Below are positions 1 through 64,000 of a DNA stretch of 64,000 nucleotides, one piece after another. Every line of letters begins with the position of its first letter. Position 1 is the first letter of the stretch. Location: positions 19,841 to 83,840 of the forward strand of contig JBHLRA010000001.1 in NCBI GenBank assembly GCA_048883045.1, in the 5' to 3' direction. The notes beneath the pieces are model-generated. The model searched no databases, was not told where the DNA came from, and was given only the letters and a program-made list of their open reading frames with translations. The stretch is from Candidatus Thorarchaeota archaeon (GTDB lineage: Archaea > Asgardarchaeota > Lokiarchaeia > Sigyniarchaeales > SOKP01). The position numbers and the translations under genes were made by a program.

Positions 1-182
1 ATATTTCCAGCTTTATCCCTCTTTTTAAACAATAATTATGTATATCATCAGCGCTCCATCTAGCCATATAGGTTAGTATAGGAGCAGTCTTATTTGGCAG
101 TCTTGGTTGCCTTAAAATGATTCCTGCTACAAAATGTTTAGCTGTAAGTCTTAGAAGAGGATAGTGTTTATAACAATCACAG

Positions 183-392
183 CTATTGCACATTATAAAA
201 TCTTTCTCCACATCTTGTACACAATTCATGTGAGTTAAAATCAATCTCAGGAGTGCCCATCAATTCAAATTTGTGGGCAAATAATTTACATAATAATTTA
301 TTTATCAATTTTAGCATCTCTTCCCCTTCCTCAAAAGACTGGGAAAGATGGCTGCGCCAACTACTATTTTGACCGACTGGCACAATAGACAT
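183..392 (-). CDS. small hypothetical protein with zinc-ribbon-like Cys pair
   Basis: 69-aa ORF co-oriented with the left-arm genes; C-terminal CTRCGERF motif; no family recognised. Confidence 0.4.
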   Translation of the reverse strand: MSIVPVGQNSSWRSHLSQSFEEGEEMLKLINKLLCKLFAHKFELMGTPEIDFNSHELCTRCGERFYNVQ

Positions 393-398
393 GCCTTA

Positions 399-432
399 TA
401 TATTTATTTTATATAGATAAAATAAATATATG
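399..432. repeat. AT-only 15-bp inverted repeat (ATATATTTATTTTAT / ATAAAATAAATATAT) with 4-nt spacer
   Basis: Read directly; lies between the stop of the RecA-like gene (489) and the start of the next - strand ORF (392). Confidence 0.6.
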
Positions 433-488
433 GGCTGCCAAGCTTAAGAGTTAATTGTTCAGCTTCTTCATTGGCTAAAATGTAACTC

Positions 489-1535
489 TCATTTTGCAGC
501 CATCTTTGCCTTTTTATCTTTCCCTTTAAGGTTTAACAACTCCCTTTTAGGTTTTCTCCCCATAGACTCAATGCTTACTTCGGCCTCTCCTTCATCCCAT
601 TTTTTTGCAACCCTTTGGGACAGCTTATCTTCTAGGCCATTATCTTCAATGAAATTGATAAGCTTGTTGATGGTCAAATCCTTCCCGTCCCAATTTATTT
701 TATCCCTTTTCTTGGCTTTGTCTTTCCCAGTATCCGTCTTTAAATCATACAAATATTTAATATCAGTTGAAACATTATCAATACCATAATTAAAAAGAAT
801 ATCTATATAACAGGTTTGAAATGGACGGCCAACTTTTACTTTTTCAGCCTTGACCTTGGAGCAAATTCCAATCGTTTTATCTTTTATCTCATATCTTTCG
901 GCTTCAGCTAGAACCATTATTTGGGCTGCATAAAAATCCAGCGCTCTTCCCCCGATTCTGGTCCATTTACGCCCGAAAGTAACCCCAATCTTATCTCTTA
1001 TTTGAGATATAACTATTAAGATTGCATTTTTTTGACGGATCTGCTGTTTCTTTTCTCTAAAAAATTGGCTAAAAAATTTGGGCTTTTCGGTTCCATAAGT
1101 GCCTTGATCGTATTTTTCGCCTTTCGCCATCGCTTTCCGCCTCGCAAGGCCCCGGCCTATTTCTGCATCGCTGGTAAGACCATCTAGGGAATCTAGAACA
1201 TATATCAAAATTTGATCATCCTCCAGTTTTTTAAGGCATTTGTCGAAGTTTAGATCAAATTCCTCTATACTATCGCTCATGTTGTCTTCTTCAGCTTCAG
1301 GAATTATATCAAAGCCATACATCTCTTTAGAGTTGAAAGTATACCCGGCCTCTACATCATCATATTTGTATACAATTTTATCCCCGAACTTTTTTATAGA
1401 TTGAGCAACAATTTCTGAAGCAATGAGAGTCTTGCCTGTACTCTTGTCGCCGATAATATTAACTATCTTCCCAATAGGGATTCCTCCCCCTATTGTACGG
1501 TCTAAAACATCTGAGCCTGTCGGTAAAAATTCCAT
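489..1535 (-). CDS. RecA/UvsX/RadA-like recombinase ATPase
   Basis: LPTGSDVLDRTIGGGIPIGKIVNIIGDKSTGKTLIA is the RecA-type N-terminal motif plus Walker A; Walker B-like ILIYVLDSLD; SD GGAGGGG upstream of ATG. Confidence 0.85.
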   Translation of the reverse strand: MEFLPTGSDVLDRTIGGGIPIGKIVNIIGDKSTGKTLIASEIVAQSIKKFGDKIVYKYDDVEAGYTFNSKEMYGFDIIPEAEEDNMSDSIEEFDLNFDKCLKKLEDDQILIYVLDSLDGLTSDAEIGRGLARRKAMAKGEKYDQGTYGTEKPKFFSQFFREKKQQIRQKNAILIVISQIRDKIGVTFGRKWTRIGGRALDFYAAQIMVLAEAERYEIKDKTIGICSKVKAEKVKVGRPFQTCYIDILFNYGIDNVSTDIKYLYDLKTDTGKDKAKKRDKINWDGKDLTINKLINFIEDNGLEDKLSQRVAKKWDEGEAEVSIESMGRKPKRELLNLKGKDKKAKMAAK

Positions 1536-1536
1536 A

Positions 1537-1809
1537 TTATTTTATCCCCTCCAATATATTTTTTATTTGATCTTTCTTAAACCAATATTTTATAGTACCT
1601 GAAATATTAAGTTTTATACAATCGTAAATTCTTGAAGTTTTACAAAATTCTCTCATACGTTTCAAATTATAATCAATTGGATTAGGGATGCTAAATTCAC
1701 TACTAAATCTTGATAATTTAACACTAGATATCCATCCTTTTTCATTTAACTCTTTTCTTTTGTCTTTATTATTCTTCCTAAAGATACAATATTCTTCTAA
1801 TATCATCAA
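1537..1809 (-). CDS. hypothetical protein
   Basis: 90-aa ORF abutting the RecA-like gene start; basic; no family recognised. Confidence 0.5.
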   Translation of the reverse strand: MMILEEYCIFRKNNKDKRKELNEKGWISSVKLSRFSSEFSIPNPIDYNLKRMREFCKTSRIYDCIKLNISGTIKYWFKKDQIKNILEGIK

Positions 1810-1921
1810 TAATATTCCTTTGTTCGAAAATATTAGAAAAGGCTTCTTCTATTCGACTAAACGCTCATCATCGAATATTTCAGAGGTGCACCCCTGCGTT
1901 TTTTCTTAAGGCCTTTAAATA

Positions 1922-1982
1922 GCGTTCTTTTAAACTAAGAAGAAGCCTGAAATTGTCTATTAGCGGCGTTCTTTTAAACTAA
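1922..1982. repeat. 17-bp perfect direct repeat GCGTTCTTTTAAACTAA (1922-1938 and 1966-1982)
   Basis: Second copy encodes the C-terminal codons of the SSB-like gene; first copy lies in the downstream spacer, so the gene 3' end is partially duplicated. Confidence 0.7.
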
Positions 1983-2979
1983 TCCGATTTTTCCTTTTCA
2001 ATTTGGTTTGCAAAATCGCACACTCTTTCCATATCTTCTCTTCACAGCTTTCACATTCTAATTTCTCATCACAATCTGCGCCGAACTTATGACCATTGGG
2101 GCAGTCAGGGGGTTCCTTTGATCTATTATTCTCCAAAGCTTTATTATAAGCCTTTTCCTTCTCATCAGTTCCGGAACCGTCAGTTATTTGCTCAACTCCA
2201 TCTTTAAAATTTTTGATCTCTTTATTCTCTTTCTCATCTTCTTCATCATTACCTGGAATAACATAAAAGGCATTCCTTACCTCTTCATAAGAAGGAATTA
2301 TGATCATTGCATCCAAGGGAAAGACTTTGTCCAAGATGCTTTCTGGATAGGGTTTATCTCTGTCTTCAAAGGTAAAAGTCTTATATTTGAAATAATCTCT
2401 TTTACCAAATTTGTGAGTCTTGGCTTTGAATTTTACTGAACGGCCATTACTTAGGGAGGAAAATATGATTTGTTCTTCCTTTTCCTCGAAATCTTCCAGC
2501 CTATCCAAAAGCCCATCTCTTTCAAAATAGGCATAGCTGGCGATGAATATCTTGATTGTATCAGGTTCATCTTCCTCGATTACATTATAAATTGCTTTTC
2601 TGGATGGAAGCAATTCTTGTATATCATCGTTCTTCCAGTCTACTCCTGCCTTAAGCCTTGATTCTCTTTCCTCGCATATAGGGCAGGGCTTGTGGAAAGT
2701 TCTTTCCAAACAAATAAAAGCATCATCATTAGGACCTACACCTTGGTGAACCCAGATGTCACATATATAATCTGGATCTCCTTTAGCTATACCTTGGGGA
2801 TGATTTTTTGTGGAGACTATATATGGAAGAATATCAATCAAATTGAAGCCTTCAGAAGGTTTATAAAATTTAACATCTTCATGGCCTTCAAGATTAAGAA
2901 AGCCTTTCCCCCCACTTTTCCCTTTGTTGTCAACATTGTCTTTGGTTCTTTTCCCCAATTTTTCATCTAAATTGCTCAT
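1960..2979 (-). CDS. T4 gp32-like single-stranded DNA-binding protein
   Basis: 339 aa. VKFYKPSEGFNLIDILPY resembles the gp32 N-terminal core. FICLERTFHKPCPICEE is a His/Cys zinc site like the gp32 CPVCQ motif. Acidic region DEEDEKENKE; sits next to the recombinase. Confidence 0.6.
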   Translation of the reverse strand: MSNLDEKLGKRTKDNVDNKGKSGGKGFLNLEGHEDVKFYKPSEGFNLIDILPYIVSTKNHPQGIAKGDPDYICDIWVHQGVGPNDDAFICLERTFHKPCPICEERESRLKAGVDWKNDDIQELLPSRKAIYNVIEEDEPDTIKIFIASYAYFERDGLLDRLEDFEEKEEQIIFSSLSNGRSVKFKAKTHKFGKRDYFKYKTFTFEDRDKPYPESILDKVFPLDAMIIIPSYEEVRNAFYVIPGNDEEDEKENKEIKNFKDGVEQITDGSGTDEKEKAYNKALENNRSKEPPDCPNGHKFGADCDEKLECESCEEKIWKECAILQTKLKRKNRISLKERR

Positions 2980-3440
2980 ATTCTCTCCTTTTTTAAACCT
3001 TCTCTTTGTTTCTGCTGTTTATCAGCCTTATCATTAGGCGAACTCCAATATTGAGCTATCCAAAGCTTACATATTTGTTCTAGGGCTTTGCTCCGATTCT
3101 TTAGAGTTTCCAATATATTCTTTAGAAGATGGACTTTTTGAGTCAAAGCTATATAGATTTTGTCTTCCTCTATTTTGTTGATTATCCGGTTTTCAGCCAT
3201 CTTTGGATCATCTTTTCTGAGCTTTGCAGCCATGTTTGATCTATAAATTGATCTTTTAGCCTCTAGCCCTTCATCTTCATCATCCCCGTATAATAGTCTT
3301 GAATATTTTGCTACAAGATTACAGTGGGTCGCCCATTCGGTGTGAAGATCATCCAAATCTATGGGCTTAAAATCAACCTCCATATCTCCTAAAATTTTGA
3401 AAAATTCTTTGCCTAAAATTTCTAGAATAGATTCTGCCAT
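2976..3440 (-). CDS. hypothetical protein, possible UvsY-like recombination mediator
   Basis: 154 aa, helical. LHTEWATHCNLVAKYSRLL...AKRSIYRSNMAAKL loosely parallels T4 UvsY (YEAANNVMLYSKWL...). Position directly upstream of the SSB-like gene. Weak, by eye only. Confidence 0.35.
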   Translation of the reverse strand: MAESILEILGKEFFKILGDMEVDFKPIDLDDLHTEWATHCNLVAKYSRLLYGDDEDEGLEAKRSIYRSNMAAKLRKDDPKMAENRIINKIEEDKIYIALTQKVHLLKNILETLKNRSKALEQICKLWIAQYWSSPNDKADKQQKQREGLKKERI

Positions 3441-3487
3441 AATTAATCTCCTCTAATATAATAACATGTTTAGAAACCTTTTTATGT

Positions 3488-4240
3488 TTATGTGATTATT
3501 TTCCAATCATCGCTAATTTTAGGGGTTAAAAGTTTTAATTGAAGAGGGGTATAATATTCACTCCAAGGGTGGAAAAATCTTCCTCCTCTAGGTATTATCC
3601 CATATTGATCAACTAAATTTGCAAAGCAGCTATCTACACAATAGATTTGAAAGGCCCCCTGAAGGATAGATAACCAATCAAATATATTATAACCTTCAAC
3701 TTTACCCAATCTAACTATTCCATAATGGTTAGACATTCCACCTATAATTTTATTGAAATCGAAATGCCTTCCATGGCTTCCATCTTCGTGCACAACTATA
3801 TAATTATCATTTTTATTTATTTCCTTAAGAGCCATCAGTTGAGATTCTTTGTCCCTATTTCTCACTATAAAATCATAGAGATCATATTTTGTTGTATAGG
3901 GCAAACCTGCGTGCTTATACTTCCACAAATCAAATGAAAGATTGGTTTCTTTCCAATTTTTGTCCAATAAAGGATTGCCAAAACCTATGGCTAGATCTAT
4001 ATAAGATTGTGTAATATATTCCCAAGATTTGGTTCTTAGCATATGGCCTTTTTCATCTATAGAGCCAATATTATAAATAAACATATGGCTTAGAAAATTA
4101 ACATTTTTAAAAACATCAATATACTCATTAGCTATGGGCCAAGTAACATCCAGCCCTTGGGAATAATAATAATATGCTATAGGCAAAACTAAAAGGAGAT
4201 CCCCCAAACGTCCTGGTTGGATTATTGTTATATTTCCCAT
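3488..4240 (-). CDS. GT9 (heptosyltransferase)-like glycosyltransferase
   Basis: N-terminal IIQPGRLGDLLLVLPIA and C-terminal IYCVDSCFANLV resemble the GT9 motifs (RxGD..LxxP; DSGxxHLA). Confidence 0.55.
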   Translation of the reverse strand: MGNITIIQPGRLGDLLLVLPIAYYYYSQGLDVTWPIANEYIDVFKNVNFLSHMFIYNIGSIDEKGHMLRTKSWEYITQSYIDLAIGFGNPLLDKNWKETNLSFDLWKYKHAGLPYTTKYDLYDFIVRNRDKESQLMALKEINKNDNYIVVHEDGSHGRHFDFNKIIGGMSNHYGIVRLGKVEGYNIFDWLSILQGAFQIYCVDSCFANLVDQYGIIPRGGRFFHPWSEYYTPLQLKLLTPKISDDWKIIT

Positions 4241-4306
4241 ATAGTTGCCTCCTCTAATTTCTATCTATTAACATTCGATCTAAAGATTTCCTAAATTTTT
4301 GTTCTG

Positions 4307-5185
4307 TCATTTTAGTCCTAGATTACTCAATACTTTGTTGAAAAATACTGGGTCACTCCAAGACATATTAAGGGTGTTTGCTCTTATAGGATGGATTCTT
4401 TTATTGTATATATCTGAATATAAAAAATAAGGCAATTTGTCAAAAAATAAAATTTTCTTTTTACCATTTTCCATTTCAAATCTATAAGAATAATCTTGTA
4501 TATGATCTGCGATAGATGAATTGATATTCCAATCAAATATTGATAATTTATTTGTTTCCTGTATTGGATAAGCCAAATCACAAGTAAGCGGAAAATAAGT
4601 ATTTACAAATTCTCTTATATAAGACATATCTGCCAAATTATATAATTTCCCAACTTTTCTTTTCTCTTCTATTATATTTTTGTGATAATTTTTAAAATCA
4701 TCATTTTTTCTTAATTCATAAATCATAGAACACAGCATCTCTAATTTTCTTATACTATTTACATAAGTTACACATCCGCTTATACCATTAATAATATAGT
4801 ATAAATTTGATAATCTAATTTCTGACAAGTCTCTACATATTATTGTGTCGGAATCAAAATACCAACAAGATTTTATTCTTTTTTTAGCCATAATTTCTCT
4901 TAATCTAGGCCAACGCATTATATTGAAATGGTGTTTAGGATATGCCCACTTAGGAGCAGATCCTATGTGAGCATAATTGTCTTTTAAATCTTTAAAATTA
5001 CTTCCTTTCCCATTATAATCCTCATAATAATCAAATATAGCCCCGGATTGTATGGCTATATCTTTATTTGAATCATCCCCGAATAGGAATATATTTGTAT
5101 CAGGGTTGAAAACCTTTGCACATTTCAAGGTATGTTCTAGATACCAGCTGTGCTCAAAATGCATAAATATTATAGGAGCTTTCAT
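4307..5185 (-). CDS. putative glycosyltransferase (DxD type)
   Basis: 292 aa; WYFDSDTIICRDL is DxD-like; embedded among glycosyltransferase/methyltransferase genes; family not recognised. Confidence 0.35.
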   Translation of the reverse strand: MKAPIIFMHFEHSWYLEHTLKCAKVFNPDTNIFLFGDDSNKDIAIQSGAIFDYYEDYNGKGSNFKDLKDNYAHIGSAPKWAYPKHHFNIMRWPRLREIMAKKRIKSCWYFDSDTIICRDLSEIRLSNLYYIINGISGCVTYVNSIRKLEMLCSMIYELRKNDDFKNYHKNIIEEKRKVGKLYNLADMSYIREFVNTYFPLTCDLAYPIQETNKLSIFDWNINSSIADHIQDYSYRFEMENGKKKILFFDKLPYFLYSDIYNKRIHPIRANTLNMSWSDPVFFNKVLSNLGLK

Positions 5186-5294
5186 AGCTTTTCAAATCTC
5201 CTCATCAAATAAAAAGTTTTATTCCAGGTCCAGCCAGAGGCTATATTTACACAGAATATAATAATATAAACAATAAACAAGAAGGTGAATTTTA

Positions 5295-5999
5295 TTAGAT
5301 TATATATTTTTTCAACCATATTTTCCTCTTAAAGACGCTATAGCCATTGCGCAAATTTAGATTTCTGACCACTAGCTCATAAGAATGATTATTCCCATCC
5401 AATATATTGTCAGAAAAATAGTTCTTAATACCGCTAACGTCATCTAGCACTATCCATTCAGCTAGATAAATAAGTTTCATGCAATCTGCATTACCAGTAA
5501 AAGCTGAACCATCTAAGATTGCTAGATCAAAGTTTTTTATATCATTGTGATTTTTGATGGCCTCTATCCCGTGGAAAGGGATTCTATTGGATTTTATATA
5601 CTCTATCTCTTCCCTTCTCCATCTCAAAACTTCTTCTAGAGGATAATTATTGAGGTTGGTTCTAACGTCTTTATAAAAACATTCTATCTGCCTTTCATCT
5701 AAATAATCATCCAGCCCAACAGAACAATAATTGTAAGGAATTATGAATGAGTTTTCTTTGTGATTTTTGGCCAATTCTGCACATCTAATTTTAGAGGCCT
5801 CTATACAAAATACTTTAGCTTTTTCTTCTAATCCGGTCGCTTTAATCCCATCCACAACAGCTTGAGTACTCCCTTTACCATCAGATGAGCCTATTTCTAT
5901 AATAGTTGTCATACTGTGATCACAGACTATATGGGCTATTTGATTGTATAATTCATCTTGAAATATTTCTGGAGGAATTAATTTATCTAATGTTGGCAT
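5295..5999 (-). CDS. class I SAM-dependent methyltransferase (O-methyltransferase-like)
   Basis: IIEIGSSDGKGST (motif I) and DLAILDGSAF resemble the Methyltransf_24/TylF-like pattern. Confidence 0.6.
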   Translation of the reverse strand: MPTLDKLIPPEIFQDELYNQIAHIVCDHSMTTIIEIGSSDGKGSTQAVVDGIKATGLEEKAKVFCIEASKIRCAELAKNHKENSFIIPYNYCSVGLDDYLDERQIECFYKDVRTNLNNYPLEEVLRWRREEIEYIKSNRIPFHGIEAIKNHNDIKNFDLAILDGSAFTGNADCMKLIYLAEWIVLDDVSGIKNYFSDNILDGNNHSYELVVRNLNLRNGYSVFKRKIWLKKYII

Positions 6000-6573
6000 C
6001 GTCGTTCTCTACTTTCCAAGTTTTATTGTTTTTGATTCCGCTAATAGCACATTCATTGACTCCAAATAAATCAGCTAATTGTTTTTGGGATATTAGCCCT
6101 TTACTTTTAGCCTCTTTATATTCTTTTGAATCCAATATATCTCTTATCCAATTGGCTGTCATTTGTGTTAGTTTACAATTAGGATGATTTTCTCCTTTTA
6201 TTTTTTCTGATATTTTGTTTTTGTGCTCTTTAGATAATTTTCTGCCATACATAGGATTCTTTTCCCCTTTGACTAATTCTGATTTTCTTTTTATTTGTTC
6301 TTTTGAAAATATATATTTATACATAGGATTATTTTCTTTTTTAAAATCAGCATGATTATTGGACATTTTTCGCTTAGTTTCTTCTGAGATTATTTTCCCT
6401 TTTTGATGTAATTTAGCATGTTCACTATGTGACATCTTCTGTAAATTATCTGGATCATCATTGCCGTGATCAAAATCCTTATGATGGATATCATATCCAT
6501 CACCTTTAATTATTGGATCATCTAGATGATGATCATTCCAAATCTTATGATATTTTTTAACATTTCTTGACAT
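5983..6573 (-). CDS. HNH homing endonuclease with NUMOD-like repeats and C-terminal HTH
   Basis: YHKIWNDHHLDDPIIKGDGYDIHHKDFDHGNDDPDNLQKMSHSEHAKLH; repeats ENNPMY/EKNPMYGRKLSKEHK/GENHPN; LISQKQLADLFGV. The ATG directly follows the TGA of the upstream gene, and the 3' end overlaps the next gene by 17 nt. Confidence 0.85.
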   Translation of the reverse strand: MSRNVKKYHKIWNDHHLDDPIIKGDGYDIHHKDFDHGNDDPDNLQKMSHSEHAKLHQKGKIISEETKRKMSNNHADFKKENNPMYKYIFSKEQIKRKSELVKGEKNPMYGRKLSKEHKNKISEKIKGENHPNCKLTQMTANWIRDILDSKEYKEAKSKGLISQKQLADLFGVNECAISGIKNNKTWKVENDDANIR

Positions 6574-8166
6574 TCATCTTATTCCTGCTAAATATCTTTT
6601 TATTTTCAAAATATTTTCTTCTCTTTCTTTTTTCTTCTTCTCTGAATGAAATAGTTCGTGATCTGCATTTATAATCCTGTGTCTATCTGGAAGTTTTTCT
6701 AAATAATTCTCATCTGGCTTAGCCCTTTTCAAAACTATACTATGATGATACGTTATTATATGTTTGAAAAACTCAAAACATCCCGCCTTTGTACAAATCT
6801 CATGGAGGTCTGAATCCATCCAAGTCTGCTTATAATCTGTGTCCAAATATCTCCCCAAAATATCGTGTAATATTTTATTGGTAAAAAATAGCGTTGATAA
6901 TTTTCTGAAATTATGTCTGCTTTCGTTTGTGCGAATAAAAAAAGGTTTGTTCTGATTTTTCTTAAATTCCTCTACAATTATTGAATCCCAAGAATAAGTC
7001 TCAAAACTGCAATCATCTCCAAAAAACCCGAAACAATAAGGATTATATTCAAGAGATTTATCATATAGCATGTTCCAGAATTTGGAATAGTTTATATCTT
7101 CCCCTCTTCTCTTTCTAGGTTCATAGTCCCAAAATATATTTTCAGTTAATTCTTTTTTCAAAGTTTGCAGCATAGATTCTGAAATTTTATCACTTCTAGG
7201 TATAAGAAAAAAGAAATATATCCGACTTGGAAAGCTTGATTTTTCTAGAGCTGATTCCACTAATCTCTTAATCCCTTCTGGCCTTTTCTTAGAAGGAGTC
7301 AAAATTGCTATCTTCTTTTTCCTACTATCATCACTTCTTATTGTATTTCTGTGCCGTCTAGAGGCTTGAAAATGCTCAATAACAGCATTATCCTTATTTC
7401 TTACTATATCATATATTTGGCAATAAGATAAAGGCAAAGGCCTTATCATTATTTTATCTTTTAAAGATTTAACGCAATCTAGGAGCAGATTTTGATCAAT
7501 TGTTCTATTGTCCTCTAAACATTTCATCTTCCACATTTCCAGCAATCTAAAGGCTCCATCAGTGTAATTAAAATATATAGTGCCAGATAGTAACCGATCC
7601 ATGATGAAATTAACCCCAGGGAATAGCTCTTTGTCTCTATCTCGCATAGAATTAGGGAAGTAAGCTGCAAAATCTATATCTTTCATTTTTTCAAATAGCT
7701 TGGGTTGTTTTTTAACTATCGCATCTGCATCAACACAAACAACTGGTTTACCTGACATCTTTAAGACTCTTTCTATTAACACAGGCTTATATTGAGTATT
7801 CATAACCCACCCACCCAAATCCTCTATGCCTTCTATATAATAATCAAGTTTTAGAGTCTCTAAGGATTTTATAAGATTTTTAACTTCTTTCTCATATGGA
7901 GTGTCTATTGTGAAAAATGAGACCATAACAAATTTAGATTTAGGGTCTATCCCGGTGGTTAATATTTTGGGCTCTTTTCTTACCGAAGGCTTGGGAATTA
8001 AATTTTGATTAGGAGGAGGTTGGGCTGGTTGAGTAAAAACTTCTTTTCTTTGTTCTAATACCCTTTTTTTTACTCTCTTTAAAACTTCTCTTTGTTGAGG
8101 CCAAGAAAACTGGCTATAATTTTTAGGTAAATGTTTTTTTATTGTTTCAAATAGGTCATTATCCAT
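6574..8166 (-). CDS. two-domain nucleotide-sugar glycosyltransferase-like protein
   Basis: 530 aa; basic/Pro-rich N-terminus. GT-A-like domain with PVVCVDADAIV (DxD). Second Rossmann-like block KKKIAILTPSKKRPEGIKRLVES. Confidence 0.5.
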   Translation of the reverse strand: MDNDLFETIKKHLPKNYSQFSWPQQREVLKRVKKRVLEQRKEVFTQPAQPPPNQNLIPKPSVRKEPKILTTGIDPKSKFVMVSFFTIDTPYEKEVKNLIKSLETLKLDYYIEGIEDLGGWVMNTQYKPVLIERVLKMSGKPVVCVDADAIVKKQPKLFEKMKDIDFAAYFPNSMRDRDKELFPGVNFIMDRLLSGTIYFNYTDGAFRLLEMWKMKCLEDNRTIDQNLLLDCVKSLKDKIMIRPLPLSYCQIYDIVRNKDNAVIEHFQASRRHRNTIRSDDSRKKKIAILTPSKKRPEGIKRLVESALEKSSFPSRIYFFFLIPRSDKISESMLQTLKKELTENIFWDYEPRKRRGEDINYSKFWNMLYDKSLEYNPYCFGFFGDDCSFETYSWDSIIVEEFKKNQNKPFFIRTNESRHNFRKLSTLFFTNKILHDILGRYLDTDYKQTWMDSDLHEICTKAGCFEFFKHIITYHHSIVLKRAKPDENYLEKLPDRHRIINADHELFHSEKKKKEREENILKIKRYLAGIR

Positions 8167-8857
8167 CGATAGTATCCTTTTTCATAATCCACATTTGATT
8201 GTAAAATTTTTTATAATTTATATCTATTTTTCTTAAATTAAAACCAAATTTTTTTACAATTGACATCAATTTTTCTTTAGAATAAGTATTTACGTAAGCC
8301 CCTTTATTCTTTCCATCTCTATCATTCCAAGTAAATTTTTCCTTTTTGGGGGGTTTAAACCAGGTGACTATGGCTAATTCTTTGGTAGTTCTAAGTAAAT
8401 TTGCAAAATAATTATATCCATCATAAGGATGCTGATGTTCCAAAGTATGTCTAGTATATATTATATCAAATTCTTTATCCTGATGCCTGCTAGTTGCTGG
8501 ACACAAATCCCAAAAAGACCCAACGCTAAAACAAGAATTATAATTATTGAATTTCTTTCTAGCATATTTAACAAACTGCTCTGTTATTTCCCAGCCCTTA
8601 TAAATTATATGCCCCATCTCGTGAAGATATTGGAAACAATGTTCAAAATCATAACCGTTACCGAACCCTATTTCAAGAAAAAGTTTTTTGTTTTTATTGC
8701 CTACATAATCTCTTATAATATAATAGGCCTCTTCTCGACCATAAGCATAATTATGGGCTAAGAATTTACACCATTCTTCATAGGATATTTCATTCAGCCA
8801 AGGGGCTTTAAAATCGTGATTGAAAATATTAGAGTTTTTTATAGTTTCTATTTTCAT
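8159..8857 (-). CDS. class I SAM-dependent methyltransferase
   Basis: LFLEIGFGNGYDFE (motif I), FDIIYTRHTLEHQ (motif post-II/III). Confidence 0.7.
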   Translation of the reverse strand: MKIETIKNSNIFNHDFKAPWLNEISYEEWCKFLAHNYAYGREEAYYIIRDYVGNKNKKLFLEIGFGNGYDFEHCFQYLHEMGHIIYKGWEITEQFVKYARKKFNNYNSCFSVGSFWDLCPATSRHQDKEFDIIYTRHTLEHQHPYDGYNYFANLLRTTKELAIVTWFKPPKKEKFTWNDRDGKNKGAYVNTYSKEKLMSIVKKFGFNLRKIDINYKKFYNQMWIMKKDTIDG

Positions 8858-8992
8858 AAATCTTTAGTTCCATCTTTCGTATGAAATTTTATTATCATTT
8901 GAATAACAAACTATTCAATTTGTTTCTGCATTTATTAATGCGTTTGTTTTCTCTTATCTTTTTAATTTTTTTTATTTTATATATCAATTTTT

Positions 8993-9163
8993 TCATTTTT
9001 TAATAACCTTTTCTATAATTCTTTGCAAAATCGGTTTTCCTTTTTCCTTAAGAGCTCTTTTTTTGGCATTTCCGCCAGCATGAAAAACCCAAGAATCAGG
9101 CTTATAGAATGTTAATTTTCTATAATTTTTTTTAGACAGCACTTTTCCTGATTTGTTAGACAT
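8993..9163 (-). CDS. small basic hypothetical protein (56 aa)
   Basis: Hand-translated MSNKSGKVLSKKNYRKLTFYKPDSW...; below the ORF-track cutoff; weak SD. Confidence 0.3.
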   Translation of the reverse strand: MSNKSGKVLSKKNYRKLTFYKPDSWVFHAGGNAKKRALKEKGKPILQRIIEKVIKK

Positions 9164-9170
9164 ATTATAT

Positions 9171-9374
9171 TCACTTCTTTCTATTTTTTTTAGTTTTAGA
9201 TATTATACCCAATAATTTTTCTCTTTCTCCACTAGGGGCTTGATATCCAGATGCTATTATTCCAAGACCTTGACGAGCTGCTTTTGTTTTTCCATTTGGC
9301 CCAGTATAACATTTTCCTTCGTCTCCCCATTTCCATCCATTTTTACCTTTTATTGTGCATCTCTTAATAGGCAA
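9171..9374 (-). CDS. hypothetical protein
   Basis: 67 aa, KGKNGWKWGDEGKCY motif; co-oriented. Confidence 0.5.
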   Translation of the reverse strand: MPIKRCTIKGKNGWKWGDEGKCYTGPNGKTKAARQGLGIIASGYQAPSGEREKLLGIISKTKKNRKK

Positions 9375-9380
9375 CTTATA

Positions 9381-9758
9381 TCATCCTTTCTTGGTATATA
9401 CATGGAATAAGTCTTTTATTCTATTTTCTATAGAACTTAAAGATTTATTTATTGATTTTAGATTAGAATTGATTTCTTTAAATTGAACAATAAATGGATT
9501 TTCAATAGTTAATTTCTCTTTCTCTGCCTTATCCCCGTCCACTATTTGAATAGTTTTTTTATTTTGACCACAATCGGCAATCCAAGGATATACACATTTA
9601 GGGCAACTACCTTCCCATTCCTCTAAAAATCCATCCTTGTTCATGGTGATTTTGTTTTCTGGCTTACCTATGAGGAAAACGTGAAACATTTTATATCCAC
9701 ATTTTTTACAAATAGTAAAAGTATTGTTAAGATCCAAAATTGTTGGCCCCATTGGCAT
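9381..9758 (-). CDS. zinc-ribbon hypothetical protein
   Basis: 125 aa; CKKCG ... CPKC pairs; coiled-coil tail. Confidence 0.5.
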   Translation of the reverse strand: MPMGPTILDLNNTFTICKKCGYKMFHVFLIGKPENKITMNKDGFLEEWEGSCPKCVYPWIADCGQNKKTIQIVDGDKAEKEKLTIENPFIVQFKEINSNLKSINKSLSSIENRIKDLFHVYTKKG

Positions 9759-9759
9759 C

Positions 9760-9930
9760 TTATTTCCCCCTTTTTTGGTTCAATCCTTCTCTTAAAGCTT
9801 TTCTATCTATAATCCTTATATCTTCAACCTTTATATTTCTTTCATTGGTTTCAGGATTTATTTCAGTTTTTATCCTTTTATAGGATCGATTATTGCCTAT
9901 CATTCTTTTAAACCCGTTTTTGTTTTTCAT
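9760..9930 (-). CDS. small basic hypothetical protein (56 aa)
   Basis: Hand-translated MKNKNGFKRMIGNNRSYKRI...; GGAGGA upstream; fills the gap between neighbouring ORFs. Confidence 0.35.
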   Translation of the reverse strand: MKNKNGFKRMIGNNRSYKRIKTEINPETNERNIKVEDIRIIDRKALREGLNQKRGK

Positions 9931-9949
9931 ATGTTCCTTTCATCCTCCA

Positions 9950-10174
9950 TTACATTTTAAATAGATTTTCATATAAATTCCAGCTTTTTAACAAAATATC
10001 ATCAAAACCAAGAATAAATTCTTCTCTAATTTCTAAATATTTATTTCTTAAATCTTTCAGATTAACTATTAAATCCTTTCTCTTTTTTTTAAGTTTTTCT
10101 ATTTCTAATTTGCACCTTTTGCTAATGATATCCATATTTTCTCTTTCTACTGATTGTCTTATGTTGATTTCCAT
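9950..10174 (-). CDS. coiled-coil hypothetical protein
   Basis: 74-aa ORF, heptad-rich. Confidence 0.45.
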   Translation of the reverse strand: MEINIRQSVERENMDIISKRCKLEIEKLKKKRKDLIVNLKDLRNKYLEIREEFILGFDDILLKSWNLYENLFKM

Positions 10175-10310
10175 AATGATACTAATTCTTTTTCTAAATT
10201 TATTTCTTTACTCATTTCCTGTCTCCTCATTATTTTTCTTTTTAAATCAACTAAACCAGTTATAATAAAATTATTTACAATCCCATTTTTAAAAATTGTT
10301 TTTTAAATTT

Positions 10311-10370
10311 ACTGACTCATCCTATCTGATCTCATCCGATCATATCTGATTGCATCTTACAATGATATAT
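10311..10370 (-). promoter_or_regulatory. intergenic element D, copy 1: ACTGACTCATCCTATCT followed by about 10-bp phased degenerate repeats
   Basis: Shares its 5' 17-18 nt with 11188-11250. Units cctatctgat/ctcatccgat/catatctgat/tgcatcttac. Lies upstream of the - strand gene starting at 10174. Confidence 0.5.
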
Positions 10371-10393
10371 TTATATTTCAACCTTTATCTCTT

Positions 10394-11023
10394 TTACATC
10401 CATACCATTCCTATTTCAAATGTTCCATATTGATATCCTTGTCTTAGATTGGGCCTCATATCCCCAATACCATTTTCAAATCCAGCTATTTTCAATAGAT
10501 TAAGAATTTGTTCTTTTGATATAAGTCTTTCATTGTAACAAATTTCAATTTCAAAACTCCAATCATAAAACATAGGTCTAATTCTGGTATCTATCGTTTT
10601 TACTATAACTTCAGGCCTAATATCAATATAATATAACTTATCTTTCGAATAAGGTCTAAATTTTAATTTAACCATTTCGGAATCATCATTGCTAAAAAAT
10701 CGAATAGCTCTCCTTAGAGTAGTCTTATTCAATCCATTGATTTCGGTGGCGGCGTTAATCATTGATTTATAGATCATTCTTATAGGAATTCCAATTTCTC
10801 CATTAGGTAATCTATAAATACAACTTTCTGCAATTTGATCAATATTGTACTCTTTTCTCCCTCCGGTTTTAGGGACTTTCATTTTTTTATCTAAAAGTTC
10901 TTTAACTGTTTCTTCTGGGAACTTATGCATACATAAAGGGGTAATCCCCACTATCTCAACTTTCATGCTTTTTAATGATAAAGCTGGTATTTCTAAAACT
11001 TTGGTTTCTTTTTTGCTTGACAT
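10394..11023 (-). CDS. conserved-looking hypothetical protein
   Basis: Start moved to ATG 11023 (SD AAAGGAGATAAAA). ITPLCMHKF near the N-terminus and a Gly-rich C-terminus GFENGIGDMRPNLRQGYQYGTFEI. Family not recognised. Confidence 0.5.
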   Translation of the reverse strand: MSSKKETKVLEIPALSLKSMKVEIVGITPLCMHKFPEETVKELLDKKMKVPKTGGRKEYNIDQIAESCIYRLPNGEIGIPIRMIYKSMINAATEINGLNKTTLRRAIRFFSNDDSEMVKLKFRPYSKDKLYYIDIRPEVIVKTIDTRIRPMFYDWSFEIEICYNERLISKEQILNLLKIAGFENGIGDMRPNLRQGYQYGTFEIGMVWM

Positions 11024-11187
11024 TTTTATCTCCTTTCTGAGATTAAAGTTTGTCATAGTGCAATTAAGTTAATAACATCCTTTCTAATATAGAAAGGAGA
11101 CGGAAGGATATGACTAGCAAATCATATCCTTCCTTACCAATCATTAAATTAGAGATGGAAAACCTACTTTCTTAACCATACAATTTG

Positions 11188-11250
11188 TACTGACTTATCC
11201 TATCTCATCATATCTCATCAAATCGTATCTTATCATATCATATCTCATAT
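11188..11250 (-). promoter_or_regulatory. intergenic element D, copy 2: ACTGACTTATCCTATCT plus five 10-bp tandem units
   Basis: tatctcatca tatctcatca aatcgtatct tatcatatca tatctcatat (11201-11250); upstream of gene 10394-11023. Confidence 0.5.
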
Positions 11251-11383
11251 AATTTTTTTATATTCAATAACCATGCCAATTCTTTTAACAATGACATTTC
11301 TCTTTACCTTTATAAAAGTTAATTTTGTGCTTCTATAATATTAACGTCTACTATCGTGATTTTTTGTTATCTTATTCCTTTTC

Positions 11384-11659
11384 TTATTTAGATATATTAG
11401 CCATAGCCATTAATTTATCTATATCGCATTTTTTGGCCAATAAAAACATTTTATTGAAAAATTTCTTTGCTTTTTCAAAAATCAAATCAGCTTTAATTAC
11501 ACATCAAGCATATTCTTTTTTATCATCAATAGTTAAATTATTAAGTTTAGCGAATGCTTTTATTCTATTTCCTCCGTTGCTGACAAATTCTTTTAGGAAA
11601 TCTAATAAATATTGCTCTTCTTTTATTTTTTCTAAATACATTCTATCTAAATTATCCAT
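11384..11659 (-). pseudogene. TerS N-terminal (HTH)-like paralog interrupted by an in-frame TGA
   Basis: SD GGAGGG + ATG 11659. MDNLDRMYLEKIKEEQYLLDFLKEFVSNGGNRIKAFAKL..DDKKEYA-TGA(11504-11506)-CVIKADLIFEKAKKFF... Aligns with TerS FLEEYIKNGGNAIQAYGIV..DQKEYLRAGVKAAQMM on both sides of the stop. Confidence 0.4.
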
Positions 11660-11719
11660 TATTTTCCCTCCTTGTATATTATATATAACGTATTTAAACT
11701 CATTTTTATGATCAAATCT

Positions 11720-12784
11720 TTAAAGTTCTTTGAAATTGATATCATATTTCTCAGATAATTGATTAAGGGTCAACACTCTTCCAGTTTTAATATCGCTAAA
11801 ATTTTCAAAATCCAGTTCTCCTTTCTTATAGGCTGCATATCGGTTAGGCCGCAAAACTTCTTTTTTAAACAGCTCATTTTGACGTTCAAACCAATCTCTA
11901 TATTTTTCAGATGCCTCAGTTTTTCCGTATCTAGTTTCATATTTTACTTTGCCAGTCCTAGTCACTCTTTTACTAATTATTTCTTTATAAGGCCTTTCTA
12001 TTCCTTCTAGATCATATTTAGTCAGCGCCATAAGAAGACATCGGCAAAGCCAGTGGGATGGCGGTGTTATTCCAAAAGCCACAATATCTTTATGCACTTG
12101 ACCATCTAGATGCCCACAAAGCAAACAAGTTCGATGATCTAGCGTCGCTATCCATCTATAACCTATAATAAAATCCTCATAACTTTTATACACTTCTTGA
12201 AGAGATTTATTGCTTACATCCATTATTGAAGTTCTAGCGATGCGAGTTGATTCAATGATAGAAAGATTGGTGGCTGTTTTTATATTCTTGGCCATAGTTT
12301 GCATGCTGTGGCCTTGAATAAGGCCATTCAATAGTGCTCTTTTAGAATTCTTAAAATGATTTCTAAAACTTTTATTGAATAGATCAGATAAAAGAAAATC
12401 TCCTATTTTAGGTTTAAGCATTCTTTTAAGAGCTTTGGCTGGTAGTCCTAAATTAGGAACCGATCTGGATATTAAATCTAGGCCCTCTTGTTTCAGAAGA
12501 GCATTGGCAACATTGTAATATTCTAGTTTAGCTACATCACCCAAAGAATCTAATATTTTTCCATCTATCTCTTCGTGAACTTGTTTTAATATATCAATAG
12601 TTTGGGCTAGAACATATTTATAATGGCTCCGGCTTATCTCATTTATCCAAGGTTTGGCCTCTAACTTTTTAAGGATTTCAATTTGTGATCTTCTGAGGCT
12701 GTTGATGATTTCTTGGTCTAAACTATTTCCAAATTCTTCCAGAAAATGCCGATTTTTAAGAATAAAATCCATTAAAGAAGACAT
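11720..12784 (-). CDS. head morphogenesis protein, SPP1 gp7 / Mu F family
   Basis: WIATLDHRTCLLCGHLDGQV...PPSHWLCRC is the Phage_Mu_F signature; located downstream of the portal. Confidence 0.85.
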   Translation of the reverse strand: MSSLMDFILKNRHFLEEFGNSLDQEIINSLRRSQIEILKKLEAKPWINEISRSHYKYVLAQTIDILKQVHEEIDGKILDSLGDVAKLEYYNVANALLKQEGLDLISRSVPNLGLPAKALKRMLKPKIGDFLLSDLFNKSFRNHFKNSKRALLNGLIQGHSMQTMAKNIKTATNLSIIESTRIARTSIMDVSNKSLQEVYKSYEDFIIGYRWIATLDHRTCLLCGHLDGQVHKDIVAFGITPPSHWLCRCLLMALTKYDLEGIERPYKEIISKRVTRTGKVKYETRYGKTEASEKYRDWFERQNELFKKEVLRPNRYAAYKKGELDFENFSDIKTGRVLTLNQLSEKYDINFKEL

Positions 12785-13578
12785 ATATTATCTGTTCTCC
12801 ATTGCATTATACGTTTTAAAGCTATTCGATAATATTCCTTGACTACTTCTATCCCAATATATTTTCTATTAGCCTTTAAAGCCATTGCACAAGTCGTACC
12901 AGATCCACACATAGGATCTAAAATTATATCTTTAGGATTAGACCAAGAAATAATGTGATCATATGCTAATTGTTCAGGAAATGGAGCTGGATGACATTTG
13001 CCTTTTTGTTTCTGTGGTGATTGCTCCCATATATTAAATCTTTGAGATAATTCATTTATAATCATTTTTTTATTTACAGGTTTTATACTTCCATCTGCAT
13101 TTCGTATAGTGCCAGAAACAGTTTTACCTCCATGTTTTGTTTTTCTATCTTTTATTGGATTGAATATTTTTATATTTCCTTTGGATAAAATAAACATATA
13201 ATCGAACACAGGACAATATCTTTTTTTTAATGCACCAACAGCTGAAAATCCGCCTTTATTCCATATCATAGTATCATGTAAATTGAAACCTATTTCTTTA
13301 AAATATAATGCTTGTTTAAAACTTGTTCCTGTTTTAGAACCCTTAATGATTGCGTCTCCAACAATCCAAACTACAACCCCTCCAATTTTAGTAATACGAA
13401 ATAATTCTTGCGCTATTGGCTCAAATCTAAACTTATCTAAATTATTTTTATAAGTTCTTAAATTATCATAAGGTGGAGATGTGACAGTTAAATCAATACT
13501 ATTATCTGGAATATATTTCATCATATCCAAACAATCGCCTAATATTATTCTGTTTATAAAATCTTCTGGATAGTCCAT
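12772..13578 (-). CDS. DNA methyltransferase (beta-class N4-C or N6-A)
   Basis: LTVTSPPYDNLRTY (motif IV, SPPY) is N-terminal to ILDPMCGSGTTCAMA (motif I). Confidence 0.85.
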   Translation of the reverse strand: MDYPEDFINRIILGDCLDMMKYIPDNSIDLTVTSPPYDNLRTYKNNLDKFRFEPIAQELFRITKIGGVVVWIVGDAIIKGSKTGTSFKQALYFKEIGFNLHDTMIWNKGGFSAVGALKKRYCPVFDYMFILSKGNIKIFNPIKDRKTKHGGKTVSGTIRNADGSIKPVNKKMIINELSQRFNIWEQSPQKQKGKCHPAPFPEQLAYDHIISWSNPKDIILDPMCGSGTTCAMALKANRKYIGIEVVKEYYRIALKRIMQWRTDNICLL

Positions 13579-13611
13579 ATTATAATAACGTATTTAAACC
13601 ACAAATTTTGA

Positions 13612-15324
13612 TTATTCTTCTTCCTCAACAAATTCTTCTTCCTTTTTATTTTTCTCCTTTTTTATCAAAGCTCTTACCTCTGCTTCTTTTTGAGCATTAA
13701 GCTCTATATCTTTGGCCTCTTCTTCGGCAATTTTTGCTTCCTCTTCCTCTTTATTGAAATTACGTGGCAATATTTCTCCTCTGCTCAAAATTTCCCATAA
13801 AGTGTCTCGGCTTAAATCCTTAGTCATTCTCATATCCAACAGAGCTTTGATAAGGTCAGATTCTATTTCTTTGATATCAAAATCAAGATTATAGCTGACT
13901 CTAATATCTTCATCTTTTCTATAGTCCAATTTCTCCCAAAGTGCAGCAAATTCCCAGCATTGCTGCTCAGAATTTGAAAAATTAATAGCTCTAGTTTGGA
14001 TATCAGATAAGGAATCTAATCTATCCAGCTTTTTAGCTTCAGCAGTTTGTCTGGCGCTGGTGCTAGGCCTTACTTGTTTCATGGCTAGATCGAATATTTC
14101 AGATATAATCATCTTTTCAGATTCCCTTAAAGCCTCTATAGAACTGCCAGTAAACTCCATCCATTTACCATCAGCTTTATCATTCTCTGTGATAATAGCC
14201 ATTTCTTCAGAAATAATAAGCTTTTCTTTATCTGTAAAACCTTTTAAAAATAGAAAAGGAAAAGCCGACATAACTTCTGCATGTTGGCGATCAGAATGTT
14301 TGTTATAAAATTCCAAAGCTAATTCAACTATATCAAAGATTGCTGATTTACCTACACCCCAATCTATTTCTTCACTATAGAATGGGACTAATGGGATTGT
14401 GTTTATAGATACAATCTTTTCTCCTAACTTTATTATTTCTTTTTTGTTACCAGGCAATTCTTTATAAGTATATATGGCTTGTTTATGGGGCCAAATAACT
14501 CGATATTGGACTTGATATTTAACTTCTAGAAAGGGGATATTTTCTATGATTTTCTTTTCCCTTATAATTACATAACTGAGTTCTTTATTCCCATCAATCT
14601 TTTCTCTCCAACCCCAATCCAATATATTTCTGGGATCTATTGGACAAAAATAAGGCCTTAGATTGAGGGCTTGTTCATCGGCTTGAGTTACTTTGGCCAA
14701 TTCTTTTCTTGCTTCATCTGAATCTTTGGCATTTTTTACAAAAGGATTTTCAGGATATTCAGTCAAAACATAATATATCCCTAATACTTGAGCCATTTTG
14801 GTTATAAAACTAAAAAATTTATTTGCGGATTTTCCCATCCTATCTACATTGCCTTTATATTCTTCCAGCAAAGGAGGCAGAATTCTTTCTGGTTCTTTTC
14901 TCCAAATATGTGATTGGAAAGTAGTGATGACTTGGGCAGGTTTGTTATAATATACTGCTTCCTTTTTTCTTTGATCATATTTTTTTTGAGGTTCATTGGC
15001 CTTTTTTATAAGATATACATCATCATCAGCATTTTGAACATTCCCTCCCCCTATAAAACAATCATAAAGCCTATCCCAATGAGGGTCAAGGATGTCATAA
15101 TTTGCATGCTGTTTGTCTAAATCTATTTCATCCATTTTATTATCAGGGGCAGTTGGACTTTGCTGATGAGATATTCTTTGCCTCAACACTTTTTCCTCAT
15201 AAGAAACTGTTACTTCATTTTTAATATTTGTTTCTGGATTTATGATTGTCTTTTGGCCTTTCTTAGCTCTTGGAGTATATGTTTTTTTCGTCAATTTAAT
15301 TTCCTCCTTATAGAAAATTATCAA
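13612..15324 (-). CDS. portal protein
   Basis: 570 aa between TerL and the MuF-like gene; acidic C-terminus. The likely true start is TTG 15294, preceded by AAGGAGG (the ATG at 15324 has no SD). Confidence 0.7.
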   Translation of the reverse strand: MIIFYKEEIKLTKKTYTPRAKKGQKTIINPETNIKNEVTVSYEEKVLRQRISHQQSPTAPDNKMDEIDLDKQHANYDILDPHWDRLYDCFIGGGNVQNADDDVYLIKKANEPQKKYDQRKKEAVYYNKPAQVITTFQSHIWRKEPERILPPLLEEYKGNVDRMGKSANKFFSFITKMAQVLGIYYVLTEYPENPFVKNAKDSDEARKELAKVTQADEQALNLRPYFCPIDPRNILDWGWREKIDGNKELSYVIIREKKIIENIPFLEVKYQVQYRVIWPHKQAIYTYKELPGNKKEIIKLGEKIVSINTIPLVPFYSEEIDWGVGKSAIFDIVELALEFYNKHSDRQHAEVMSAFPFLFLKGFTDKEKLIISEEMAIITENDKADGKWMEFTGSSIEALRESEKMIISEIFDLAMKQVRPSTSARQTAEAKKLDRLDSLSDIQTRAINFSNSEQQCWEFAALWEKLDYRKDEDIRVSYNLDFDIKEIESDLIKALLDMRMTKDLSRDTLWEILSRGEILPRNFNKEEEEAKIAEEEAKDIELNAQKEAEVRALIKKEKNKKEEEFVEEEE

Positions 15325-15331
15325 ATTTTAT

Positions 15332-17740
15332 CTAATATATCAAAATATCAGAAGTATCTATAACATCAGCGCTCTTTCTTAATTTCCTGAACATGCAAGC
15401 ATAGCGTACTTCGTCGCAATTCGAAACAATTATATTTCCTTGAACTGCGAATAGATGGCTCCCTTTTGTAGTTAAACAATAAACATCTGACTTTCCTATA
15501 CAATCAATTGATTTTATTTTTTTTCCTATTTTCTCCGCTGAGTTTTGCTCCGCAATCTCTTGAACAAGTTTTAGTCTTTCCATATTTGATTGTTTCGAAT
15601 TCTTTGCCACATATTGAGCATATTCTTGTTTCATGATCAAGTTTATTACTTCTTCTATATTTTGATTTGCAAACATTGGAGCAAAATTTTTGGAATGGAA
15701 ACCCTTCAAATTCATTCTTACATTGTAAACAATTTTTAATTTTTCTTGCAAGTATTTTATCTTTGCAATTTGATTGATATTGGCGTTTATGCCATTCTTT
15801 GCCTTCATCGCTCTTATGCCATTCTGCTGCCTTAATCCTAGCTTTGCTGCTTGCATTGAAAAAAGCTGAATTATCTTCTCTAAGATTAATATGTAATTTA
15901 GAATGTTGGCTTTGTGACATTGCTTCCAAATTTTCGATATTATTATTTGATCTATCAAAATCTTTGTGGTGGATGTGAAATCCATTTGGTATATTCCCAT
16001 TATGAAATTTCCAAACTGTTCTATGTAAAATATTCCCATTTTTTTTTCTAAAATATCTTCCTTGTAAGTAATATCTAATTCCATTAAATTCTTGTATTGT
16101 TTCACTAATGATAATGGTTTGCATTCATCCTCTCCTTTTAAAGAATAACAATAATCTCCTATTTTTAAATATTTAGCTTGTATTAGATTATAATTTATAT
16201 CTAAAAATTTATGATCTAATGTAGATTCAACTTTTGTTCCATCCTCAAACGATATGCGTATTAAATCTTGATTTCTTCTAGTCATTCTGCAATTATAATA
16301 ATCTGTATAAAAATTTCCAACTGTTATTATTTTCCCTTCAGTTCCGACTAAATTTTTTATGGGCTTAAATCCCTCTAAAGTTTTAACCAATGTGTTAGGG
16401 GATAAACATATATGATCTTCCTGATGAGGGGCTATATCTTCTAAATTTTTAGCATCTCTTTGCAGATAGGGTATAGTCCTTTTAAAATCATAACACCATT
16501 CCATTACCAGCAATCCTGGCCCAAATTCTTTATTTCCTATCAATCTATTACGGACTTGAGCCCATCCTGGAACTCTGCTTTTATCAGATTCAACAAACAA
16601 ATCTCCACCCATTTGCTTATGGATACTTTCTCCTCCTCTTTCCTCAAATATCTGATTATCTGCTGGTCCCTTTCTTATATTAAGACTGCCCCATTGTTTT
16701 TCTCTTTCTCTTATTTCTTTTCCTATCTGTTCATTAGACATGTAAAGACCGGATATTTTCCCGTTATCTCTTTTACATCCATACCATTCTGCAAATCTTA
16801 TCAAGGTTCCCCTTGGGTAGTATAAGCCATTTGGAGCTACATTCCCATCGCTTTCACACCACCAGCCAACTGAAAAAGGACTTGCACTGCCCCAATCAAA
16901 ACTTCTAAAACAAAACCAATCTGAAGGAGGCACAAAACATTGAGAGATTGGGATAACATTTTTTATTTCATTCCAAGCATCAGCAAAAAACGAACCAATC
17001 TTTACATCCCAAGAACCAAATATCCAAGATTTCTTAAGTTCTTCATCATTTAAACCAAACAAAGTCTTACGATAAGCTTTACCTTGATTATCCATAAATG
17101 GTATATTTTCCAACATATTACCAAAGATTGCTATTCTCTTTTCTCCCTGATTATTCTCAATAGGAACTCCCCAGCGCCCAACTGGATCAACAAAATATCC
17201 TTTGACCTCTGCTCTTCCTACACCCCAAGTATTGGCAGTTGATCTTATTCTGGGAAAGACTGATATTGGAGAAGATGCAAAGTTACAGCTCTTCATGAGC
17301 TCATAAGCCTCTAGATTAGGCCATTCACAAAGCTCATCCCAACCTATCCAGGGGAGAGCATGGCCATGAAAATTTCCATAATCTTTTTCATTATCCATAT
17401 AGGCAAATTTTAAAGTTTCTCCGTCTGGAAAATACCAAGTGCCTTCACTTTTGTTATATTCAGCTTTAAGAAATATTTTTTTATATAGCGTTTGGCTTTC
17501 AAATACTAAATCTCGGAGTTGGGGAAAAGTTCGCCTAAATAAAACACCTCTCCAAATAGGTCCATAACCTTTTCCTACATCTTGTAAAAAATCAACAAGT
17601 AAACTAGCACTTTTGCCAGCCTTTCTTGTTCCGAAATATAATGCCTCTTTAAATGGACAAGATAAAAAAAGAGATTGGGAGCCTGGATTAGGGGTCCACG
17701 CTAATGTATTTTTTTTATTATTTTGTTTTAAGATGTCCAT
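15332..17740 (-). CDS. terL: terminase large subunit precursor containing an intein
   Basis: Walker A FGTRKAGKSAS, Walker B IGWDEL. Nuclease motif EDHI|...|CDEVRYACM is split by a 330-codon insert. Confidence 0.9.
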   Translation of the reverse strand: MDILKQNNKKNTLAWTPNPGSQSLFLSCPFKEALYFGTRKAGKSASLLVDFLQDVGKGYGPIWRGVLFRRTFPQLRDLVFESQTLYKKIFLKAEYNKSEGTWYFPDGETLKFAYMDNEKDYGNFHGHALPWIGWDELCEWPNLEAYELMKSCNFASSPISVFPRIRSTANTWGVGRAEVKGYFVDPVGRWGVPIENNQGEKRIAIFGNMLENIPFMDNQGKAYRKTLFGLNDEELKKSWIFGSWDVKIGSFFADAWNEIKNVIPISQCFVPPSDWFCFRSFDWGSASPFSVGWWCESDGNVAPNGLYYPRGTLIRFAEWYGCKRDNGKISGLYMSNEQIGKEIREREKQWGSLNIRKGPADNQIFEERGGESIHKQMGGDLFVESDKSRVPGWAQVRNRLIGNKEFGPGLLVMEWCYDFKRTIPYLQRDAKNLEDIAPHQEDHICLSPNTLVKTLEGFKPIKNLVGTEGKIITVGNFYTDYYNCRMTRRNQDLIRISFEDGTKVESTLDHKFLDINYNLIQAKYLKIGDYCYSLKGEDECKPLSLVKQYKNLMELDITYKEDILEKKMGIFYIEQFGNFIMGIYQMDFTSTTKILIDQIIISKIWKQCHKANILNYILILEKIIQLFSMQAAKLGLRQQNGIRAMKAKNGINANINQIAKIKYLQEKLKIVYNVRMNLKGFHSKNFAPMFANQNIEEVINLIMKQEYAQYVAKNSKQSNMERLKLVQEIAEQNSAEKIGKKIKSIDCIGKSDVYCLTTKGSHLFAVQGNIIVSNCDEVRYACMFRKLRKSADVIDTSDILIY
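15419..16408 (-). mobile_element. intein in the TerL nuclease motif (codons 445-774)
   Basis: Block A CLSPNTLVKTLEG (Cys1 at 16406-16408), block B TLDHKFL, blocks F/G VYCLTTKGSHLFAVQGNIIVSN, +1 Cys at 15416-15418. Confidence 0.8.
15504..16124 (-). CDS. HNH homing endonuclease nested in the intein in a different reading frame
   Basis: 206 aa; HIHHKDFDRSNNNIENLEAMSQSQHSKLH; zinc ribbons CLQCKNEF..FCSNVC and CSICGKEF..CSRDC. Own SD AAAGGAGAGG 4 nt before the ATG. Frame offset 2 relative to TerL. Confidence 0.8.
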   Translation of the reverse strand: MQTIIISETIQEFNGIRYYLQGRYFRKKNGNILHRTVWKFHNGNIPNGFHIHHKDFDRSNNNIENLEAMSQSQHSKLHINLREDNSAFFNASSKARIKAAEWHKSDEGKEWHKRQYQSNCKDKILARKIKNCLQCKNEFEGFPFQKFCSNVCKSKYRRSNKLDHETRICSICGKEFETIKYGKTKTCSRDCGAKLSGENRKKNKIN

Positions 17741-17767
17741 TTTTCTTTTTCCGCCAATTTTTTTGCT

Positions 17768-18292
17768 TTAGACATCTATTGATCTCATTTCATCAGTTAT
17801 TTCTCTGACTTGGTCTAATTTTTTTAGCCAATTATCTTCGTCAGCCATTATGCCTGGTACTATTAAAACATTGTTTTGTTTTGTAACATTTATATCAATT
17901 CCAGGTTTAGGGAATAAATTTCTAAGCTTGCATAGAGTTTCTAGATAATTATGGCGAGCATTGAAATCGGGAAGCTGTATGCCTGATTTATCAAATTTGT
18001 AGGCCGCCAATCCTTCAAAAATCAATTCTGCTATTTTTTTTAGCGTAAGCCCTTGAGCTTCTAACTCTTCATCAATGGTTGGTTTTATTTTTTTCATCAT
18101 CTGAGCAGCTTTGACGCCAGCTCGAAGATATTCTTTTTGATCTCGTAAATCTAGTCCTTTAACTATGCCATAAGCTTGTATTGCATTGCCGCCATTTTTT
18201 ATATATTCTTCTAAAAATTTAAGTTCAATGGGCTTCAAACTCTTTCTATTTCTCTTAGATTCATCTAAAACAACAATATCTTTATTGTCCAT
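17768..18292 (-). CDS. terS: terminase small subunit
   Basis: LKPIELKFLEEYIKNGGNAIQAYGIV is a Terminase_2-like HTH; directly upstream of terL. Confidence 0.75.
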   Translation of the reverse strand: MDNKDIVVLDESKRNRKSLKPIELKFLEEYIKNGGNAIQAYGIVKGLDLRDQKEYLRAGVKAAQMMKKIKPTIDEELEAQGLTLKKIAELIFEGLAAYKFDKSGIQLPDFNARHNYLETLCKLRNLFPKPGIDINVTKQNNVLIVPGIMADEDNWLKKLDQVREITDEMRSIDV

Positions 18293-18378
18293 GATATCTC
18301 CTAATTCCTGTAAGCAAATTTCTTCTCCCTATATATATTATATTTATTTTTCGAAAAAAATAACGAAATTTCGCAAAT

Positions 18379-18417
18379 AGTATAAAAATTATACTGCTGA
18401 AGTATAAAAATTATACT
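18379..18417. promoter_or_regulatory. two identical 17-bp inverted-repeat operators AGTATAAAAATTATACT, centres 22 bp apart
   Basis: 18379-18395 and 18401-18417, in the divergent region between terS (-) and the + strand early genes. The bottom strand of each reads TATAAT. Confidence 0.6.
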
Positions 18418-18490
18418 ATTTTTTTTACAAGAAAAATCAATATTTAGCAAAAACAATAAGTTATAAAATTGTTAAATTGGGTATAAAATA

Positions 18491-18531
18491 AGCAATAGTA
18501 TATAATAGAACTTAACAAAGGAGACAATAAA
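18491..18531 (+). promoter_or_regulatory. element A variant (AATAGTATATAATAGAACTTAACAAAGGAG)
   Basis: Shares the TATAAT-like core, CTTAACAA and SD with element A copies; precedes ATG 18532. Confidence 0.4.
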
Positions 18532-18669
18532 ATGAACACAAGAGATAGAAGAAATCGCAAAGCGATAAGAAAAGTTTTATATAGTCTCAGATCTGAAGGT
18601 TATAAAAATAGTTACAATGGCGATATTTATAATAGCTTATCTAAAAAATTAAAGACTTGGTTCAAATAA
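18532..18669 (+). CDS. small basic hypothetical protein (45 aa)
   Basis: Hand-translated MNTRDRRNRKAIRKVLYSLRSEGYKNSY...; AAGGAG SD. Confidence 0.45.
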   Translation: MNTRDRRNRKAIRKVLYSLRSEGYKNSYNGDIYNSLSKKLKTWFK

Positions 18670-18675
18670 TAAAGA

Positions 18676-18738
18676 TTTTTTCAATAGTAACCGATAGTAT
18701 AAATAGAGGATAAAATAAGAATCTTAACAAGGGAGAGG
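18676..18738 (+). promoter_or_regulatory. element A copy (T-run, CGATAGTATAAATAGAGG, AAATAAGAATCTTAACAAGGGAG)
   Basis: Conserved promoter/leader block directly upstream of ATG 18745. Confidence 0.55.
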
Positions 18739-18744
18739 CACAAT

Positions 18745-18975
18745 ATGTTTAAACCAATAGCTTTAATTTATCCAGAGAAAGCAAAGAGGCCATTATTTAT
18801 AGGTTATTTCAAAAATGAGAAAGATGGCCTATATACGGTGCAATCTTCTTTTAGAACAGTGAAATCAGGATTATCTTCTCTTAAGGAAGTTTGTGCGCAA
18901 ATAGAATGGGAATTTGGAGATCATCCTGATTTTAAATGGATGCCGCTCTTTAATGCAAATAGTTTAATTATTTAA
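18745..18975 (+). CDS. hypothetical protein
   Basis: 76-aa ORF behind element A. Confidence 0.6.
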   Translation: MFKPIALIYPEKAKRPLFIGYFKNEKDGLYTVQSSFRTVKSGLSSLKEVCAQIEWEFGDHPDFKWMPLFNANSLII

Positions 18976-19120
18976 TCAAAATTTAATTCCCTGGACTACA
19001 AAGGGCATTGTTTACTTTATTTGGGAAAACGATATGGCGAATTGATGTCTAACAATCATAAGGGGAAAGAAGGTTAACAATCCTCTTCTTTTCAATTTTT
19101 AGCTATAGGAGGAAAATTAA

Positions 19121-19294
19121 ATGTGTGAAATTGGACTTCAATCTTATACCGGGTCTCAGGCCCCTTGGGTGTATAAAATGCTTTTCAATAGACGTTTGGA
19201 TTCTATGAAATTGAAAATTAAAGCAAAGCTGAATCCTAACCCTTTAAGCAAAGCTTTTGTTGAAAAGGAGATAATTAAAAATTATGTCAAATAG
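19121..19294 (+). CDS. small hypothetical protein (57 aa)
   Basis: Hand-translated MCEIGLQSYTGSQAPWVYKM...; SD TAGGAGG 8 nt upstream. Confidence 0.45.
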   Translation: MCEIGLQSYTGSQAPWVYKMLFNRRLDSMKLKIKAKLNPNPLSKAFVEKEIIKNYVK

Positions 19295-19346
19295 ATTGTT
19301 ATTTTTTAAAAAAATTTGAGTATAATATATATATGGGAGAAAAACT

Positions 19347-19589
19347 ATGATATTTCCAGAAGAGAAAAAACTGCTTTGTGTAACCTTTAAAGAGATGGGC
19401 TATGCTCAACTAAGGTATAGGGTTAAAGGTGATTTTGGAAAAAAGAAAGCTTTATTTGTTATAGTTGATTTGTTATCTAATGCTGTAAAGTATGAGGTGA
19501 TATGCCTAGGTTCTAAGCACAAAGAGAATGATGAAAAACACGAATACCATTGCTTTTCTTCAGCAATCCATCATTATAATCAAATTTGA
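19347..19589 (+). CDS. hypothetical protein
   Basis: 80-aa ORF, GGGAGA SD. Confidence 0.55.
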   Translation: MIFPEEKKLLCVTFKEMGYAQLRYRVKGDFGKKKALFVIVDLLSNAVKYEVICLGSKHKENDEKHEYHCFSSAIHHYNQI

Positions 19590-19598
19590 GGATATATT

Positions 19599-19988
19599 AT
19601 GAACTATTTTAAGCCAAAAAAAGGGAAAACATACGAGCTTATTTCTTCATCACTTTGCCAACATTTCAAGCCTTATAACCTAATTAAACCTGCAATAGGG
19701 TTTATAGAGGATGGAAAAGTTAAGCAAATAATCCCATATAAGGAGGCCCCTAGAGCAGTCAAGGATAAGGTTAAAGAGATCAGAAAAAAATGGCTGACTT
19801 ATCGTAATTTATTTGTAAGGCCTTTTGTTTTCCAATTTAGAAAAATTTATTTAAGGCTGGATGGCGTACAAAAGAAAGGAGAAAGTATTTATTATATGTG
19901 GACAATACTCTATAATTGCGATCCATTCCATAGGAATAGTACAACTATTACCGTTAGATTCGAAGATTTTTTTATAAATAGCCGATAA
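19599..19988 (+). CDS. hypothetical protein
   Basis: 129-aa ORF; its last codons overlap the upstream half of an element A copy. Confidence 0.6.
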   Translation: MNYFKPKKGKTYELISSSLCQHFKPYNLIKPAIGFIEDGKVKQIIPYKEAPRAVKDKVKEIRKKWLTYRNLFVRPFVFQFRKIYLRLDGVQKKGESIYYMWTILYNCDPFHRNSTTITVRFEDFFINSR

Positions 19989-20028
19989 TATAAATAGAGG
20001 GAAAAATAAGAAACCTTAACAAGGAGGG
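19967..20028 (+). promoter_or_regulatory. element A copy (TTTTTTTATAAATAGCCGATAATATAAATAGAGGGAAAAATAAGAAACCTTAACAAGGAGG)
   Basis: Directly upstream of ATG 20034. Confidence 0.55.
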
Positions 20029-20033
20029 GAATT

Positions 20034-20228
20034 ATGACAAGAATCGTTACTATTTATAGATCAGATTACAATGGCCACAAAGATAGCGAGGGCACAGAAT
20101 ATTTTAATTATCTCCTTGGTGCTCTTGGAGTCCCTGATAAAGAACAAGAGAATATACACGAAGTGACTTTGACGGTCAAAGATTTCAAAACTGAAGACCT
20201 ACAATGCCATAGTGACTGGAATAGCTGA
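20034..20228 (+). CDS. hypothetical protein
   Basis: 64-aa ORF behind element A. Confidence 0.55.
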   Translation: MTRIVTIYRSDYNGHKDSEGTEYFNYLLGALGVPDKEQENIHEVTLTVKDFKTEDLQCHSDWNS

Positions 20229-20258
20229 TTATATGAAATTTGATAACTAAGGGGAGAT

Positions 20259-20447
20259 ATGTTTGATATAAAACATCTAATTGATTTTGTCAATGAAATA
20301 TTAGGCCAAAATAGCCCTACTCAAGATCAAAAAAGAATGTGCTGCTATATATTGGAAAATATGCTGCAAAAATCTTGTGTAGATATTAAATTTCATTATC
20401 TTAAAGGAAATTATTTTGGGCAAGAATTTGATAGATTCTATTTTTAA
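20259..20447 (+). CDS. hypothetical protein
   Basis: 62-aa ORF, GGGGAGA SD. Confidence 0.55.
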   Translation: MFDIKHLIDFVNEILGQNSPTQDQKRMCCYILENMLQKSCVDIKFHYLKGNYFGQEFDRFYF

Positions 20448-20459
20448 AAGGGGGACAAG

Positions 20460-20636
20460 ATGAGCTGTAATGCTAGAATAAAAATATTAAGCTGTAAATG
20501 TACGTTAAATGAAGAAGATAGAAAATACTGTGATTTTAACCCTAATGAAGGAGAAGAATGTGAAGATTTTTCTCAAGGCGAATGTCAATCTAGTGAAGCT
20601 TTCAAAGACTCCTTGGAAAGTCAAGGTTATATATGA
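20460..20636 (+). CDS. small acidic Cys-rich hypothetical protein (58 aa)
   Basis: Hand-translated MSCNARIKILSCKCTLNEEDRKYCDF...; SD AAGGGGGA; ATGA overlap with the helicase start. Preferred over the antisense ORF 20505-20747. Confidence 0.5.
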   Translation: MSCNARIKILSCKCTLNEEDRKYCDFNPNEGEECEDFSQGECQSSEAFKDSLESQGYI

Positions 20637-22444
20637 ATAAAAGAATTGTAAGACTACTTTTGGAGAGCGATGAGCATATTGTGGGGGCCTTAATACATTT
20701 GGCTCAGCTTCGTCCTGAATTTTATTTTGATAAATCAGATTCAGCACTCTTCTATGAATCTTTTAATTTTTATACAAGCCGGGGGTATATAATTGAAAAC
20801 AGAGTGGAAATTATACGGAAAACTTTAATCAATTATTCTGATGCCCTTGAAAAGACAGGTTGGAATGAAAAGGGGCTTCCCCTAATTAGCGCTAAGATTA
20901 AGAATGGATCTGAAATAACTTTGGAAATAATTTTATCCAATACAATAAAAATGAAAAGTACAGATATGACTGAAGAACTCAAAAATATTATCCGAACAGA
21001 TCTGACTTTTAAGAACCCTTTATATGAAAATGCAAAACTTTATAGTTATTGGACAAAAGGCCTTAGCAAACATCTTTATGGATTCGATGAAAACAAAGGG
21101 GTATTCTCTATAAGTCGAGGCTATATAAATCAACTAGAGAAAACATTGAAAGAGCTGGGTTTAAAATGGAACATTGTCGATAAGAGAAGGATTTTGGATA
21201 AAATCAATTTTACATTTAAAGGCAAGTTAATAAATTATCAGAATAGAATAACCTCTAATGTTTTGCAAAAAGATTTCGGGGTGATATCTTCTCCTTGTGC
21301 ATCAGGCAAAACCGTTATGGCTCTATACATAATATCTGAGCGGAAACAGCCAGCTATAGTTATAGTCCATACTAAAGAGCTTTTGAATCAATGGATAGAT
21401 AGGATAAGCAATTTTTTAAATACGCCCCAAATCGGGATAATAGGAGCAGGGAAGAAATCTATAGGTCCTATTACTATTGGGATGGTTCAAACTTTGTCTC
21501 GTAAAACCCCTAAAGAGCTAGAAGCTATTTCAGAAAATTTTGGTCAAATAATATTCGATGAATGCCATCATATCCCTTGTCAATCTTTTATAAAAACTCT
21601 CGATGGCTTTGATGCCAAATTTATGTTAGGGCTGAGTGCAACTCCTTATAGAAGAGATAAATTGGACAAACTTATATTTACTGCTTTAGGCGGAATAGTT
21701 GATGGAGCCTCAAATGAGGATTTGGTTGAATCAAATAGAAGAATAAGGCCTGAAATAATTGTGAGAAAAACTGAATTCAATTATTACTATTTTGACCATT
21801 TGATGGGGTTAAGAGATAAAACTATAGAACTGATTAAAAAATTTGAAGACAAAGAAAGCAGAAGAATAATATTTAATAGGAGCCGAATAAATGAAATATT
21901 AGGTTATGATGAAGAAGATTATAGCGATGAAATTTCAGATATTCGAAGATTCATTGTAGGCAAAAGGCACTTCATGATTGATGCACTTATATCTGATTTT
22001 GAGCGCAACAAGCTTATAGTCAAAGATATCGAGAAAGAGTATAGAGCCAAAAATTATTCTCTAATACTGACTGATAGAATTAAACATTGTGCTTATATTA
22101 AAAAAATCTTAGATGGTAAAAAAATAAAGTATGAAATTTTGTTAGGAGTTATGGGGAAGAAAGAAAGGAAGAGGGTGATAGATGCACTTAATGGAAAGAA
22201 AACTAGAGTAGTAATAGCAACTGGACAATTAGCCGGGGAAGGGTTGGATGTGCCTCACATTAATAGACTGTTTATAATCATGCCTATAAGCTGGAAGGGA
22301 AGAGTCGAACAATATGTAGGCAGGATATTGAGACCGGCAAAAAATAAGACTGATGCTAAGGTTTATGACTATGTAGATGTAAACGTCGAAAATTTAAATA
22401 ATGCCTATAAAACTAGGCAAAGAATCTATAACCATTTCAAATAA
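20633..22444 (+). CDS. SF2 DEAD/DEAH-box helicase
   Basis: SSPCASGKTVMA (motif I), IIFDECHHIP (II), LGLSATPYRRD (III), ATGQLAGEGLDVP (V), QYVGRILR (VI). Confidence 0.85.
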   Translation: MNKRIVRLLLESDEHIVGALIHLAQLRPEFYFDKSDSALFYESFNFYTSRGYIIENRVEIIRKTLINYSDALEKTGWNEKGLPLISAKIKNGSEITLEIILSNTIKMKSTDMTEELKNIIRTDLTFKNPLYENAKLYSYWTKGLSKHLYGFDENKGVFSISRGYINQLEKTLKELGLKWNIVDKRRILDKINFTFKGKLINYQNRITSNVLQKDFGVISSPCASGKTVMALYIISERKQPAIVIVHTKELLNQWIDRISNFLNTPQIGIIGAGKKSIGPITIGMVQTLSRKTPKELEAISENFGQIIFDECHHIPCQSFIKTLDGFDAKFMLGLSATPYRRDKLDKLIFTALGGIVDGASNEDLVESNRRIRPEIIVRKTEFNYYYFDHLMGLRDKTIELIKKFEDKESRRIIFNRSRINEILGYDEEDYSDEISDIRRFIVGKRHFMIDALISDFERNKLIVKDIEKEYRAKNYSLILTDRIKHCAYIKKILDGKKIKYEILLGVMGKKERKRVIDALNGKKTRVVIATGQLAGEGLDVPHINRLFIIMPISWKGRVEQYVGRILRPAKNKTDAKVYDYVDVNVENLNNAYKTRQRIYNHFK

Positions 22445-22459
22445 AGAAAGAGGGGTACA

Positions 22460-22954
22460 ATGACTAAAGAACAAGAAAATATTATCCAAATATTAGTTAA
22501 ATCTTTTTTTTTAAGATTTGGTACTATTGTAGATTTAGACATTCTAAAAAGTGAAGCTTTTTTTGTATACTCTTGGCTTTTAGATAAAAACAATAATTAT
22601 TATTTAGGTGAAGATAATGAAGGCATTAAATTTTATGTCACTAAAAGATTAATTGATTTGGTTATAAAAAAATTTAGAGAGCTTAAAAAAAATACAATTA
22701 TATCTGAAAAGCTGGAAGATTATAGCATTAATAGTACTCTCATTAATCCAGATCATGAATTAGATTTCAGAATTGGGCTTAATAAATTATCCCCTAATGC
22801 CAAAATTTTGATAGATTTAATATTTAATGAAAAATCAGATATAGATAAATTTAATATCCAAGGCGTCATAAGGGCATCCAAAAGAGCCGGAATGAAAAGA
22901 ACTGCCTGCCTAAAAGCCGTTAAAGAAATACAAGCTTTTCTAAGGAGTCTATAA
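22460..22954 (+). CDS. hypothetical protein, possible sigma-like/HTH regulator
   Basis: 164 aa; LSPNAKILIDLIF resembles sigma region 4; weak. Confidence 0.3.
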   Translation: MTKEQENIIQILVKSFFLRFGTIVDLDILKSEAFFVYSWLLDKNNNYYLGEDNEGIKFYVTKRLIDLVIKKFRELKKNTIISEKLEDYSINSTLINPDHELDFRIGLNKLSPNAKILIDLIFNEKSDIDKFNIQGVIRASKRAGMKRTACLKAVKEIQAFLRSL

Positions 22955-23157
22955 TGCCATTACCAGAAGAATTATTTAAATTGAGTCTTTCTGATTATGT
23001 ATTGGAAAGATACAACAGGTTAGCTAAAAACAAAGTCTTCAGTGCTTATGCAGATAAATGGGATTTCAATCAATGGATGGCTGTCAATAGACTTTGGCTA
23101 CTTCAATATTGCGGGGTTATTTGTAACCGTATAGATCCTAAACACCTTAGAGATTAG
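22954..23157 (+). CDS. hypothetical protein
   Basis: 67-aa ORF, ATGA-type coupling to the upstream gene. Confidence 0.55.
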   Translation: MPLPEELFKLSLSDYVLERYNRLAKNKVFSAYADKWDFNQWMAVNRLWLLQYCGVICNRIDPKHLRD

Positions 23158-23166
23158 GAGAGGAAG

Positions 23167-23445
23167 ATGAAAATATTTATTCTAATAGCTATATTATGTT
23201 TGATTTGGTTATTTGCAATAGCTGCTTATAAAGATTTCAAAGAAAATGAAAAACACAAAAAGGAAGAAGAGAAGAAATTGGCAGCTATTCCTGACATCAT
23301 GCCATTATTTGACCCTAACTCTAAATGTTCGGCTTGCACAGCTCCCAATCCTTATTTAAGATTTGTAATTTGTGGATTTCAATCTTCTCTAGGATATAGC
23401 GGAGAAGCAATTAAAAAAGAATGTTGTAATTGTGGTCATGTTTGA
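23167..23445 (+). CDS. membrane-anchored Cys-rich hypothetical protein
   Basis: N-terminal TM IFILIAILCLIWLFAIAA; CSAC...CCNCG. Confidence 0.55.
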   Translation: MKIFILIAILCLIWLFAIAAYKDFKENEKHKKEEEKKLAAIPDIMPLFDPNSKCSACTAPNPYLRFVICGFQSSLGYSGEAIKKECCNCGHV

Positions 23446-23517
23446 TGGGAACATATAGCTAATTTCAAAAAACCTGAAAAAATAAAAATAGCTAAATTTA
23501 ATGCAAAAAAAGGAGTC

Positions 23518-23859
23518 ATGATGAAATTTTCAAATTTTAGAAAAAATAAAAATCAATATGAAATAGATGGGGTTTGTGATTTTTGTAAAAAGGAATTCTC
23601 CGGGTCTATAATAATCGGAACCAGCCTTTATACTCGATTAAACATATTTAACAGACCTAAATCTAATGGCGCTATATTTTTATGGAATACTCCCGGCCCA
23701 ACTAGAAAAGATATTGAAGATTATTTAGCAGGAAAGGATTTGATCAAAATAAAATATATAACAAAAGTGCTGACTAGATTTAAAAAAGAAGTTTCTATCA
23801 GGTTTGGCTTTCCTAAACTTATGCTGGCCTGCCCAGGCTGTTTTAGAAAGGATAACTAA
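23518..23859 (+). CDS. hypothetical zinc-ribbon protein
   Basis: CDFCKK ... CPGC. Confidence 0.55.
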   Translation: MMKFSNFRKNKNQYEIDGVCDFCKKEFSGSIIIGTSLYTRLNIFNRPKSNGAIFLWNTPGPTRKDIEDYLAGKDLIKIKYITKVLTRFKKEVSIRFGFPKLMLACPGCFRKDN

Positions 23860-23861
23860 TA

Positions 23862-24098
23862 ATGACATATTATGTAATTATAAGAACTTTAAAAGGGGAA
23901 TCCAATCCAGGCAAGGCTATGATAACTAGCTATGAATCTTTCAAGAGGCTGCTTTCTTATGAAAACGCTAAAGATTGGATAGAATATTGGGTTAAACCTT
24001 TTGAAAATTATCAAAAGGCACTTGATAAATGCAAAGAGCTAAATGATTACTGGGATTATTTTATAGATTCTTCATGGAGAGGCTTTGAAATACCGTGA
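23862..24098 (+). CDS. hypothetical protein
   Basis: 78-aa ORF. Confidence 0.55.
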   Translation: MTYYVIIRTLKGESNPGKAMITSYESFKRLLSYENAKDWIEYWVKPFENYQKALDKCKELNDYWDYFIDSSWRGFEIP

Positions 24099-24124
24099 AA
24101 GGAATAATTTAAAAGGAGAGAATT

Positions 24125-24280
24125 ATGAGATATTTAAGAATAAACTATGGGACAGATTCGCAAAATACTAAGATGGAAAACGCTTTGATATACTTATTGA
24201 GAATTTTTGGGTACAAACCATATACTACCGGCAGCAATATACAAGATAGGGTTTTGATTTTTGAAAAGGAAGATATATAA
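24125..24280 (+). CDS. small hypothetical protein (51 aa)
   Basis: Hand-translated MRYLRINYGTDSQNTKMENALIYLL...; SD AAGGAGAG; 1-nt overlap with the primase ATG. Confidence 0.45.
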   Translation: MRYLRINYGTDSQNTKMENALIYLLRIFGYKPYTTGSNIQDRVLIFEKEDI

Positions 24281-25182
24281 TGCCTTTTAAAGTCGAAGAA
24301 TTTTTAGCAGACTATTCTATCCCTTCAAGAAAAGAAGGGTCTAATACTCATTCAGGCTGGATCCAGATCTGTTGTCCATTCTGTTTGGGCAGTGATGACA
24401 ATTATCACGGCGGGTTTAATATCGCTGGGGGGTATTATAATTGTTGGAAATGTGGGGGTCATAGTCTTAATTATCTTATCATCAAACTATTAAAATGCTC
24501 TTACGAGGAAGCCAAAAAGATAATCAGGACTTACGAAGGTTCCTCCTCTACCCAAAAATATAATCTAAAGAATGATTTTAAGAGGCCTAATGTATTTGAT
24601 TTCCCCAAATATTTTAGGCCTATAGAAGGAGTTTATAAGCTGTATTTGGAGAATAGAAATTTTGATCCTCGATTTTTAGTTAAAAAATACAATCTAAAAT
24701 CCTCCGGTCCGGTAGGGTTTTATAAATTCAGAATAATAGCGCCTATCTATTATGGAGGCAGGATAGTTAGTTTTCAAGGTCGAGATATTACTGGAGCTAA
24801 AAAAGCTAAAAGATATAAAGCTTGCAATAAGGGGAATGAGCTTATTCATCACAAAGATATCCTCTACAATTTGGACAATTGTAATAAAGACACAATAGCT
24901 GTGGTAGAAGGATTTTTTGATGTCATGAGAATAGGCGATGATTGTGCGGCAACTTTCGGAACCGAATGGACTATTGAACAGTTTATGATATTAAAAGAAA
25001 AGTTTAAAAGAATATTTATAATATATGACAATGAAAGAGAGGCCCAGAATAAAGCCATAAAATTAGCAATAGGCCTCGATTCTTTTGGTAAAGATGTTGA
25101 AATTTTTAAACTAGATAGAGGAGATCCTGCTGATTTAAGTCCAGATGATGCTTTGCATCTAAGAAGGGAGCTTAATATATGA
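24280..25182 (+). CDS. DNA primase (zinc finger + TOPRIM)
   Basis: CCPFCLGSDDNYHGG...CWKCGGH zinc finger; VVEGFFDVMRIGD, IIYDNEREAQNKA and DPAD TOPRIM motifs. Confidence 0.85.
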   Translation: MPFKVEEFLADYSIPSRKEGSNTHSGWIQICCPFCLGSDDNYHGGFNIAGGYYNCWKCGGHSLNYLIIKLLKCSYEEAKKIIRTYEGSSSTQKYNLKNDFKRPNVFDFPKYFRPIEGVYKLYLENRNFDPRFLVKKYNLKSSGPVGFYKFRIIAPIYYGGRIVSFQGRDITGAKKAKRYKACNKGNELIHHKDILYNLDNCNKDTIAVVEGFFDVMRIGDDCAATFGTEWTIEQFMILKEKFKRIFIIYDNEREAQNKAIKLAIGLDSFGKDVEIFKLDRGDPADLSPDDALHLRRELNI

Positions 25183-26537
25183 ATAGAGAAGATAGACCAA
25201 AAAAACCTAGACAAATAAAGATGAAAATATACCCTGAACTTTTTTCTTTAGGGAGAGATGAAGCGATGATGATAAGTGATTTTATTGACACTTGGGTGGA
25301 TAAATATAGGAAAGGCTTATTAGATAAAGATGGTTTTTTTGAGTATTCTAGGCTTGAAGTTTCTAATCGTTTAAATCTAGGTAAAGATTTCCAACATAAT
25401 GTATTGAAAATATTAGAATATTTAGGAATAATAGAAGTCAAAATTTTAAAAAAATCAAAAGGCAAAAGTAGCATTTCCACAAAACGCTTGATACGCCTTA
25501 ATCAAGAGACTTTTTCGACGTCGCCACAACTTGGTTTTTCGACTTCGTCTAGCCAGACGTCGAAAAATGAGGATAACTATAGGGATTTAAAGGAGAAACT
25601 TGATGAGGCCAAAAATCAAACGTGTATTATATATAATATACTACTATATTATATACTTTCTTTTTCTAATACTTACGTATTAGAATATAATACTAACGTA
25701 TTATCTTCTAATTCTAGAGTATTAGAAAAAGTATGCCCCGATAAATCGGGGCAAGAAATTATCTCTTTTTTTAATTCCCTAGAAAATCTTAGAACCCATA
25801 ACCGTGTTAGAGGGGGAAGATTATCCAAGACTTATATTAGATGTGAAAAGAAAATAAAGCTCCTAAAAGATGGTCTTTTCTATAGCCGATATAGATTAAA
25901 TAAAAACTTCCTAGACAAACATCAAATACCTAATCTGATATATAAAAAATTTACTGATAGAGAAATAATGAGAGGTTTCAGAAATTTATCAATCCTAGTA
26001 GAGAATGAGTATGGCTATGTGACTGGAAAAAAGATTTGGCCAAATGTAGGAATTAAAGAAAAGATAAAAAAGCTCTCTATAGAAGATTTATTGTTTCATC
26101 CAGTAAATAAAAATAGTTGGTTTCTCATAGCTTTATACCACAAACCTAAACTAATTTATGAACAATTGAGGGTGCCTTTTGAAGAAAAGTATCTCAATAT
26201 ATTTTCATCTGTTCTTTCTCCTGATGTTGATTTAAATATAAAACAAAGGCTAGTATATACAATAGATAGCATAATAAAAGCTCAAGACTATCTAATAGAC
26301 ACCAATAAGTTTAATTGGAATGGGATGAGTCTAGGTTATAAGGGAGACCCTGAAAACTTTTTAAAAAAATATTTTTGGTTTATTAAGGATGAATTAGGCA
26401 TAGATGGGGAGAGAAATAAACTTTCTTTCCTCCGAAATAGCATACGATCTAAGAGTTTTTGGAATTCTTTCTGTGATTTTTTAAGAGAGGAATTCTTTTT
26501 AGAAAATACAGAAGGGGCAAAGAAAATGTTCAAATAA
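25179..26537 (+). CDS. replication initiator/replisome organiser-like protein
   Basis: N-terminal winged-helix-like segment (NVLKILEYLGIIEV). A low-complexity linker coincides with iteron-like DNA repeats. Position after the primase. Confidence 0.45.
   Translation: MNREDRPKKPRQIKMKIYPELFSLGRDEAMMISDFIDTWVDKYRKGLLDKDGFFEYSRLEVSNRLNLGKDFQHNVLKILEYLGIIEVKILKKSKGKSSISTKRLIRLNQETFSTSPQLGFSTSSSQTSKNEDNYRDLKEKLDEAKNQTCIIYNILLYYILSFSNTYVLEYNTNVLSSNSRVLEKVCPDKSGQEIISFFNSLENLRTHNRVRGGRLSKTYIRCEKKIKLLKDGLFYSRYRLNKNFLDKHQIPNLIYKKFTDREIMRGFRNLSILVENEYGYVTGKKIWPNVGIKEKIKKLSIEDLLFHPVNKNSWFLIALYHKPKLIYEQLRVPFEEKYLNIFSSVLSPDVDLNIKQRLVYTIDSIIKAQDYLIDTNKFNWNGMSLGYKGDPENFLKKYFWFIKDELGIDGERNKLSFLRNSIRSKSFWNSFCDFLREEFFLENTEGAKKMFK
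25511..25752. other. candidate origin of replication inside the initiator-like gene
   Basis: TTTTTCGACGTCG (25511-25523), TTTTTCGACTTCG (25535-25547), inverted GACGTCGAAAAA (25556-25567). About 110-bp AT-rich stretch with AATACT(T/A)ACGTATTA x2 (25668-25682, 25689-25703). Inverted repeat GCCCCGAT-AA-ATCGGGGC (25735-25752). Confidence 0.45.
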
Positions 26538-26573
26538 TGTGTGTTTGATACGTTAATATTAAAGAGGGAAAAA

Positions 26574-27092
26574 ATGAAAAAAAATGTAGCATTGATTGGG
26601 ACTTTTAGAAAAGATAGTAAAGGCTTGGTAAATATTTTTAATGAATTAAGAGATTTGGGATATAATATTACAACGCCTCGAAATCCAATTCCTGATAAAA
26701 ATGAAAATGGATTTGTTTATATGAAAGGGGAAACAATATTTACTCCTGACTCTATAGAAGAAAGAGCTTTATTCAATATTAAAAAATCGGATTTTGTTTG
26801 GTTTTTTTCTCCTAATGGTTATATAGGATATACTACTTTAGCTGAAATAGGATATGCTTTATCTATTGGAAAAAAAATATTTTCTAATTCTTTTATAGTG
26901 AATAAAAGTTTAAATGGGTTAATTAATATTGTTGAAAATGCAAAATGTTTAAATGATTTTAAAATGAGATCAAATATGATTAATGATATTTATCTATCTG
27001 AGAAATTTTATAAATTATCATTTGATAGGAAAATAGAAGATTTACGTAAAATTGAATTATTGATTGGTGAAATAAATAAAAAATTGGAATGA
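26574..27092 (+). CDS. nucleoside 2-deoxyribosyltransferase-like protein
   Basis: Start moved to ATG 26574 (SD AGAGGGA). VALIGTFRKD...DFVWFFSPNGYIGYTTLAEIGYALSIGKKIF resembles the NDT/DUF4406 fold pattern. Confidence 0.45.
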   Translation: MKKNVALIGTFRKDSKGLVNIFNELRDLGYNITTPRNPIPDKNENGFVYMKGETIFTPDSIEERALFNIKKSDFVWFFSPNGYIGYTTLAEIGYALSIGKKIFSNSFIVNKSLNGLINIVENAKCLNDFKMRSNMINDIYLSEKFYKLSFDRKIEDLRKIELLIGEINKKLE

Positions 27093-27113
27093 ACTAAAAT
27101 TAGAAGGAGTAAA

Positions 27114-27950
27114 TTGATGAGATGCTGCTTTACTATAATTTTGAATGGTCTTCATCATTTAGCTGCTAATGGTCAAGCTGAATTTATAGCTAATAATTTT
27201 GATCGGTGGTATATAGCTGAAGGGGCCTCCTTTAGTCAGGGCTCAACAAAATGGTGTAAACCGATGCTAGATAAGTATCATAATTGTGGAAGATCAATAG
27301 ATGGAACTTGGCTATATTTAAAACAACTTACTGATAGGTATCCAAATATTATTTTGGTCAATAATATTTTGGTTTGCCAAAAAGAATATATGGATAAGGG
27401 TTTTTGGAAATCAAAGGATGCTCAAGTTAATGCCTGTATAACTTCCTTAAAATTACAAAAGGTCCAAGAATGTTATCTGTGGCAGATAGATGTTGATGAA
27501 CAATGGTCATTAGAAAATATAGAAAAATCAGAAAAAGAACTTTATCAGAATGATTGTAAAGTTGGTTTATTTAAATGTAATTATTGGGTTGGGCCAGGAT
27601 TGGTGGCAAAGGGAACTTGGGGAGAAGGCGATAATGAAAATGCTTACAAAAGACTTTGGAAATGGGAAGGAGAATGGTTTAAATCTCATGAACCCCCAAT
27701 ATTGGGGGATGGAGACCTTACAGAAATAACACTCCCTTATCGTTTCAATCATTATGCTTATTACTATGATCAAGATGTTAAATTTAAAGATGATTGGTAT
27801 GGCGGGCACGAAGGAATATATTACCGATGGAAATGGCTTCAAAGAGAGGCTAAAGACAAGAAAGTTGGTCATATGTGGCCAATAAGTGTTTTGCTTGATC
27901 CTAATACTTATTGGGGTAGAACAGATACTATAATCACTAAAGTTGGGTAA
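27114..27950 (+). CDS. GT-A (GT2-like) glycosyltransferase
   Basis: CFTIILNG..., RSIDGT, WQIDVDEQW (DxD). Confidence 0.45.
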   Translation: MMRCCFTIILNGLHHLAANGQAEFIANNFDRWYIAEGASFSQGSTKWCKPMLDKYHNCGRSIDGTWLYLKQLTDRYPNIILVNNILVCQKEYMDKGFWKSKDAQVNACITSLKLQKVQECYLWQIDVDEQWSLENIEKSEKELYQNDCKVGLFKCNYWVGPGLVAKGTWGEGDNENAYKRLWKWEGEWFKSHEPPILGDGDLTEITLPYRFNHYAYYYDQDVKFKDDWYGGHEGIYYRWKWLQREAKDKKVGHMWPISVLLDPNTYWGRTDTIITKVG

Positions 27951-27952
27951 AT

Positions 27953-28357
27953 ATGAAATCAAAAAAAATATCTTTGGCTAAGCGTAAGATTAAATTTTGG
28001 GAAAGGCGTATATTATCAATAGATCAAAGGCTTGAGAGAAGTAAGGATGGCGTTGAAGAAATAAACGATATCATAAGCAATCCTCCTATAATAGCAGGAA
28101 TTAGAATAAAAATAGATTTGGATTGCCTACTTAGCCTTTCTAAAAAATCTGAATATTTGCTTAAACAATATCAAATTGATTATGGCAAAAGGCAATTATT
28201 TGTTCAATATAGAAGTAAATGGAAAAGTAAATATCTTGAACTTATAGACCCAAGAACTCCTGAAGAAATAGACAAAGGGTGGGATAGTTTTTGGGATCAG
28301 ATTAAAGGTAAAAGAAAGCCTGAAATAAAACTGGATGGCTTTAAAGGCAAATTATGA
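27953..28357 (+). CDS. hypothetical protein
   Basis: 134-aa basic ORF coupled to the flanking glycosyltransferase genes. Confidence 0.55.
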   Translation: MKSKKISLAKRKIKFWERRILSIDQRLERSKDGVEEINDIISNPPIIAGIRIKIDLDCLLSLSKKSEYLLKQYQIDYGKRQLFVQYRSKWKSKYLELIDPRTPEEIDKGWDSFWDQIKGKRKPEIKLDGFKGKL

Positions 28358-29130
28358 AATTATCTTTTATTGTCCCATATAAACACAATTCTGAAAGGCT
28401 TGGACTTTTAGGTGCTACAATAAATAATCTTCCCAAATGGAACAATATAGAAATTTGCGTTTCTGAGCTTGGGGAAAGACCTTGCTTTGAAAACACTTAT
28501 GTCTATAAGATATTGTCTAAATTTTATAATTTAAAATATTGTTTTAATTATTATGGTGGAATATTTAATAGAGCTTTAGCCATCAATATAGGCGCTAAAA
28601 GCTTGGCTACAAATAAAATTTTTTGTCTTTTGGATGGAGATATAGTTTTTAAATATCAAGAAAACACTATATGTGATATTTTAACATATGGCTTCCAACC
28701 TTGTGCAGGTTTTAATTCTATGTATTTTATGAATCCAGAAGAGACTAAAGATTATTTGATAAAAGGAGTTTATCCTTCTAGTCATCCTAGTCATAAGATG
28801 AGATTTTCTAAGCCTGGAGGACTGGCTGGGGGTCTGATAATTATGTCTAAAGATATATTTATGAAAATAAAAGGAATCCCAGAGATGTTCAAAGGGACTT
28901 GGGGCAATGATGATAATGCTCTTTGGTATAAGCTTCAAGCTTATGGTTATTATTTTCGATCTATACCTAGATGTTTTTATCATCTCCATCATTTGCACAA
29001 GACCGAGAAAGATGCAGATATTATGTCTAAGATAGATGAAATAAGAAATTGGACTATTTTAGATTGGAAAAAATATGATAATGAGATAGGCAATAATTGG
29101 GGAATATATGATAATAAAAAATACAAATAA
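28354..29130 (+). CDS. glycosyltransferase (GT2 / galactosyltransferase C-terminal-like)
   Basis: SFIVPYKHNSERL, LLDGDIVF (DxD), GGLIIMSKDIFMKIKGIPEMFKGTWGNDDNALWYKL. Confidence 0.65.
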   Translation: MKLSFIVPYKHNSERLGLLGATINNLPKWNNIEICVSELGERPCFENTYVYKILSKFYNLKYCFNYYGGIFNRALAINIGAKSLATNKIFCLLDGDIVFKYQENTICDILTYGFQPCAGFNSMYFMNPEETKDYLIKGVYPSSHPSHKMRFSKPGGLAGGLIIMSKDIFMKIKGIPEMFKGTWGNDDNALWYKLQAYGYYFRSIPRCFYHLHHLHKTEKDADIMSKIDEIRNWTILDWKKYDNEIGNNWGIYDNKKYK

Positions 29131-29150
29131 AAAGGTTTGGAGGAACTAAT

Positions 29151-29486
29151 ATGAGAGAAATGACTTTTAGCATATATGAGGAATTTACAAAAACAACTGA
29201 TGTTTTTGTTGATGATGTCAATAGGATGGTATGTGTAGTTTTGGGACTTAATGGAGAGGCTGGTGAAGTTGCAGAAAAATTCAAAAAAATATTTAGAGGT
29301 GATGTCAAATTTGATAAAAATTCTAAAGAGCAAATAGCTTTGGAACTTGGCGATGTTTTATGGTATCTGAGTCGATGCGCAAGTGTAATTGATTATACAT
29401 TAGAGGATATAGCTAAGATGAATATTGAAAAGTTAAAAAATAGATTGCATTTAAATAAAATAAAAGGATCAGGAGACACAAGATAA
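29151..29486 (+). CDS. mazG: MazG-like nucleotide pyrophosphohydrolase
   Basis: GLNGEAGEVAEKFKKIFRGD ... ELGDVLWYL. Confidence 0.85.
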   Translation: MREMTFSIYEEFTKTTDVFVDDVNRMVCVVLGLNGEAGEVAEKFKKIFRGDVKFDKNSKEQIALELGDVLWYLSRCASVIDYTLEDIAKMNIEKLKNRLHLNKIKGSGDTR

Positions 29487-29491
29487 ATAAA

Positions 29492-30049
29492 ATGTATATT
29501 GCAATGGATTTAGATGAAACTTTAATTGATTGGATCAATAAACCAGAAAAAGTAGCAGCCCAAAGGCTTGGAGTGAAGGAACCTAAAAGGCTTGATTACT
29601 TTTATAAAAGGGTTCCTATAAAACTTAGGGCAGAAATAATGTCTTTATTTGAAGATTTGGAATTTATGTCTATGAAAAATCTTACCTATGATGTTTTAGA
29701 CAAACTTGCTCTTATGAAATGGAAAGAGAAAGGACATATTTTGACAGTCATAACCTCTAGAGATAAAAGCTTGGAGATGAGAAAAGAGACTGAAAGAATA
29801 ATCAAAGAATGGTTCCCCGAAATAGATAATCTCATAATAGTAAAGCATGGTGTGGATAAGATAGGTTATTTTAAACGCATGAAGCCTGATGTTTGGATAG
29901 ATGATCGCCCGGATATAGCACATATGGCGATGGAAATGGACATAAGAACTTTTCTTATAGACAAATCATACAATAATGATCCCTTTTGGGCAGAGCTGCA
30001 AAGAATACAATCTATATATCAATTGTGGGCGAAAGGAATAATAAAATGA
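29492..30049 (+). CDS. HAD-family 5'(3')-deoxyribonucleotidase-like protein
   Basis: IAMDLDETLIDW (DxDxT), VITSRD, WIDDRPD. Confidence 0.7.
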   Translation: MYIAMDLDETLIDWINKPEKVAAQRLGVKEPKRLDYFYKRVPIKLRAEIMSLFEDLEFMSMKNLTYDVLDKLALMKWKEKGHILTVITSRDKSLEMRKETERIIKEWFPEIDNLIIVKHGVDKIGYFKRMKPDVWIDDRPDIAHMAMEMDIRTFLIDKSYNNDPFWAELQRIQSIYQLWAKGIIK

Positions 30050-30525
30050 ATAAAATTGTAGCAGATAAAATGGATTTTATTGAAATGACCTTATGTATTA
30101 TTTTCTGCAAATGCGGTAGACGGGATAAAATTTTGTTAGGCAAAAAGGCAAAAGGGCTAGGCAAAGGCTATTGGAATGGCTTTGGGGGTAAGATAAAGCC
30201 AGGAGAAAGTATTAAAGAAGCTAATACTAGAGAAGTTTTTGAAGAAACCGGGATAGAACTATATGAAGATGATACATTTTTGATGGGGCTTAATAGATTT
30301 ATATTCCCTGAGAATAAAACTATATTGGAAGTTCATGTTTTTGTTGCGCATATTAGGGAATTGATAAACCCTAAACTAAATGCAGAATTTGATGGATTTG
30401 AATGGTTTGATAAAGGCCAATTGCCTTATGAAAATATGTGGTCAGATGATAGGTATTGGGTGCCATATCTTTTTGAGGAAAAATTTTCGAAGGATTTTAT
30501 ATTATGGATAGCAGCAACAATCTAA
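30046..30525 (+). CDS. NUDIX hydrolase, MutT/MTH1-like
   Basis: Start at ATG 30046 (ATGA overlap). KGLGKGYWNGFGGKIKPGESIKEANTREVFEETGI is the Nudix box with an MTH1-like preamble. Confidence 0.85.
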   Translation: MNKIVADKMDFIEMTLCIIFCKCGRRDKILLGKKAKGLGKGYWNGFGGKIKPGESIKEANTREVFEETGIELYEDDTFLMGLNRFIFPENKTILEVHVFVAHIRELINPKLNAEFDGFEWFDKGQLPYENMWSDDRYWVPYLFEEKFSKDFILWIAATI

Positions 30526-30576
30526 TTTCTTATTGTATTAGATAAAAAGGAATAAAATTTGAAAAGGAGAACGATA

Positions 30577-30936
30577 ATGACGGTATATGATCCAAATGGA
30601 ATTCCTATACTTGGGAAAGAGGATGATGTAAAGATTAAGATAGAAGAATTGAGCAGAAATTTGATGATAGCTAGAGGATTAATTCATCAGCTTCAAGAGC
30701 AGGTGGAGCTTCTGAAGTCAAGCAATACAAATATTTTATGCTTTTTATTCTCTCTTATGAAAAAAACAGACAATAATCGCTTTAGAGTTCCGATTAAAAA
30801 ACTTGAATCTTTAAGGTCTGAATTTTTGAGCCAAAAGATAATTCTTAAAACTTATCAAGATAAGGCTAAAAATGTAGTTATATATCGAGAAGATGTTAAG
30901 CCGGAAAAGGATAATGAAAGTGAAGCCAAAAAATAA
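30577..30936 (+). CDS. coiled-coil hypothetical protein
   Basis: Start at ATG 30577 after AAAAGGAGA. Confidence 0.5.
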   Translation: MTVYDPNGIPILGKEDDVKIKIEELSRNLMIARGLIHQLQEQVELLKSSNTNILCFLFSLMKKTDNNRFRVPIKKLESLRSEFLSQKIILKTYQDKAKNVVIYREDVKPEKDNESEAKK

Positions 30937-31450
30937 CAATAATGCGTTGGTAGAAAATAATATAGGATTGGTATATCATACTATAAAAAGATGTTTTAAT
31001 TTTAAAATTAAAGATTTGTCTAGCCTTAAGTTGACTAAAGATGATCTTTATCAACAGGGCAAATTAGGCCTTATTGAGGCCAGTCAAAGATATGATGAAA
31101 GGCGAGGTAAATTTAGCACTTTTGCTTGTCGATTGATTAGAGATTATATTTATAAGATGATTAAGGATGGATATAAAAATTCTTTTGTCCCTTTGCTAAT
31201 AGATATTCCTGATTACAACTCTATAGAAAAAGCAGAAATGATGATAGATTTTGAGCGATGTTGCAAAAAATATTTGAAGCAAAAAGATATTAATATAGTC
31301 TGTGATCATATCTTTGAGGGCTTGACTTTCAAAGAAATATTTTTGAAAAACGATATGGAAAATGAAATGCAAGCTTTTAGAATTTATAATGAAAGTATTC
31401 AAAAAATTAAAAGACAGATTTGCATAGATTTACATAGAAATAATTCATAA
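30914..31450 (+). CDS. sigma-70 family RNA polymerase sigma factor
   Basis: Region 2: LYQQGKLGLIEASQRYDERRGKFSTFACRLIRDYI; region 4-like EGLTFKEIF...IYNESIQKIKRQ. The start could be 30893 or 30914. Confidence 0.7.
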   Translation: MKVKPKNNNNALVENNIGLVYHTIKRCFNFKIKDLSSLKLTKDDLYQQGKLGLIEASQRYDERRGKFSTFACRLIRDYIYKMIKDGYKNSFVPLLIDIPDYNSIEKAEMMIDFERCCKKYLKQKDINIVCDHIFEGLTFKEIFLKNDMENEMQAFRIYNESIQKIKRQICIDLHRNNS

Positions 31451-31464
31451 ATTAGGAGAATAAA

Positions 31465-31677
31465 ATGTATATAATATTTGGCAAAAAAATATGTAGCGCT
31501 TGTCAAGAGGCTAAAAAAACATTTGAGGAAGATGGAATTGATTATAAATACATAGATTTGGACAATATGAATCTTGAAGAAAAAGCGACTGCCGCTTGGT
31601 ATGAGGCTTTAAAGGAAGATATTATGTTACCTTATATCATAAATACAGATGATGATAGAAAAGAAAAGTTGAGTTGA
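31465..31677 (+). CDS. glutaredoxin/NrdH-like redoxin
   Basis: MYIIFGKKICSACQEAKKTFEEDGIDYKYIDLD (CxxC at the strand-helix junction). Confidence 0.7.
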   Translation: MYIIFGKKICSACQEAKKTFEEDGIDYKYIDLDNMNLEEKATAAWYEALKEDIMLPYIINTDDDRKEKLS

Positions 31678-31698
31678 ATTCTTTAAATTTTCCCGAAG

Positions 31699-31765
31699 TT
31701 TTTTTTATAAATAGTCGATAATATAAATAGAGGGGGAAATAAAAGGAATCTTGAAAAAGGAGGTA
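31699..31765 (+). promoter_or_regulatory. element A copy (TTTTTTTTATAAATAGTCGATAATATAAATAGAGGGGGAAATAAAAGGAATCTTGAAAAAGGAGG)
   Basis: Directly upstream of ATG 31772. Confidence 0.55.
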
Positions 31766-31771
31766 AATAAA

Positions 31772-31873
31772 ATGACAATCTCAACCGAAGCCCAAGTAAG
31801 CGCCAAAAATATTTTTTATGGAGTTTTCACCGGTTGTTTAGCATTATGCATTTTTTGCCTTGCGATTTTATAA
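31772..31873 (+). CDS. small hydrophobic peptide (33 aa)
   Basis: Hand-translated MTISTEAQVSAKNIFYGVFTGCLALCIFCLAIL; strong SD. Confidence 0.35.
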   Translation: MTISTEAQVSAKNIFYGVFTGCLALCIFCLAIL

Positions 31874-31894
31874 ATAAAGGAGATAGAAGGGAAT

Positions 31895-32005
31895 ATGATA
31901 TATAATTATGATCCTTTTTGGATAAATATAGGAGTAGTTGTTTTTCTTTATTTTTTTGTAAAAGTTGTTATAGATTTAGATGCTTGGACAGATAGGGGAG
32001 ATTAG
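31895..32005 (+). CDS. small membrane peptide (36 aa)
   Basis: Hand-translated MIYNYDPFWINIGVVVFLYFFVKVVIDLDAWTDRGD; SD AAAGGAGA. Confidence 0.3.
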   Translation: MIYNYDPFWINIGVVVFLYFFVKVVIDLDAWTDRGD

Positions 32006-32244
32006 TGAAAAATATATCTAGAATAAATATGTTCAAAAGAATAGTTAAAAGAATAGATTCTAATTGGAAAGGATGCAAGAAAGAGGCGAAAACTAAAGAT
32101 ATACAGTTCATAGGCCAGCTCCTTTCTGATCTAGTAGATACCGAAATGGAGCGAGATGCTTATAAGATCCGGTACAATTTTTTGTCTCAATATATAGGTT
32201 TAAAAGCCCATTTAGATGGGAATATTGAAAAAATAAAAGGATAA
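32005..32244 (+). CDS. hypothetical protein
   Basis: 79-aa ORF (GTG start, or ATG at 32029). Confidence 0.45.
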   Translation: MKNISRINMFKRIVKRIDSNWKGCKKEAKTKDIQFIGQLLSDLVDTEMERDAYKIRYNFLSQYIGLKAHLDGNIEKIKG

Positions 32245-32270
32245 AATATGCATAGGATAAAAAAAATATC

Positions 32271-32317
32271 TCGTTATTTTTTTGTATTTTTAGGTATAAT
32301 ATATATAAGAGGAAAAA
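32271..32317 (+). promoter_or_regulatory. element B copy 1: TCGTTATTTTTTTGTATTTTTAGGTATAATATATATAAGAGGAAAAA
   Basis: Contains a consensus TATAAT (32295-32300); about 35 nt upstream of the scaffold gene; near-identical to 34407-34455. Confidence 0.6.
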
Positions 32318-32351
32318 CATCAATAATTTTAAATGGGGAGGATTTTTGAAT

Positions 32352-33302
32352 ATGTCTTGGAAAATCGAAGATTTTAAGTACATGGATGGAGAAGAGGAGA
32401 AAACCTTACAAATAATTGCTACAAACAAATCAGGTGATCCTATCTGGGTTCACGAAAAGGACGGAGTCGAAGCTCCTATTGATGCCAAACATTATTTCAA
32501 CAAAATTCCTGAATTATTGGAAGAAAAAAGGCAACTTAAAGAAGCCAAGAAGCAATTGGAAGGAGAATTTAATGAGCATAGATCGAAATATGAAGACATT
32601 GAAGATCCCCAAGCTGCACTTAAGGCTCTGGAAATTGTTGCGAATTTGGATAGTAAAAAGCTTATTGATGCTAAAAAGGTTGATCAGCTAAGGAATCAAA
32701 TGAAAGAGGATTTCGATAAAGCGATGGAAAAAGAACGGACTGTTCACAAAGACGAAGTAGATAGTTTGAAAGCCCAATTGGAAGATCAAAAGAAAACCAA
32801 TTATGGCCTTACTGTTTCCAATAGTTTCAAAAGTTCCAAGCTTTTGGCTGGTCCTGATGCCATAGTTGGAGTTCCTGTCGATATGATAGAAGATAAATGG
32901 GGCAAAAACTTTTCTACCGAAATCGTTGATGGAAAGCCAGTAACTGTTGGTCATTATGATGATGGGCGACCTATTCTAAGTGATGTAAAGCCTGGAGAAT
33001 TTGCTAGTTTTGATGAAGCTCTTAAAAAACTCATTGATGTTTATCCTAATAAAGCTGGAATTCTTAAAGGAAAACAACAATCTGGCGGAGGCGTTGGCGT
33101 TGGAAATGCTAATAAGGAAGTTAAAAGTGAAGCTGTTAAAGATCTGTCCAGTTATACCCATATTAGCGATTTTAAGACTCCTGCCGAAAAGCAAGCTTTT
33201 ATTGACAAATATGGACTTGAAAAATGGCGAGTTATTCTTAAAAATAGTCGGGGAACAAGCAATGTCGGGCGAGTTAATGATATGGGATCAGTTAATCGAT
33301 AA
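32352..33302 (+). CDS. scaffolding protein
   Basis: 316 aa, long charged coiled coil (EEKRQLKEAKKQLEGEF...), upstream of the capsid gene. SD GGGGAGGA. The track start is TTG 32346. Confidence 0.7.
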   Translation: MSWKIEDFKYMDGEEEKTLQIIATNKSGDPIWVHEKDGVEAPIDAKHYFNKIPELLEEKRQLKEAKKQLEGEFNEHRSKYEDIEDPQAALKALEIVANLDSKKLIDAKKVDQLRNQMKEDFDKAMEKERTVHKDEVDSLKAQLEDQKKTNYGLTVSNSFKSSKLLAGPDAIVGVPVDMIEDKWGKNFSTEIVDGKPVTVGHYDDGRPILSDVKPGEFASFDEALKKLIDVYPNKAGILKGKQQSGGGVGVGNANKEVKSEAVKDLSSYTHISDFKTPAEKQAFIDKYGLEKWRVILKNSRGTSNVGRVNDMGSVNR

Positions 33303-33847
33303 ATGAAATTGAAACTAGTTCCAGCATATAAACCAAGAGATATTAGAGGCTCTTAGAAAGATTTAATGCTATGAATGATAATGATAAACCAACAAATCAA
33401 ATTGAGGAATCTTCACCATCAGACATAAAAAAGCCTTTTGATCCATCTCAAATGGAAGAAACGATAAAATATGGCTATATTGATATAATAGTGAAATAGA
33501 TATAGGATATTAAAAGTGTTTAAAAAATGTTTATGGGAGAGATTTTATAAGTGGATAAAAAAATTGATTCCTAATGTAGAGCTTTTAACGGAAATGTTAA
33601 TAGAAATAATAAATGAATTATTATAGTTTTTATCTTGTATAGAGATTAAAGATTAAAGCTTTTTAAAAATTAATTGAATATAAGCTATTGTTTTATAAAG
33701 ATTGTGTTATAAATTCTTAAATATCAATAGTTTAGAGGATGTGTAATTATAGATTAATTTTTATATTGAGCTGTGAGCGGAGTTTTTAATTTCTTTGACT
33801 TGTGAAAAAATGAGATGCGAAAGAGGTAGTTTAAAAAGAGGTTTCTT

Positions 33848-34219
33848 ATGAATAAATATTTTAATGAATCAAAAAATCTTTTTGATGATTTATCTAATGA
33901 AGCTACAACTGATGAAGCATTAAAAAGAATAAAGTATTCAGAATCTACTGAAAGAATTGAAGATATAAAAATAGAAGTTGATTTAGAAAAATTACGCACA
34001 AGCAAATCAAAAGCATATTCTAAAATTATTGGATATGAAATATCTAATAATTTCCCTATGCCGAAGAATTTTGATCGAAGTATACAATGTGATAATCAAA
34101 TGTGCCCTTATCACGATAAAGGACGTAATTGCTCTTCTCCTTCTGTAGTAAAAATAGGGGCTGGAGGGCAATGTGTACCTTATCAAGAATGGTTAGCTAA
34201 AGCAGCTAAGAGGAACTAA
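33848..34219 (+). CDS. hypothetical Cys-rich protein
   Basis: 123 aa; C-terminal QCDNQMCPYHDKGRNCSS...GQCVPY. An isolated unit between scaffold and capsid genes, followed by a terminator. Confidence 0.55.
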   Translation: MNKYFNESKNLFDDLSNEATTDEALKRIKYSESTERIEDIKIEVDLEKLRTSKSKAYSKIIGYEISNNFPMPKNFDRSIQCDNQMCPYHDKGRNCSSPSVVKIGAGGQCVPYQEWLAKAAKRN

Positions 34220-34272
34220 GGTCTTTGTGTGAATAGGATCTTAGACCTGAAAATGGCTGGGTCTTTTATAGA

Positions 34273-34328
34273 GGGGCTGGTGAAAGACTCTCGTGTTAAT
34301 GTAGAGCAAGTAACTTGCCCCTTTTTTT
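34273..34328 (+). terminator. rho-independent terminator candidate
   Basis: GGGGC...GCAAG-TAA-CTTGC/GCCCC stem(s) followed by T7 (34322-34328). Confidence 0.5.
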
Positions 34329-34406
34329 GATTTTAAAAATAGAATCATTTGTGTATACTTGATAGACTCTGTAAGAGATGGGCGTTAGCGGGGAATTTGC
34401 ATTTGT

Positions 34407-34455
34407 TCGTTATTTTTTTGCGTTTTTAGGTATAATATATATAGAAGGGAAAAAA
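34407..34455 (+). promoter_or_regulatory. element B copy 2: TCGTTATTTTTTTGCGTTTTTAGGTATAATATATATAGAAGGGAAAAA
   Basis: Same block as 32271-32317; lies about 360 nt upstream of the capsid gene ATG. Confidence 0.6.
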
Positions 34456-34714
34456 TAAACATATTACGAGACCAATGATGATATCATTAAATTTTTAATG
34501 GAAAACGGTAATTGGTTTCTTCAAATTCTAAGGTTAGGGGAAAATCCTTATATTAGAGCCAATATAAGGTGAGATTGAATTTTAGGAGATCTAATATTTA
34601 ATCTTTTAGGGAGATCCTACTAAGGCTTGTCCGCCCTGAGATGGGGCAACTAGAGATAAGAGATTTATTTCTGGTCAAATCTATTATTTATCAACAATTT
34701 TAAAGCTTTTGCTT

Positions 34715-34742
34715 GTAACGAATATTATACAATATTCGTTAC
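34715..34742 (+). repeat. perfect 12-bp stem hairpin GTAACGAATATT-ATAC-AATATTCGTTAC in the capsid leader
   Basis: Read directly; no T-run follows. A second hairpin CCTTATATT-AGAGCC-AATATAAGG lies at 34546-34569. Confidence 0.7.
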
Positions 34743-34817
34743 GGATATAGAGCAATCAATTATTCATCAGAATAGACAAAGATTGCCATCTTTAATAGTT
34801 AGGAGTTGAAAACGACA

Positions 34818-35813
34818 ATGGCGATGGGGAAAGCTTCTGATTTTCAGGTCTATCATGAACAGTTCTATGGTGGATTATATGAAAAGTTGGCACAGAATGT
34901 TGACATATTCAATGCGGCTTCGAGAAACGCTATCAGGCTGGTCACCGAAGATATGATAGGTGATTACAATAAAGAGTCTTTCTTTGATCGGGTATCTAAT
35001 CTCGTTTCAAGAAGGGATACAACTAGCGTAAGCGCTGCAGCAGATCAAAAGATGACTCAGGGCGAATTAGTTGGCGTCAAGATCAACCGCAAGATCGGAC
35101 CTGTGGCTCAAACTTTGGATGCGTGGGAAAAGATCGGACTTACTGGGCCAGTAGCTATGAAGGAAATGTCCTTTCAATTAGGCAAGCAGATCGGCGAGGA
35201 AATGGCCCATGATATGGTTGAAACTTCGATTCGTTGTGCAGAGTCTGCCCTTTCCGGCGAGGCCGCCAATACTTATGATGCGACCGGCCAGTCTACCACA
35301 ACCATGACCATAACCCACCTCTTTAATGGTTTGAAGAAGTTCGGGGATATGGCATCCAAAATCATAATCTGGATTATGCATTCCAAGCAATATTTTGATC
35401 TCAATATTCAGGCTGCGGCCGATAAGATTTACGAAGAGGCCGGGGTTGTTGTTTATGGAGGTGCGCCAGGAACCGCTGGACGGCCTGTTATCGTAACTGA
35501 TGCCGACGCCCTTAATATCGGCGCAAATTCCAATACCAATACCTATCAGTGTTTAGGTTTGGTAGAAAACGGCGTTGTAGTGACTGACTCTGAATCCAAG
35601 AGGTTAGTGGATGAGATTGTAACTGGTCTTGAAAACTTATCTTTTAGGGTACAGGGAGAGTATGCCTATAATATCAACCTTAAGGGATTCGCTTGGGACT
35701 CTACCAATGGTGGAGCAAATCCGAATGATGCCGCTCTTAGGTTGGCTTCTAATTGGGATAAACAATATTCCAGTGCAAAGAACCTTTTAGGCATCCGTAT
35801 AGTCACTACATAG
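34818..35813 (+). CDS. major capsid protein
   Basis: 331 aa after the scaffold gene; SD AGGAG. GC-rich, Ala/Gly/Thr-rich composition typical of a highly expressed structural gene. Family not assigned by eye. Confidence 0.75.
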   Translation: MAMGKASDFQVYHEQFYGGLYEKLAQNVDIFNAASRNAIRLVTEDMIGDYNKESFFDRVSNLVSRRDTTSVSAAADQKMTQGELVGVKINRKIGPVAQTLDAWEKIGLTGPVAMKEMSFQLGKQIGEEMAHDMVETSIRCAESALSGEAANTYDATGQSTTTMTITHLFNGLKKFGDMASKIIIWIMHSKQYFDLNIQAAADKIYEEAGVVVYGGAPGTAGRPVIVTDADALNIGANSNTNTYQCLGLVENGVVVTDSESKRLVDEIVTGLENLSFRVQGEYAYNINLKGFAWDSTNGGANPNDAALRLASNWDKQYSSAKNLLGIRIVTT

Positions 35814-35842
35814 ACCTTAAAAATTTAGGGGGAGTTATTCAT

Positions 35843-36622
35843 ATGATGTATGTAGTTTTCGAAAAATGGGCATGTGAACGGGTCAAATGGTCTGCTTTAA
35901 TTGCTATTGGGGATTCTATGCAGCAAGGCGGTATGGATACTATTGAATATTTTGTACCGTCTTGCTTTAACCCAGAAATTGGGGATATGCCATTGACCCC
36001 GGAACCTGCTATTGAAGGAATTTTTACATGGCATTGGAATTATTTTGAAATCCAGGAATATTATAAGGCAAAGAGAATTAATGTCTATACTATCGATTGG
36101 GGATTTTTAGGACGAGATAAGGGATATCAATTTATTCTTAAAAATAATACTTTCGTTGAAGGTAAGCCAGACGATAGGTTTAAGGCCTTAAATTGTACTA
36201 TCAAATCAAGTTGGAAAGAGGGCGGGCATATACTTGTAGCCAAACAGAATCATCATCTTGATTGGTATGAAAGAGCTATAAATACTTTGGAGGCCAAAAC
36301 TGATCGAGAAATTAAGATCAGAGAATTTGATGAAAAAAGGCCTTTAGAAAAAGACCTTAAAGGGGCTAGTGCCTTGGTGACTTATAATTCAACTTGTCTA
36401 TATAAAGCCTTAACCCATAAGATTCCTATTTTTTGTAGCAGAGATTGCCCGGCGGCCAATTCTAAGAGTGCCGTGGATTCGAGGATTATTAATACCAATT
36501 TCGCTTTATTGAATGATGTAGGAAAAATTGAAGATCCTATGCCTTTTCTTTCCAATGTGGCATATAATCAATATACCTTGGAAGAAATAAAGGAGGGTCT
36601 TTGGATAAAGGAGCTAATATAA
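35843..36622 (+). CDS. possible GT-B/capsule-synthesis-like glycosyltransferase
   Basis: GHILVAKQNHHLD ... EIKIREFD ... ASALVTYNSTCLYKALTHKIPIF parallels the KpsS/KpsC-type pattern (..vTinStvglEAL..gkPv). By eye only. Confidence 0.35.
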   Translation: MMYVVFEKWACERVKWSALIAIGDSMQQGGMDTIEYFVPSCFNPEIGDMPLTPEPAIEGIFTWHWNYFEIQEYYKAKRINVYTIDWGFLGRDKGYQFILKNNTFVEGKPDDRFKALNCTIKSSWKEGGHILVAKQNHHLDWYERAINTLEAKTDREIKIREFDEKRPLEKDLKGASALVTYNSTCLYKALTHKIPIFCSRDCPAANSKSAVDSRIINTNFALLNDVGKIEDPMPFLSNVAYNQYTLEEIKEGLWIKELI

Positions 36623-36655
36623 TATAGCTCCTTTATATTAAAGGAATTGATATAA

Positions 36656-36931
36656 ATGGCAACTTTGTTATCAGACGTAGTAGAAGTTAGCATTAATGCT
36701 TCGGGATGGAGTGCTGTTCAAATTCCTTCCCAAACTAATGCTGCAAAGTTTCTGGCCAAGTGCCGTGATAACTCCTCCTTTTTAATTAAGAAAGAGAATG
36801 CAGCCTCTAGATATATGACTGTGCCATCGTCTCTTGCTGGCAATATCGACCCTGAGACTGATAGAACTTTATTTTACGTTAAAGGTACTACAACTACGAC
36901 GTTGGAAGTTCTATTGCAGAGAAAGCCTTAA
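36656..36931 (+). CDS. hypothetical protein (possible head decoration/accessory)
   Basis: 91-aa ORF in the capsid module. Confidence 0.5.
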   Translation: MATLLSDVVEVSINASGWSAVQIPSQTNAAKFLAKCRDNSSFLIKKENAASRYMTVPSSLAGNIDPETDRTLFYVKGTTTTTLEVLLQRKP

Positions 36932-36939
36932 GGGGGGGG
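36932..36939 (+). repeat. G8 homopolymer forming the SD of the fibre gene
   Basis: aGGGGGGGGa, 6 nt before GTG 36946; the longest G run seen in the window. Confidence 0.8.
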
Positions 36940-36945
36940 ATTATT

Positions 36946-38805
36946 GTGGATTTGAATTTGGGCAATTTTGGCATATTGATAGAGGAGCAAGACGGCAGCC
37001 CTTCAGGGTTTTGTACCAAGTTAATAGCCTCTAATGCTTCTTTAACAAATAATGGAGATGGCAGCTTCACCCTTACTACTGGGGGAGGAGTTTCTGACCA
37101 TGGGGCTTTGACTGGTAAGTTAGATGATGATCATACACAATATGGTCTTTTAGCTGGAAGGGCCGGAGGTCAAGCCTTGATAGGCGGTGCAGCTTCAGGG
37201 GAAGGCTTAACCCTTAACTCCACAGCTCACGCTACAAAAGGCTTAATATCTATAGGTGGAGCTCTATATGTGGATGAGGTAAATGGTAGGATAGGAATTG
37301 GCGAAAATGCCCCTACGGCTGATTTTGAAATAAATTCTACAGGCGGAGAAAATATTTATATTTACCGATATGCTACCAGTGCAAATCCTCCAGGTATCAA
37401 ATTTTGGAAAGCCAGAGGAACTGAAGGCTCACCGATTGTAGCCAATGATGCTGATGATACTGGAAAATTTGAATTTTGGGGTTATGCAAGAAATCAAGGA
37501 GATACTGATGATGCATTTGTAAGAACGGGAATGATAATTGCTGAAGTGGATGGAGTAGATGCTCAAGGAAGAATTGGAGGCAGGATAGAATTTTATACAT
37601 CAGCTGGTGTTTCGGTTACTCCAGGAGAAAAGTTTTCTATAGGTAAGGATAACATTGAGGTCTATAAAATTGCGACTGCTACGGCTGGAACTCAGTATGA
37701 TAGTTGGGATTTTAGATTTAGATGTTCGATTTGGGATACAGATAATACTCAGGCTGAAGATAGATTAATATATGCTAGGGCTAATGCTGGAAGTGGAGCG
37801 AATGGTTCAGAACCTTACGATCTTACATTTTATGATAATAGCGATAATGCTGTATTAGTTATAAATCCATTAACCCCTACAATTCAAATTCAACAATATC
37901 TTGGCCATATAGGAGACTCTAACACAGCACTAGAGTTTAATGAGGATAGAATAAAGTATTTAGCAGGAGGAGTTGTTTTTGTAGATATATTTGAAACTAC
38001 TCAAGATGTTATATATCTTGGTAATGGGGCGTTAGGAGTTGGAGGAACTGATATAGATGTTTATATAGGTACCAATAATGCTTTAATGGTGGAAGGTTCA
38101 AGCGGAGACATTACTATTAATAAGAGTGGTACAGCTACAGCTGGAACTCAATATGATAGTCAAGACATTAATCTTATGGCTTCAGTTTGGGATACTGATA
38201 ATACTCAAGCTGAGGATAGAAATATTACTTTGAGGAATGTTGGCGGATCTGGGGCGGATGGATCAGAACCTTATTATTTTGCTGTATTAGATAATGATAG
38301 TAATGAAATTTTTACAGTTGATCCAGTTAATGCTAGAATAGGAATGACTGACAAGTTATATCATATAGGGGATACAAACACTTGGATTCAGTTTACTGGT
38401 GATCAAATAGAATTATCAGCAGGTGGTGGAAATGCAGCAGTTAAAATAGTAGAAGCATCGGAGTTAAGTTATGTCCAAATAACAACAAGTGTAGGGGTTG
38501 AAAGACAGAAAGTTTGGCGTACATCTCTAGCTGATGATGCTACGGATTCTTTAGATATATCTGTGACTGATGCTTGTAGAGGTTTCATAATTTCTTCTAA
38601 TTCTGGAGTAGTGGATGCTTGGGCTGAATTTGTATTAGGAGGAGATGGGAATGTCACCCTTACTAATAATTCTGCCAATGTAGTGGCTAATGCGGATACA
38701 GACGCCAATCTTTGTATTGGTACGGCTGCTGCTCAAGAGCCATTAACCATAAAAAATAGACTTGGCGGAAGCAGAGTGATTCAAATTCATATTTGGTTTT
38801 ATTAA
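36946..38805 (+). CDS. fibre protein (head or tail fibre) with internal repeats
   Basis: VSDHGALTGKLDDDHTQY is a fibre N-terminal motif. Duplicated module TATAGTQYDS.D....S.WDTDNTQAEDR...GSGA.GSEPY. Confidence 0.6.
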   Translation: MDLNLGNFGILIEEQDGSPSGFCTKLIASNASLTNNGDGSFTLTTGGGVSDHGALTGKLDDDHTQYGLLAGRAGGQALIGGAASGEGLTLNSTAHATKGLISIGGALYVDEVNGRIGIGENAPTADFEINSTGGENIYIYRYATSANPPGIKFWKARGTEGSPIVANDADDTGKFEFWGYARNQGDTDDAFVRTGMIIAEVDGVDAQGRIGGRIEFYTSAGVSVTPGEKFSIGKDNIEVYKIATATAGTQYDSWDFRFRCSIWDTDNTQAEDRLIYARANAGSGANGSEPYDLTFYDNSDNAVLVINPLTPTIQIQQYLGHIGDSNTALEFNEDRIKYLAGGVVFVDIFETTQDVIYLGNGALGVGGTDIDVYIGTNNALMVEGSSGDITINKSGTATAGTQYDSQDINLMASVWDTDNTQAEDRNITLRNVGGSGADGSEPYYFAVLDNDSNEIFTVDPVNARIGMTDKLYHIGDTNTWIQFTGDQIELSAGGGNAAVKIVEASELSYVQITTSVGVERQKVWRTSLADDATDSLDISVTDACRGFIISSNSGVVDAWAEFVLGGDGNVTLTNNSANVVANADTDANLCIGTAAAQEPLTIKNRLGGSRVIQIHIWFY

Positions 38806-38828
38806 TTTATTTTAGAAAGGAGTTTTTT

Positions 38829-39542
38829 GTGAAGAAAATATTTATTTTTTCTCTAATTGTGTGTTTCTTTTTTTTCATTTACAATATAGCTATAGCTGCT
38901 AATACTTTTGTAACTGAGGGGTTTGAGGGGCCGGGATATGAAAATGCGGTTTGTGACCCTAATATCATTACATCTTGCTGGACAGAATATACAGATGGAA
39001 ATTCTTTTATAGACTCTGAATATGAATGTTCTTGTAATCCTCCTGAATCTGGTGATTATTGCTTAAGAGCTTATTCAGATGGTAATGGTGAATTAGCAAA
39101 AATTACCTGGATATTAGATGAAATAAGCCCTTATAATGAAGTATCAGTAAGGGTCAAATTGATTGATCATAATCTTGGTAACACTGATCAAGTTCAGATA
39201 GCTAATATTACAACCAATTCTGGAAGTAAGCTTATAATTGTATATTACTATTATTACAATAGTACTATGTATATGGCAGCTAGGTATTTTGATGGAACAG
39301 GAGGCTTTGGGGATAGTGATTTTTATGAAGTTAATGAGAATGATTGGAATTTAGTATCTTTTCAATATGATTCTTCAAGATTAAGGTTTAAGCTTAAAAT
39401 AAATCATAAAACAACCCTAAAAGATACAGATTTAGATAATACTTGGCCAATAAATGCAAGAAAGCTTGATTTAGGAGTTTGTTATAATAATGGGGATGGT
39501 TCGGCTGAAGTTCTTATATCTTCTATGGAATGGGATGATTAG
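38829..39542 (+). CDS. secreted beta-rich protein with N-terminal signal peptide
   Basis: Start GTG 38829 after AAAGGAG; KKIFIFSLIVCFFFFIYNIAIAANT signal-like. Confidence 0.5.
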   Translation: MKKIFIFSLIVCFFFFIYNIAIAANTFVTEGFEGPGYENAVCDPNIITSCWTEYTDGNSFIDSEYECSCNPPESGDYCLRAYSDGNGELAKITWILDEISPYNEVSVRVKLIDHNLGNTDQVQIANITTNSGSKLIIVYYYYYNSTMYMAARYFDGTGGFGDSDFYEVNENDWNLVSFQYDSSRLRFKLKINHKTTLKDTDLDNTWPINARKLDLGVCYNNGDGSAEVLISSMEWDD

Positions 39543-39732
39543 ATTGAATTTTCATTATTGGTTTTCTGTTATTATAGAGATAGTTGGAATATGTACAATA
39601 GGGATTGGCCTAGTTGAAATGTGTCATTTTGGCATGTTAAATCCAGCTAATCTTTTAATAACCAGTGGATCATTGATGCTGGCTATAGGATCGGCTATAT
39701 TTGCTAAATACATCAAATGGAATAGGGAATAA
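39535..39732 (+). CDS. small two-TM membrane protein
   Basis: MIRLNFHYWFSVIIEIVGICTIGIGLV...LITSGSLMLAIGSAIFAKY; ATG overlaps the upstream stop. Confidence 0.5.
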   Translation: MIRLNFHYWFSVIIEIVGICTIGIGLVEMCHFGMLNPANLLITSGSLMLAIGSAIFAKYIKWNRE

Positions 39733-39735
39733 AAT

Positions 39736-40245
39736 ATGGCTATAACGATTGATGCGAGTGTGGGGGGAACTTCTTCTAATAGCTATGTGACTTTAGCGGA
39801 AGCCAATACTTATATGGAAGCGGTGCCTTGGTTTGATTCAACTTGGGATGGCCTAACGGATGCGGTAAAGAATAGTTGGCTGGTATTCTCTACTAGGGCT
39901 ATCGATAGGATGAAATTTCAAGCTTCTCGATATGATAAGGATCAAGCCCTGGAATTTCCTCGGACTATAACAGATGACCAAACCGATGAAGGTGATATGC
40001 CCCAGAAAGTTAAAGATGCCCAATGTGAGATGATTATATATTTGTATAATCACATGAGCACTGATGATGGAAGCCCTGAAAGAGAGATTTCAGCCTTAGC
40101 GGTGGGTCGTGGAGCTTTGGACATTAAATTTAAAGACAGCGAAAGGCCCGAATATAGCCTAGTTGGCGGTTATCCTGATGCAATAAGAGCGCTTTTGAGA
40201 GAGTGGGTATTGTCCAGACACAATATCCAAATATTAAGAGGGTAA
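39736..40245 (+). CDS. head-tail adaptor (gp6/gp15-like connector)
   Basis: SSNSYVTLAEANTYMEA N-terminal motif typical of head-tail connector proteins; position. Confidence 0.6.
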   Translation: MAITIDASVGGTSSNSYVTLAEANTYMEAVPWFDSTWDGLTDAVKNSWLVFSTRAIDRMKFQASRYDKDQALEFPRTITDDQTDEGDMPQKVKDAQCEMIIYLYNHMSTDDGSPEREISALAVGRGALDIKFKDSERPEYSLVGGYPDAIRALLREWVLSRHNIQILRG

Positions 40246-40248
40246 AGT

Positions 40249-40632
40249 ATGGGATTAGTTCCTAAAGATCAGATTAAGTCTATAGTTAACAAATATTTGT
40301 ATGATTCTAGTATAACTAAGTCTGCAATCTATAAAAGTTTGGCTAAATCCCATAGCACAACTACGTTGGAAGTAACTGAGACCCCAACTTTGGTTTCTAC
40401 AAGGGTTTTGCCTATTAAATTCACTAAAACAGAAATAAAGAATTCAGGAGGATCTATCCAGGAGGGAGATCAAAGATGGCTGATACGAGAAAAAGATTTA
40501 TCAGATAATAGCGTTATTCCTAAGATTGGGGATAGAATAACGGTGGATAGCCAAGATTGGGAAGTTTTAGATATAGAAAAAGTGGAAGTGAATGACCAAG
40601 GCCTTATGTGGGAATTTCATTGTAGGTTATAA
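40249..40632 (+). CDS. head closure / head-tail joining protein
   Basis: 127 aa following the adaptor; call rests on synteny. Confidence 0.45.
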   Translation: MGLVPKDQIKSIVNKYLYDSSITKSAIYKSLAKSHSTTTLEVTETPTLVSTRVLPIKFTKTEIKNSGGSIQEGDQRWLIREKDLSDNSVIPKIGDRITVDSQDWEVLDIEKVEVNDQGLMWEFHCRL

Positions 40633-40642
40633 AGGAAAATAT

Positions 40643-41182
40643 ATGCAAACTTGTGCTTTAGTTATTGGCCATAGAAAAGAATCACCTGGGGCTTGTAATG
40701 CTAATTATAAAGATTCAGAATATAAGTTCAATGATGTTTTGGCTGGAATGATAGAAAACAGAATGGAAAAAGGCTCTATCATAAAAGTGTATAGAACCGG
40801 GTCTTATATTAAATTGCCAATACAGATTAATACTTTACTGCCTAGCTTTATATTGAGTCTTCATTGCAATTCTTTTAATAGAAAGGCTTCAGGTACAGAA
40901 GTTTTATATTATGAACATTCAGGTAGAGGAAGGATAATTGCTGGCTTTTTGCAGGAGCGATTGGTCAGATGTTTAAAACTTTATGATAGAGGAATTAAAG
41001 CTAAGAGTGAGGATGATAGAGGAGGATATTTGCTGAAATATACTTCCGCTCCTTGTATAATAGCTGAGCCCTTTTTTATAGATAATGATGAAGATTTACT
41101 TACTGCAAAAGCATTGATGGGGAAGCTCGCAAAAGCTTATGCTGATGCAATATATGAAATATTTAGCTTTTTAAGGAGGTAA
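40643..41182 (+). CDS. N-acetylmuramoyl-L-alanine amidase (Amidase_3-like)
   Basis: ALVIGH..., SLHCNSFNRKASGTEVLYY, YDRGIKAK, IIAEPFFIDNDED. Confidence 0.8.
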   Translation: MQTCALVIGHRKESPGACNANYKDSEYKFNDVLAGMIENRMEKGSIIKVYRTGSYIKLPIQINTLLPSFILSLHCNSFNRKASGTEVLYYEHSGRGRIIAGFLQERLVRCLKLYDRGIKAKSEDDRGGYLLKYTSAPCIIAEPFFIDNDEDLLTAKALMGKLAKAYADAIYEIFSFLRR

Positions 41183-41183
41183 T

Positions 41184-41252
41184 AAAAATGGAGAATTTAA
41201 AGATGAGTAGACTTTGTATAGGAATTTCATTGTAAATTATAGAGGGGAAAAT
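41184..41252 (+). repeat. junction scar: copy of the 5' end of gene 41421 fused to a copy of the 3' end of gene 40249-40632
   Basis: 41184-41209 matches 41417-41442 (23/26); 41221-41252 matches 40611-40642 (GGAATTTCATTGTA...TTATA.AGG..AAA). Confidence 0.7.
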
Positions 41253-41418
41253 GGAAAATATATTTATAGTGTTGGATGTGTCTAATAAAGAGAATCCTAA
41301 ATTTGTTGACATCGAAAATGATTATTATGAAAGTATTAAGATAGGAGAATATATCAAAAAATATGCAGGTAATAAAAATTTAGATGCAATAAAAATCAAT
41401 TTAAAAGGAGGCAATTAA
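41251..41418 (+). CDS. small hypothetical protein (55 aa)
   Basis: Hand-translated MENIFIVLDVSNKENPKFVDIENDYYESIK...; SD GAGGGGA. Confidence 0.4.
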   Translation: MENIFIVLDVSNKENPKFVDIENDYYESIKIGEYIKKYAGNKNLDAIKINLKGGN

Positions 41419-41420
41419 AA

Positions 41421-41564
41421 ATGGCAGATTTAAAGATGAGTAAGGATAAAGTTGATTATAACCAGAAACCGGATTTTATTAATCAGAATACGGTTGATGC
41501 CGGAAAAGGCGGCTCCACTCCTACAGTTCCCAGAGAAGATAATGGGAGTAAAAAGGTTGGCTAA
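41421..41564 (+). CDS. small hypothetical protein (47 aa)
   Basis: Hand-translated MADLKMSKDKVDYNQKPDFINQNT...; SD AAAGGAGG. Confidence 0.4.
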   Translation: MADLKMSKDKVDYNQKPDFINQNTVDAGKGGSTPTVPREDNGSKKVG

Positions 41565-41823
41565 TTCAGCTACAAATAAAGAAGAGGAATGTTAAATGTA
41601 AAGGAAAGAAAAACGAAAAGGGAGGGAATGATATAATTGATAGGGACTAAAAGAGATTTTGTAGTATATAACAAATTTAATACTACTGTCTCCAAGATGA
41701 CGCCCAAAACAACCCCAGCCTATACTCGAAGGAGATTGAGAGATAAATATATGGGACCTTATTGGAAAATAACTGGGAAAACTGTGAATAATATTCAGTA
41801 TCCCATGATCAGGAGGTAAAGAG

Positions 41824-42324
41824 ATGAAGAAAATATTATCTATCCTTGCCGTTTTATGTTTTTTATTCATTTCAATGAATTGTTTTGGTCTAGATGATGG
41901 TCTTTATGAAGGAAATTATTTTATGTATGTTGATAATCCGACTCAATGTGCTTCTTCTGAGCCTGGATATGCTAGAATTATCAACTTAGAGGGTCCTAAT
42001 GTTGTTTTCCAATTAATTGTTTTTTGGGAAAACGAAGAAATAGTTTTAGAAGAAAGACAATGTACTATAACTGGAAAGACCATGCATTGTCCATGTAGCG
42101 ATCAGATAATAGATTTTTCTATATATGGATTTGATGCAGTTCTTACAAATGAAGCTAATCATGGTATTAGTATTATTAAAGATTATGGTTTTAGGATGAA
42201 TAATTCGGTTAGACGGAATACTTGTGAGGGGTCTGATTGTCCGATTATAGAGCAATGGATGGGAGCCAATTTCCCATGCAATATTGGTTCATGGATAACA
42301 GAGTATACAAGGATAAGTGATTGA
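41824..42324 (+). CDS. secreted/lipoprotein-like Cys-rich protein
   Basis: MKKILSILAVLCFLFISMNCFG signal peptide with a lipobox-like Cys; SD AGGAGG. Confidence 0.55.
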   Translation: MKKILSILAVLCFLFISMNCFGLDDGLYEGNYFMYVDNPTQCASSEPGYARIINLEGPNVVFQLIVFWENEEIVLEERQCTITGKTMHCPCSDQIIDFSIYGFDAVLTNEANHGISIIKDYGFRMNNSVRRNTCEGSDCPIIEQWMGANFPCNIGSWITEYTRISD

Positions 42325-42325
42325 A

Positions 42326-42574
42326 ATGGCTGAGTTAACCACTAAGAGGAGAAAAGCCCTCCCTAAGAGAGCTTTCGCTATTATTGAATATTATACGGTT
42401 GGAGGGAAAAGGAAATGGCGGGGTCATTATCCTATATATGATAAGGCTCATGCAGTTAATGCTTTGGCTAGAGTAGATCAGCATGGGTCTTCATCTGAAA
42501 AAGCTAAGGTAAGAGCTGCAGTTAAAGCTAAATATCCAGGCTTACCATATTTTAAGAAAAAGAGTAAGAAGTAA
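42326..42574 (+). CDS. hypothetical basic protein
   Basis: ALPKRAFAII...YPIYDKAHAVNALARVDQ; start ATG 42326 (the track start is GTG 42317). Confidence 0.5.
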   Translation: MAELTTKRRKALPKRAFAIIEYYTVGGKRKWRGHYPIYDKAHAVNALARVDQHGSSSEKAKVRAAVKAKYPGLPYFKKKSKK

Positions 42575-42575
42575 A

Positions 42576-43037
42576 ATGTCTGGCATAAGCGGTAATTGGA
42601 GTGAATTTGAAAGCTCTTTGAAAAAAGATGTCGAAAGATTTCATTCTAAAAAAATTGAATTAGTGAAGACGATAGCCATTAATGGCTTGTCAGGCCTCCA
42701 AATAGGAAGTCCGGTAGATACAGGCCGGTTTAGATCTGCTCACGATCTGACTGTTAATGAACCTAGCACATTTAATCCCGATAAAGGTCTTCCTAATGAA
42801 GTATATACACAGATTGCTGAAGAGGCCTTGAAGGAGGCGGGCCATAAACTGGAGAGTCTTCCAAAGGGCTTTTTAGACAAACTTGTAGTTTTCATAACTA
42901 ACAATGTTGAATATGGTCAATTTATTGAGGATGGATCTTATAGTAAAGATCCCAATGCCCCCAGAAAGCTTTATGCTAAGATGGCAGAGATTCTTAAGGC
43001 TAAAATTGATGAAGAAATTGCTAAATTTAGGCTATAA
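42576..43037 (+). CDS. HK97 gp10-family tail-completion/connector protein
   Basis: GSPVDTGRFRSAH signature. Confidence 0.7.
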   Translation: MSGISGNWSEFESSLKKDVERFHSKKIELVKTIAINGLSGLQIGSPVDTGRFRSAHDLTVNEPSTFNPDKGLPNEVYTQIAEEALKEAGHKLESLPKGFLDKLVVFITNNVEYGQFIEDGSYSKDPNAPRKLYAKMAEILKAKIDEEIAKFRL

Positions 43038-43047
43038 GGGATTATAA

Positions 43048-43368
43048 ATGGATAAGTTTAGTCAACTAGTTGAAGATTTGAATAACAATAAGTTGTGTTT
43101 AAGACATATACAGAATGCTATTAGAGTTCATATTAGGGGAAGGGAAGATTTGCCTAAAGAAATAAAGGATTTATTGGTTGGGAAAGAAGGCTTTACAACT
43201 AGTTCTGGCTTTGTTTATCAAATATTTGTGTTATTAGAACAAATAATGAGTTCTTTGGATTTGGCTTATAGAAGAGGCCGTGATGGTTTTGAAATTGATG
43301 ATAATTTTATAATCCAATTATATAATGCTAGGCATCTTAGGAAAAGAATTAAAGAGAATGATGATTAA
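43048..43368 (+). CDS. hypothetical protein
   Basis: 106-aa ORF in the connector module. Confidence 0.5.
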   Translation: MDKFSQLVEDLNNNKLCLRHIQNAIRVHIRGREDLPKEIKDLLVGKEGFTTSSGFVYQIFVLLEQIMSSLDLAYRRGRDGFEIDDNFIIQLYNARHLRKRIKENDD

Positions 43369-43370
43369 AA

Positions 43371-43820
43371 ATGGGTACAACAACAACTTTTGAGGATATT
43401 GCTAAGAAAATAACAGCTTATTTCGGGGCTAATTGGTCAGCTACCAGTGTTCAATACCCTAATATAGACCTTTTAGACCCTAGTAGCTTGGAATATTTTG
43501 CAATTTTCAATGTTGTAAAGTTCCCTTCCCGGAGACTTTGCATAACAGGCAACGATGATACAGGCCTTATCCATACCGGGGAGGCTGTTATAAACCTATA
43601 TAGGCGGTTAGGAAAGGGAGTTGGACAACTTCAACAATATGTGGATGACATTTGTGACCTTTTCCGGTATCACGCTATAGAATGGGATAGTAAAAAAATA
43701 CAATTTTTTGTTCCCCAAGTCAATGAAATAGGGCATGCCGGTAGAGCTATATTGGGTGAGTCTACTATATATAATTGGTGGCAAGTGAATATTTCTACAA
43801 GATGGGAGTATTTGACGTGA
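43371..43820 (+). CDS. possible tail terminator protein
   Basis: 149 aa; call rests on synteny only. Confidence 0.4.
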   Translation: MGTTTTFEDIAKKITAYFGANWSATSVQYPNIDLLDPSSLEYFAIFNVVKFPSRRLCITGNDDTGLIHTGEAVINLYRRLGKGVGQLQQYVDDICDLFRYHAIEWDSKKIQFFVPQVNEIGHAGRAILGESTIYNWWQVNISTRWEYLT

Positions 43821-44026
43821 TAATATATAAAGGGGATAATGAAGGCGAACATTGCAAAAGGTGTAAGAAATTATATCATGAAGTTTATGAAGTATCTGAT
43901 AAATTGCGGAAGAAAGTTACAGGGTGGAAAAATGGAAAGGGCCTATTGTGTTTAGAATGTTTTACTAAAATGGCTTTTGAAAAAGGAATAACTATTTTTT
44001 GGGAAGGCAAAGAAGATGATGAATAA
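43802..44026 (+). CDS. zinc-ribbon hypothetical protein
   Basis: CKRCKK...CLEC; ATG 43802 overlaps the upstream gene end. Confidence 0.45.
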   Translation: MGVFDVIIYKGDNEGEHCKRCKKLYHEVYEVSDKLRKKVTGWKNGKGLLCLECFTKMAFEKGITIFWEGKEDDE

Positions 44027-44115
44027 AAATATAAGGATAATAAGAGCTAAATCTAAAAGCTCAGTCACTAGAAAGGCAACAAGAAAGGTTGCAAAGAAAC
44101 CAGAAGAGGGGCAAA

Positions 44116-44739
44116 ATGGTAAAAAGCGAAAATATTGAATGGGCAACTGACGAAAAATTTAAAAATATTTGGAAAGGCCAAGAAGGTCTTATAATAGGCC
44201 GTGGAGCGGGCCGGGATTATGCTCGCAAAAAGGCTTTGGATGCCTTTGATGGCAAAGTTATAGGCTGTAATGCTGCTTTTAATACCCGATTTTGTGATGC
44301 TATAGTGCTGATGGATGAAAAAGTGTTTATGAATAATAAAGAGGATTACCGGAAATTGGCAAATCAGGGTTCTTATATTTTCGTTATAAATCCTATCTAT
44401 CCTCTATATGGCGTCGAAATAGTGGGCTTAGAGGCCAGAAAACCTGCAAGGTGCTCAAATAGCTTTGATACAGGATTTTACCCTTGCCGACTAAGTGGTT
44501 ATATAGCTGTGAATGTGGCTATATTGATGGGTCTTAATCCTATCTATTTGTATGGATTTACTCCTTCTAAGGCTATTGATGAAAAGGTTGTTGAGAGGAG
44601 TTTTGATTTTGATCCTATAGCAGATTATTGCTATAATAACGGAATCAAAATATATACCACTAACCGAGATCCAATTATGGAACTTTATTTTGAATATAAA
44701 TCATTAAGTAAAAGGAGGTGTGATGAAAATCTATCATAA
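44116..44739 (+). CDS. DUF115/MAF_flag10 (MptE-like)-type putative glycosyltransferase
   Basis: GLIIGRGAGRDY...FDGKVIGCNAAFNTRFCDAIVLMDEK resembles the Maf/DUF115 Rossmann core. By eye only. Confidence 0.4.
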   Translation: MVKSENIEWATDEKFKNIWKGQEGLIIGRGAGRDYARKKALDAFDGKVIGCNAAFNTRFCDAIVLMDEKVFMNNKEDYRKLANQGSYIFVINPIYPLYGVEIVGLEARKPARCSNSFDTGFYPCRLSGYIAVNVAILMGLNPIYLYGFTPSKAIDEKVVERSFDFDPIADYCYNNGIKIYTTNRDPIMELYFEYKSLSKRRCDENLS

Positions 44740-45169
44740 AATCTGGAATAGACATCCTCCTGATGATTCTATATTACCTGGAGATGGGAATGTAATCCAT
44801 CACATAGATTTTGATCATTATAATGATGATCCTGACAATTTACAGAAAATGACAAGAGCAGAACATAATGTTGTTCATTTTAAAGATAGGCCCGCTCCAA
44901 AAATAGCAAAACTTAAAACTGGATTAAGACTGTCTTATGAGACTAGAATGAAACAAAGTAGAATAATGAAAGAAAAATATAGCAATGGAAATCATCCTTT
45001 ATGTGGAATAAAAAGAGATGATATAATTGGCGATAACAATCCAATGGCTGATCCAATTATAAGAGAGAAGCAGAGAATAAATATAGGAAAGGCTCAAAGG
45101 AAAAGAAGGTTAAAAGAAAAAATCAGCAAAATGAATCTACTTTTAATCTTTGGTAACTTATTGAATTAA
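44723..45169 (+). CDS. HNH homing endonuclease
   Basis: YHKIWNRHPPDDSILPGDGNVIHHIDFDHYNDDPDNLQKMTRAEHNVVH; NUMOD-like GNHPLCG/DNNPMAD. Overlaps the upstream gene by about 17-20 nt. Confidence 0.85.
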   Translation: MKIYHKIWNRHPPDDSILPGDGNVIHHIDFDHYNDDPDNLQKMTRAEHNVVHFKDRPAPKIAKLKTGLRLSYETRMKQSRIMKEKYSNGNHPLCGIKRDDIIGDNNPMADPIIREKQRINIGKAQRKRRLKEKISKMNLLLIFGNLLN

Positions 45170-45184
45170 AGGAGGTAATTAGCT

Positions 45185-46135
45185 TTGTCATGGTTAAAAG
45201 GATACAAAACCCAGATGCTTCTGGATTGGGAGGATACTTATGGAGATGATCCAAGTGCTGCTTCAGCTTATAAAGTCCCTTTTAATACAGAGGATCTGAC
45301 TCAGAATCAGCCAAATCAGCACGCTGCTACGATTAGGAATAATCGGAATCCAACTAAGCCTTTTAGAGGCAATAAGGATGCTGCTGGAACTATTGTTGTG
45401 CCTGCTGATTTAAGGGCTTTAGGACTTTGGTTGAAAGGGGCTTTCGGATCTCCCACAACCACTGGGTCAGCTGATCCTTATACTCACACTTATAAAATAG
45501 GAGATAGCGTGCCTAGTTTCTTGTTAGATATAGGCCATACAGATGGGACTCTCTATTATAAGTATAATGGGTGTAAAGTTAATACTTTTGGAATGACTGT
45601 TGGAGGAGACGGGGAGCTTGTGGCTAATGTTGGGGTTATAGCTGCCAAGGAGACTAAAGGAGTTTCGGCCTATGATGGTTCTCCAACGGATTATTCTAGT
45701 GTGACTACGAGGTTTGAAAACTTTGAGGCTTCGGCTTCTGAGGGTGGGTCCAGTATAGCGTATTTGACTGAGTTTGCTTTTGAACTCAACAATGGTCTTG
45801 TACCGGCCTATTGTATAGGTGATGCAGGGACTAAGAGTGATTTAAGTGGAAATTTGGTTGTTGTGACTGGATCTATTACTGGATTGTTCCAAGATGATGC
45901 TCTATTGGTTAAAGGAAGAAATGCAACAGAAACCTCTTTGCAAATTGTTGTAACAGATGGTTCTTATAGTATAACATTTAACATGGATGAACTTGTTTTG
46001 GACCCAACCACGCCTCCAGTTCCAGGACCTGAAGGCTTAATGTTAAACCTTAATTATGAGGCCTATTATGATAATGGGTCAGATGCTTCGGCTTTAAAAG
46101 CCATACTAGTCACCAGTGTAGCATCTTATGCTTAA
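45185..46135 (+). CDS. major tail (tail tube) protein
   Basis: 316 aa, TTG start 9 nt after AGGAGG; located immediately before the chaperone/frameshift/tape-measure trio. Confidence 0.7.
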   Translation: MSWLKGYKTQMLLDWEDTYGDDPSAASAYKVPFNTEDLTQNQPNQHAATIRNNRNPTKPFRGNKDAAGTIVVPADLRALGLWLKGAFGSPTTTGSADPYTHTYKIGDSVPSFLLDIGHTDGTLYYKYNGCKVNTFGMTVGGDGELVANVGVIAAKETKGVSAYDGSPTDYSSVTTRFENFEASASEGGSSIAYLTEFAFELNNGLVPAYCIGDAGTKSDLSGNLVVVTGSITGLFQDDALLVKGRNATETSLQIVVTDGSYSITFNMDELVLDPTTPPVPGPEGLMLNLNYEAYYDNGSDASALKAILVTSVASYA

Positions 46136-46251
46136 TAGTATAGATATTTATTATTTAATATCTATATTGATCTAGTGAGTAAAGAGTAATATTGATGAGA
46201 TGAAAAATTTATTCGCTAGAATTTAATTTTATTGCTCATAAAGGGGAGAAA

Positions 46252-46662
46252 ATGTCTGAATTTAATGGATTAACTATTGATTTAGAAAGCAATGAAGTAG
46301 TAATTGATGGTTATAATAGTGCTTTCGAGAATACGCCTTATGCGGGGAAGGATTTTGAAATCATAGTGGAACCGGTTACTCATAGAGAGTATGACCGGAT
46401 AAAAAAGAAATTCACCAATCGCAAAAACAACACTGATGAGGTTAAGCTGGAAAGAGAGCTTTTCATGAAGCAGGTTAAGGGTTGGAAAGGGATCAAAACC
46501 CCGGATGGAAAAGACCTTGAATGCACTGATGAAGTAAAGGAGATTATTGTTGAAAAAATATTCTTCTTCACCAGAGCTGTCAATATTGCCTGCTTAAATG
46601 CTAGGGCAGAAATAAGTGAGGAAGAGGAAAAAAACTTAGGCGAATCTGGGAATGGCGTATAA
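46252..46662 (+). CDS. tail assembly chaperone (gpG-like, zero-frame product)
   Basis: 136 aa, acidic C-terminus, position. Confidence 0.7.
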   Translation: MSEFNGLTIDLESNEVVIDGYNSAFENTPYAGKDFEIIVEPVTHREYDRIKKKFTNRKNNTDEVKLERELFMKQVKGWKGIKTPDGKDLECTDEVKEIIVEKIFFFTRAVNIACLNARAEISEEEEKNLGESGNGV

Positions 46663-47039
46663 GCTCTAAACCGGAATATTGCAAAGCTTGCCGGAGTAAA
46701 GCTGAAAAAAGAGATGAATTCCTAGATTGTCTAGAATGTGAATTTTGTATACCTGATCCTTTGCCAGGGAATAGGCTTTTTATAGTAATAATAAGTGATT
46801 GTATTTTTGGGAGGGATATAAATGGGCGATTAGACCTGAATGTGTTTTTAAAAGTTGTTGATATTTATAGTGAAGTGATGAACCTTGATGCTCGTGATAA
46901 GTTAGATCTTTTGCGAAAGGCCCGGATTATCTCTAGCATCGAGGAAGAAAAGAAGGATAAAACACCTCTTGGTGGGAGCAATAAAGCCCCTAATAGAGGC
47001 GCTAATAAACGAATCAAAACTTTGAAAGGGAAAAGATAA
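46252..47039 (+). CDS. tail assembly chaperone -1 frameshift product (gpGT-like)
   Basis: The -1 frame opens right after a TGA at 46617-46619 and stays open to 47039. The extension contains CKAC...CLECEFC. Confidence 0.6.
46629..46635 (+). promoter_or_regulatory. -1 programmed frameshift slippery heptamer A_AAA_AAC
   Basis: Zero frame reads gaA AAA AAC; canonical X_XXY_YYZ, 9 codons before the zero-frame stop. Confidence 0.6.
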
Positions 47040-47042
47040 TAG

Positions 47043-50000
47043 ATGCCTACTCCTCTTGTATTAAAAATCGAAGTTGACGACCGGGGAAGTGTAAAAGTTG
47101 ATAAAGTCGTTGGCTCTTTTGATAGATTAAAAGATGCCACCAAAAAGGCCGATGGAAAGGTTAAGGACTTTTCACACACAATGGGTACAGTTAGGGGAGT
47201 TTTAGGCGGAGTAACAAAGGCTGTTTTCTCTTTAAAAGGCGCTCTAGCTGCTTTAGGATTAGGCTATCTAGCCAAAAGTGCAATTGGGGTAGCTGCTAGA
47301 TTTGAACAAGTTCAGGTTGCTTTAGATACTATAACTAAAGGTAAGGGTGTTGAGACATTTAAGGCATTAAATCTTTGGGCTTTAAGGATGCCGGTTAATA
47401 CTGAAAGAGCTATCGAAGCCTTTCAAATGATGATTGCTATGGGTCTGAAACCTTCTATTAAAGATATGACCACTTTAGTTGATACTATGGCTGCATTAGG
47501 TGGAAGTGAAGACATCATGACTAGCATCGCTTTGGCTTTGGGCAAGATACAGGCTAAAGGCGGAGCTACTGCTAGGGAATTATTGATGCTTACTAGGCGA
47601 GGTATTCCTGCTGTTCAAATATTAAGAGAGGAACTTAAGGATACTTCTATAGGCTTTGAAAATATAGCTACGTCCTCTTATAATGCAAATCAGATTATTA
47701 CTGCTTTATTGACTGGATTGGAGAAAAGATATGGCGGATTATCTGAAAGAATACACCATATTTGGGTAGGATTAATGGAAACCATTGTAAGTGAATACAA
47801 AGAGTTTGTGAGGGTTGTCTTTGCCTCTGGTGTAATGGAATATCTTGAATCAAAAATACAAAAATTTATAGACCAAATAGATATTTGGAGAGCTTCTGGT
47901 CAATTAGATGTATGGGCAAAGAATGTTGCTAATGTTCTTATAGGGGCTTTTCAGAAGATAGAAAGGGCTATTGTTTGGGTAATAGACCATATAGATGATC
48001 TAAAAAAGGCCTTTAAACTCTTACTTATCCCGGTTAAAGCTTTTATAGCTTTTAAACTAGCTGCTATTTTGACAGAAATAGGTGATGGGGCTGTATTTGC
48101 TGTCAAAAAAATAATTCATTTAAGGTCTTCAATGGAATTATTAAATACAAAAATGTCTAAATTATCGCCTGGCACTAAAGGTGGGTTAATAGGTCTTGCT
48201 TTGTTTGGAGGTTGGGAGATAGGAAAATGGTTGAATCAATTCAATATAGTTAAAAAATGGGGTATAGCACTTGCTGCTGGCTTACATAAGACTTTTCTAT
48301 GGTTAGAAAAATCATTAAAAGGAACTTGGGATTTAATAAAATTTGCATTTGATAAAATGGTTCAAGGAATAGAAAAAACTTTAAATGCTTTGCCAGAATC
48401 TATTCAATTTGTTCTTAATTCTATTATAGATGGAATAAATAAATTATTAGATTCTATGAGTAAATTACCAATAATAGGTAAAAAAATACAAGGGGCAAAA
48501 CTTGGTAAAATAGAATTCGGAACAATAAAATTAAAAGAAGATTATATGACCTTTGAAGAAGTTTTACAAAATTTACTTAAATATGAATCTGATTATGAAA
48601 AGGCCCTTAAGGATGCTAAAAAAATATGGCAAGAAATGTTTGATGAAGTAGGCAAAGTTGAAGAATCTACTAATGAAATTGTTCAGACAGCAAAAGAAGT
48701 TCCTAAGGTTGAGTTGCCTGATTTAGGCGGAGAAGCAGAAATAGAAATAACAGAAATGATGGCTGCTTGGAATAAATTATGGGAAGATATGAACGAAGGA
48801 TTTGTACAAGGATTTGCTGATATGTTGTCAGGCAATATTAGAAAATTTAGTGATTTTATGAAGAGCCTTAAAAATATTTTCATCCAAGGAATTGCTAAAA
48901 TGGCTAGTGAACAATTTATTAGACCTATTATAGAACCAATAACTGGGCTTTTAAAAAATACATTTTCAGGAATATTTGGTGGCATATTTGGAGGAAAAGA
49001 TGGTAAATCTATTTTCGGAGAAGGCTTGTTGGGTGGAATGACTGGCGCTGTTGCTTTAGGTGGAATAGGCACTATGATTTCTAATTTTGTAGATAGATTC
49101 ACCAGAGAGAAACCAAGTATAGAGCTTAAATGGTCTATAGATAAAGATGAATTCCAGCAAATAGCCGATTCTTGGAAAGGAGGAGCAGAGAAAAATGAAG
49201 CTTTGATAGGGACTGTAAATGATACTATAGGTAATTTAGTAAAAATGTATTCTAAGATGTCAAATTTCGTTAATATAGATATGGCTAAGATGGAAATAAC
49301 TATGAATAATATTTATAAAATATCTAGAGACATGGCATCAATCCCTTATCAATTTGCTGCAGCCAATATAGATATTTTAGAAAAAATGTTTGGTGAAGCA
49401 GTTGCGACTGATTTGATGAGTCAAATAGAAGAAGTTCAAGCAGAAATAAAAAGAGTGCAAGAAGAAGGATTCAGACTCGCAGGCATCGCTGGTGCATTTG
49501 GCGGTAAAAATATTGCAATCGCTACTATATTTGGAACTAGAAAAAATGTTGAAGAATTAGAAGATGAATTGAAAATTTTATATGATGCTTTAAGTGGGAA
49601 TATAGAGGAATTATTTAATAAATTTGAATCATTTTTTGAAGAATTTTCTGATATAATAGGGAAATCTTTTTTAGAATCTTTAGAAACTAAAGAATTTCAA
49701 TCTTTTAAAGATGGATTAAGAAAAGGTATTTATGATTCTTTTAGGACAGCTTTATTAATTGAATTCCAAAAACAAACTTTAGAACAAATTATGCCTAATT
49801 TATGGCAATCTTTTGGTATTACTGGCTGGGGAGATGTGGTTAATATGGCTATGCAAGGCGATTCTTCACAGGCCTTAGCTATGATAGAAACGATGACTGC
49901 CGCTATTGATCAAATAGAACCCGCCTTCAATATTTTAACAGATGTAATAATCCAAATGGAAAATGCATTGAATCTGAATACTGAAGCGATTGTTTCGAAC

Positions 50001-50441
50001 AATAATTTATTGGAAAAACAGCAAATGGTTGAAGATTTTATTTCTGAATTAACGACCGGAGGCTTAGCTCCTGTTCAAAGCTATGAGGCTATTATGGGGC
50101 GTTATCAAGATCTTTTGGCCAGCGATAATTTACAAGAGCTTTTTAATTTTGTAACTGGAACTGCTTTGCCTTTCCTCCAAACTTATGGCGGTAATTATCA
50201 AGAGGCTTTTTCTGGAGTAATTGAGGATTTAAGGAATTTAAGCGGCTTGTATGGAGCCAATATAAGTCCTTCAGCTATTGGGGAAGCTGTGGCTGGTGCT
50301 ATAATGCCAGCTTTACAAGGTGGGTCTCAGACTATTCATGTTACAGTTGAAGTAGATGGGCGGGAAATAGGAGAAATTTTATTGGATCAGCTTCAAACTA
50401 ATCCTCAGCTAGTCCAGGAAATTAAAGAAATAGCGCAATAA
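47043..50441 (+). CDS. tape measure protein
   Basis: 1132 aa, helical, Gly-rich hydrophobic segments (FSGIFGGIFGG), position. Confidence 0.9.
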   Translation: MPTPLVLKIEVDDRGSVKVDKVVGSFDRLKDATKKADGKVKDFSHTMGTVRGVLGGVTKAVFSLKGALAALGLGYLAKSAIGVAARFEQVQVALDTITKGKGVETFKALNLWALRMPVNTERAIEAFQMMIAMGLKPSIKDMTTLVDTMAALGGSEDIMTSIALALGKIQAKGGATARELLMLTRRGIPAVQILREELKDTSIGFENIATSSYNANQIITALLTGLEKRYGGLSERIHHIWVGLMETIVSEYKEFVRVVFASGVMEYLESKIQKFIDQIDIWRASGQLDVWAKNVANVLIGAFQKIERAIVWVIDHIDDLKKAFKLLLIPVKAFIAFKLAAILTEIGDGAVFAVKKIIHLRSSMELLNTKMSKLSPGTKGGLIGLALFGGWEIGKWLNQFNIVKKWGIALAAGLHKTFLWLEKSLKGTWDLIKFAFDKMVQGIEKTLNALPESIQFVLNSIIDGINKLLDSMSKLPIIGKKIQGAKLGKIEFGTIKLKEDYMTFEEVLQNLLKYESDYEKALKDAKKIWQEMFDEVGKVEESTNEIVQTAKEVPKVELPDLGGEAEIEITEMMAAWNKLWEDMNEGFVQGFADMLSGNIRKFSDFMKSLKNIFIQGIAKMASEQFIRPIIEPITGLLKNTFSGIFGGIFGGKDGKSIFGEGLLGGMTGAVALGGIGTMISNFVDRFTREKPSIELKWSIDKDEFQQIADSWKGGAEKNEALIGTVNDTIGNLVKMYSKMSNFVNIDMAKMEITMNNIYKISRDMASIPYQFAAANIDILEKMFGEAVATDLMSQIEEVQAEIKRVQEEGFRLAGIAGAFGGKNIAIATIFGTRKNVEELEDELKILYDALSGNIEELFNKFESFFEEFSDIIGKSFLESLETKEFQSFKDGLRKGIYDSFRTALLIEFQKQTLEQIMPNLWQSFGITGWGDVVNMAMQGDSSQALAMIETMTAAIDQIEPAFNILTDVIIQMENALNLNTEAIVSNNNLLEKQQMVEDFISELTTGGLAPVQSYEAIMGRYQDLLASDNLQELFNFVTGTALPFLQTYGGNYQEAFSGVIEDLRNLSGLYGANISPSAIGEAVAGAIMPALQGGSQTIHVTVEVDGREIGEILLDQLQTNPQLVQEIKEIAQ

Positions 50442-50591
50442 TGATCAGAAAGATAAAATATGTGCAAATTCAAAATCCAAAAAGCAAGAATTGAGTTAAA
50501 ATAGATAAAGATGAGGCATCATCTTGGGATATAAAGAAAAACTTTGGAAAAATATTAAAAAAAATAATTAGATAAGAAAAAGGGGGATTAA

Positions 50592-50996
50592 ATGGCAATC
50601 AAAGAGCTTTATGATTATTTGCCTACTGTTTCAGCTGATGTTGATCAAACTTTGAGTATAAATCCCCAATCCGTCCTTACCGAAATTATAACTAAAAATG
50701 ATCAAGTTCAAGAGGGCGACGATAGAAGCGAAGAGAGAGCAGAATTTACAGGAGATTTTATTGCTTATATTGTCATTAGATATGATATTCTTGATGATGA
50801 AGATTCCGGGACTACTATTGATTTTTTTTACAATTCTTCTAAGGGAAATGGTCTTATAAACTCTTTCAAATTTGCCCATCCCGATAATCATACCTATGTA
50901 GTTCGATTTGATACCGATATGACTAGGCTAATGAATCCAACAAATTATAGTAATAAAAATATAAGATTAAAAGTATTAGGAAGGATAGCCGATTAA
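50592..50996 (+). CDS. distal-tail (DUF2460/GTA g12-like) domain protein, short paralog
   Basis: FKFAHPDNHTYVVRFDTDMTRL resembles the VRFDTD end of DUF2460. Paralogous to the C-terminus of the next gene. Confidence 0.45.
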   Translation: MAIKELYDYLPTVSADVDQTLSINPQSVLTEIITKNDQVQEGDDRSEERAEFTGDFIAYIVIRYDILDDEDSGTTIDFFYNSSKGNGLINSFKFAHPDNHTYVVRFDTDMTRLMNPTNYSNKNIRLKVLGRIAD

Positions 50997-52498
50997 TGGC
51001 CGTAACTAAAACTTTAATTTGGAATAATAATATAAGTTTTCATGGACATAGGAAACATTTTGGAGTAACTAGCGGAGGCCGTTTATGGTCAGTCGCTTAT
51101 GTGAGTAATATTATTAAAGCTAAATATTCTGATGATGATGGATCAAATTGGAGTTCAGAAGAAACCGTTCATTTAGCTAATATTGGATTCCCTGCTATAT
51201 TTATAGATGGAAATGATGCTTTACATGTTGTGGGTTCTAATGGAAATTATGTATCTTCTCCTAGATGGAGAAGAAGGAATGGTTCATGGTTAGATGTTGA
51301 AACTATAAAATATGATGTCATGGCTTATAACAATTATGGTGATATAGTTGTTACTCAAGGACATCAACCATTTTGTTTTTGGGCTGATGTTGATGTTCCC
51401 GGCGATCGTATATGTAAATTAGAAAGATCAGGTGATTCTTGGCAAGCAGAAGTTACAACATCTTTTACAAGTGGTTTTACATGTTGGGGAGTATGTGCTT
51501 GTATAGATGATTTTGATTTAATGCATATAATTTGGTTAGAAGTTGAAAAAGTTGATACAAATCATAGAAAAGTAATGCACGCAACTTTTAATGGTTCTTC
51601 TTTCTCTTCCATTACAACTTTAGATGAAGTAACTAATGGTTCTTTACAAGAGCCTATAATAAGATATGTTGAAAGTGGTAAATGTTGGGCTATGTGGGCC
51701 AGGGATGGAGTTGGGGATGAGACTTCTTATGATCAAGTAAGATATAGAATATATGTAAATGGAATTGGTTGGTCTGGCGGAGTGCAAAATTTAACAAATA
51801 ATGCTAGAAATCATCAAGGTTATGATGTTATTTATTGTAATGGTTTTGTTACAGCTGTTTATGGGGAATATGGATCTTATGCAAGCGCTCCAACTAAATA
51901 TAATTTAGTATATAAAGCTTATAATACCTCTATTTCTGAATGGGGGGATGCAACCCAAGTAACGGAAGAATCAGATGATATTGTAGCTCCTAATTGTACT
52001 ATAATAGGAAATAATCTTCATCTTAGTTTCTGGTTAGATAATGGAGCGAATTATGATATTTATCATGGAACTTTTGTCCCTATCGGTCCAGTTCAAGAAA
52101 AAGAAATTTATGATTATTTGTCTACTGTTTCAGCTGATGTTGATGTTACTTTATCTTTAGATCCTCAAGTTGTTATTCAGGAAGTTGGTGGAAAAGGAGA
52201 TATTGTCCATTTGGCAGATGATGAATCAGAAGAAAGGGTTGGATATAGTTCGGATTTCAAATTTTATATAATTATAAGATATGATTTATTAGATGAATCT
52301 GATGCCGGAACTTTATTGGATATTTGGGCGGATTCTAGCAAAGCTAATGGAAGGGTGAATAGTTTCAAATTTGCTCATCCCGATAATCACACCTATGTAG
52401 TTCGATTTGATACCGATATGACCCGGTTAATGTCTCCAACTTATTATACGATAAAAAATATCAGATTGAAAGTTTTAGGAAGGATAGCTGATTCATAA
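50996..52498 (+). CDS. tail protein: BNR/Asp-box propeller-like N-domain + Dit-like C-domain
   Basis: YSDDDGSNWSSE is an Asp-box (S-x-D-x-G-x-x-W). C-terminal 132 aa are paralogous to 50592-50996. Confidence 0.5.
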   Translation: MAVTKTLIWNNNISFHGHRKHFGVTSGGRLWSVAYVSNIIKAKYSDDDGSNWSSEETVHLANIGFPAIFIDGNDALHVVGSNGNYVSSPRWRRRNGSWLDVETIKYDVMAYNNYGDIVVTQGHQPFCFWADVDVPGDRICKLERSGDSWQAEVTTSFTSGFTCWGVCACIDDFDLMHIIWLEVEKVDTNHRKVMHATFNGSSFSSITTLDEVTNGSLQEPIIRYVESGKCWAMWARDGVGDETSYDQVRYRIYVNGIGWSGGVQNLTNNARNHQGYDVIYCNGFVTAVYGEYGSYASAPTKYNLVYKAYNTSISEWGDATQVTEESDDIVAPNCTIIGNNLHLSFWLDNGANYDIYHGTFVPIGPVQEKEIYDYLSTVSADVDVTLSLDPQVVIQEVGGKGDIVHLADDESEERVGYSSDFKFYIIIRYDLLDESDAGTLLDIWADSSKANGRVNSFKFAHPDNHTYVVRFDTDMTRLMSPTYYTIKNIRLKVLGRIADS

Positions 52499-55400
52499 TG
52501 TTATCTTTGAATGCAACACAGCAAGCTGTTGTGGCGTCTGCCAAAAAGCCAGAAATTTCTTGGCTTTTTGAAATAGATACCGATAATGATGGCGCGCCTG
52601 AATATAGATATTCTACGAAAGCTAAATCTTTTGGAGGAAATAGCTATATATTCAAGATTTTAAAATTTACTCCTATTGGAATGCAAAAAAATTCATCTGA
52701 ATATGGATTAATTGCTCCTAATAAATTCACTTTTACTATAGATAATCATGACGACGCTTTAACTCCTTCTGATTTTAATGGGGCTGCCATAAAAGTTAGA
52801 CTTATAGTAGATGATGGGACTAATGGCGATACCGAGATTGCTTCTTGGGAATTTGAAGTTATAAATTATGAAGGAATTTATAAGGAAATAACTTTGGTGT
52901 GCCGGGATTGGCTACAAAAATATTTAGATGGAGATTATCCAAATACAAGCCTTATAAAAGATCTTTGGTATAGTGATGATCCTAAAGATGACAACGTATG
53001 TGTCCCTATTATGTATGGTACGCCTTATTTTCCAATAAGAAGTGCTTATATTACAGATCAAAGATATTATATTCTAGGACCTTCTTCTCCGACTTATACA
53101 ATAACAAAAATAAGATCTCCCCGTGATTGGCCTTCTAAATCTGAATGGAGTTCTGGGTCTTATACTTTTACTCAATCCAACAAAACAGGATCAGATGGCA
53201 ACACTTATAAAGCTGTCCAATTTATTATAGCAGATTCAGACAATGATGGAAGCGCAGATGCTAATGGTTTATTTGTAAATGGAGAAGAATTTTTGGATGT
53301 GCCTTGTAAATATACCAGAAGTGATACGAATTCTACAACAAATCCAGCCGATATAATAGAAGCAATATTGCTGGACTTTGGGATTCCTAGCGCCAAAATA
53401 GATTCTACAACTCAGAATTCTGCGGCCTCTTCTTTTACGAGTTGGGGATTGACTTGGAATATGTCTCTTTGGTATAAAATGTCTAGGAAGAAGTTATTGG
53501 CCAAGCTTTTAGCTATGTGTCATTTGGAGCTTATAATTAGAGACAAAATTTATTTCAAAATTCATTCAAAAACTTCTCAAGGAACTATAGATAACAGCTA
53601 TATTTTGAGAAAAAAGGAGCGAGGAAAAGGAACTTTTTCTATAAAAAATTTATCAGTCAAAAATCAAAGTAAAGATTCTGGATATGGTGCTTTTCAAGAA
53701 TCAGATGAGCCTATTGATAAACTTCAAAAGTTCTTGGTTCCGGCTAAGGCTTCGACTAATGATATATCTAATGATGTCATAGAATGTGATTATATACAAG
53801 ATTCACAAGATGCCCAAAAGATAACTCAATTAGCTTTGCAAAGGAAGCTTTTGGCCTTTCAAGCTATCTCCTTTTTATCCAAAGGAACAGCTCTTGCTTA
53901 CGAAGTGGATGATGTAATAACGATTGCTAATGATGCCAATTATGGAGCAGAGGGGACCACATATGATGTTTTAATAGATAAAATAATTATAAATAAAGAT
54001 CTTTCTATAAAATTCGAATGTACTCGATTTAGTGATTCTTTGGATGATTGGGGGGATTTAAGCCCAAGCGCTATAACTATTGTTTCAGATGATTCAAGCT
54101 CTTTATATTCTCCGGTGGTTTGTGGGCCAGATACAACTGGCATAACAGGGTCTCAAGTTCCAAATGCCCTTCCGGGTAGATTAAGAATTGGAGATGATTC
54201 GAATTATATAGTTATTGATCCAGACGATAGCGGAGATAGATATGTTGCTAGCGGAAAAACTGATTTTACTACTACGGGCAATGGCTTTATAATTGGTATT
54301 GATCACAGTGATAGCGATAAGGTTAAGCTATATTTGGGTAATACAACTGATTATATGTATTGGGATGGATCTAATCTTGTAATATCAGGAAATATTACTG
54401 CTACAACAGGAAATATCGGCGGTTGGACAATAACTTCTACAACTTTGCATTCTAGTAACAATATAGTCCTCGATAGTGGTAATAAAGCCATATATATAAA
54501 TGATACTACTTATGGCAACGAAGGAATTCAATTAGAATATAATAATGGCTATCCTAGAGTATATGTAGGAGATGGTGGAAATAATTATTTCAAATATGAT
54601 GGCACAAAAATTCAATGGAAAGGCGCTAATACAGAACTAGATGGCTCTGGAAATTTAACTTGTACAGGCGGAACTATAGGAGGTTGGACTATAGGGGCCA
54701 CAACTATTTCTTCCACAAATATTACTATAGATAGTGATAATGAGCGGATAAGATCAACAAATTATGTTTCTGGCTCTGCTGGAGCTGGATTTACTTTAGA
54801 ACCTGAATTATTAGAAGTTGGCAATATTGCTTGTCGAGGGATCATAAGGACGGCTGTATTTCAAAAAGATATAATATCAGCTATAGGTGGTAATCTTCTT
54901 GTTTCTAAAGGTTCGGATGTTTTAGACGCCGATATGAATTCATTAGATAGCTCTAATCTAAGTGTTGAAGGAAATGAAAGTTTTGCTGTTGGAGATATTT
55001 TAAGAATAAAAGATGGGATAGACGATGAATGGTTAGAAATTACTGACAATACTTATGATCCTATATATACTGTAATTAGAGATTTAGCAGGAAGTTATGT
55101 ATCAGATTATAATCCTGAATGGGGGAAAGGTGCTACAGTCGTAAATTATGGCGCTAATGGAGATGGGCTTATACATATGACCGCCTCTGAAGCCAATGCT
55201 CCATTTATATCTGTTCTAACTCATGCAGGCGCTCCTTATACAACTATTACTACTAGACTTAGAATAGGGAATTTAAATGGATTTTTAGGGTATTCTAGTG
55301 ACAAGTATGGTATTGCTATAGGAGAGACTAATAAATATTTGAAATATGACCCAACTGGAGGATTAGTTATCCAAGGGACTGTAAATATTATTGGATCTGC

Positions 55401-57009
55401 TACCCTTGGGGATGGTTCTAATTATTCTGGAACAATAACCCTTTCTATTGCAGATGGGCAAGGAGATTGTTACATTGCTGCTGGAAAATCTGATTTTACT
55501 AACACTGATAATGGATTTATTCTAGGTGTTGACGATAGCGATAGTGATAAGGTTAAATTTTATCTTGGCAATTCTACAAATTATTTTAATTGGGATGGAA
55601 CTAATATTATAATAAATGTTGCCTCTACAGACGCCATAACTGTTAAATCTGGCGGAGATATAGTTTTGGAAGCTACTGCGGCTAATCCTGGCCGTATAAA
55701 ATTTGTAGGCACTACTTATGAGACTCAGTTTGGAAGCTTTACTGCTGATGGTAGTGCTGTTAATTTTATGGCCCAAACTGATAATGCAGTCACCCTTTCG
55801 GCCTATAATGGGAGCAATTATTTTTCTCAAATACAATGGTATTCTAGAAGCCAATGTTCAGTTGGTTGTATAGAGGATTCTAATAATCAAGCCACAATAG
55901 CTTGTGATAGATCGAGTGCTATGGCTCAAGCTTATTTTTATATGAGAGATGGCGGGACAACTAAGACTTTGGAGATGAGATATGACAGTGTGGGAGGTAG
56001 CCAATATTTTGCTCCTAATGATAATGAAGAATGGGATTTGGGGAATTCTACCTATTACTGGAAAGATATATATGCAAGAAATCTTTATTTAAAGGATTCT
56101 GATGCCCATCCAATTATACAAATAACTGCTGCTCACGCAACTGATTATGATCCTCAAATAAAGTTTGCCACCGATGCAACCCCGACTGTTAAATTTAGTA
56201 TGGGAGTGGATGGGTCTGATGATAAATTCAAAATCTATTCCGGGGATGGTATTGGAGGCACTACAGAATTTGTTATAAGTTCATCAGGAACCCTTTATTT
56301 GGGGGATGATTCTGGGGGTAATATGACCGGGGCCGGTATAGTTATTAATCAAGGCACTTCAGATGATTTTATAATGTGCTTTAAAAGCACAGATATAGCT
56401 CATGGATATACGGCTGTTATTGAAGAGGATTCTTATGGATTATTTTCTAAATATAGCAGCACTAATGGAGGCCTTGATATATATGGGATTTGCGAAGCTG
56501 GAGCTACCACTGGATTGGCTATAACTGGATTTGGAGGAACGGCCCCGGATGAAACAACTGCTTCAGGTTCAGATGGAATAGTTGAGGTCAACGCTTGGTT
56601 AGACGGAGGAGATTATGCGGCAGATTATCCTAGTGGGGATGATAATGTGTTTGTTGTTAAATTGGGGAAAGCAACTGCTTGTTTTATAGTTAAAGCAGAT
56701 GGGGATATATATTATAATGGAGCAGATCAGGGGTCTTTTGATAGTTTTGAAGATGCTTTGGCTTGCCGAGATTTATCTTATAATTTATCTAATCAATTGG
56801 TAAAAGTCCTCAAATACAACAAAAAAAAATTAAATGATATGGGCGTTATAGCTCATACTATTTGTGAAAATGGTAAGGAGGATATTTTCGTATCAACTAA
56901 AGGAATGACTATGCTTCAATTAGGGGCTATAGGTGAGCTTTATAAAGTTTGTAATTATTTGTGCTCTAGATTAGGAATAACCTATGAAGAGGCCAGAAAG
57001 GAAGTGTAA
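52498..57009 (+). CDS. tail hub / host-specificity fibre protein
   Basis: 1503 aa after the Dit-like genes. Internal duplicated module GKTDFTTTGNGFIIGIDHSDSDKVKLYLGNTTDYMYWDGSN / GKSDFTNTDNGFILGVDDSDSDKVKFYLGNSTNYFNWDGTN. Confidence 0.7.
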   Translation: MLSLNATQQAVVASAKKPEISWLFEIDTDNDGAPEYRYSTKAKSFGGNSYIFKILKFTPIGMQKNSSEYGLIAPNKFTFTIDNHDDALTPSDFNGAAIKVRLIVDDGTNGDTEIASWEFEVINYEGIYKEITLVCRDWLQKYLDGDYPNTSLIKDLWYSDDPKDDNVCVPIMYGTPYFPIRSAYITDQRYYILGPSSPTYTITKIRSPRDWPSKSEWSSGSYTFTQSNKTGSDGNTYKAVQFIIADSDNDGSADANGLFVNGEEFLDVPCKYTRSDTNSTTNPADIIEAILLDFGIPSAKIDSTTQNSAASSFTSWGLTWNMSLWYKMSRKKLLAKLLAMCHLELIIRDKIYFKIHSKTSQGTIDNSYILRKKERGKGTFSIKNLSVKNQSKDSGYGAFQESDEPIDKLQKFLVPAKASTNDISNDVIECDYIQDSQDAQKITQLALQRKLLAFQAISFLSKGTALAYEVDDVITIANDANYGAEGTTYDVLIDKIIINKDLSIKFECTRFSDSLDDWGDLSPSAITIVSDDSSSLYSPVVCGPDTTGITGSQVPNALPGRLRIGDDSNYIVIDPDDSGDRYVASGKTDFTTTGNGFIIGIDHSDSDKVKLYLGNTTDYMYWDGSNLVISGNITATTGNIGGWTITSTTLHSSNNIVLDSGNKAIYINDTTYGNEGIQLEYNNGYPRVYVGDGGNNYFKYDGTKIQWKGANTELDGSGNLTCTGGTIGGWTIGATTISSTNITIDSDNERIRSTNYVSGSAGAGFTLEPELLEVGNIACRGIIRTAVFQKDIISAIGGNLLVSKGSDVLDADMNSLDSSNLSVEGNESFAVGDILRIKDGIDDEWLEITDNTYDPIYTVIRDLAGSYVSDYNPEWGKGATVVNYGANGDGLIHMTASEANAPFISVLTHAGAPYTTITTRLRIGNLNGFLGYSSDKYGIAIGETNKYLKYDPTGGLVIQGTVNIIGSATLGDGSNYSGTITLSIADGQGDCYIAAGKSDFTNTDNGFILGVDDSDSDKVKFYLGNSTNYFNWDGTNIIINVASTDAITVKSGGDIVLEATAANPGRIKFVGTTYETQFGSFTADGSAVNFMAQTDNAVTLSAYNGSNYFSQIQWYSRSQCSVGCIEDSNNQATIACDRSSAMAQAYFYMRDGGTTKTLEMRYDSVGGSQYFAPNDNEEWDLGNSTYYWKDIYARNLYLKDSDAHPIIQITAAHATDYDPQIKFATDATPTVKFSMGVDGSDDKFKIYSGDGIGGTTEFVISSSGTLYLGDDSGGNMTGAGIVINQGTSDDFIMCFKSTDIAHGYTAVIEEDSYGLFSKYSSTNGGLDIYGICEAGATTGLAITGFGGTAPDETTASGSDGIVEVNAWLDGGDYAADYPSGDDNVFVVKLGKATACFIVKADGDIYYNGADQGSFDSFEDALACRDLSYNLSNQLVKVLKYNKKKLNDMGVIAHTICENGKEDIFVSTKGMTMLQLGAIGELYKVCNYLCSRLGITYEEARKEV

Positions 57010-57011
57010 TA

Positions 57012-57263
57012 ATGGCTAAAATAGATCGGAATTTTATTCCTATAACTCCTGATCGCTTAGTTAGAAGGATAGAGGATGTTGAAGTAAAAAGGACTTATAA
57101 TCATGATGATGATTATGAAGAAATTTTGAGTCTAAAGTTCATCGATGAAAAAATAGATGAACTTACTCGAAAAAGGAGAGAGCTTCAAGACAAAATAACT
57201 GAATATAGGAGATTAAGGGCATTAGTTTTATCTGAAGCTTCATCTGTTATATTAAGACTTTAA
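57012..57263 (+). CDS. coiled-coil hypothetical protein
   Basis: 83-aa ORF. Confidence 0.5.
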   Translation: MAKIDRNFIPITPDRLVRRIEDVEVKRTYNHDDDYEEILSLKFIDEKIDELTRKRRELQDKITEYRRLRALVLSEASSVILRL

Positions 57264-57295
57264 TTTTATCTTAAACCTTAAAAGGGGGAGAAAAA

Positions 57296-57754
57296 ATGTT
57301 TAAAGCCAAGAATACTATTTATTCAATGAATACGATAGAATCTTTGAATAAGATTACATCATCTACTAAATTTAAGAGTATGCAGTTATCTTTTTCTTTG
57401 ACCAAATTAAAAGTCGAATATGAAAAAGGGAAAGAAGTGGTTGAAGAAGAGCGCAAAAAGATAATAGAGCGTTTGTGCGAAAAAGGCGAAGACGGAAACC
57501 CCAAGATGACTCTGCAAGGACAATATAATTTTAATTCAAAGAATGGCTTGAAAGTCCAAGAAGAGATAAGAAAGCTTTATGAAACAACTGTGACTGATAT
57601 ACATATGGATAAGATAACTCTTTTATTGGACGAAATACCTGAAGGGCTACTAAGCCCCGATGATATGTACAATCTTATGGAATTAATTGATTTTAAAGAG
57701 CCAAAATCATTACCAAAGAATGAAAAAAGTAAAAATATTGGGTCTAAGAAATAA
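57296..57754 (+). CDS. hypothetical protein
   Basis: 152-aa ORF, SD GGGGGAGA. Confidence 0.5.
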   Translation: MFKAKNTIYSMNTIESLNKITSSTKFKSMQLSFSLTKLKVEYEKGKEVVEEERKKIIERLCEKGEDGNPKMTLQGQYNFNSKNGLKVQEEIRKLYETTVTDIHMDKITLLLDEIPEGLLSPDDMYNLMELIDFKEPKSLPKNEKSKNIGSKK

Positions 57755-57917
57755 AGCCAAAAAATGTTGGGAATTATATTGCCCAATATGTGATAATTCA
57801 ATTACTAAAATCTCAATCGCTATTGATACGGAATGTGATAGATGCGGATGGGAATGGAAAGGAATCGATAACACAAAAGATTTAGATTCTAAAATAGCTT
57901 TAATTTCGTTTGAATAA
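57720..57917 (+). CDS. zinc-ribbon hypothetical protein
   Basis: CPICDN...CDRCG; ATG 57720 overlaps the upstream gene. Confidence 0.4.
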   Translation: MKKVKILGLRNKAKKCWELYCPICDNSITKISIAIDTECDRCGWEWKGIDNTKDLDSKIALISFE

Positions 57918-57929
57918 ATAGGGGCTTAA

Positions 57930-58091
57930 ATGATAGGATACAAAAAATTAATAGTCAAAGGCAATATGGTTATATTGCCAGAAGGTAAGGGGAAGGATAA
58001 GATTATATTGGAAAAAGCTTTATTCCTTTTGAAGGGCATTTATGCTGATAAAATAGGGAAGAAACTGGAAAAGCCTAAAAGAGATAGGTAA
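57930..58091 (+). CDS. small hypothetical protein (53 aa)
   Basis: Hand-translated MIGYKKLIVKGNMVILPEGKGKDK... Confidence 0.35.
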   Translation: MIGYKKLIVKGNMVILPEGKGKDKIILEKALFLLKGIYADKIGKKLEKPKRDR

Positions 58092-58093
58092 AT

Positions 58094-58468
58094 GTGAATA
58101 ATTCTGCTGTACCTAGAGAGATATTTTTAAAAGATATTTATTATATGCAGATATTTGTTGAAGACCGGCAGGGAAATGGAAAACCAGGACTTATAATCCC
58201 TTATTATATTTATCAAGCCAAAGGAGGATATTTACGTAAGCAAGGGATTATGATTGAAGATTTTACTGCTCCTGGAATATATGTCCAATCATATCTTTTC
58301 AATAGATTAGGCCAATTTAGGATAGTATATAGACTGCCTTCACCTTACAGTGATATGTTAGAGATAGTGAATGTGATAGATGGAGAAATAAGCATTAAAA
58401 CTTTTCATAGACATTTTCATAGGTATTTTGTTGTAAGAAAAATTGAAACCAAGATACCTAAGAAATAA
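58094..58468 (+). CDS. hypothetical protein
   Basis: 124-aa ORF, GTG start. Confidence 0.5.
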   Translation: MNNSAVPREIFLKDIYYMQIFVEDRQGNGKPGLIIPYYIYQAKGGYLRKQGIMIEDFTAPGIYVQSYLFNRLGQFRIVYRLPSPYSDMLEIVNVIDGEISIKTFHRHFHRYFVVRKIETKIPKK

Positions 58469-58482
58469 AAGGAGAATTACAT

Positions 58483-58902
58483 ATGGGTTTAGGATCTTTT
58501 CTAAGCAAATTAGTTGGTTCAGGAGTAGGGTCTACGGTTGATAGCATAGGCAATACTATTAATAAATTTATAGAAACTCCGGATGAAAAAAGGGCTGCAG
58601 AGATTGTTATGGCCAAACTTCAGCAAAATGCTGATAAATGGCAAATGGAAATAAATAAAATCGAAGCAGGACACCGGTCAATCTTTATAGCTGGATGGAG
58701 GCCGTTCATTGGCTGGGTTTGCGGAATAGGGCTTTGTTATTATTTTATTTTAAGCCCATTTATAGCTACGATAGTAGCCGTTTGTGGTTTTGAAGGGGCT
58801 TTGCCCCAAATAGCGATAGGCCCTTTAGTTAGCATTCTTTTAGCTATGCTTGGAATGTCTGCTACAAGGACTTATGAAAAATTTCACCATTTAACTAAAT
58901 AA
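58483..58902 (+). CDS. holin, GTA-type 3-TM family
   Basis: HRSIFIAGWRPFIGWVCGIGLCYYFIL plus two further TM segments and ..TRTYEKF.. C-terminus resemble GTA_holin_3TM. Confidence 0.7.
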   Translation: MGLGSFLSKLVGSGVGSTVDSIGNTINKFIETPDEKRAAEIVMAKLQQNADKWQMEINKIEAGHRSIFIAGWRPFIGWVCGIGLCYYFILSPFIATIVAVCGFEGALPQIAIGPLVSILLAMLGMSATRTYEKFHHLTK

Positions 58903-58915
58903 AGGGGATAGGATA

Positions 58916-59110
58916 ATGTTTAATGTAATTAGGGATTTGGTTAAAAGCAGTCAAATAATTACTATCGTTACATCAGATACTACTTTTGATGACGCTGTAA
59001 TTACCGATGTAGATGATTTATTTTTCAAATTCGATTATCCTGGCAATGGCCTTACTTATATTTATCCTTTAGAGGCGATTGTTCAGATCAGGTTTCCAAT
59101 CTCCCCCTAA
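58916..59110 (+). CDS. hypothetical protein
   Basis: 64-aa ORF, last gene of the + strand block. Confidence 0.5.
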   Translation: MFNVIRDLVKSSQIITIVTSDTTFDDAVITDVDDLFFKFDYPGNGLTYIYPLEAIVQIRFPISP

Positions 59111-59131
59111 ACTATCTTTATAGATAGTTTG

Positions 59132-59158
59132 ACCCGCCAATTTTTATAATTGGCGGGT
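59132..59158 (+). terminator. rho-independent terminator
   Basis: ACCCGCCAATT-TTTAT-AATTGGCGGGT followed by ATTTTATT. Confidence 0.75.
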
Positions 59159-59221
59159 ATTTTATTCTTCCTATTTTTTATTTAATTTTATATTAGAAAT
59201 AGTTCTTTTATTTTTTTTTCT

Positions 59222-59250
59222 AAACCCCCTGGCTAAAAACCAGGGGGTTT
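59222..59250. terminator. bidirectional terminator between convergent blocks
   Basis: AAACCCCCTGG-CTAAAAA-CCAGGGGGTTT flanked by T runs on both strands. Confidence 0.75.
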
Positions 59251-59264
59251 TTATTTATAGGATA

Positions 59265-59510
59265 TTAGAGAAAGAGATGTACAATAAATGTTATTACTGC
59301 GGTCGGTATTGAAGCGGTATTGATTCCTGGGATGGCTCCTAATATATAACCTACCCAGAAAAAGCCAATCTTAGGTTTTTCAAAATATACTAGCCAAGTA
59401 TTGAGAGAATAAGTCCAAGCTCCTCCGAAAATTGGAGCAAATATTAGTAAATATATAAATACAGCTACGATTGCTATTAAACCTATTGTAGAATAAGATA
59501 AAGATGACAT
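59265..59510 (-). CDS. multi-TM membrane protein
   Basis: Start moved to ATG 59510 (SD AAAGGAGA); MSSLSYSTIGLIAIVAVFIYLLIFAPIFGG... Confidence 0.55.
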   Translation of the reverse strand: MSSLSYSTIGLIAIVAVFIYLLIFAPIFGGAWTYSLNTWLVYFEKPKIGFFWVGYILGAIPGINTASIPTAVITFIVHLFL

Positions 59511-59525
59511 AAATAAAATCTCCTT

Positions 59526-59548
59526 TATATATGTAAAGTGTTGCAAAT
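59526..59548 (-). repeat. 23-nt perfect repeat ATTTGCAACACTTTACATATATA (- strand), copy 1
   Basis: Identical to 59757-59779; sits between a stop codon and the next SD. Confidence 0.8.
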
Positions 59549-59739
59549 TATGATGAGTGCCTTTCCCCAAATGTTTTCATCCAGTATGATAGGACCTTTG
59601 ATGCCCTGTCCTTGGTGAGATCTGGAAACTTTTTCCTCAAGTATGATCCTGCTCCAAACATATTTGTCTTGCCGGACACACGCAGGCTGTCGAGATACTT
59701 AAGATGTTTTTCGGTGACAAAATCGGGTTTGGTATCCAT
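59548..59739 (-). CDS. hypothetical protein
   Basis: 63-aa ORF, SD AAGGAGA. Confidence 0.55.
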   Translation of the reverse strand: MDTKPDFVTEKHLKYLDSLRVSGKTNMFGAGSYLRKKFPDLTKDRASKVLSYWMKTFGERHSS

Positions 59740-59755
59740 AATATTCTCCTTCTTC

Positions 59756-60031
59756 TTATATATGTAAAGTGTTGCAAATCACAACGGTTGCTCCGTCAGT
59801 TCCGATGGGAGGGTATTGCTTACCATCTATATTAATTGTAGCTCTCTCCCCCATACAATAAAAACAAGTTGCAGTAGATTTATGGAGTTTGTATCCAGTC
59901 CAATATTCTTTTGGTAAACGGATTGGGCCTTTCTTTTCAATCATCTTCTTAGGCTTTTTGCCATTAAGTTTCTGTTCCATGTTTTTATCCTTTCCTTTGT
60001 GATCGGCGCTGAATGCCAATTCTCTTTTCAA
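59756..60031 (-). CDS. hypothetical protein
   Basis: 91-aa ORF; the start may be the internal MEQKLNG. Confidence 0.5.
   Translation of the reverse strand: MKRELAFSADHKGKDKNMEQKLNGKKPKKMIEKKGPIRLPKEYWTGYKLHKSTATCFYCMGERATINIDGKQYPPIGTDGATVVICNTLHI
59757..59779 (-). repeat. 23-nt perfect repeat, copy 2
   Basis: Overlaps the last codons (VICNTLHI*) of ORF 59756-60031, just upstream of the SD of the next gene. Confidence 0.8.
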
Positions 60032-60057
60032 ATAATAATTAGTTCATGGGCTTATCA

Positions 60058-60549
60058 TCATTTTGATTCTCCTCCTTTAATTCTTTTTCTATTGTTATTG
60101 TGATTATTCTTTCTTATGTGAATTTTGTATACCTGATCCTTGCCTTTTGGCCAAATATAGGGTAGATTAATTATCAATTCCCAACCGAATTGCTTATAAT
60201 ACTCAAAATTTTTTCTTAATAAATTAGATTTATGGGCTTTATGGAATTTATAATTTCCAAACCACCATGGATAAACAAGATGTTTTCTGTTTACTTTTTC
60301 CGTCGGCATATTATTTTTATAACCTCTATTTATCCATTCTGCTATACACCAATCATAATATAATTTCAAAGCTTCTTCATAACCTACCCACATTTTAACA
60401 GCAGGATGATTGTGCCATCCCCTTTTATTGGTTCTATTTAGTAAAATATCTAATATTTGTTTGGCTTCAACTCTTTGTTTGCCGAGTCTTCTATAATCCA
60501 AACATTTTACTGATTTTTTGAATGATGGATAGGGCATAAAAGTTTGCAC
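60058..60549 (-). CDS. Pyr_excise-related (pyrimidine-dimer DNA glycosylase-like) protein
   Basis: MQTFMPYPSF..CLDYRRLGKQRVEAKQIL...GWHNHPAVKMW...EWINRGYKNNM matches the conserved N-terminal pattern of this family as I recall it; GTG start. Confidence 0.5.
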   Translation of the reverse strand: MQTFMPYPSFKKSVKCLDYRRLGKQRVEAKQILDILLNRTNKRGWHNHPAVKMWVGYEEALKLYYDWCIAEWINRGYKNNMPTEKVNRKHLVYPWWFGNYKFHKAHKSNLLRKNFEYYKQFGWELIINLPYIWPKGKDQVYKIHIRKNNHNNNRKRIKGGESK

Positions 60550-60554
60550 AATTA

Positions 60555-60610
60555 TCTCCTAGTTAAGTTTCTTATTTCCTGCTCTATTTATATTATCGGC
60601 TATTTTTTAT
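60555..60610 (-). promoter_or_regulatory. element A copy on the - strand (AAAAAATAGCCGATAATATAAATAGAGCAGGAAATAAGAAACTTAACTAGGAG)
   Basis: Directly upstream of start 60549. Confidence 0.55.
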
Positions 60611-60735
60611 TTTTTCTTCGGTTATCTAAAAGTTTTTTTAATTTATCTGCCCTAATTGAAAATTTAAAACCAATAATGATGTCAAAGTGCCATATATTAT
60701 TTCATAAGCCTCTATTTTAGCTTGTCTATTAGTGA

Positions 60736-61434
60736 TCATATAAACCTCATGCAAAATATTCCATCCCAATAGGTAGGATGATTGCTGTCTTTATTGGTTT
60801 GTTGAAATAAAAGTATTTCAGATCTATAAGTTGCAGGCCTAGATTTTGTTACAAAATCCATAGTTTGGTTGTATAAATTTTCATAATTCATCCCAGTACA
60901 AATTATTATACTTCCTCTAGAGAATAATCCTCTTTTTTCTATGGCTTTAAGAAGTTTACAATTGGTCCCTTGAGTAAATAAGACCCCTATTTTTTTAATC
61001 CCATATTTTTTATGGTTTTTCATACAATATATGGGATTATTATTTGATAGCAAATGGTGAGATTTAAGACAAGGATGCAAAAGTCTGCGACATGTGCTTT
61101 TGCTTATAGTTTGATTGGCTATCATGCAAAGTTTTTCTCCATTCCCGGCTATTGCTGCATGGAAATAAGCTAAATTATTGCCTAAAAATATAAAATGATT
61201 ATTGATATCCATAAGAGAAACGATTTTATTCAATATTCCAGCTATTGTAAAAGAATAATCAGGATTTAAATATTTATACAGCAGTATATCTCTTAATAGA
61301 TTCCTTATTTTGCTATCATCTTCTGGAAATATTGGATTATTGAGAGATTTGGTGATATTCCAATCTTCTGGTATAGACTCGTAAGGCTGAAGATAGCTAA
61401 ATCTAATGCCTTCTAGAAATTGTTTAATATCCAT
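60736..61434 (-). CDS. hypothetical protein
   Basis: 232-aa ORF. Confidence 0.5.
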   Translation of the reverse strand: MDIKQFLEGIRFSYLQPYESIPEDWNITKSLNNPIFPEDDSKIRNLLRDILLYKYLNPDYSFTIAGILNKIVSLMDINNHFIFLGNNLAYFHAAIAGNGEKLCMIANQTISKSTCRRLLHPCLKSHHLLSNNNPIYCMKNHKKYGIKKIGVLFTQGTNCKLLKAIEKRGLFSRGSIIICTGMNYENLYNQTMDFVTKSRPATYRSEILLFQQTNKDSNHPTYWDGIFCMRFI

Positions 61435-61436
61435 CG

Positions 61437-61916
61437 TTATTCCTTTCTATACCCAAATTTTATCTTAGAAATAGTTCTGGGTTTAACCCCAAATAATTCC
61501 GCTAATTTGGTTTGATTTATTAATTTTTTACTTTTAGCTTCTTTATATTCTTCTGAACCCAATATGTTTCTTATCCAAATTATAGTCTTTCGACTTAACT
61601 TCCTTCTAGGGCAATTATCTTTTACTTTTTTGGATATAATTTTTATTGTATTTAAGGTGTGTTTTTTGCCATAAAAAGAATTATTTTCCCCTTTGTTAGC
61701 TTTTGATATTTTTTCTCTCCATTCTTTGTTCATTAGCCTACCTTTATTGTGGAAACTAAGATGATCAAAAGCTTTCATCTTTTGTAAATTATCAGGATCA
61801 TTATTGTTATGGTCTCCATCTATGTGATGGATATGATAACCATCCCCAATAGTTATAGGATCATCAGGATGATGTTCATTCCAAATCTTGTAATATTTGT
61901 GTTTATTTTTAGTCAT
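61437..61916 (-). CDS. HNH homing endonuclease with C-terminal HTH
   Basis: YYKIWNEHHPDDPITIGDGYHIHHIDGDHNNNDPDNLQKMKAFDHLSFH. The tail WIRNILGSEEYKEAKSKKLINQTKLAELFGV is close to that of copy 5983-6573. Confidence 0.85.
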   Translation of the reverse strand: MTKNKHKYYKIWNEHHPDDPITIGDGYHIHHIDGDHNNNDPDNLQKMKAFDHLSFHNKGRLMNKEWREKISKANKGENNSFYGKKHTLNTIKIISKKVKDNCPRRKLSRKTIIWIRNILGSEEYKEAKSKKLINQTKLAELFGVKPRTISKIKFGYRKE

Positions 61917-62478
61917 AATTGTTATCTAACTTTATTAATTCGTCAAAATTTATACAGTTTAATGGTACTTCAACAGGCAGATATTTTACTCCCCATTTTA
62001 ATGCTTCTTCTCTAGTTTCCATCCAAATATCTAAAGTATTGATTATTTTTATTTTCCTTTTTTTTGTTGTTTTATATTCCCCCATTTTATCCAGTATTAT
62101 CCCATGTATATCTCCTTTTTTATATTTTATAACTATAGGCGTCCCATTTGTTATCCCTATTTTTTCCAAATCCCGGCTTACAGCGATCATTCCTTTTCTT
62201 ACTTTGTTCGCCCACGCTCCGATGTAAGGCTCAGAATCAGTTTGGCTAATTTCTGAACTGTAAGCAGTTATTTTAAGTCTAATTTTTACATAAAGCTGCT
62301 CATTTGGAGAGGAATATTGGAACCTTTTTGGGCTATTTTTTGATTTTTGGTTCATATTTTGGATTGTAGTCCCTATCTCTTGAAGCTGAATACTTAGCTT
62401 TTCTAATTTAAAACTGATAATGAATAGATAGAATATAATCGATATACAAAGTAAGATATATAATATTTTTTTCAACAT
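61909..62478 (-). CDS. membrane-anchored 3D-domain (MltA/YabE-like) cell-wall protein
   Basis: N-terminal TM; ITAYSSE..TDSEPYIG...GMIAVSRD...GIILDKMG...LDIW pattern. Confidence 0.6.
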   Translation of the reverse strand: MLKKILYILLCISIIFYLFIISFKLEKLSIQLQEIGTTIQNMNQKSKNSPKRFQYSSPNEQLYVKIRLKITAYSSEISQTDSEPYIGAWANKVRKGMIAVSRDLEKIGITNGTPIVIKYKKGDIHGIILDKMGEYKTTKKRKIKIINTLDIWMETREEALKWGVKYLPVEVPLNCINFDELIKLDNNYD

Positions 62479-62925
62479 CTATCTCAACTCCTTAAGGTCT
62501 TCTTCAGTTATTATTACACAATTTATTTTATCATAACAGCTTTCATCTAAAAATATGTGTAAGAATGGGTGATTTATTCTAGGCATGAGCCCTTTGACCA
62601 ATATGCGACCTTTCTTATTCTTGTATTTCCAAACCGGGACATTTAATATCCCATAATCTTTCTCCCCCACACATTCCATTTTATAGACAAAATCTTTCCA
62701 GGTCTCAAATATCCAAATTCTCATCTCTTTATATAGGCCAAGTCTGGCAAATAGAGGAGGAATGCCCAAAAATATTCGTCCTATATATGAAGCTGTTGTG
62801 CCAGCAACTTGTGATGAACATCCAAAATCTTCTTTGAATCTAGCACAATTGCCCGGCCTATTTCCACATATACATCCTGAACATTGATATTCAGCTATTG
62901 CTCTGTTGAATTTAGGCGAATTCAT
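62479..62925 (-). CDS. Cys-rich hypothetical protein
   Basis: 148 aa; CSGCICGNRPGNC. Confidence 0.5.
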   Translation of the reverse strand: MNSPKFNRAIAEYQCSGCICGNRPGNCARFKEDFGCSSQVAGTTASYIGRIFLGIPPLFARLGLYKEMRIWIFETWKDFVYKMECVGEKDYGILNVPVWKYKNKKGRILVKGLMPRINHPFLHIFLDESCYDKINCVIITEEDLKELR

Positions 62926-63221
62926 CTGTTTTTATCCTTATCTATATGATATAACATGACGGACTTAGGGAATTTGCTTTTATCAATTTTGATCACCTTA
63001 TGACTATTTATGAAATCATTGACCCAGCGCTCTAGAGTGCTTTTATCTGAAGCCTTAAGAGTAGTTATCTTCAATACGAAACCAATTGGTATATCTAGCT
63101 CACAAGATGAGCAAGGATTGACTGTTTGAGCATTTGCTTTTATTATAAGGAATAAAAGCAATAAACAAATGGTTAAAAATATTAATACCAATTTGATGAG
63201 TTCTTTATTTATTGGATTCAT
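62922..63221 (-). CDS. secreted/membrane-anchored hypothetical protein
   Basis: LVLIFLTICLLLLFLIIKANA signal-like; SD AAGGAGG. Confidence 0.5.
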   Translation of the reverse strand: MNPINKELIKLVLIFLTICLLLLFLIIKANAQTVNPCSSCELDIPIGFVLKITTLKASDKSTLERWVNDFINSHKVIKIDKSKFPKSVMLYHIDKDKNR

Positions 63222-63230
63222 ATGACCTCC

Positions 63231-63383
63231 TTATATATTCAGTATCCACTTTATTAATGGCCAAACAAGACATATAGTTATTAAGGCCAAAATTATCATC
63301 ACTAAAAACCCGCAAAGTTCTTTGGGTATTCCTGGCATAAAAACAACCATTATATCAATCAATTTAGTTATTATCCATCGCAT
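63231..63383 (-). CDS. small membrane protein (50 aa)
   Basis: Hand-translated MRWIITKLIDIMVVFMPGIPKELCGFLVMIILALITICLVWPLIKWILNI; SD AGAGGAGA. Confidence 0.4.
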   Translation of the reverse strand: MRWIITKLIDIMVVFMPGIPKELCGFLVMIILALITICLVWPLIKWILNI

Positions 63384-63408
63384 ATCTTTTCTCCTCTATA
63401 GAGACAGG

Positions 63409-63438
63409 AGGGTGGGGCCGGTAGGATGGCCCCACCCT
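63409..63438. terminator. GC-rich hairpin AGGGTGGGGCC-GGTAGGAT-GGCCCCACCCT
   Basis: 11-bp GC-rich stem in an AT-rich genome, just downstream of the - strand gene ending at 63463. The T-rich tail is only on the + strand side. Confidence 0.5.
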
Positions 63439-63462
63439 TATTTGGCTGCTATTTCTAAAATT

Positions 63463-64000
63463 TTATAGATCAATCTCAAATACTCCGTGCCACATGTTGT
63501 TGCCGTGCCTGTCGGTTTTCATGCCTCCGGAAAGTCCCCACCCCCAGGTAGTCTTATTTTGGCTTACGCCTATCATTGCAGTAGAATCAGCCTCGTTGGT
63601 TGTGAAGCGCATTTTCCAATCTAAAGCTTCTTTATTTTCGAAAACAATCATTGATTTTTGACTTAACTCTTTATTTGGGCCGTCTGGATCATTTGGGTCA
63701 GCTAGAGTCAATGCGTCCTCGAAAGTAATAAAAGCATATTCCCATTGAGCTGCTTTGGATTTAAAATATAATTGAACTTCTGCAATAGCGGGCGTATTTT
63801 CCAATACAATAATCTCTTTGGTAATAACTTTAACATTGGGATTACTGCATTTGATCTTCAATACGGCATTTATATCGGATATTATTGCAATTTGAACGCT
63901 GCAAAATTCACCCTTCCTAAGTTGGACAACCTTTTTTGTAGGATTGAGATGAATATTGGGATTTGTACCGAAATCAATGTTAGGGTCAATATTTATAGAT
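63463..64000 (-). CDS. hypothetical protein, 5' end outside the window
   Basis: The track ORF starts at TTG 63861, but the frame stays open to position 64000 (..NIDPNIDFGTNPNIHLNPTKKVVQLRKGEF..). Confidence 0.5.
   Translation of the reverse strand, partial: SINIDPNIDFGTNPNIHLNPTKKVVQLRKGEFCSVQIAIISDINAVLKIKCSNPNVKVITKEIIVLENTPAIAEVQLYFKSKAAQWEYAFITFEDALTLADPNDPDGPNKELSQKSMIVFENKEALDWKMRFTTNEADSTAMIGVSQNKTTWGWGLSGGMKTDRHGNNMWHGVFEIDL

What the first reader, a model, noticed from the sequence alone, without database searches (positions are those of the whole stretch)
35843..36622. Glycosyltransferase-like genes embedded inside the capsid and tail modules: possible virion glycosylation
A KpsS/KpsC-like GT-B candidate (..ASALVTYNSTCLYKALTHKIPIF..) sits directly after the major capsid gene. 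A DUF115/Maf-like candidate (44116-44739, GLIIGRGAGRDY..VIGCNAAF..IVLMDEK) sits directly before the tail tube gene. Maf/DUF115 proteins glycosylate flagellin in bacteria. Glycosyltransferase-dependent virion glycosylation has been reported for some mycobacteriophages. Transferases placed next to the two most abundant virion proteins, plus the clusters at 3488-8857 and 27114-29130, fit a dedicated capsid/tail glycosylation system. Both family assignments are by eye only.
Basis: inference. Interest (0 to 1): 0.62.

Follow-up and report, generated by a model that had tools for sequence, protein, structure and literature searches.

The report
Glycosyltransferase-fold genes tied to capsid and tube
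An uncultured tailed phage carries two small genes with sugar-transferase folds, one always next to the major capsid gene and one always next to the tail tube gene, which suggests but does not prove that it coats its own particle with sugars.

Summary
Both ORFs are real genes under purifying selection (dN/dS about 0.1).

ORF1 (35843-36622) models as a compact GT-B. Its best solved matches are the beta-Kdo transferases WbbB and KpsC. ORF2 (44116-44739) matches the CstII sialyltransferase (GT42) and MptE/DUF115.

The new evidence is comparative. ORF1 relatives, down to 28% identity, sit directly after a Gp13-like capsid gene in 9 of 9 lineages where the upstream gene could be read. ORF2 relatives sit just upstream of a Phage_tube_2 gene in every contig with downstream sequence, even where the head module differs. 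Caulobacter jumbo phages carry both families in one cassette with a methyltransferase and a GT9. ORF2-like domains are also found fused to a GT domain homologous to window gene 6574-8166.

The main caveat is that both window clades have lost hallmark motifs. ORF1 lacks the QxxxD Asp and the HP His that its sister subfamily keeps. ORF2 lacks GGPS and a His-bearing insert. No donor-synthesis genes or acceptor motif were found.

Virion glycosylation is the best reading (about 0.45) but is unproven. A role as a non-catalytic specificity or assembly factor is a serious rival.

The parts
35843..36622 (+). ORF1, 259 aa. A compact GT-B-fold protein of a large, mostly phage and metagenomic family related to KpsC/KpsS/WbbB beta-Kdo transferases and Pfam DUF6716. 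It belongs to a derived clade that lacks the QxxxD Asp and the HP His.
   Evidence: AF2 pLDDT 86. Foldseek PDB matches WbbB and KpsC. 1350 representative relatives. Pfam hits in relatives. Profile against the KpsC sequence, E 0.009. hhalign against the sister subfamily, E 4e-47. dN/dS 0.12.
44116..44739 (+). ORF2, 207 aa. A minimal sialyltransferase-like (GT42/DUF115-MptE/Maf-type) fold protein. It belongs to a derived clade that lacks the GGPS loop and a His-containing insert.
   Evidence: AF2 pLDDT 70, pTM 0.73. Foldseek PDB matches CstII and MptE. BFVD matches include MptE-like, DUF115, GT29 and poxvirus sialyltransferase. A5 profile against the CstII sequence, E 8e-5. hhalign against the DUF115-like clade, E 3e-23. 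dN/dS 0.10-0.13.
34806..35813 (+). Major capsid protein (Gp13-like). It is the constant upstream neighbour of ORF1-family genes and the presumed acceptor or partner.
   Evidence: Pfam PF20036 8.4e-93. Synteny in L002, L003, L004, L008, L010, L043, L045, L048 and L049.
45185..46135 (+). Tail tube protein (Phage_tube_2). It is the constant downstream neighbour of ORF2-family genes and the presumed acceptor or partner.
   Evidence: Pfam PF18906 6.4e-46. Synteny in at least 12 contigs.
44720..45169 (+). HNH homing endonuclease inserted between ORF2 and the tube gene. It is not part of the system.
   Evidence: HNH_3 5e-5 and PHROG HNH. Present in L009 and absent from L013.
6574..8166 (-). Two-domain glycosyltransferase, 530 aa. 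Its aa 72-278 are homologous to the GT-A domain that other phages carry fused to an ORF2-like domain (a Rosetta-stone link to ORF2).
   Evidence: Pfam Nucleotid_trans 0.0057. phrog_14945 glycosyltransferase 2.5e-10 at aa 282-491. phmmer 1e-18 to 7e-25 against the fusion proteins of L024, L028-L032, L035 and L036. Pfam on those fusions.
8159..8857 (-). SAM-dependent methyltransferase next to the two-domain GT. It is a possible glycan methyltransferase. Methyltransferases recur beside or fused to ORF2-like genes elsewhere.
   Evidence: Methyltransf_23 2.9e-6. MTase fusions or neighbours in P0185, P0192, L021, L007 and Caulobacter phage C2 gp167. No direct homology to those MTases was detected.
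28354..29130 (+). GT-A-type glycosyltransferase. Whether it belongs to the same system is uncertain, because its neighbours are nucleotide-metabolism genes.
   Evidence: Glyco_transf_7C 1.1e-7. phrog_1721 5e-5. MazG at 29151-29486 and NUDIX at 29986-30525.

Best explanation
ORF1 and ORF2 are late-module, soluble, glycosyltransferase-fold proteins, each dedicated to one abundant virion subunit. ORF1 is a KpsC/WbbB-like GT-B paired with the Gp13-like major capsid protein. ORF2 is a CstII/DUF115-like fold paired with the Phage_tube_2 tail tube protein.

The proposed mechanism works as follows. The proteins act in the cytoplasm on unassembled or assembling subunits, in the way the Maf and FlmG enzymes glycosylate flagellin before export. 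They probably use a host-made CMP-activated ulosonic acid (Kdo or a sialic-acid-like sugar). They may work together with the phage's other transferases (6574-8166, possibly 28354-29130) and its methyltransferase (8159-8857).

What is shown: the folds, the superfamily links, the synteny, the co-occurrence of the two families, the domain fusions and purifying selection.

What is inferred: catalytic activity, the donor sugar, and the capsid and tube proteins as acceptors.
For: Fold and family:
- ORF1 matches WbbB and KpsC. Its relatives hit Capsule_synth and DUF6716. A family profile hits KpsC.
- ORF2 matches CstII and MptE. A family profile hits CstII at 8e-5. Relatives hit MptE-like at 2.5e-6 to 5e-4. 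The BFVD list includes DUF115, GT29 and sialyltransferase entries.

Synteny:
- An ORF1-family gene starts about 30 nt after a Gp13-like MCP gene in the window clade (L002, L003, L004, L008, L010).
- The same holds in 4 of 4 sister-subfamily cases that still carry QxxxD and HP (L043, L045, L048, L049). These phages have different tails.
- ORF2-family genes precede a tube gene in every contig with downstream sequence. Gaps are 1-5 nt in four lineages. The pairing persists in phages with a different capsid type and no ORF1 (L006, L007).

Functional linkage:
- Caulobacter phage C2 gp163 (ORF2-like), gp164 and gp165 (ORF1-like), gp167 (MTase) and gp168 (GT9) form one cassette after the tail genes.
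- ORF2-like domains are fused to GT29, to MTases, and to a GT-A domain homologous to window 6574-8166.
- In L024, a DUF115-GT-A fusion sits directly after a Gp13-like MCP gene.
- Pelagibacter phage Mosig and podovirus MW202713 hold ORF1-like genes inside sugar cassettes.

Other points:
- Isolates with homologous tubes or capsids lack both genes, so they are add-ons and not core structural genes.
- dN/dS is about 0.1.
- Precedent exists: virion glycosylation of capsid and tube in mycobacteriophages (PMC12619734 and PMC11256854, citing Freeman 2023), and soluble Maf and FlmG flagellin transferases of exactly these two fold classes (bioRxiv 10.1101/2022.03.25.485807).
Against: - Neither ORF hits any Pfam, PHROG or NCBIfam model at threshold.
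- The ORF1 clade has deleted the GDAQ stretch that carries the QxxxD nucleophile Asp. It has F or Y where the sister subfamily has the HP His. In KpsC and WbbB these are catalytic or CMP-binding residues.
- The ORF2 clade has GRG or GSG in place of GGGPS. It lacks the HWHDGHP insert of its nearest DUF115-like relatives, and no equivalent of the CstII catalytic His188 was found.
- Foldseek TM-scores are modest (0.37-0.52), and the ORF2 model is only of medium confidence.
- No CMP-sugar, Kdo or nonulosonic-acid synthesis gene was detected in the 64-kb window.
- No acceptor signature was found. The conserved tube motif GAPxTTGS is also present in a Nostoc phage that lacks ORF2. There are no C-terminal extensions like those reported for mycobacteriophages.
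- There are no experimental data.
Confidence: 0.45

Rival explanations
1. Non-catalytic GT-fold proteins (pseudo-enzymes). The window's ORF1 and ORF2 clades descend from transferases but now act as substrate-recognition subunits, chaperones, or minor decoration or assembly factors for the capsid and tube proteins. Any sugar transfer would be done by the other phage GTs (6574-8166, 28354-29130). The analogy is the inactive GT-B protein GtfB, which presents the acceptor to GtfA; this comparison rests on my own knowledge.
For: - Both clades have lost hallmark motifs, while close relatives at the same genomic position keep them.
- Coupling to one structural gene each is tight, down to 1-5 nt.
- The window encodes other, more canonical GTs.
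Against: - Many polar residues shared with the whole superfamily are still invariant in ORF1: D85, R112, R160, S183, Q243, E248, plus the clade-specific Q135-N-H-H. That fits a retained ligand site.
- ORF2-clade proteins are themselves fused to enzymes (GT29, MTase).
- There is no evidence that either protein is in virions.
Confidence: 0.25
2. Active glycosyltransferases with a non-virion target, such as host envelope glycans (LPS, capsule, flagellin or pilin, for example to block superinfection or re-adsorption) or phage DNA. On this reading, their position beside capsid and tube genes reflects permissive insertion sites and inheritance with the module, not substrate choice.
For: - The same intergenic site before the tube gene also accepted an HNH endonuclease.
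- ORF1-family genes in Pelagibacter phage Mosig and podovirus MW202713 lie in sugar cassettes away from capsid genes.
- Phage GTs are best known for DNA and host-serotype modification (PMC12619734).
- The 28354-29130 GT sits among nucleotide-metabolism genes.
Against: - The association is with a particular protein family, not a position. ORF1-type genes follow Gp13-like MCP genes in 9 of 9 lineages across different tails. ORF2-type genes follow the tube module even when the head module is replaced.
- Stop-to-start gaps of 1-5 nt imply co-expression with late structural genes, which is poorly timed for DNA modification.
- No lysogeny genes were seen in the window.
Confidence: 0.2
3. ORF2 is an MptE-like pyrophosphokinase or another nucleotide-utilising enzyme and not a transferase of sugars. 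ORF1 is a generic Rossmann-type ligand-binding protein.
For: M. jannaschii MptE (HPPK) is among the top structural matches of ORF2. The Pfam family hit by relatives is named MptE-like.
Against: - Sequence-profile hits go to GT42 sialyltransferases, not to MptE.
- The fusion partners are GT-A, GT29 and methyltransferase domains.
- The genomic partners are KpsC-like and GT9 genes.
- There is no folate-pathway context.
Confidence: 0.03

Closest known systems
KpsC / KpsS / WbbB retaining beta-Kdo transferases (CAZy GT107 and GT99; Pfam PF05159 Capsule_synth)
   Same: - Two-Rossmann-domain GT-B-like fold; these are the best solved-structure matches of ORF1.
- A family profile aligns to KpsC through the QxxxD strand-loop and the S-x-x-x-E-A-l-x-G-x-P-V helix.
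- The sister subfamily of ORF1 keeps invariant QxxxD and HP and hits Capsule_synth.
   Different: - ORF1 is 20-35% smaller.
- It lacks the nucleophile Asp and the HP His and has Tyr where the conserved helix Glu sits.
- It is not in a capsule or O-antigen locus. It follows a phage capsid gene.
- No relatives were found in 185,579 bacterial and archaeal species genomes with the patterns tried.
CstII / CstI sialyltransferases (GT42) and the DUF115 (PF01973 MptE-like / MAF_flag10) domain of Maf flagellin nonulosonic-acid transferases
   Same: - Fold.
- Collinear motifs: IIG-x-G...(R/G)CN at the N-terminus and SGY-A-N-A-L-G-x-x-I-L-G-F(D) in the core.
- Maf enzymes are soluble proteins that O-glycosylate subunits of a self-assembling polymer in the cytoplasm (bioRxiv 10.1101/2022.03.25.485807).
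   Different: - ORF2 is only 207 aa and has no flanking acceptor-binding domains.
- The GGPS loop is replaced.
- No equivalent of the catalytic His188 or of the His-rich insert of its nearest relatives.
- It scores below every curated threshold.
Mycobacteriophage virion glycosylation (Che8, Rita and others; Freeman et al. 2023, as described in PMC12619734 and PMC11256854)
   Same: Phage-encoded transferases, often together with a methyltransferase, are proposed or shown to modify both the capsid and the tail tube subunits.
   Different: - In cluster F1 phages the GT genes lie near the right end of the genome, not inside the structural operon (PMC11256854).
- Glycans are reported at C-termini of the subunits. 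No C-terminal extension is seen here.
- The GT classes differ. Here they are sialyl/Kdo-transferase-like.
- Nothing has been shown experimentally here.
FlmG-type flagellin glycosyltransferases (TPR + GT-B)
   Same: A soluble GT-B enzyme that uses CMP-pseudaminic or CMP-legionaminic acid on a polymer subunit. It works alongside, or as an alternative to, Maf-type enzymes (bioRxiv 10.1101/2022.03.25.485807). The window pairs the same two fold classes.
   Different: ORF1 has no TPR acceptor-binding domain.

Membership tests
Beta-Kdo transferases KpsC/KpsS/WbbB (GT107/GT99; Pfam PF05159) | GT-B-like fold with two Rossmann-type domains | tested here: met
   AF2 model pLDDT 86, pTM 0.82, with two alpha/beta domains. 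Foldseek PDB ranks 1-14 are WbbB and KpsC, E 3e-5 to 6e-4, TM 0.37-0.47.
Beta-Kdo transferases KpsC/KpsS/WbbB (GT107/GT99; Pfam PF05159) | Match to the curated family model at its gathering score | tested here: not met
   ORF1 has no PF05159 hit. Relatives reach it only weakly: 7 of 54 and 3 of 12, best 6.8e-7. The A3 profile against the KpsC sequence gives E 0.009.
Beta-Kdo transferases KpsC/KpsS/WbbB (GT107/GT99; Pfam PF05159) | QxxxD motif carrying the nucleophile Asp (KpsC D160, WbbB D232) | tested here: not met
   The ORF1 clade reads Q135-N-H-H-x-(D/E)-W. hhalign and MAFFT both place a deletion over the 'GDAQ' of the sister subfamily, which has invariant Q131/D135.
Beta-Kdo transferases KpsC/KpsS/WbbB (GT107/GT99; Pfam PF05159) | HP motif (His contacting the CMP phosphate) | tested here: not met
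   The sister subfamily has invariant R-P-H-P. The ORF1 clade has R160 followed by E/P/A and then F/Y.
Beta-Kdo transferases KpsC/KpsS/WbbB (GT107/GT99; Pfam PF05159) | Transfer of Kdo from CMP-beta-Kdo with retention | not testable with these tools
   Needs an enzyme assay.
Pfam PF20471 DUF6716 (putative glycosyltransferase) | Match at the gathering score (27 bits) | tested here: not met
   ORF1 scores 10.1 bits, E 0.37, at aa 164-201. 24 of 54 relatives hit at up to 1.5e-7.
GT42 sialyltransferases (CstII) / DUF115 = PF01973 MptE-like (Maf) | Sialyltransferase-like single-domain alpha/beta fold | tested here: met
   Foldseek PDB: CstII, CstI and MptE are the only matches with prob 1.00, E 3e-4 to 2e-3, TM 0.45-0.52. 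BFVD: MptE-like, DUF115, GT29 and viral sialyltransferases, TM up to 0.66. The model is of medium confidence (pLDDT 70).
GT42 sialyltransferases (CstII) / DUF115 = PF01973 MptE-like (Maf) | Match to the curated model at the gathering score (34.6 bits) | tested here: not met
   ORF2 has no hit at E<=1. 4 of 37 clade members hit at up to 2e-4. Distant relatives score 20-28 bits.
GT42 sialyltransferases (CstII) / DUF115 = PF01973 MptE-like (Maf) | N-terminal G-x-G-P-S-L loop followed by (R/G)-C-N | tested here: inconclusive
   ORF2 has GLIIGRGAGRDY...VIGCN. G28, G30 and N52 are conserved, but P-S is lost. The distant clade has GGGPSL.
GT42 sialyltransferases (CstII) / DUF115 = PF01973 MptE-like (Maf) | Core motif S-G-(Y/V)...A...L-G...I-Y-L-x-G-(F/I)-D | tested here: met
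   LSGYIAVNVAILMGLNPIYLYGF aligns to CstII 132-157. The final Asp is T in the window protein and D, N, T or S in the clade.
GT42 sialyltransferases (CstII) / DUF115 = PF01973 MptE-like (Maf) | Catalytic base (CstII His188) downstream of the core motif | tested here: not met
   No conserved His after the core motif in the ORF2 clade. The HWHDGHP insert of the nearest DUF115-like clade is absent.
Phage virion glycosylation systems (mycobacteriophage type) | Glycans covalently attached to capsid and tail tube subunits, dependent on phage GTs | not testable with these tools
   Needs mass spectrometry or glycan staining of virions or of co-expressed proteins.
Phage virion glycosylation systems (mycobacteriophage type) | Acceptor region at the C-terminus of capsid and tube subunits | tested here: not met
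   The MCP ends ...GIRIVTT and the tube ends ...VASYA. Both C-termini are short and conserved, with no extension.

The most novel reading that the evidence does not exclude
A widespread, previously unrecognised arrangement in environmental siphophages, in which each major virion polymer has its own dedicated, gene-adjacent glycosyltransferase-fold partner. A KpsC-like GT-B pairs with Gp13-like capsids, and a GT42/DUF115-like protein pairs with Phage_tube_2 tubes. Together they install CMP-ulosonic-acid-type sugars (Kdo or sialic-acid-like) on heads and tails. In the window's lineage, the motif-degenerate versions act as acceptor-specificity subunits for other phage GTs. This would extend virion glycosylation beyond actinobacteriophages and would be a phage counterpart of Maf/FlmG flagellin glycosylation.
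Probability: 0.25. Interest if true: 0.8.

Novelty: new variant of a known kind. Interest (0 to 1): 0.6.

Why it matters
If these proteins modify the capsid and tube, phage particle glycosylation is not peculiar to mycobacteriophages. It would be a recurrent trait built into the structural operon of many uncultured phages, using sugar classes (Kdo or sialic-acid-like) that bacteria use for capsules, LPS and flagella. That bears on phage stability, adsorption, immune recognition in therapy, and on how virion protein masses and cryo-EM densities are interpreted.

The comparative result also gives a concrete annotation for two unannotated protein families. One has at least 1350 representative clusters. 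It also names cultured test systems: Caulobacter phages C2, CcrSC, CcrBL9, CcrColossus and CcrPW, and Pelagibacter phage Mosig.

If the window's motif-degenerate clades turn out to be inactive, they would be examples of viral pseudo-glycosyltransferases recruited as structural-protein partners.

Tried and rejected
1. Direct family scans of both ORFs (Pfam, PHROGs, NCBIfam) gave nothing usable. Shallow-alignment PDB sequence searches also failed: A1 gave no hit, and A2 and A4 gave only chance ribosomal S3 or pectin lyase hits.
2. hhalign of the ORF2 family against the single CstII sequence was weak (E 0.011, probability 4%). The recalled CstII sequence was first verified against PDB entry 2wqq. 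The link became significant only with the broadened A5 profile.
3. There are no paralogues of ORF1 or ORF2 elsewhere in the window.
4. Acceptor motif hunt: TTT runs occur in the MCP, the tube and the 91-aa protein. The tube GAPxTTGS motif is conserved, but it also occurs in Nostoc phage JY21, which lacks ORF2. I therefore rejected it as an acceptor signature.
5. The promoter and terminator scan of 34.4-47.1 kb found no more sites than shuffled sequence.
6. Donor-synthesis genes (Kdo, NulO, CMP-sugar): none were detected among the ORFs scanned. The window may not be the whole genome.
7. Bacterial and archaeal genome scans for the ORF1 clade and its sister subfamily found no relatives. Alignments A3 and A6 were too diverse for the pattern tool.
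8. The window methyltransferase 8159-8857 is not detectably homologous to the MTases fused or adjacent to ORF2-like genes.
10. Freeman et al. 2023 could not be read and is cited only through other papers.
11. Literature searches for DUF6716, for DUF115 with phage, and for Maf or sialyltransferase with tail tube found no prior description.
Full report
**Context.** The window is part of a low-GC (about 33%) tailed phage genome. It carries:
- replication and recombination genes (RecA/UvsX-like, gp32-like, helicase, primase);
- a large terminase with an intein, a portal, and a Mu-F-like protein;
- a rightward late operon: scaffold (32346-33302), major capsid protein (34806-35813; Gp13-like, 8.4e-93), connector and terminator genes, tail tube (45185-46135; Phage_tube_2, 6.4e-46), chaperones and tape measure.

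**Observation.** ORF1 (35843-36622, 259 aa) starts 29 nt after the capsid gene's stop and contains the quoted motif. ORF2 (44116-44739, 207 aa) contains the quoted motifs. It is separated from the tube gene by a 149-aa HNH endonuclease ORF (44720-45169). That HNH is also in the closest relative, L009, but not in L013. In other relatives the gap from the ORF2-like stop to the tube start is 1-5 nt. So 'directly before the tube gene' is true of the lineage, not of this window. Both ORFs have full-length homologues (8 and 6 by single-sequence search). dN/dS is 0.12 for ORF1 and 0.10-0.13 for ORF2, against 0.06-0.07 for capsid and tube. They are real genes.

**ORF1, what it is.**
- No curated model matches ORF1.
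- The AF2 model from 9 sequences is confident (pLDDT 86, pTM 0.82). It shows two alpha/beta domains.
- Foldseek against the PDB puts the retaining beta-Kdo transferases WbbB (GT99) and KpsC (GT107) in ranks 1-14 (E 3e-5 to 6e-4). Other GT-B enzymes follow. TM-scores are modest (0.37-0.47) because ORF1 is much smaller.
- An exhaustive profile search finds 1350 representative clusters at E<=1e-3.
- Of 54 sampled members, 24 hit DUF6716 (best 1.5e-7) and 7 hit Capsule_synth, the KpsC/KpsS family (best 6.8e-7). Some are fused to GT2, FkbM methyltransferase or MptE-like domains.
- The family profile hits the KpsC sequence in the PDB (E 0.009). The alignment runs through the QxxxD strand-loop and the conserved S...EA..G.PV helix.

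**ORF1, the catch.**
- The nearest subfamily (alignment A6; hhalign to the ORF1 clade 100% probability, E 4e-47, full length) has invariant Q-x-x-x-D, a following His, and R-P-H-P. These are the QxxxD and HP hallmarks of beta-Kdo transferases.
- The ORF1 clade reads Q135-N-H-H-x-(D/E)-W. The four residues that include the nucleophile Asp are deleted. It has F or Y in place of the HP His.
- Other superfamily-wide residues (D85, R112, R160, S183, Q243, E248) remain conserved.

ORF1 is therefore either a transferase with a changed mechanism or donor, or a ligand-binding pseudo-enzyme.

**ORF2, what it is.**
- No curated model matches ORF2.
- The AF2 model is of medium quality (pLDDT 70, pTM 0.73).
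- In Foldseek against the PDB, the only matches with probability 1.00 are the CstII and CstI sialyltransferases (GT42) and M. jannaschii MptE, a DUF115 protein (E 3e-4 to 2e-3).
- In BFVD, many small uncultured-phage proteins match. So do entries named MptE-like, DUF115, GT29 and poxvirus or herpesvirus sialyltransferases.
- A profile search enlarged the family to 37 proteins. Four of them hit Pfam MptE-like and three hit GT29.
- More distant relatives from metagenomes hit MptE-like at 2.5e-6 to 5e-4, always below the gathering score. They are homologous to the ORF2 clade by hhalign (99.5%, E 3e-23).
- A combined profile (A5) hits the CstII sequence at E 8e-5 in two collinear blocks. The top eight PDB hits are all GT42 enzymes.

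The catch again is motif loss: the ORF2 clade has GRG or GSG where relatives and CstII have G-(G/N)-G-P-S. It lacks the His-rich insert of its relatives, and no counterpart of CstII His188 is seen.

**Synteny, the strongest new evidence.**
- Window-clade ORF1 homologues lie about 30 nt after a Gp13-like capsid gene in L002, L003, L004, L008 and L010.
- All four sister-subfamily proteins for which upstream sequence was available do the same: P0021, P0030, P0034 and P0053, at 27-29% identity to ORF1 and with intact motifs. These phages have different tail types.
- ORF2 homologues precede a Phage_tube_2 gene in every contig with downstream sequence, at least a dozen contigs.
- L006 and L007 have a different capsid family and no ORF1-like gene but keep the ORF2-tube pair.
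- Isolates with homologous tubes (Nostoc, Janthinobacterium and Acinetobacter phages) go straight from terminator to tube with no ORF2. The nearest capsid relative, Tunturiibacter phage Tunturi_4, has no ORF1.

The two genes are therefore accessory. Each travels with one particular structural protein family.

**Functional linkage.**
- In Caulobacter phage C2, gp163 is ORF2-like (family HMM 8.8e-6; Pfam MptE-like 4e-5). gp164 and gp165 are ORF1-like (3e-28, 3e-59). gp167 is a SAM methyltransferase and gp168 a GT9-type transferase. All sit in one block after the tail genes.
- ORF2-like domains occur fused to a GT29 sialyltransferase domain (L012/P0173, above the Pfam threshold), to methyltransferases, and to a Nucleotid_trans GT-A domain.
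- That GT-A domain is homologous (1e-18 to 7e-25) to aa 72-278 of the window's 530-aa protein at 6574-8166. The C-terminal half of that protein matches a PHROG glycosyltransferase (2.5e-10).
- In L024, such a fusion lies directly after a Gp13-like capsid gene.
- In L007, a methyltransferase and a GT2-like gene lie between the ORF2-like gene and the tube gene.
- ORF1-like genes also sit in sugar cassettes in Pelagibacter phage Mosig and in podovirus MW202713, next to a DegT aminotransferase.

These links tie both families to glycan assembly. The 28354-29130 GT is flanked by MazG, HAD-like and NUDIX genes, so it may instead serve nucleotide or DNA modification.

**Mechanism.** The best-supported reading is that these are late, soluble GT-fold proteins, each specialised for one virion polymer subunit. 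They would act before or during assembly. The known parallel is flagellin glycosylation, where Maf (GT42/GT29-like) and FlmG (GT-B) enzymes attach CMP-activated nonulosonic acids to flagellin in the cytoplasm (bioRxiv 10.1101/2022.03.25.485807). Both solved-structure neighbours of the window proteins use CMP-ulosonic acids. This suggests a Kdo or sialic-acid-like donor taken from the host, since no donor pathway was found in the window.

Activity, donor and acceptor are all inferred. The motif losses make a non-catalytic role (specificity subunit, chaperone or decoration) a serious rival. A non-virion target cannot be excluded.

**Novelty.** Virion glycosylation by phage GTs is known for mycobacteriophages. 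There the GT genes lie elsewhere in the genome and the glycans sit at subunit C-termini (PMC11256854, PMC12619734). I found no description of KpsC-like or DUF115-like genes locked to capsid and tube genes. I rate this a new variant of a known kind, with moderate-to-high interest. It is testable in cultured Caulobacter phages and by co-expression.

Noticed in passing
window 15332-17740 (-): The large terminase gene (802 aa) carries an intein: Terminase_6N at aa 37-256 and Intein_splicing at aa 487-774. A nested same-strand ORF at 15504-16124 may be the intein's endonuclease part.
   Followed up: no
window 5983-6573 (-) and 44720-45169 (+): There are two HNH homing endonuclease genes. The first also has NUMOD3 motifs, and both lie beside glycosyltransferase-type genes. 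The second is present in L009 and absent from L013, so it is a recent insertion.
   Followed up: partly
window 40592-41182 (+), with 38793-39542, 39490-39732 and 41824-42324: An Amidase_3 endolysin (4.7e-21) sits in the middle of the head-tail connector region. Small ORFs with hydrophobic N-termini (possible holin, spanin or lipoprotein) lie nearby. This is an unusual place for lysis genes, and the arrangement is conserved in L002.
   Followed up: no
window 36656-36931 and 36946-38805 (+): A conserved 91-aa protein and a 619-aa protein follow ORF1 in the closest relatives but are absent from L004. The 619-aa protein has a conserved N-terminal 134 aa and a variable remainder. They may be a decoration protein and a head fibre, and possibly alternative acceptors.
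   Followed up: partly
window 28354-30525 (+): A GT-A glycosyltransferase (Glyco_transf_7C) lies next to a MazG pyrophosphohydrolase, a HAD-like ORF (DxDxT motif by eye) and a NUDIX hydrolase. The arrangement resembles a nucleotide or DNA hypermodification module.
   Followed up: no
window 30893-31450 (+): This is a homologue (2.5e-72) of the L002 gene that carries Pfam Sigma70_r2, so it is probably a phage sigma factor just upstream of the late operon. A glutaredoxin-like ORF at 31465-31677 follows it.
   Followed up: no
L001 (Caulobacter phage C2) 6441-10971, gp163-gp168: A six-gene block annotated as hypothetical is a glycan cassette: DUF115-like, two KpsC-like, one unknown, a SAM methyltransferase and a GT9-like gene. 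It lies between the tail genes and the lysozyme gene. It is shared by Bertelyvirus phages, CcrSC, CcrBL9, CcrColossus and CcrPW.
   Followed up: partly
L004 15877-16443; L038 (Tunturiibacter phage Tunturi_4) 1567-2565: Other sugar-type genes are embedded in structural operons of relatives. One is a CmcI/Methyltransf_24-type methyltransferase right after the tape measure gene in L004, which is absent from the window. The other is a GT2 gene between terminase and portal in Tunturi_4.
   Followed up: no
L050 (Pelagibacter phage Mosig) 4147-9981: A cassette holds two methyltransferases, two annotated glycosyltransferases, a sulfotransferase and two ORF1-family genes (Mosig_00187 and Mosig_00185). 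It lies next to the ribonucleotide reductase genes.
   Followed up: no
window about 18000 and about 59500: GC and AT skew change sign at these points. They match switches of coding strand: leftward genes at 1-18 kb and again beyond about 59.5 kb, and rightward genes from 19.6 to about 59 kb.
   Followed up: no

Follow-up and report, generated by a model that had tools for sequence, protein, structure and literature searches.

A propeller-bearing paralogue of a putative Dit-like tail gene and candidate gene conversion between the two copies in an uncultured tailed virus

Introduction

Why would a virus encode the same small domain twice in succession, once as a protein of its own and once at the end of a much larger one, and how did the two copies come to be near-identical at their ends and widely different in between? 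These questions are raised by two adjacent genes, here called S and L, in a 64-kb window (the whole stretch of 64,000 nucleotides under analysis). The source element of the pair is an uncultured tailed virus. The account that we hold with moderate confidence is that S is a Dit-like tail protein whose gene was duplicated, that one copy gained a propeller, that short-tract gene conversion acted between the copies, and that both proteins would be built into the tail tip.

Results and discussion

Two paralogous domains with a mosaic pattern of identity

The S-L pair lies between a tape measure gene (TMP) and a gene for a large putative tail-tip or hub-like protein (Table 1). TAATG overlaps occur at both junctions, joining the stop codon of S to the start of L and the stop of L to the start of the 1503-aa gene. 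Pfam, PHROG and NCBIfam yielded no usable annotation for S, L or the 1503-aa protein, and the last of these had no match among PDB sequences; in hhalign its N-terminus falls in the expected register with lambda gpL at a non-significant E of 0.069. The window also encodes a GTA_holin_3TM holin; genes for a RecA-like recombinase and a gp32-like SSB are present in the same virus.

Table 1. Features of the S-L locus (positions within the window) and predicted products of a deletion between the repeats
Feature	Position	Strand	Remarks
Tape measure protein (TMP), 1132 aa	47043..50441	+	Directly 5' of the S-L pair; PHROG 973 E 8e-27; Pfam TMP_3 below cut-off
ORF S, 134 aa, putative stand-alone Dit/gpM-like domain protein	50592..50996	+	
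N-end tract in S	50610..50645	+	Likely gene conversion donor
C-box tract in S (FKFAHPDNHTYVVRFDTDMT)	50864..50923	+	Lineage-specific AAT 50886-50888, CGA 50904-50906
ORF L, 500 aa	50996..52498	+	N-terminal beta-propeller, Pro-rich linker, C-terminal S-domain copy
Predicted beta-propeller module of L, aa 1-366	50996..52093	+	Sialidase/lectin-like fold; AF2 and Foldseek (PDB, BFVD)
Asp-box YSDDDGSNW, sole canonical one in L	51125..51151	+	Y44, S45, G49, W52 invariant in homologues
LC, C-terminal S-like domain of L	52100..52495	+	Paralogous to S; sequence alignment
N-end tract in L	52109..52144	+	Likely conversion recipient; S-type here, L-type in other genomes
C-box tract in L	52363..52422	+	Same AAT 52385-52387, CGA 52403-52405
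Downstream putative tail-tip or hub-like protein, 1503 aa	52498..57009	+	Translationally coupled
Predicted deletion junction a (1,499-bp deletion)			...AAAGAGCTTTATGATTATTTG[C/T]CTACTGTTTCAGCTGATGTTGAT|GTTACTTTATCTTTAGATCC
Predicted deletion junction b (1,499-bp deletion)			...CATCCCGATAATCA[T/C]ACCTATGTAGTTCGATTTGATACCGATATGAC|CCGGTTAATGTCTCC

The initial annotation had taken S to be paralogous to the C-terminal part of L, and the alignment bears this out: S 50601-50993 and L 52100-52492 match ungapped and codon for codon over 131 aa at an offset of 1,499 nt, with 274/393 nt (69.7%) and 87/131 aa (66%) identical. The near-identical ends and divergent centre that it described are likewise real, sliding-window identity falling from 0.90-0.97 at either end to 0.43-0.60 between them. 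The C-box tracts near the 3' end differ at 2 of 60 nt, as claimed; the first 45 nt differ at three positions on recounting, not four. Over the core (50646-50858), 96 of 213 nt differ (55% identity), and the longest exact runs shared by the two copies measure 32, 23, 14, 14, 14 and 12 nt.

The same pattern extends to silent sites. Synonymous divergence (pS) is lowest in the N-end (0.10) and highest in the core (0.67), where synonymous sites are saturated; the C-box (0.31) and the C-tail (0.54) lie in between. Where the two copies encode identical amino acids, they use the same codon at 12 of 13 positions in the N-end (7.3 expected from codon usage) and 16 of 21 in the C-box (12.0 expected), compared with 18 of 35 in the core (18.9 expected); the excess in the two conserved tracts over the rest is significant (Fisher p=0.011).

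Gene conversion or purifying selection

At the amino-acid level, the mosaic largely mirrors the conservation profile of the whole family. The residues on which S and LC agree are also the better conserved ones in 126 family members that lie beyond the clade (0.58 vs 0.39, p=7.6e-6), and the YDY N-end, the SFKF.H..GHTYVVRF box and the LKVLGRI C-terminus are common to S, LC and the family at large. The mosaic could then stem purely from purifying selection on shared structural segments, with no gene conversion whatsoever, an explanation favoured by this family-wide conservation of the same segments, by the small number of informative sites and by the lack of a diagonal excess at the N-end in other genomes. 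We nevertheless consider it unlikely, since synonymous differences are depleted in the two tracts as well while the core sits at the saturation expectation, and since a comparison with ten orthologous sequences singles out the present genome.

In that comparison, S and LC of this genome are 0.93 identical in the N-end and 0.91 in the C-box, and all pairs without its L copy are lower (0.60-0.85). The N-end of its LC is nearer the other S copies (0.83-0.86) than the other LC copies (0.71-0.76) and clusters with S sequences. Its identity to S of two relatives (L001 and L002) is 0.89 and 0.91; the tract is flanked by L-type ATT upstream and L-type GTT downstream. In the C-box, both copies carry AAT (Asn), a two-nucleotide change from GGN, together with a synonymous CGA, states found in 0 of the 10 orthologous sequences. 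The Gly-to-Asn change in both copies could alternatively reflect parallel selection, an explanation that does not extend to the synonymous CGA. On the opposing side, the S-L pair of another relative, L004, likewise has four unique states in common.

Gene conversion at the ends of the repeats, as initially proposed, thus has support in the lineage of this genome from silent sites, from derived codons common to both copies and from an LC N-end of S type, with the signal coming from few sites in short tracts. Conversion over roughly 20-60 nt would have re-homogenised the N-end, in the direction S to L, and the C-box, in this lineage. These tracts would represent a small but clean case of concerted evolution within a viral structural module.

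Origin of the pair and fate of the core

The S-L pair is present in 7 of 7 relatives (L001-L005, L060 and L061); the contigs of L003 and L005 end within S, and an assembly gap interrupts L in L061. A hub-like gene follows the pair in L001, L002, L060 and L061, and this genome and L002, with contigs of sufficient length, show the full order TMP-S-L-hub. More distant relatives (L007, L009 and L010) have a TMP, a single S and a hub homologue directly after it. In a neighbour-joining tree, the S and LC groups of the clade are sisters nested within single-copy diversity. This topology suggests that the gene was duplicated in the ancestor of the clade, after which the second copy would have gained its N-terminal sialidase/lectin-like propeller through a short Pro-rich linker to become L, with both genes retained and apparently coupled in translation, S to L and L to the hub gene.

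After duplication, the cores of S and LC appear to have become copy-specific and to have been conserved among orthologues from then on. Paralogue type is held at 31 of 33 diagnostic sites among orthologues, and identity in the LC core is 71-92%, compared with just 45-62% over the entire L protein. These figures run counter to the proposed diversification of the middle, and a hypervariable core was rejected on the same grounds. The long-standing paralogue-specificity of the two cores implies that both copies are needed.

This retention also bears on the excision switch of the initial annotation, whereby a crossover between the direct repeats would remove 1,499 bp (the S core and the propeller) and leave a chimeric short gene, turning the carbohydrate-binding module off. 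Conversion tracts indicate that recombination intermediates form between the copies, the virus has the RecA-like recombinase and gp32-like SSB that could serve such an event, and the resulting gene order would be similar to TMP-S-hub, which works in distant relatives with a single copy. Yet wherever the contig of a clade genome is long enough, S and L are both there; no deletion form of the pair occurs among the clade relatives, and among the 171 protein sequences retrieved none combines short length with a core or C-tail of L type. The longest exact identity runs are just 32 and 23 nt, and the need for both copies implied by their cores speaks against loss of either. Because deletion between direct repeats is irreversible, the switch would moreover be one-way, a loss instead of a toggle. 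Taken together, we regard such a switch as very improbable.

The N-terminal module of L

The N-terminal module of L is confidently predicted to be a beta-propeller of the sialidase/lectin type, so that the BNR/sialidase-like assignment made initially stands at the level of the fold. The AF2 model has pLDDT of ~85-93 across residues 1-366, and Foldseek matches it to a putative neuraminidase (4irt), a GH145 enzyme (5mul), PLL lectins and sialidases at E 5e-11 to 1e-7, the best being 4irt (E 4.7e-11) with several sialidases at ~1e-8; the module is also matched in BFVD. Target-normalised TM is ~0.7 for the best matches, at a sequence identity of ~10-14%. L shares with BNR/sialidases (GH33), GH145 and PLL-type lectins the predicted fold and one canonical Asp-box (S-x-D-x-G-x-x-W, aa 45-52), and degenerate G-x-W motifs recur by eye every ~50-55 aa. 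Differences from these propellers lie in this low identity, in the absence of a Pfam BNR match for L and in the arginine triad: none of the 39 invariant columns in a seven-sequence propeller alignment is Arg, and the propeller would therefore have no sialidase triad. A canonical sialidase was rejected on this basis.

Is S a distal tail protein?

The Dit-like label rests first on gene position. A gene for the S domain lies directly 3' of the tape measure gene and 5' of the hub in this genome and in L002, L007, L009, L010, L048 and L051. The thresholds of curated families are not reached: neither S nor L matches the Dit models PF05939, PF05709 and PF09343, and matches to DUF2460, the family to which we take RcGTA g12 to belong, stay below the cut-off of 30.4 bits (24.1 bits for LC of L051, 16-17 bits for P0017-19). 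Four family members nonetheless show repeated colinear matches to the N-terminal part of DUF2460, at sub-threshold E of 2.8e-5 to 0.01.

Similarity to lambda gpM is likewise sub-threshold. An alignment of 127 S-family sequences compared by hhalign with a gpM alignment gives E 5e-4 at a probability of 32% over 81 colinear columns, pairing DD.SEER with GDGY.QR and G..SFKW.HP with G..SFLWTPP; against the single gpM sequence, E is 0.14. The size of the S domain and its predicted strand-helix-strand order are colinear with gpM. PDB sequence searches with three profiles (A1, A3 and A5) found nothing. AF2 models of S (18-sequence alignment, pLDDT 50) and LC (<40) were both unusable, and a Foldseek search with the low-confidence S model, without a significant match, is meaningless. 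Position after the TMP, together with sub-threshold similarity to DUF2460 and gpM, thus weakly suggests a Dit-like domain.

Alternatively, the S domain could be a generic docking or adaptor domain of the tail tip, and L a receptor-binding protein at the periphery, attached either to S itself or at the docking site of S, and not a ring subunit. This would fit the absence of significant similarity to known Dit families and structures and the fusion of the domain to many different modules at either end. It sits poorly with the invariant position between TMP and hub-like gene in the loci inspected, with the size, strand-helix-strand order and motifs colinear with gpM, and with the repeated DUF2460 matches in four members, and we judge it improbable. 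A Dit-like S remains our preferred reading.

A family with recurrent decoration

The S family comprises ~402 representatives, nearly all of 130-145 aa and encoded after a tape measure gene. A single plain copy is found in 41 loci. In the set of loci compared, each of the 17 with two copies pairs one short with one N-terminally extended copy, as do L060 and L061. A second group of lineages carries other N-terminal modules (Beta_helix, DNRLRE-like), and across lineages the module is found on either paralogue type. Plain-plus-decorated pairs have arisen independently elsewhere with other N-terminal modules. In addition, some other members have C-terminal extensions, and in one, P0051, two S domains are naturally fused in tandem.

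By tblastn, neither L nor a family consensus had a homologue in 50,697 cultured phage genomes. Profile A1 matched only two bacterial MAG contigs among genome contigs, and S matched only re-assemblies of L001 among metagenome contigs. The family is invisible to current annotation, with no Pfam or NCBIfam match, weak PHROG matches only and no cultured phage, and giving it a name would make a conserved tail gene recognisable across hundreds of viral lineages that are uncultured.

A possible place in the tail tip

On the preferred reading of S as Dit-like, S would be a small distal-tail (Dit or lambda gpM-like) ring protein between TMP and tail-tip hub. S and L would both be built into the tip, as one mixed 3+3 ring or as two stacked rings, and the Dit-like domain of L would anchor three or six propellers beside the hub, which would bind or cleave glycans in recognition of the host surface. 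Lambda gpM (Phage_min_tail) and its counterpart in the F-pyocin PyoF6 are likewise ~110-140 aa and encoded after the TMP and before the hub genes. They differ from the present case in that two paralogues occur here, one with a 366-aa N-terminal propeller, without significant sequence or structure match to these proteins, and in that the S family was not found in the cultured phage genomes searched.

Other precedents concern the decoration. In the 'evolved' Dits of lactic-acid-bacteria phages, the C-terminal galectin-like domain of the sole Dit has an inserted carbohydrate-binding module. L would similarly place a glycan-recognition module, a propeller by predicted fold only, on a distal tail protein, but as an N-terminal fusion on a second copy with plain S retained. 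If the pair builds a tail-tip ring, it would represent a new evolutionary route for siphovirus adhesion devices, in which a ring protein is duplicated, the plain copy is kept and the other becomes a docking platform for swappable glycan-recognition modules.

The arrangement could also have a bearing on symmetry. Tandem tube-fold domains, as in T5 pb6 and T4 gp27, give a 3x2 pseudo-hexamer. Distal tail proteins of pure tail-tube fold form a hexameric ring carrying trimeric hub proteins, and T5-like phages have an extra trimeric ring (p140, or tail tip middle protein) between Dit and the tip protein (PMC13455828). In the RcGTA Dit hexamer, odd and even subunits differ in conformation and bind hub and megatron proteins, and the N- and C-termini touch the baseplate (PMC7296036). 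RcGTA has one Dit gene with an inserted OB-fold domain, in contrast to the two paralogous genes here, which could encode such non-equivalence of subunits genetically; the sub-threshold DUF2460 matches are colinear with the family of g12. We tentatively entertain, as a possibility somewhat short of even, a genetically encoded hetero-hexameric ring of three plain and three decorated subunits. Duplication would hard-wire odd/even non-equivalence at the six-fold/three-fold junction and free one N-terminus for interchangeable receptor modules (propeller, beta-helix, lectin), an arrangement that would have at least two independent origins and would occasionally be fused as a tandem pseudo-dimer. If so, the pair would be a genetic counterpart of the conformational symmetry-breaking in RcGTA and lambda-type tips. 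Unlike the tandem domains of pb6 and gp27, S and LC (66% identical) lie on separate polypeptides, and the likeness is one of architecture; the extra ring of T5-like phages and these tandem proteins are precedents for an added ring and a tandem tube-fold, respectively, and the tandem S fusion P0051 is comparable to the latter.

Paralogy of the short and long proteins

The short ORF (S), a putative Dit-like (distal tail protein-like) domain standing alone, and the C-terminal copy of that domain in the longer, propeller-bearing ORF (L; the copy is termed LC) are true paralogues and had been well described in the initial annotation. S aligns without gaps to the C-terminal 131 aa of L (50601-50993 and 52100-52492, offset 1,499 nt), with 274/393 nt (69.7%) and 87/131 aa (66%) identical. 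The mosaic of similar ends and a divergent core is real and its coordinates are correct. Across the 213 nt of the core 55% of positions agree, the stretch at 50864-50923 and 52363-52422 differs at 2 of 60 positions as reported, and the first 45 nt are indeed nearly identical, with three differences rather than the four counted earlier. No stretch of exact identity exceeds 32 nt, and the next longest has 23 nt.

Features of the window and of related loci (window positions unless a locus of a relative, L001 to L061, is named)
Feature	Position	Strand	Remark
RecA-like recombinase and gp32-like SSB	489-1535 and 1960-2979	-	RecA-like protein bacterial-type, PF00154 E 1.6e-27
Large terminase subunit (Terminase_6N)	15332-17740	-	apparent intein
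Tape measure protein (TMP)	47043-50441		5' of S, L and the 1503-aa protein
ORF S	50592-50996	+	134 aa
ORF L	50996-52498	+	500 aa
Internal duplication, 1503-aa protein	54130-54420 and 55345-55640	+	local alignment score 231
GTA-type holin	58483-58902		
Small ORF between TMP and S	L001 355-564; L004 173-385; L002 9442-9576; L060 2185-2319		
Propeller homologue	L006 739-1911		390 aa
DUF7448 gene	L060 4292-4711		139 aa
Two-base N run	L061 2599-2600		

Family constraint and probable gene conversion

Selection and, probably, conversion have both shaped this mosaic, the former at the amino-acid and the latter at the nucleotide level. A search with S returned 17 short homologues, and an exhaustive profile search gave a plain S protein family of 402 representatives at 50% clustering, mostly of 130-145 aa, with family-wide conserved blocks at the YDY N-end, SFKF.H..GHTYVVRF and LKVLGRI.D. 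Across 126 family members outside this clade, columns at which S and LC agree are better conserved than those at which they differ (0.58 versus 0.39, Mann-Whitney p=7.6e-6), so the conserved ends and divergent core largely reflect the family's own constraint profile.

Between S and LC, pS is 0.10 at the N-end, 0.31 in the C-box (the conserved 3' segment) and 0.67 in the core, where same-codon use at identical residues (18/35) equals the 18.9 expected from codon usage, indicating saturation. Both end tracts show an excess of shared codons (N-end 12/13 versus 7.3 expected; C-box 16/21 versus 12.0) and together differ from the rest (Fisher p=0.011). Against five related genomes with an S-L pair (L001-L005), the window's own S-LC identity is the highest at either end (0.93 at the N-end, 0.91 in the C-box); end segments in pairs without its L copy score 0.60-0.85, and the N-end of that copy scores 0.89 and 0.91 against S of L001 and L002. 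The window LC N-end is 0.83-0.86 identical to other genomes' S and 0.71-0.76 to other LC, and is of LC type again no later than about codon 16. In the C-box, both window copies carry AAT (Asn) where 10 of 10 orthologous sequences have GGN (Gly), and a synonymous CGA where the same ten have AGR. A single conversion event would account for both states, while separate origins would call for parallel changes in the two copies; short-tract conversion between S and L, proposed earlier for the ends, is thus supported in this lineage, if not proven. The N-end tract spans at most 50610-50645 and 52109-52144, and the C-box tract lies within 50864-50923 and 52363-52422. Against this, informative sites are few, and the L004 pair likewise has four unique states in common. 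The mosaic is mostly given an ordinary explanation by family-wide constraint and a little gene conversion.

In L061, a two-base N run coincides with the N-end tract of the Dit-like domain of L; the assembly lacks the STVSADVD codons there, and L is called as two pieces of 386 aa and 114 aa. Faulty scaffolding across the repeated tract is the probable cause, rather than biology.

A fixed core and the proposed excision

The middle had been thought to be diversifying. At 33 sites that separate S-type from LC-type in other genomes, the window S keeps the S-type at 32 and the window LC the LC-type at 31, and orthologous LC cores share 71-92% identity, against 45-62% for whole L proteins. These values contradict ongoing diversification and point to an old, fixed, paralogue-specific difference.

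Recombination between S and LC had also been suggested to excise the BNR-like N-domain of L and so toggle a carbohydrate-binding module at the tail tip. Conversion tracts imply that recombination intermediates form, and the virus encodes RecA-like and gp32-like proteins, possibly its in-house machinery for interparalogue conversion; rare deletions of 1,499 bp are therefore possible in mechanistic terms. As a toggle, however, excision is unsupported, and comparison of the genomes speaks against a functional switch: both genes occur in all sufficiently long contigs of the clade, 0 of 171 retrieved proteins is a short protein with an L-type core or C-tail, identical runs are short and the deletion would be irreversible.

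Recurrence of a plain and a decorated copy

More distant loci (L007, L009, L010) have the TMP, a single S and then a large tip protein. Among the fetched loci, 41 carry one plain copy and 17 carry two, and each locus with two combines a short copy with one that forms the C-terminus of a protein of 500-733 aa. The S and LC groups of the clade are sisters nested within single-copy diversity, which places the duplication at the root of the clade. An older paralogue pair, of about 37% identity, is present in another, distant set of lineages (L046-L055), with different large N-modules (Beta_helix plus rhamnogalacturonidase-like in one, DNRLRE-like in another). L046-L050 and L051-L055 carry this module on opposite paralogue types, B in one group and A in the other, and they differ in gene order as well (TMP-S-407aa-long versus TMP-192aa-long-S-tip). 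Other representatives have N-terminal extensions, one with a Laminin_G_3 match just below cut-off, or C-terminal extensions of up to 577 aa. The family representative P0051 (273 aa) has two S-like domains in tandem (residues 1-130 or so, and 148-260), perhaps a naturally occurring pseudo-dimer of the putative ring subunit. This comparative pattern is of more interest than the original interpretation, since it suggests that the pairing of a plain Dit-like protein with a decorated one is an architecture that recurs.

Identity of the domain and its neighbourhood

The structural module includes an SPP1 gp13-like capsid protein and a Phage_tube_2 tail tube protein; after the TMP come S, L and a 1503-aa tail-tip or hub-like protein, with the holin further on. 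The S domain has no curated family match, and its AF2 models are too poor to use. Three family members match the N-terminal part of DUF2460 (E 0.004-0.01), as does the long paralogue of L051 (E 2.8e-5), all four colinear yet below cut-off, and 10 of 127 members match phrog_384 ("virion structural protein"). Aligned by hhalign with a nine-sequence lambda gpM alignment, the S family gives E 5e-4 at 32% probability over 81 colinear columns, pairing DD.SEER with GDGY.QR and G..SFKW.HP with G..SFLWTPP. Position after the TMP and this weak similarity make "Dit-like" the best reading, although the label is not established.

In relatives a small ORF of 44-70 aa separates TMP and S, and it comes in two unrelated types; the 150-nt gap of the window (50442-50591) has no plus-strand ORF of at least 20 aa. 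In L060 a DUF7448 gene between L and the tail-tip gene breaks their otherwise conserved overlap. The 1503-aa protein is internally duplicated (...GKTDFTTTGNGFIIGIDHSDSDKVKLYLGNTTDYMYWDGSN, from aa 586, and ...GKSDFTNTDNGFILGVDDSDSDKVKFYLGNSTNYFNWDGTN, from aa 996).

The propeller of L

The BNR-like module proposed for L is supported at the level of fold: residues 1-366 are modelled as a confident all-beta propeller (pLDDT about 85-93) whose best PDB matches are the putative neuraminidase 4irt (E 4.7e-11), GH145 BT3686, PLL lectins and bacterial sialidases. Among viral proteins it best matches sialidase-domain proteins and large Caudovirales proteins that are uncharacterised. It has one canonical, invariant Asp-box. 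No arginine is invariant among seven homologues, which makes a classical sialidase active site unlikely. The homologue in L006 (44% identity) stands without the Dit-like domain in a different gene neighbourhood, marking the propeller as an independently mobile module.

A possible arrangement at the tail tip

RcGTA builds its Dit hexamer from one protein, whose odd and even subunits adopt different conformations so as to bind the trimeric hub and megatron proteins, its N- and C-termini contacting the baseplate (PMC7296036), and T5-like phages have an extra trimeric ring between Dit and tip (PMC13455828). These precedents, the retention of S and L wherever the clade's contigs reach, and the TAATG stop/start overlaps from S to L and from L to the tip gene, which would suit a fixed stoichiometry, lead to the proposal that S and L are both ring subunits of the tail tip. 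They could alternate in one 3+3 ring or make up two rings stacked on each other; the first is slightly favoured, because decorated copies always accompany a plain one and because of the tandem fusion. Either way, the Dit-like domain of L would anchor three or six propellers at the tip, where they would recognise or cleave glycans. The conserved segments that S and LC share may be ring, tube and hub interfaces, and their divergent cores may make non-equivalent contacts.

Host and other features

The contig was deposited as a Candidatus Thorarchaeota MAG, and the source protein bears the label "MAG: Candidatus Thorarchaeota archaeon". Genes for replication and recombination in the window (RecA, DnaG-type primase, gp32) look bacterial or phage-like, the holin is GTA-type and GTDB genome matches of the S family are bacterial MAGs only, leaving the Thorarchaeota host assignment of this contig doubtful. 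The apparent intein of the large terminase subunit spans residues 486-773 (Intein_splicing, E 2.5e-9).
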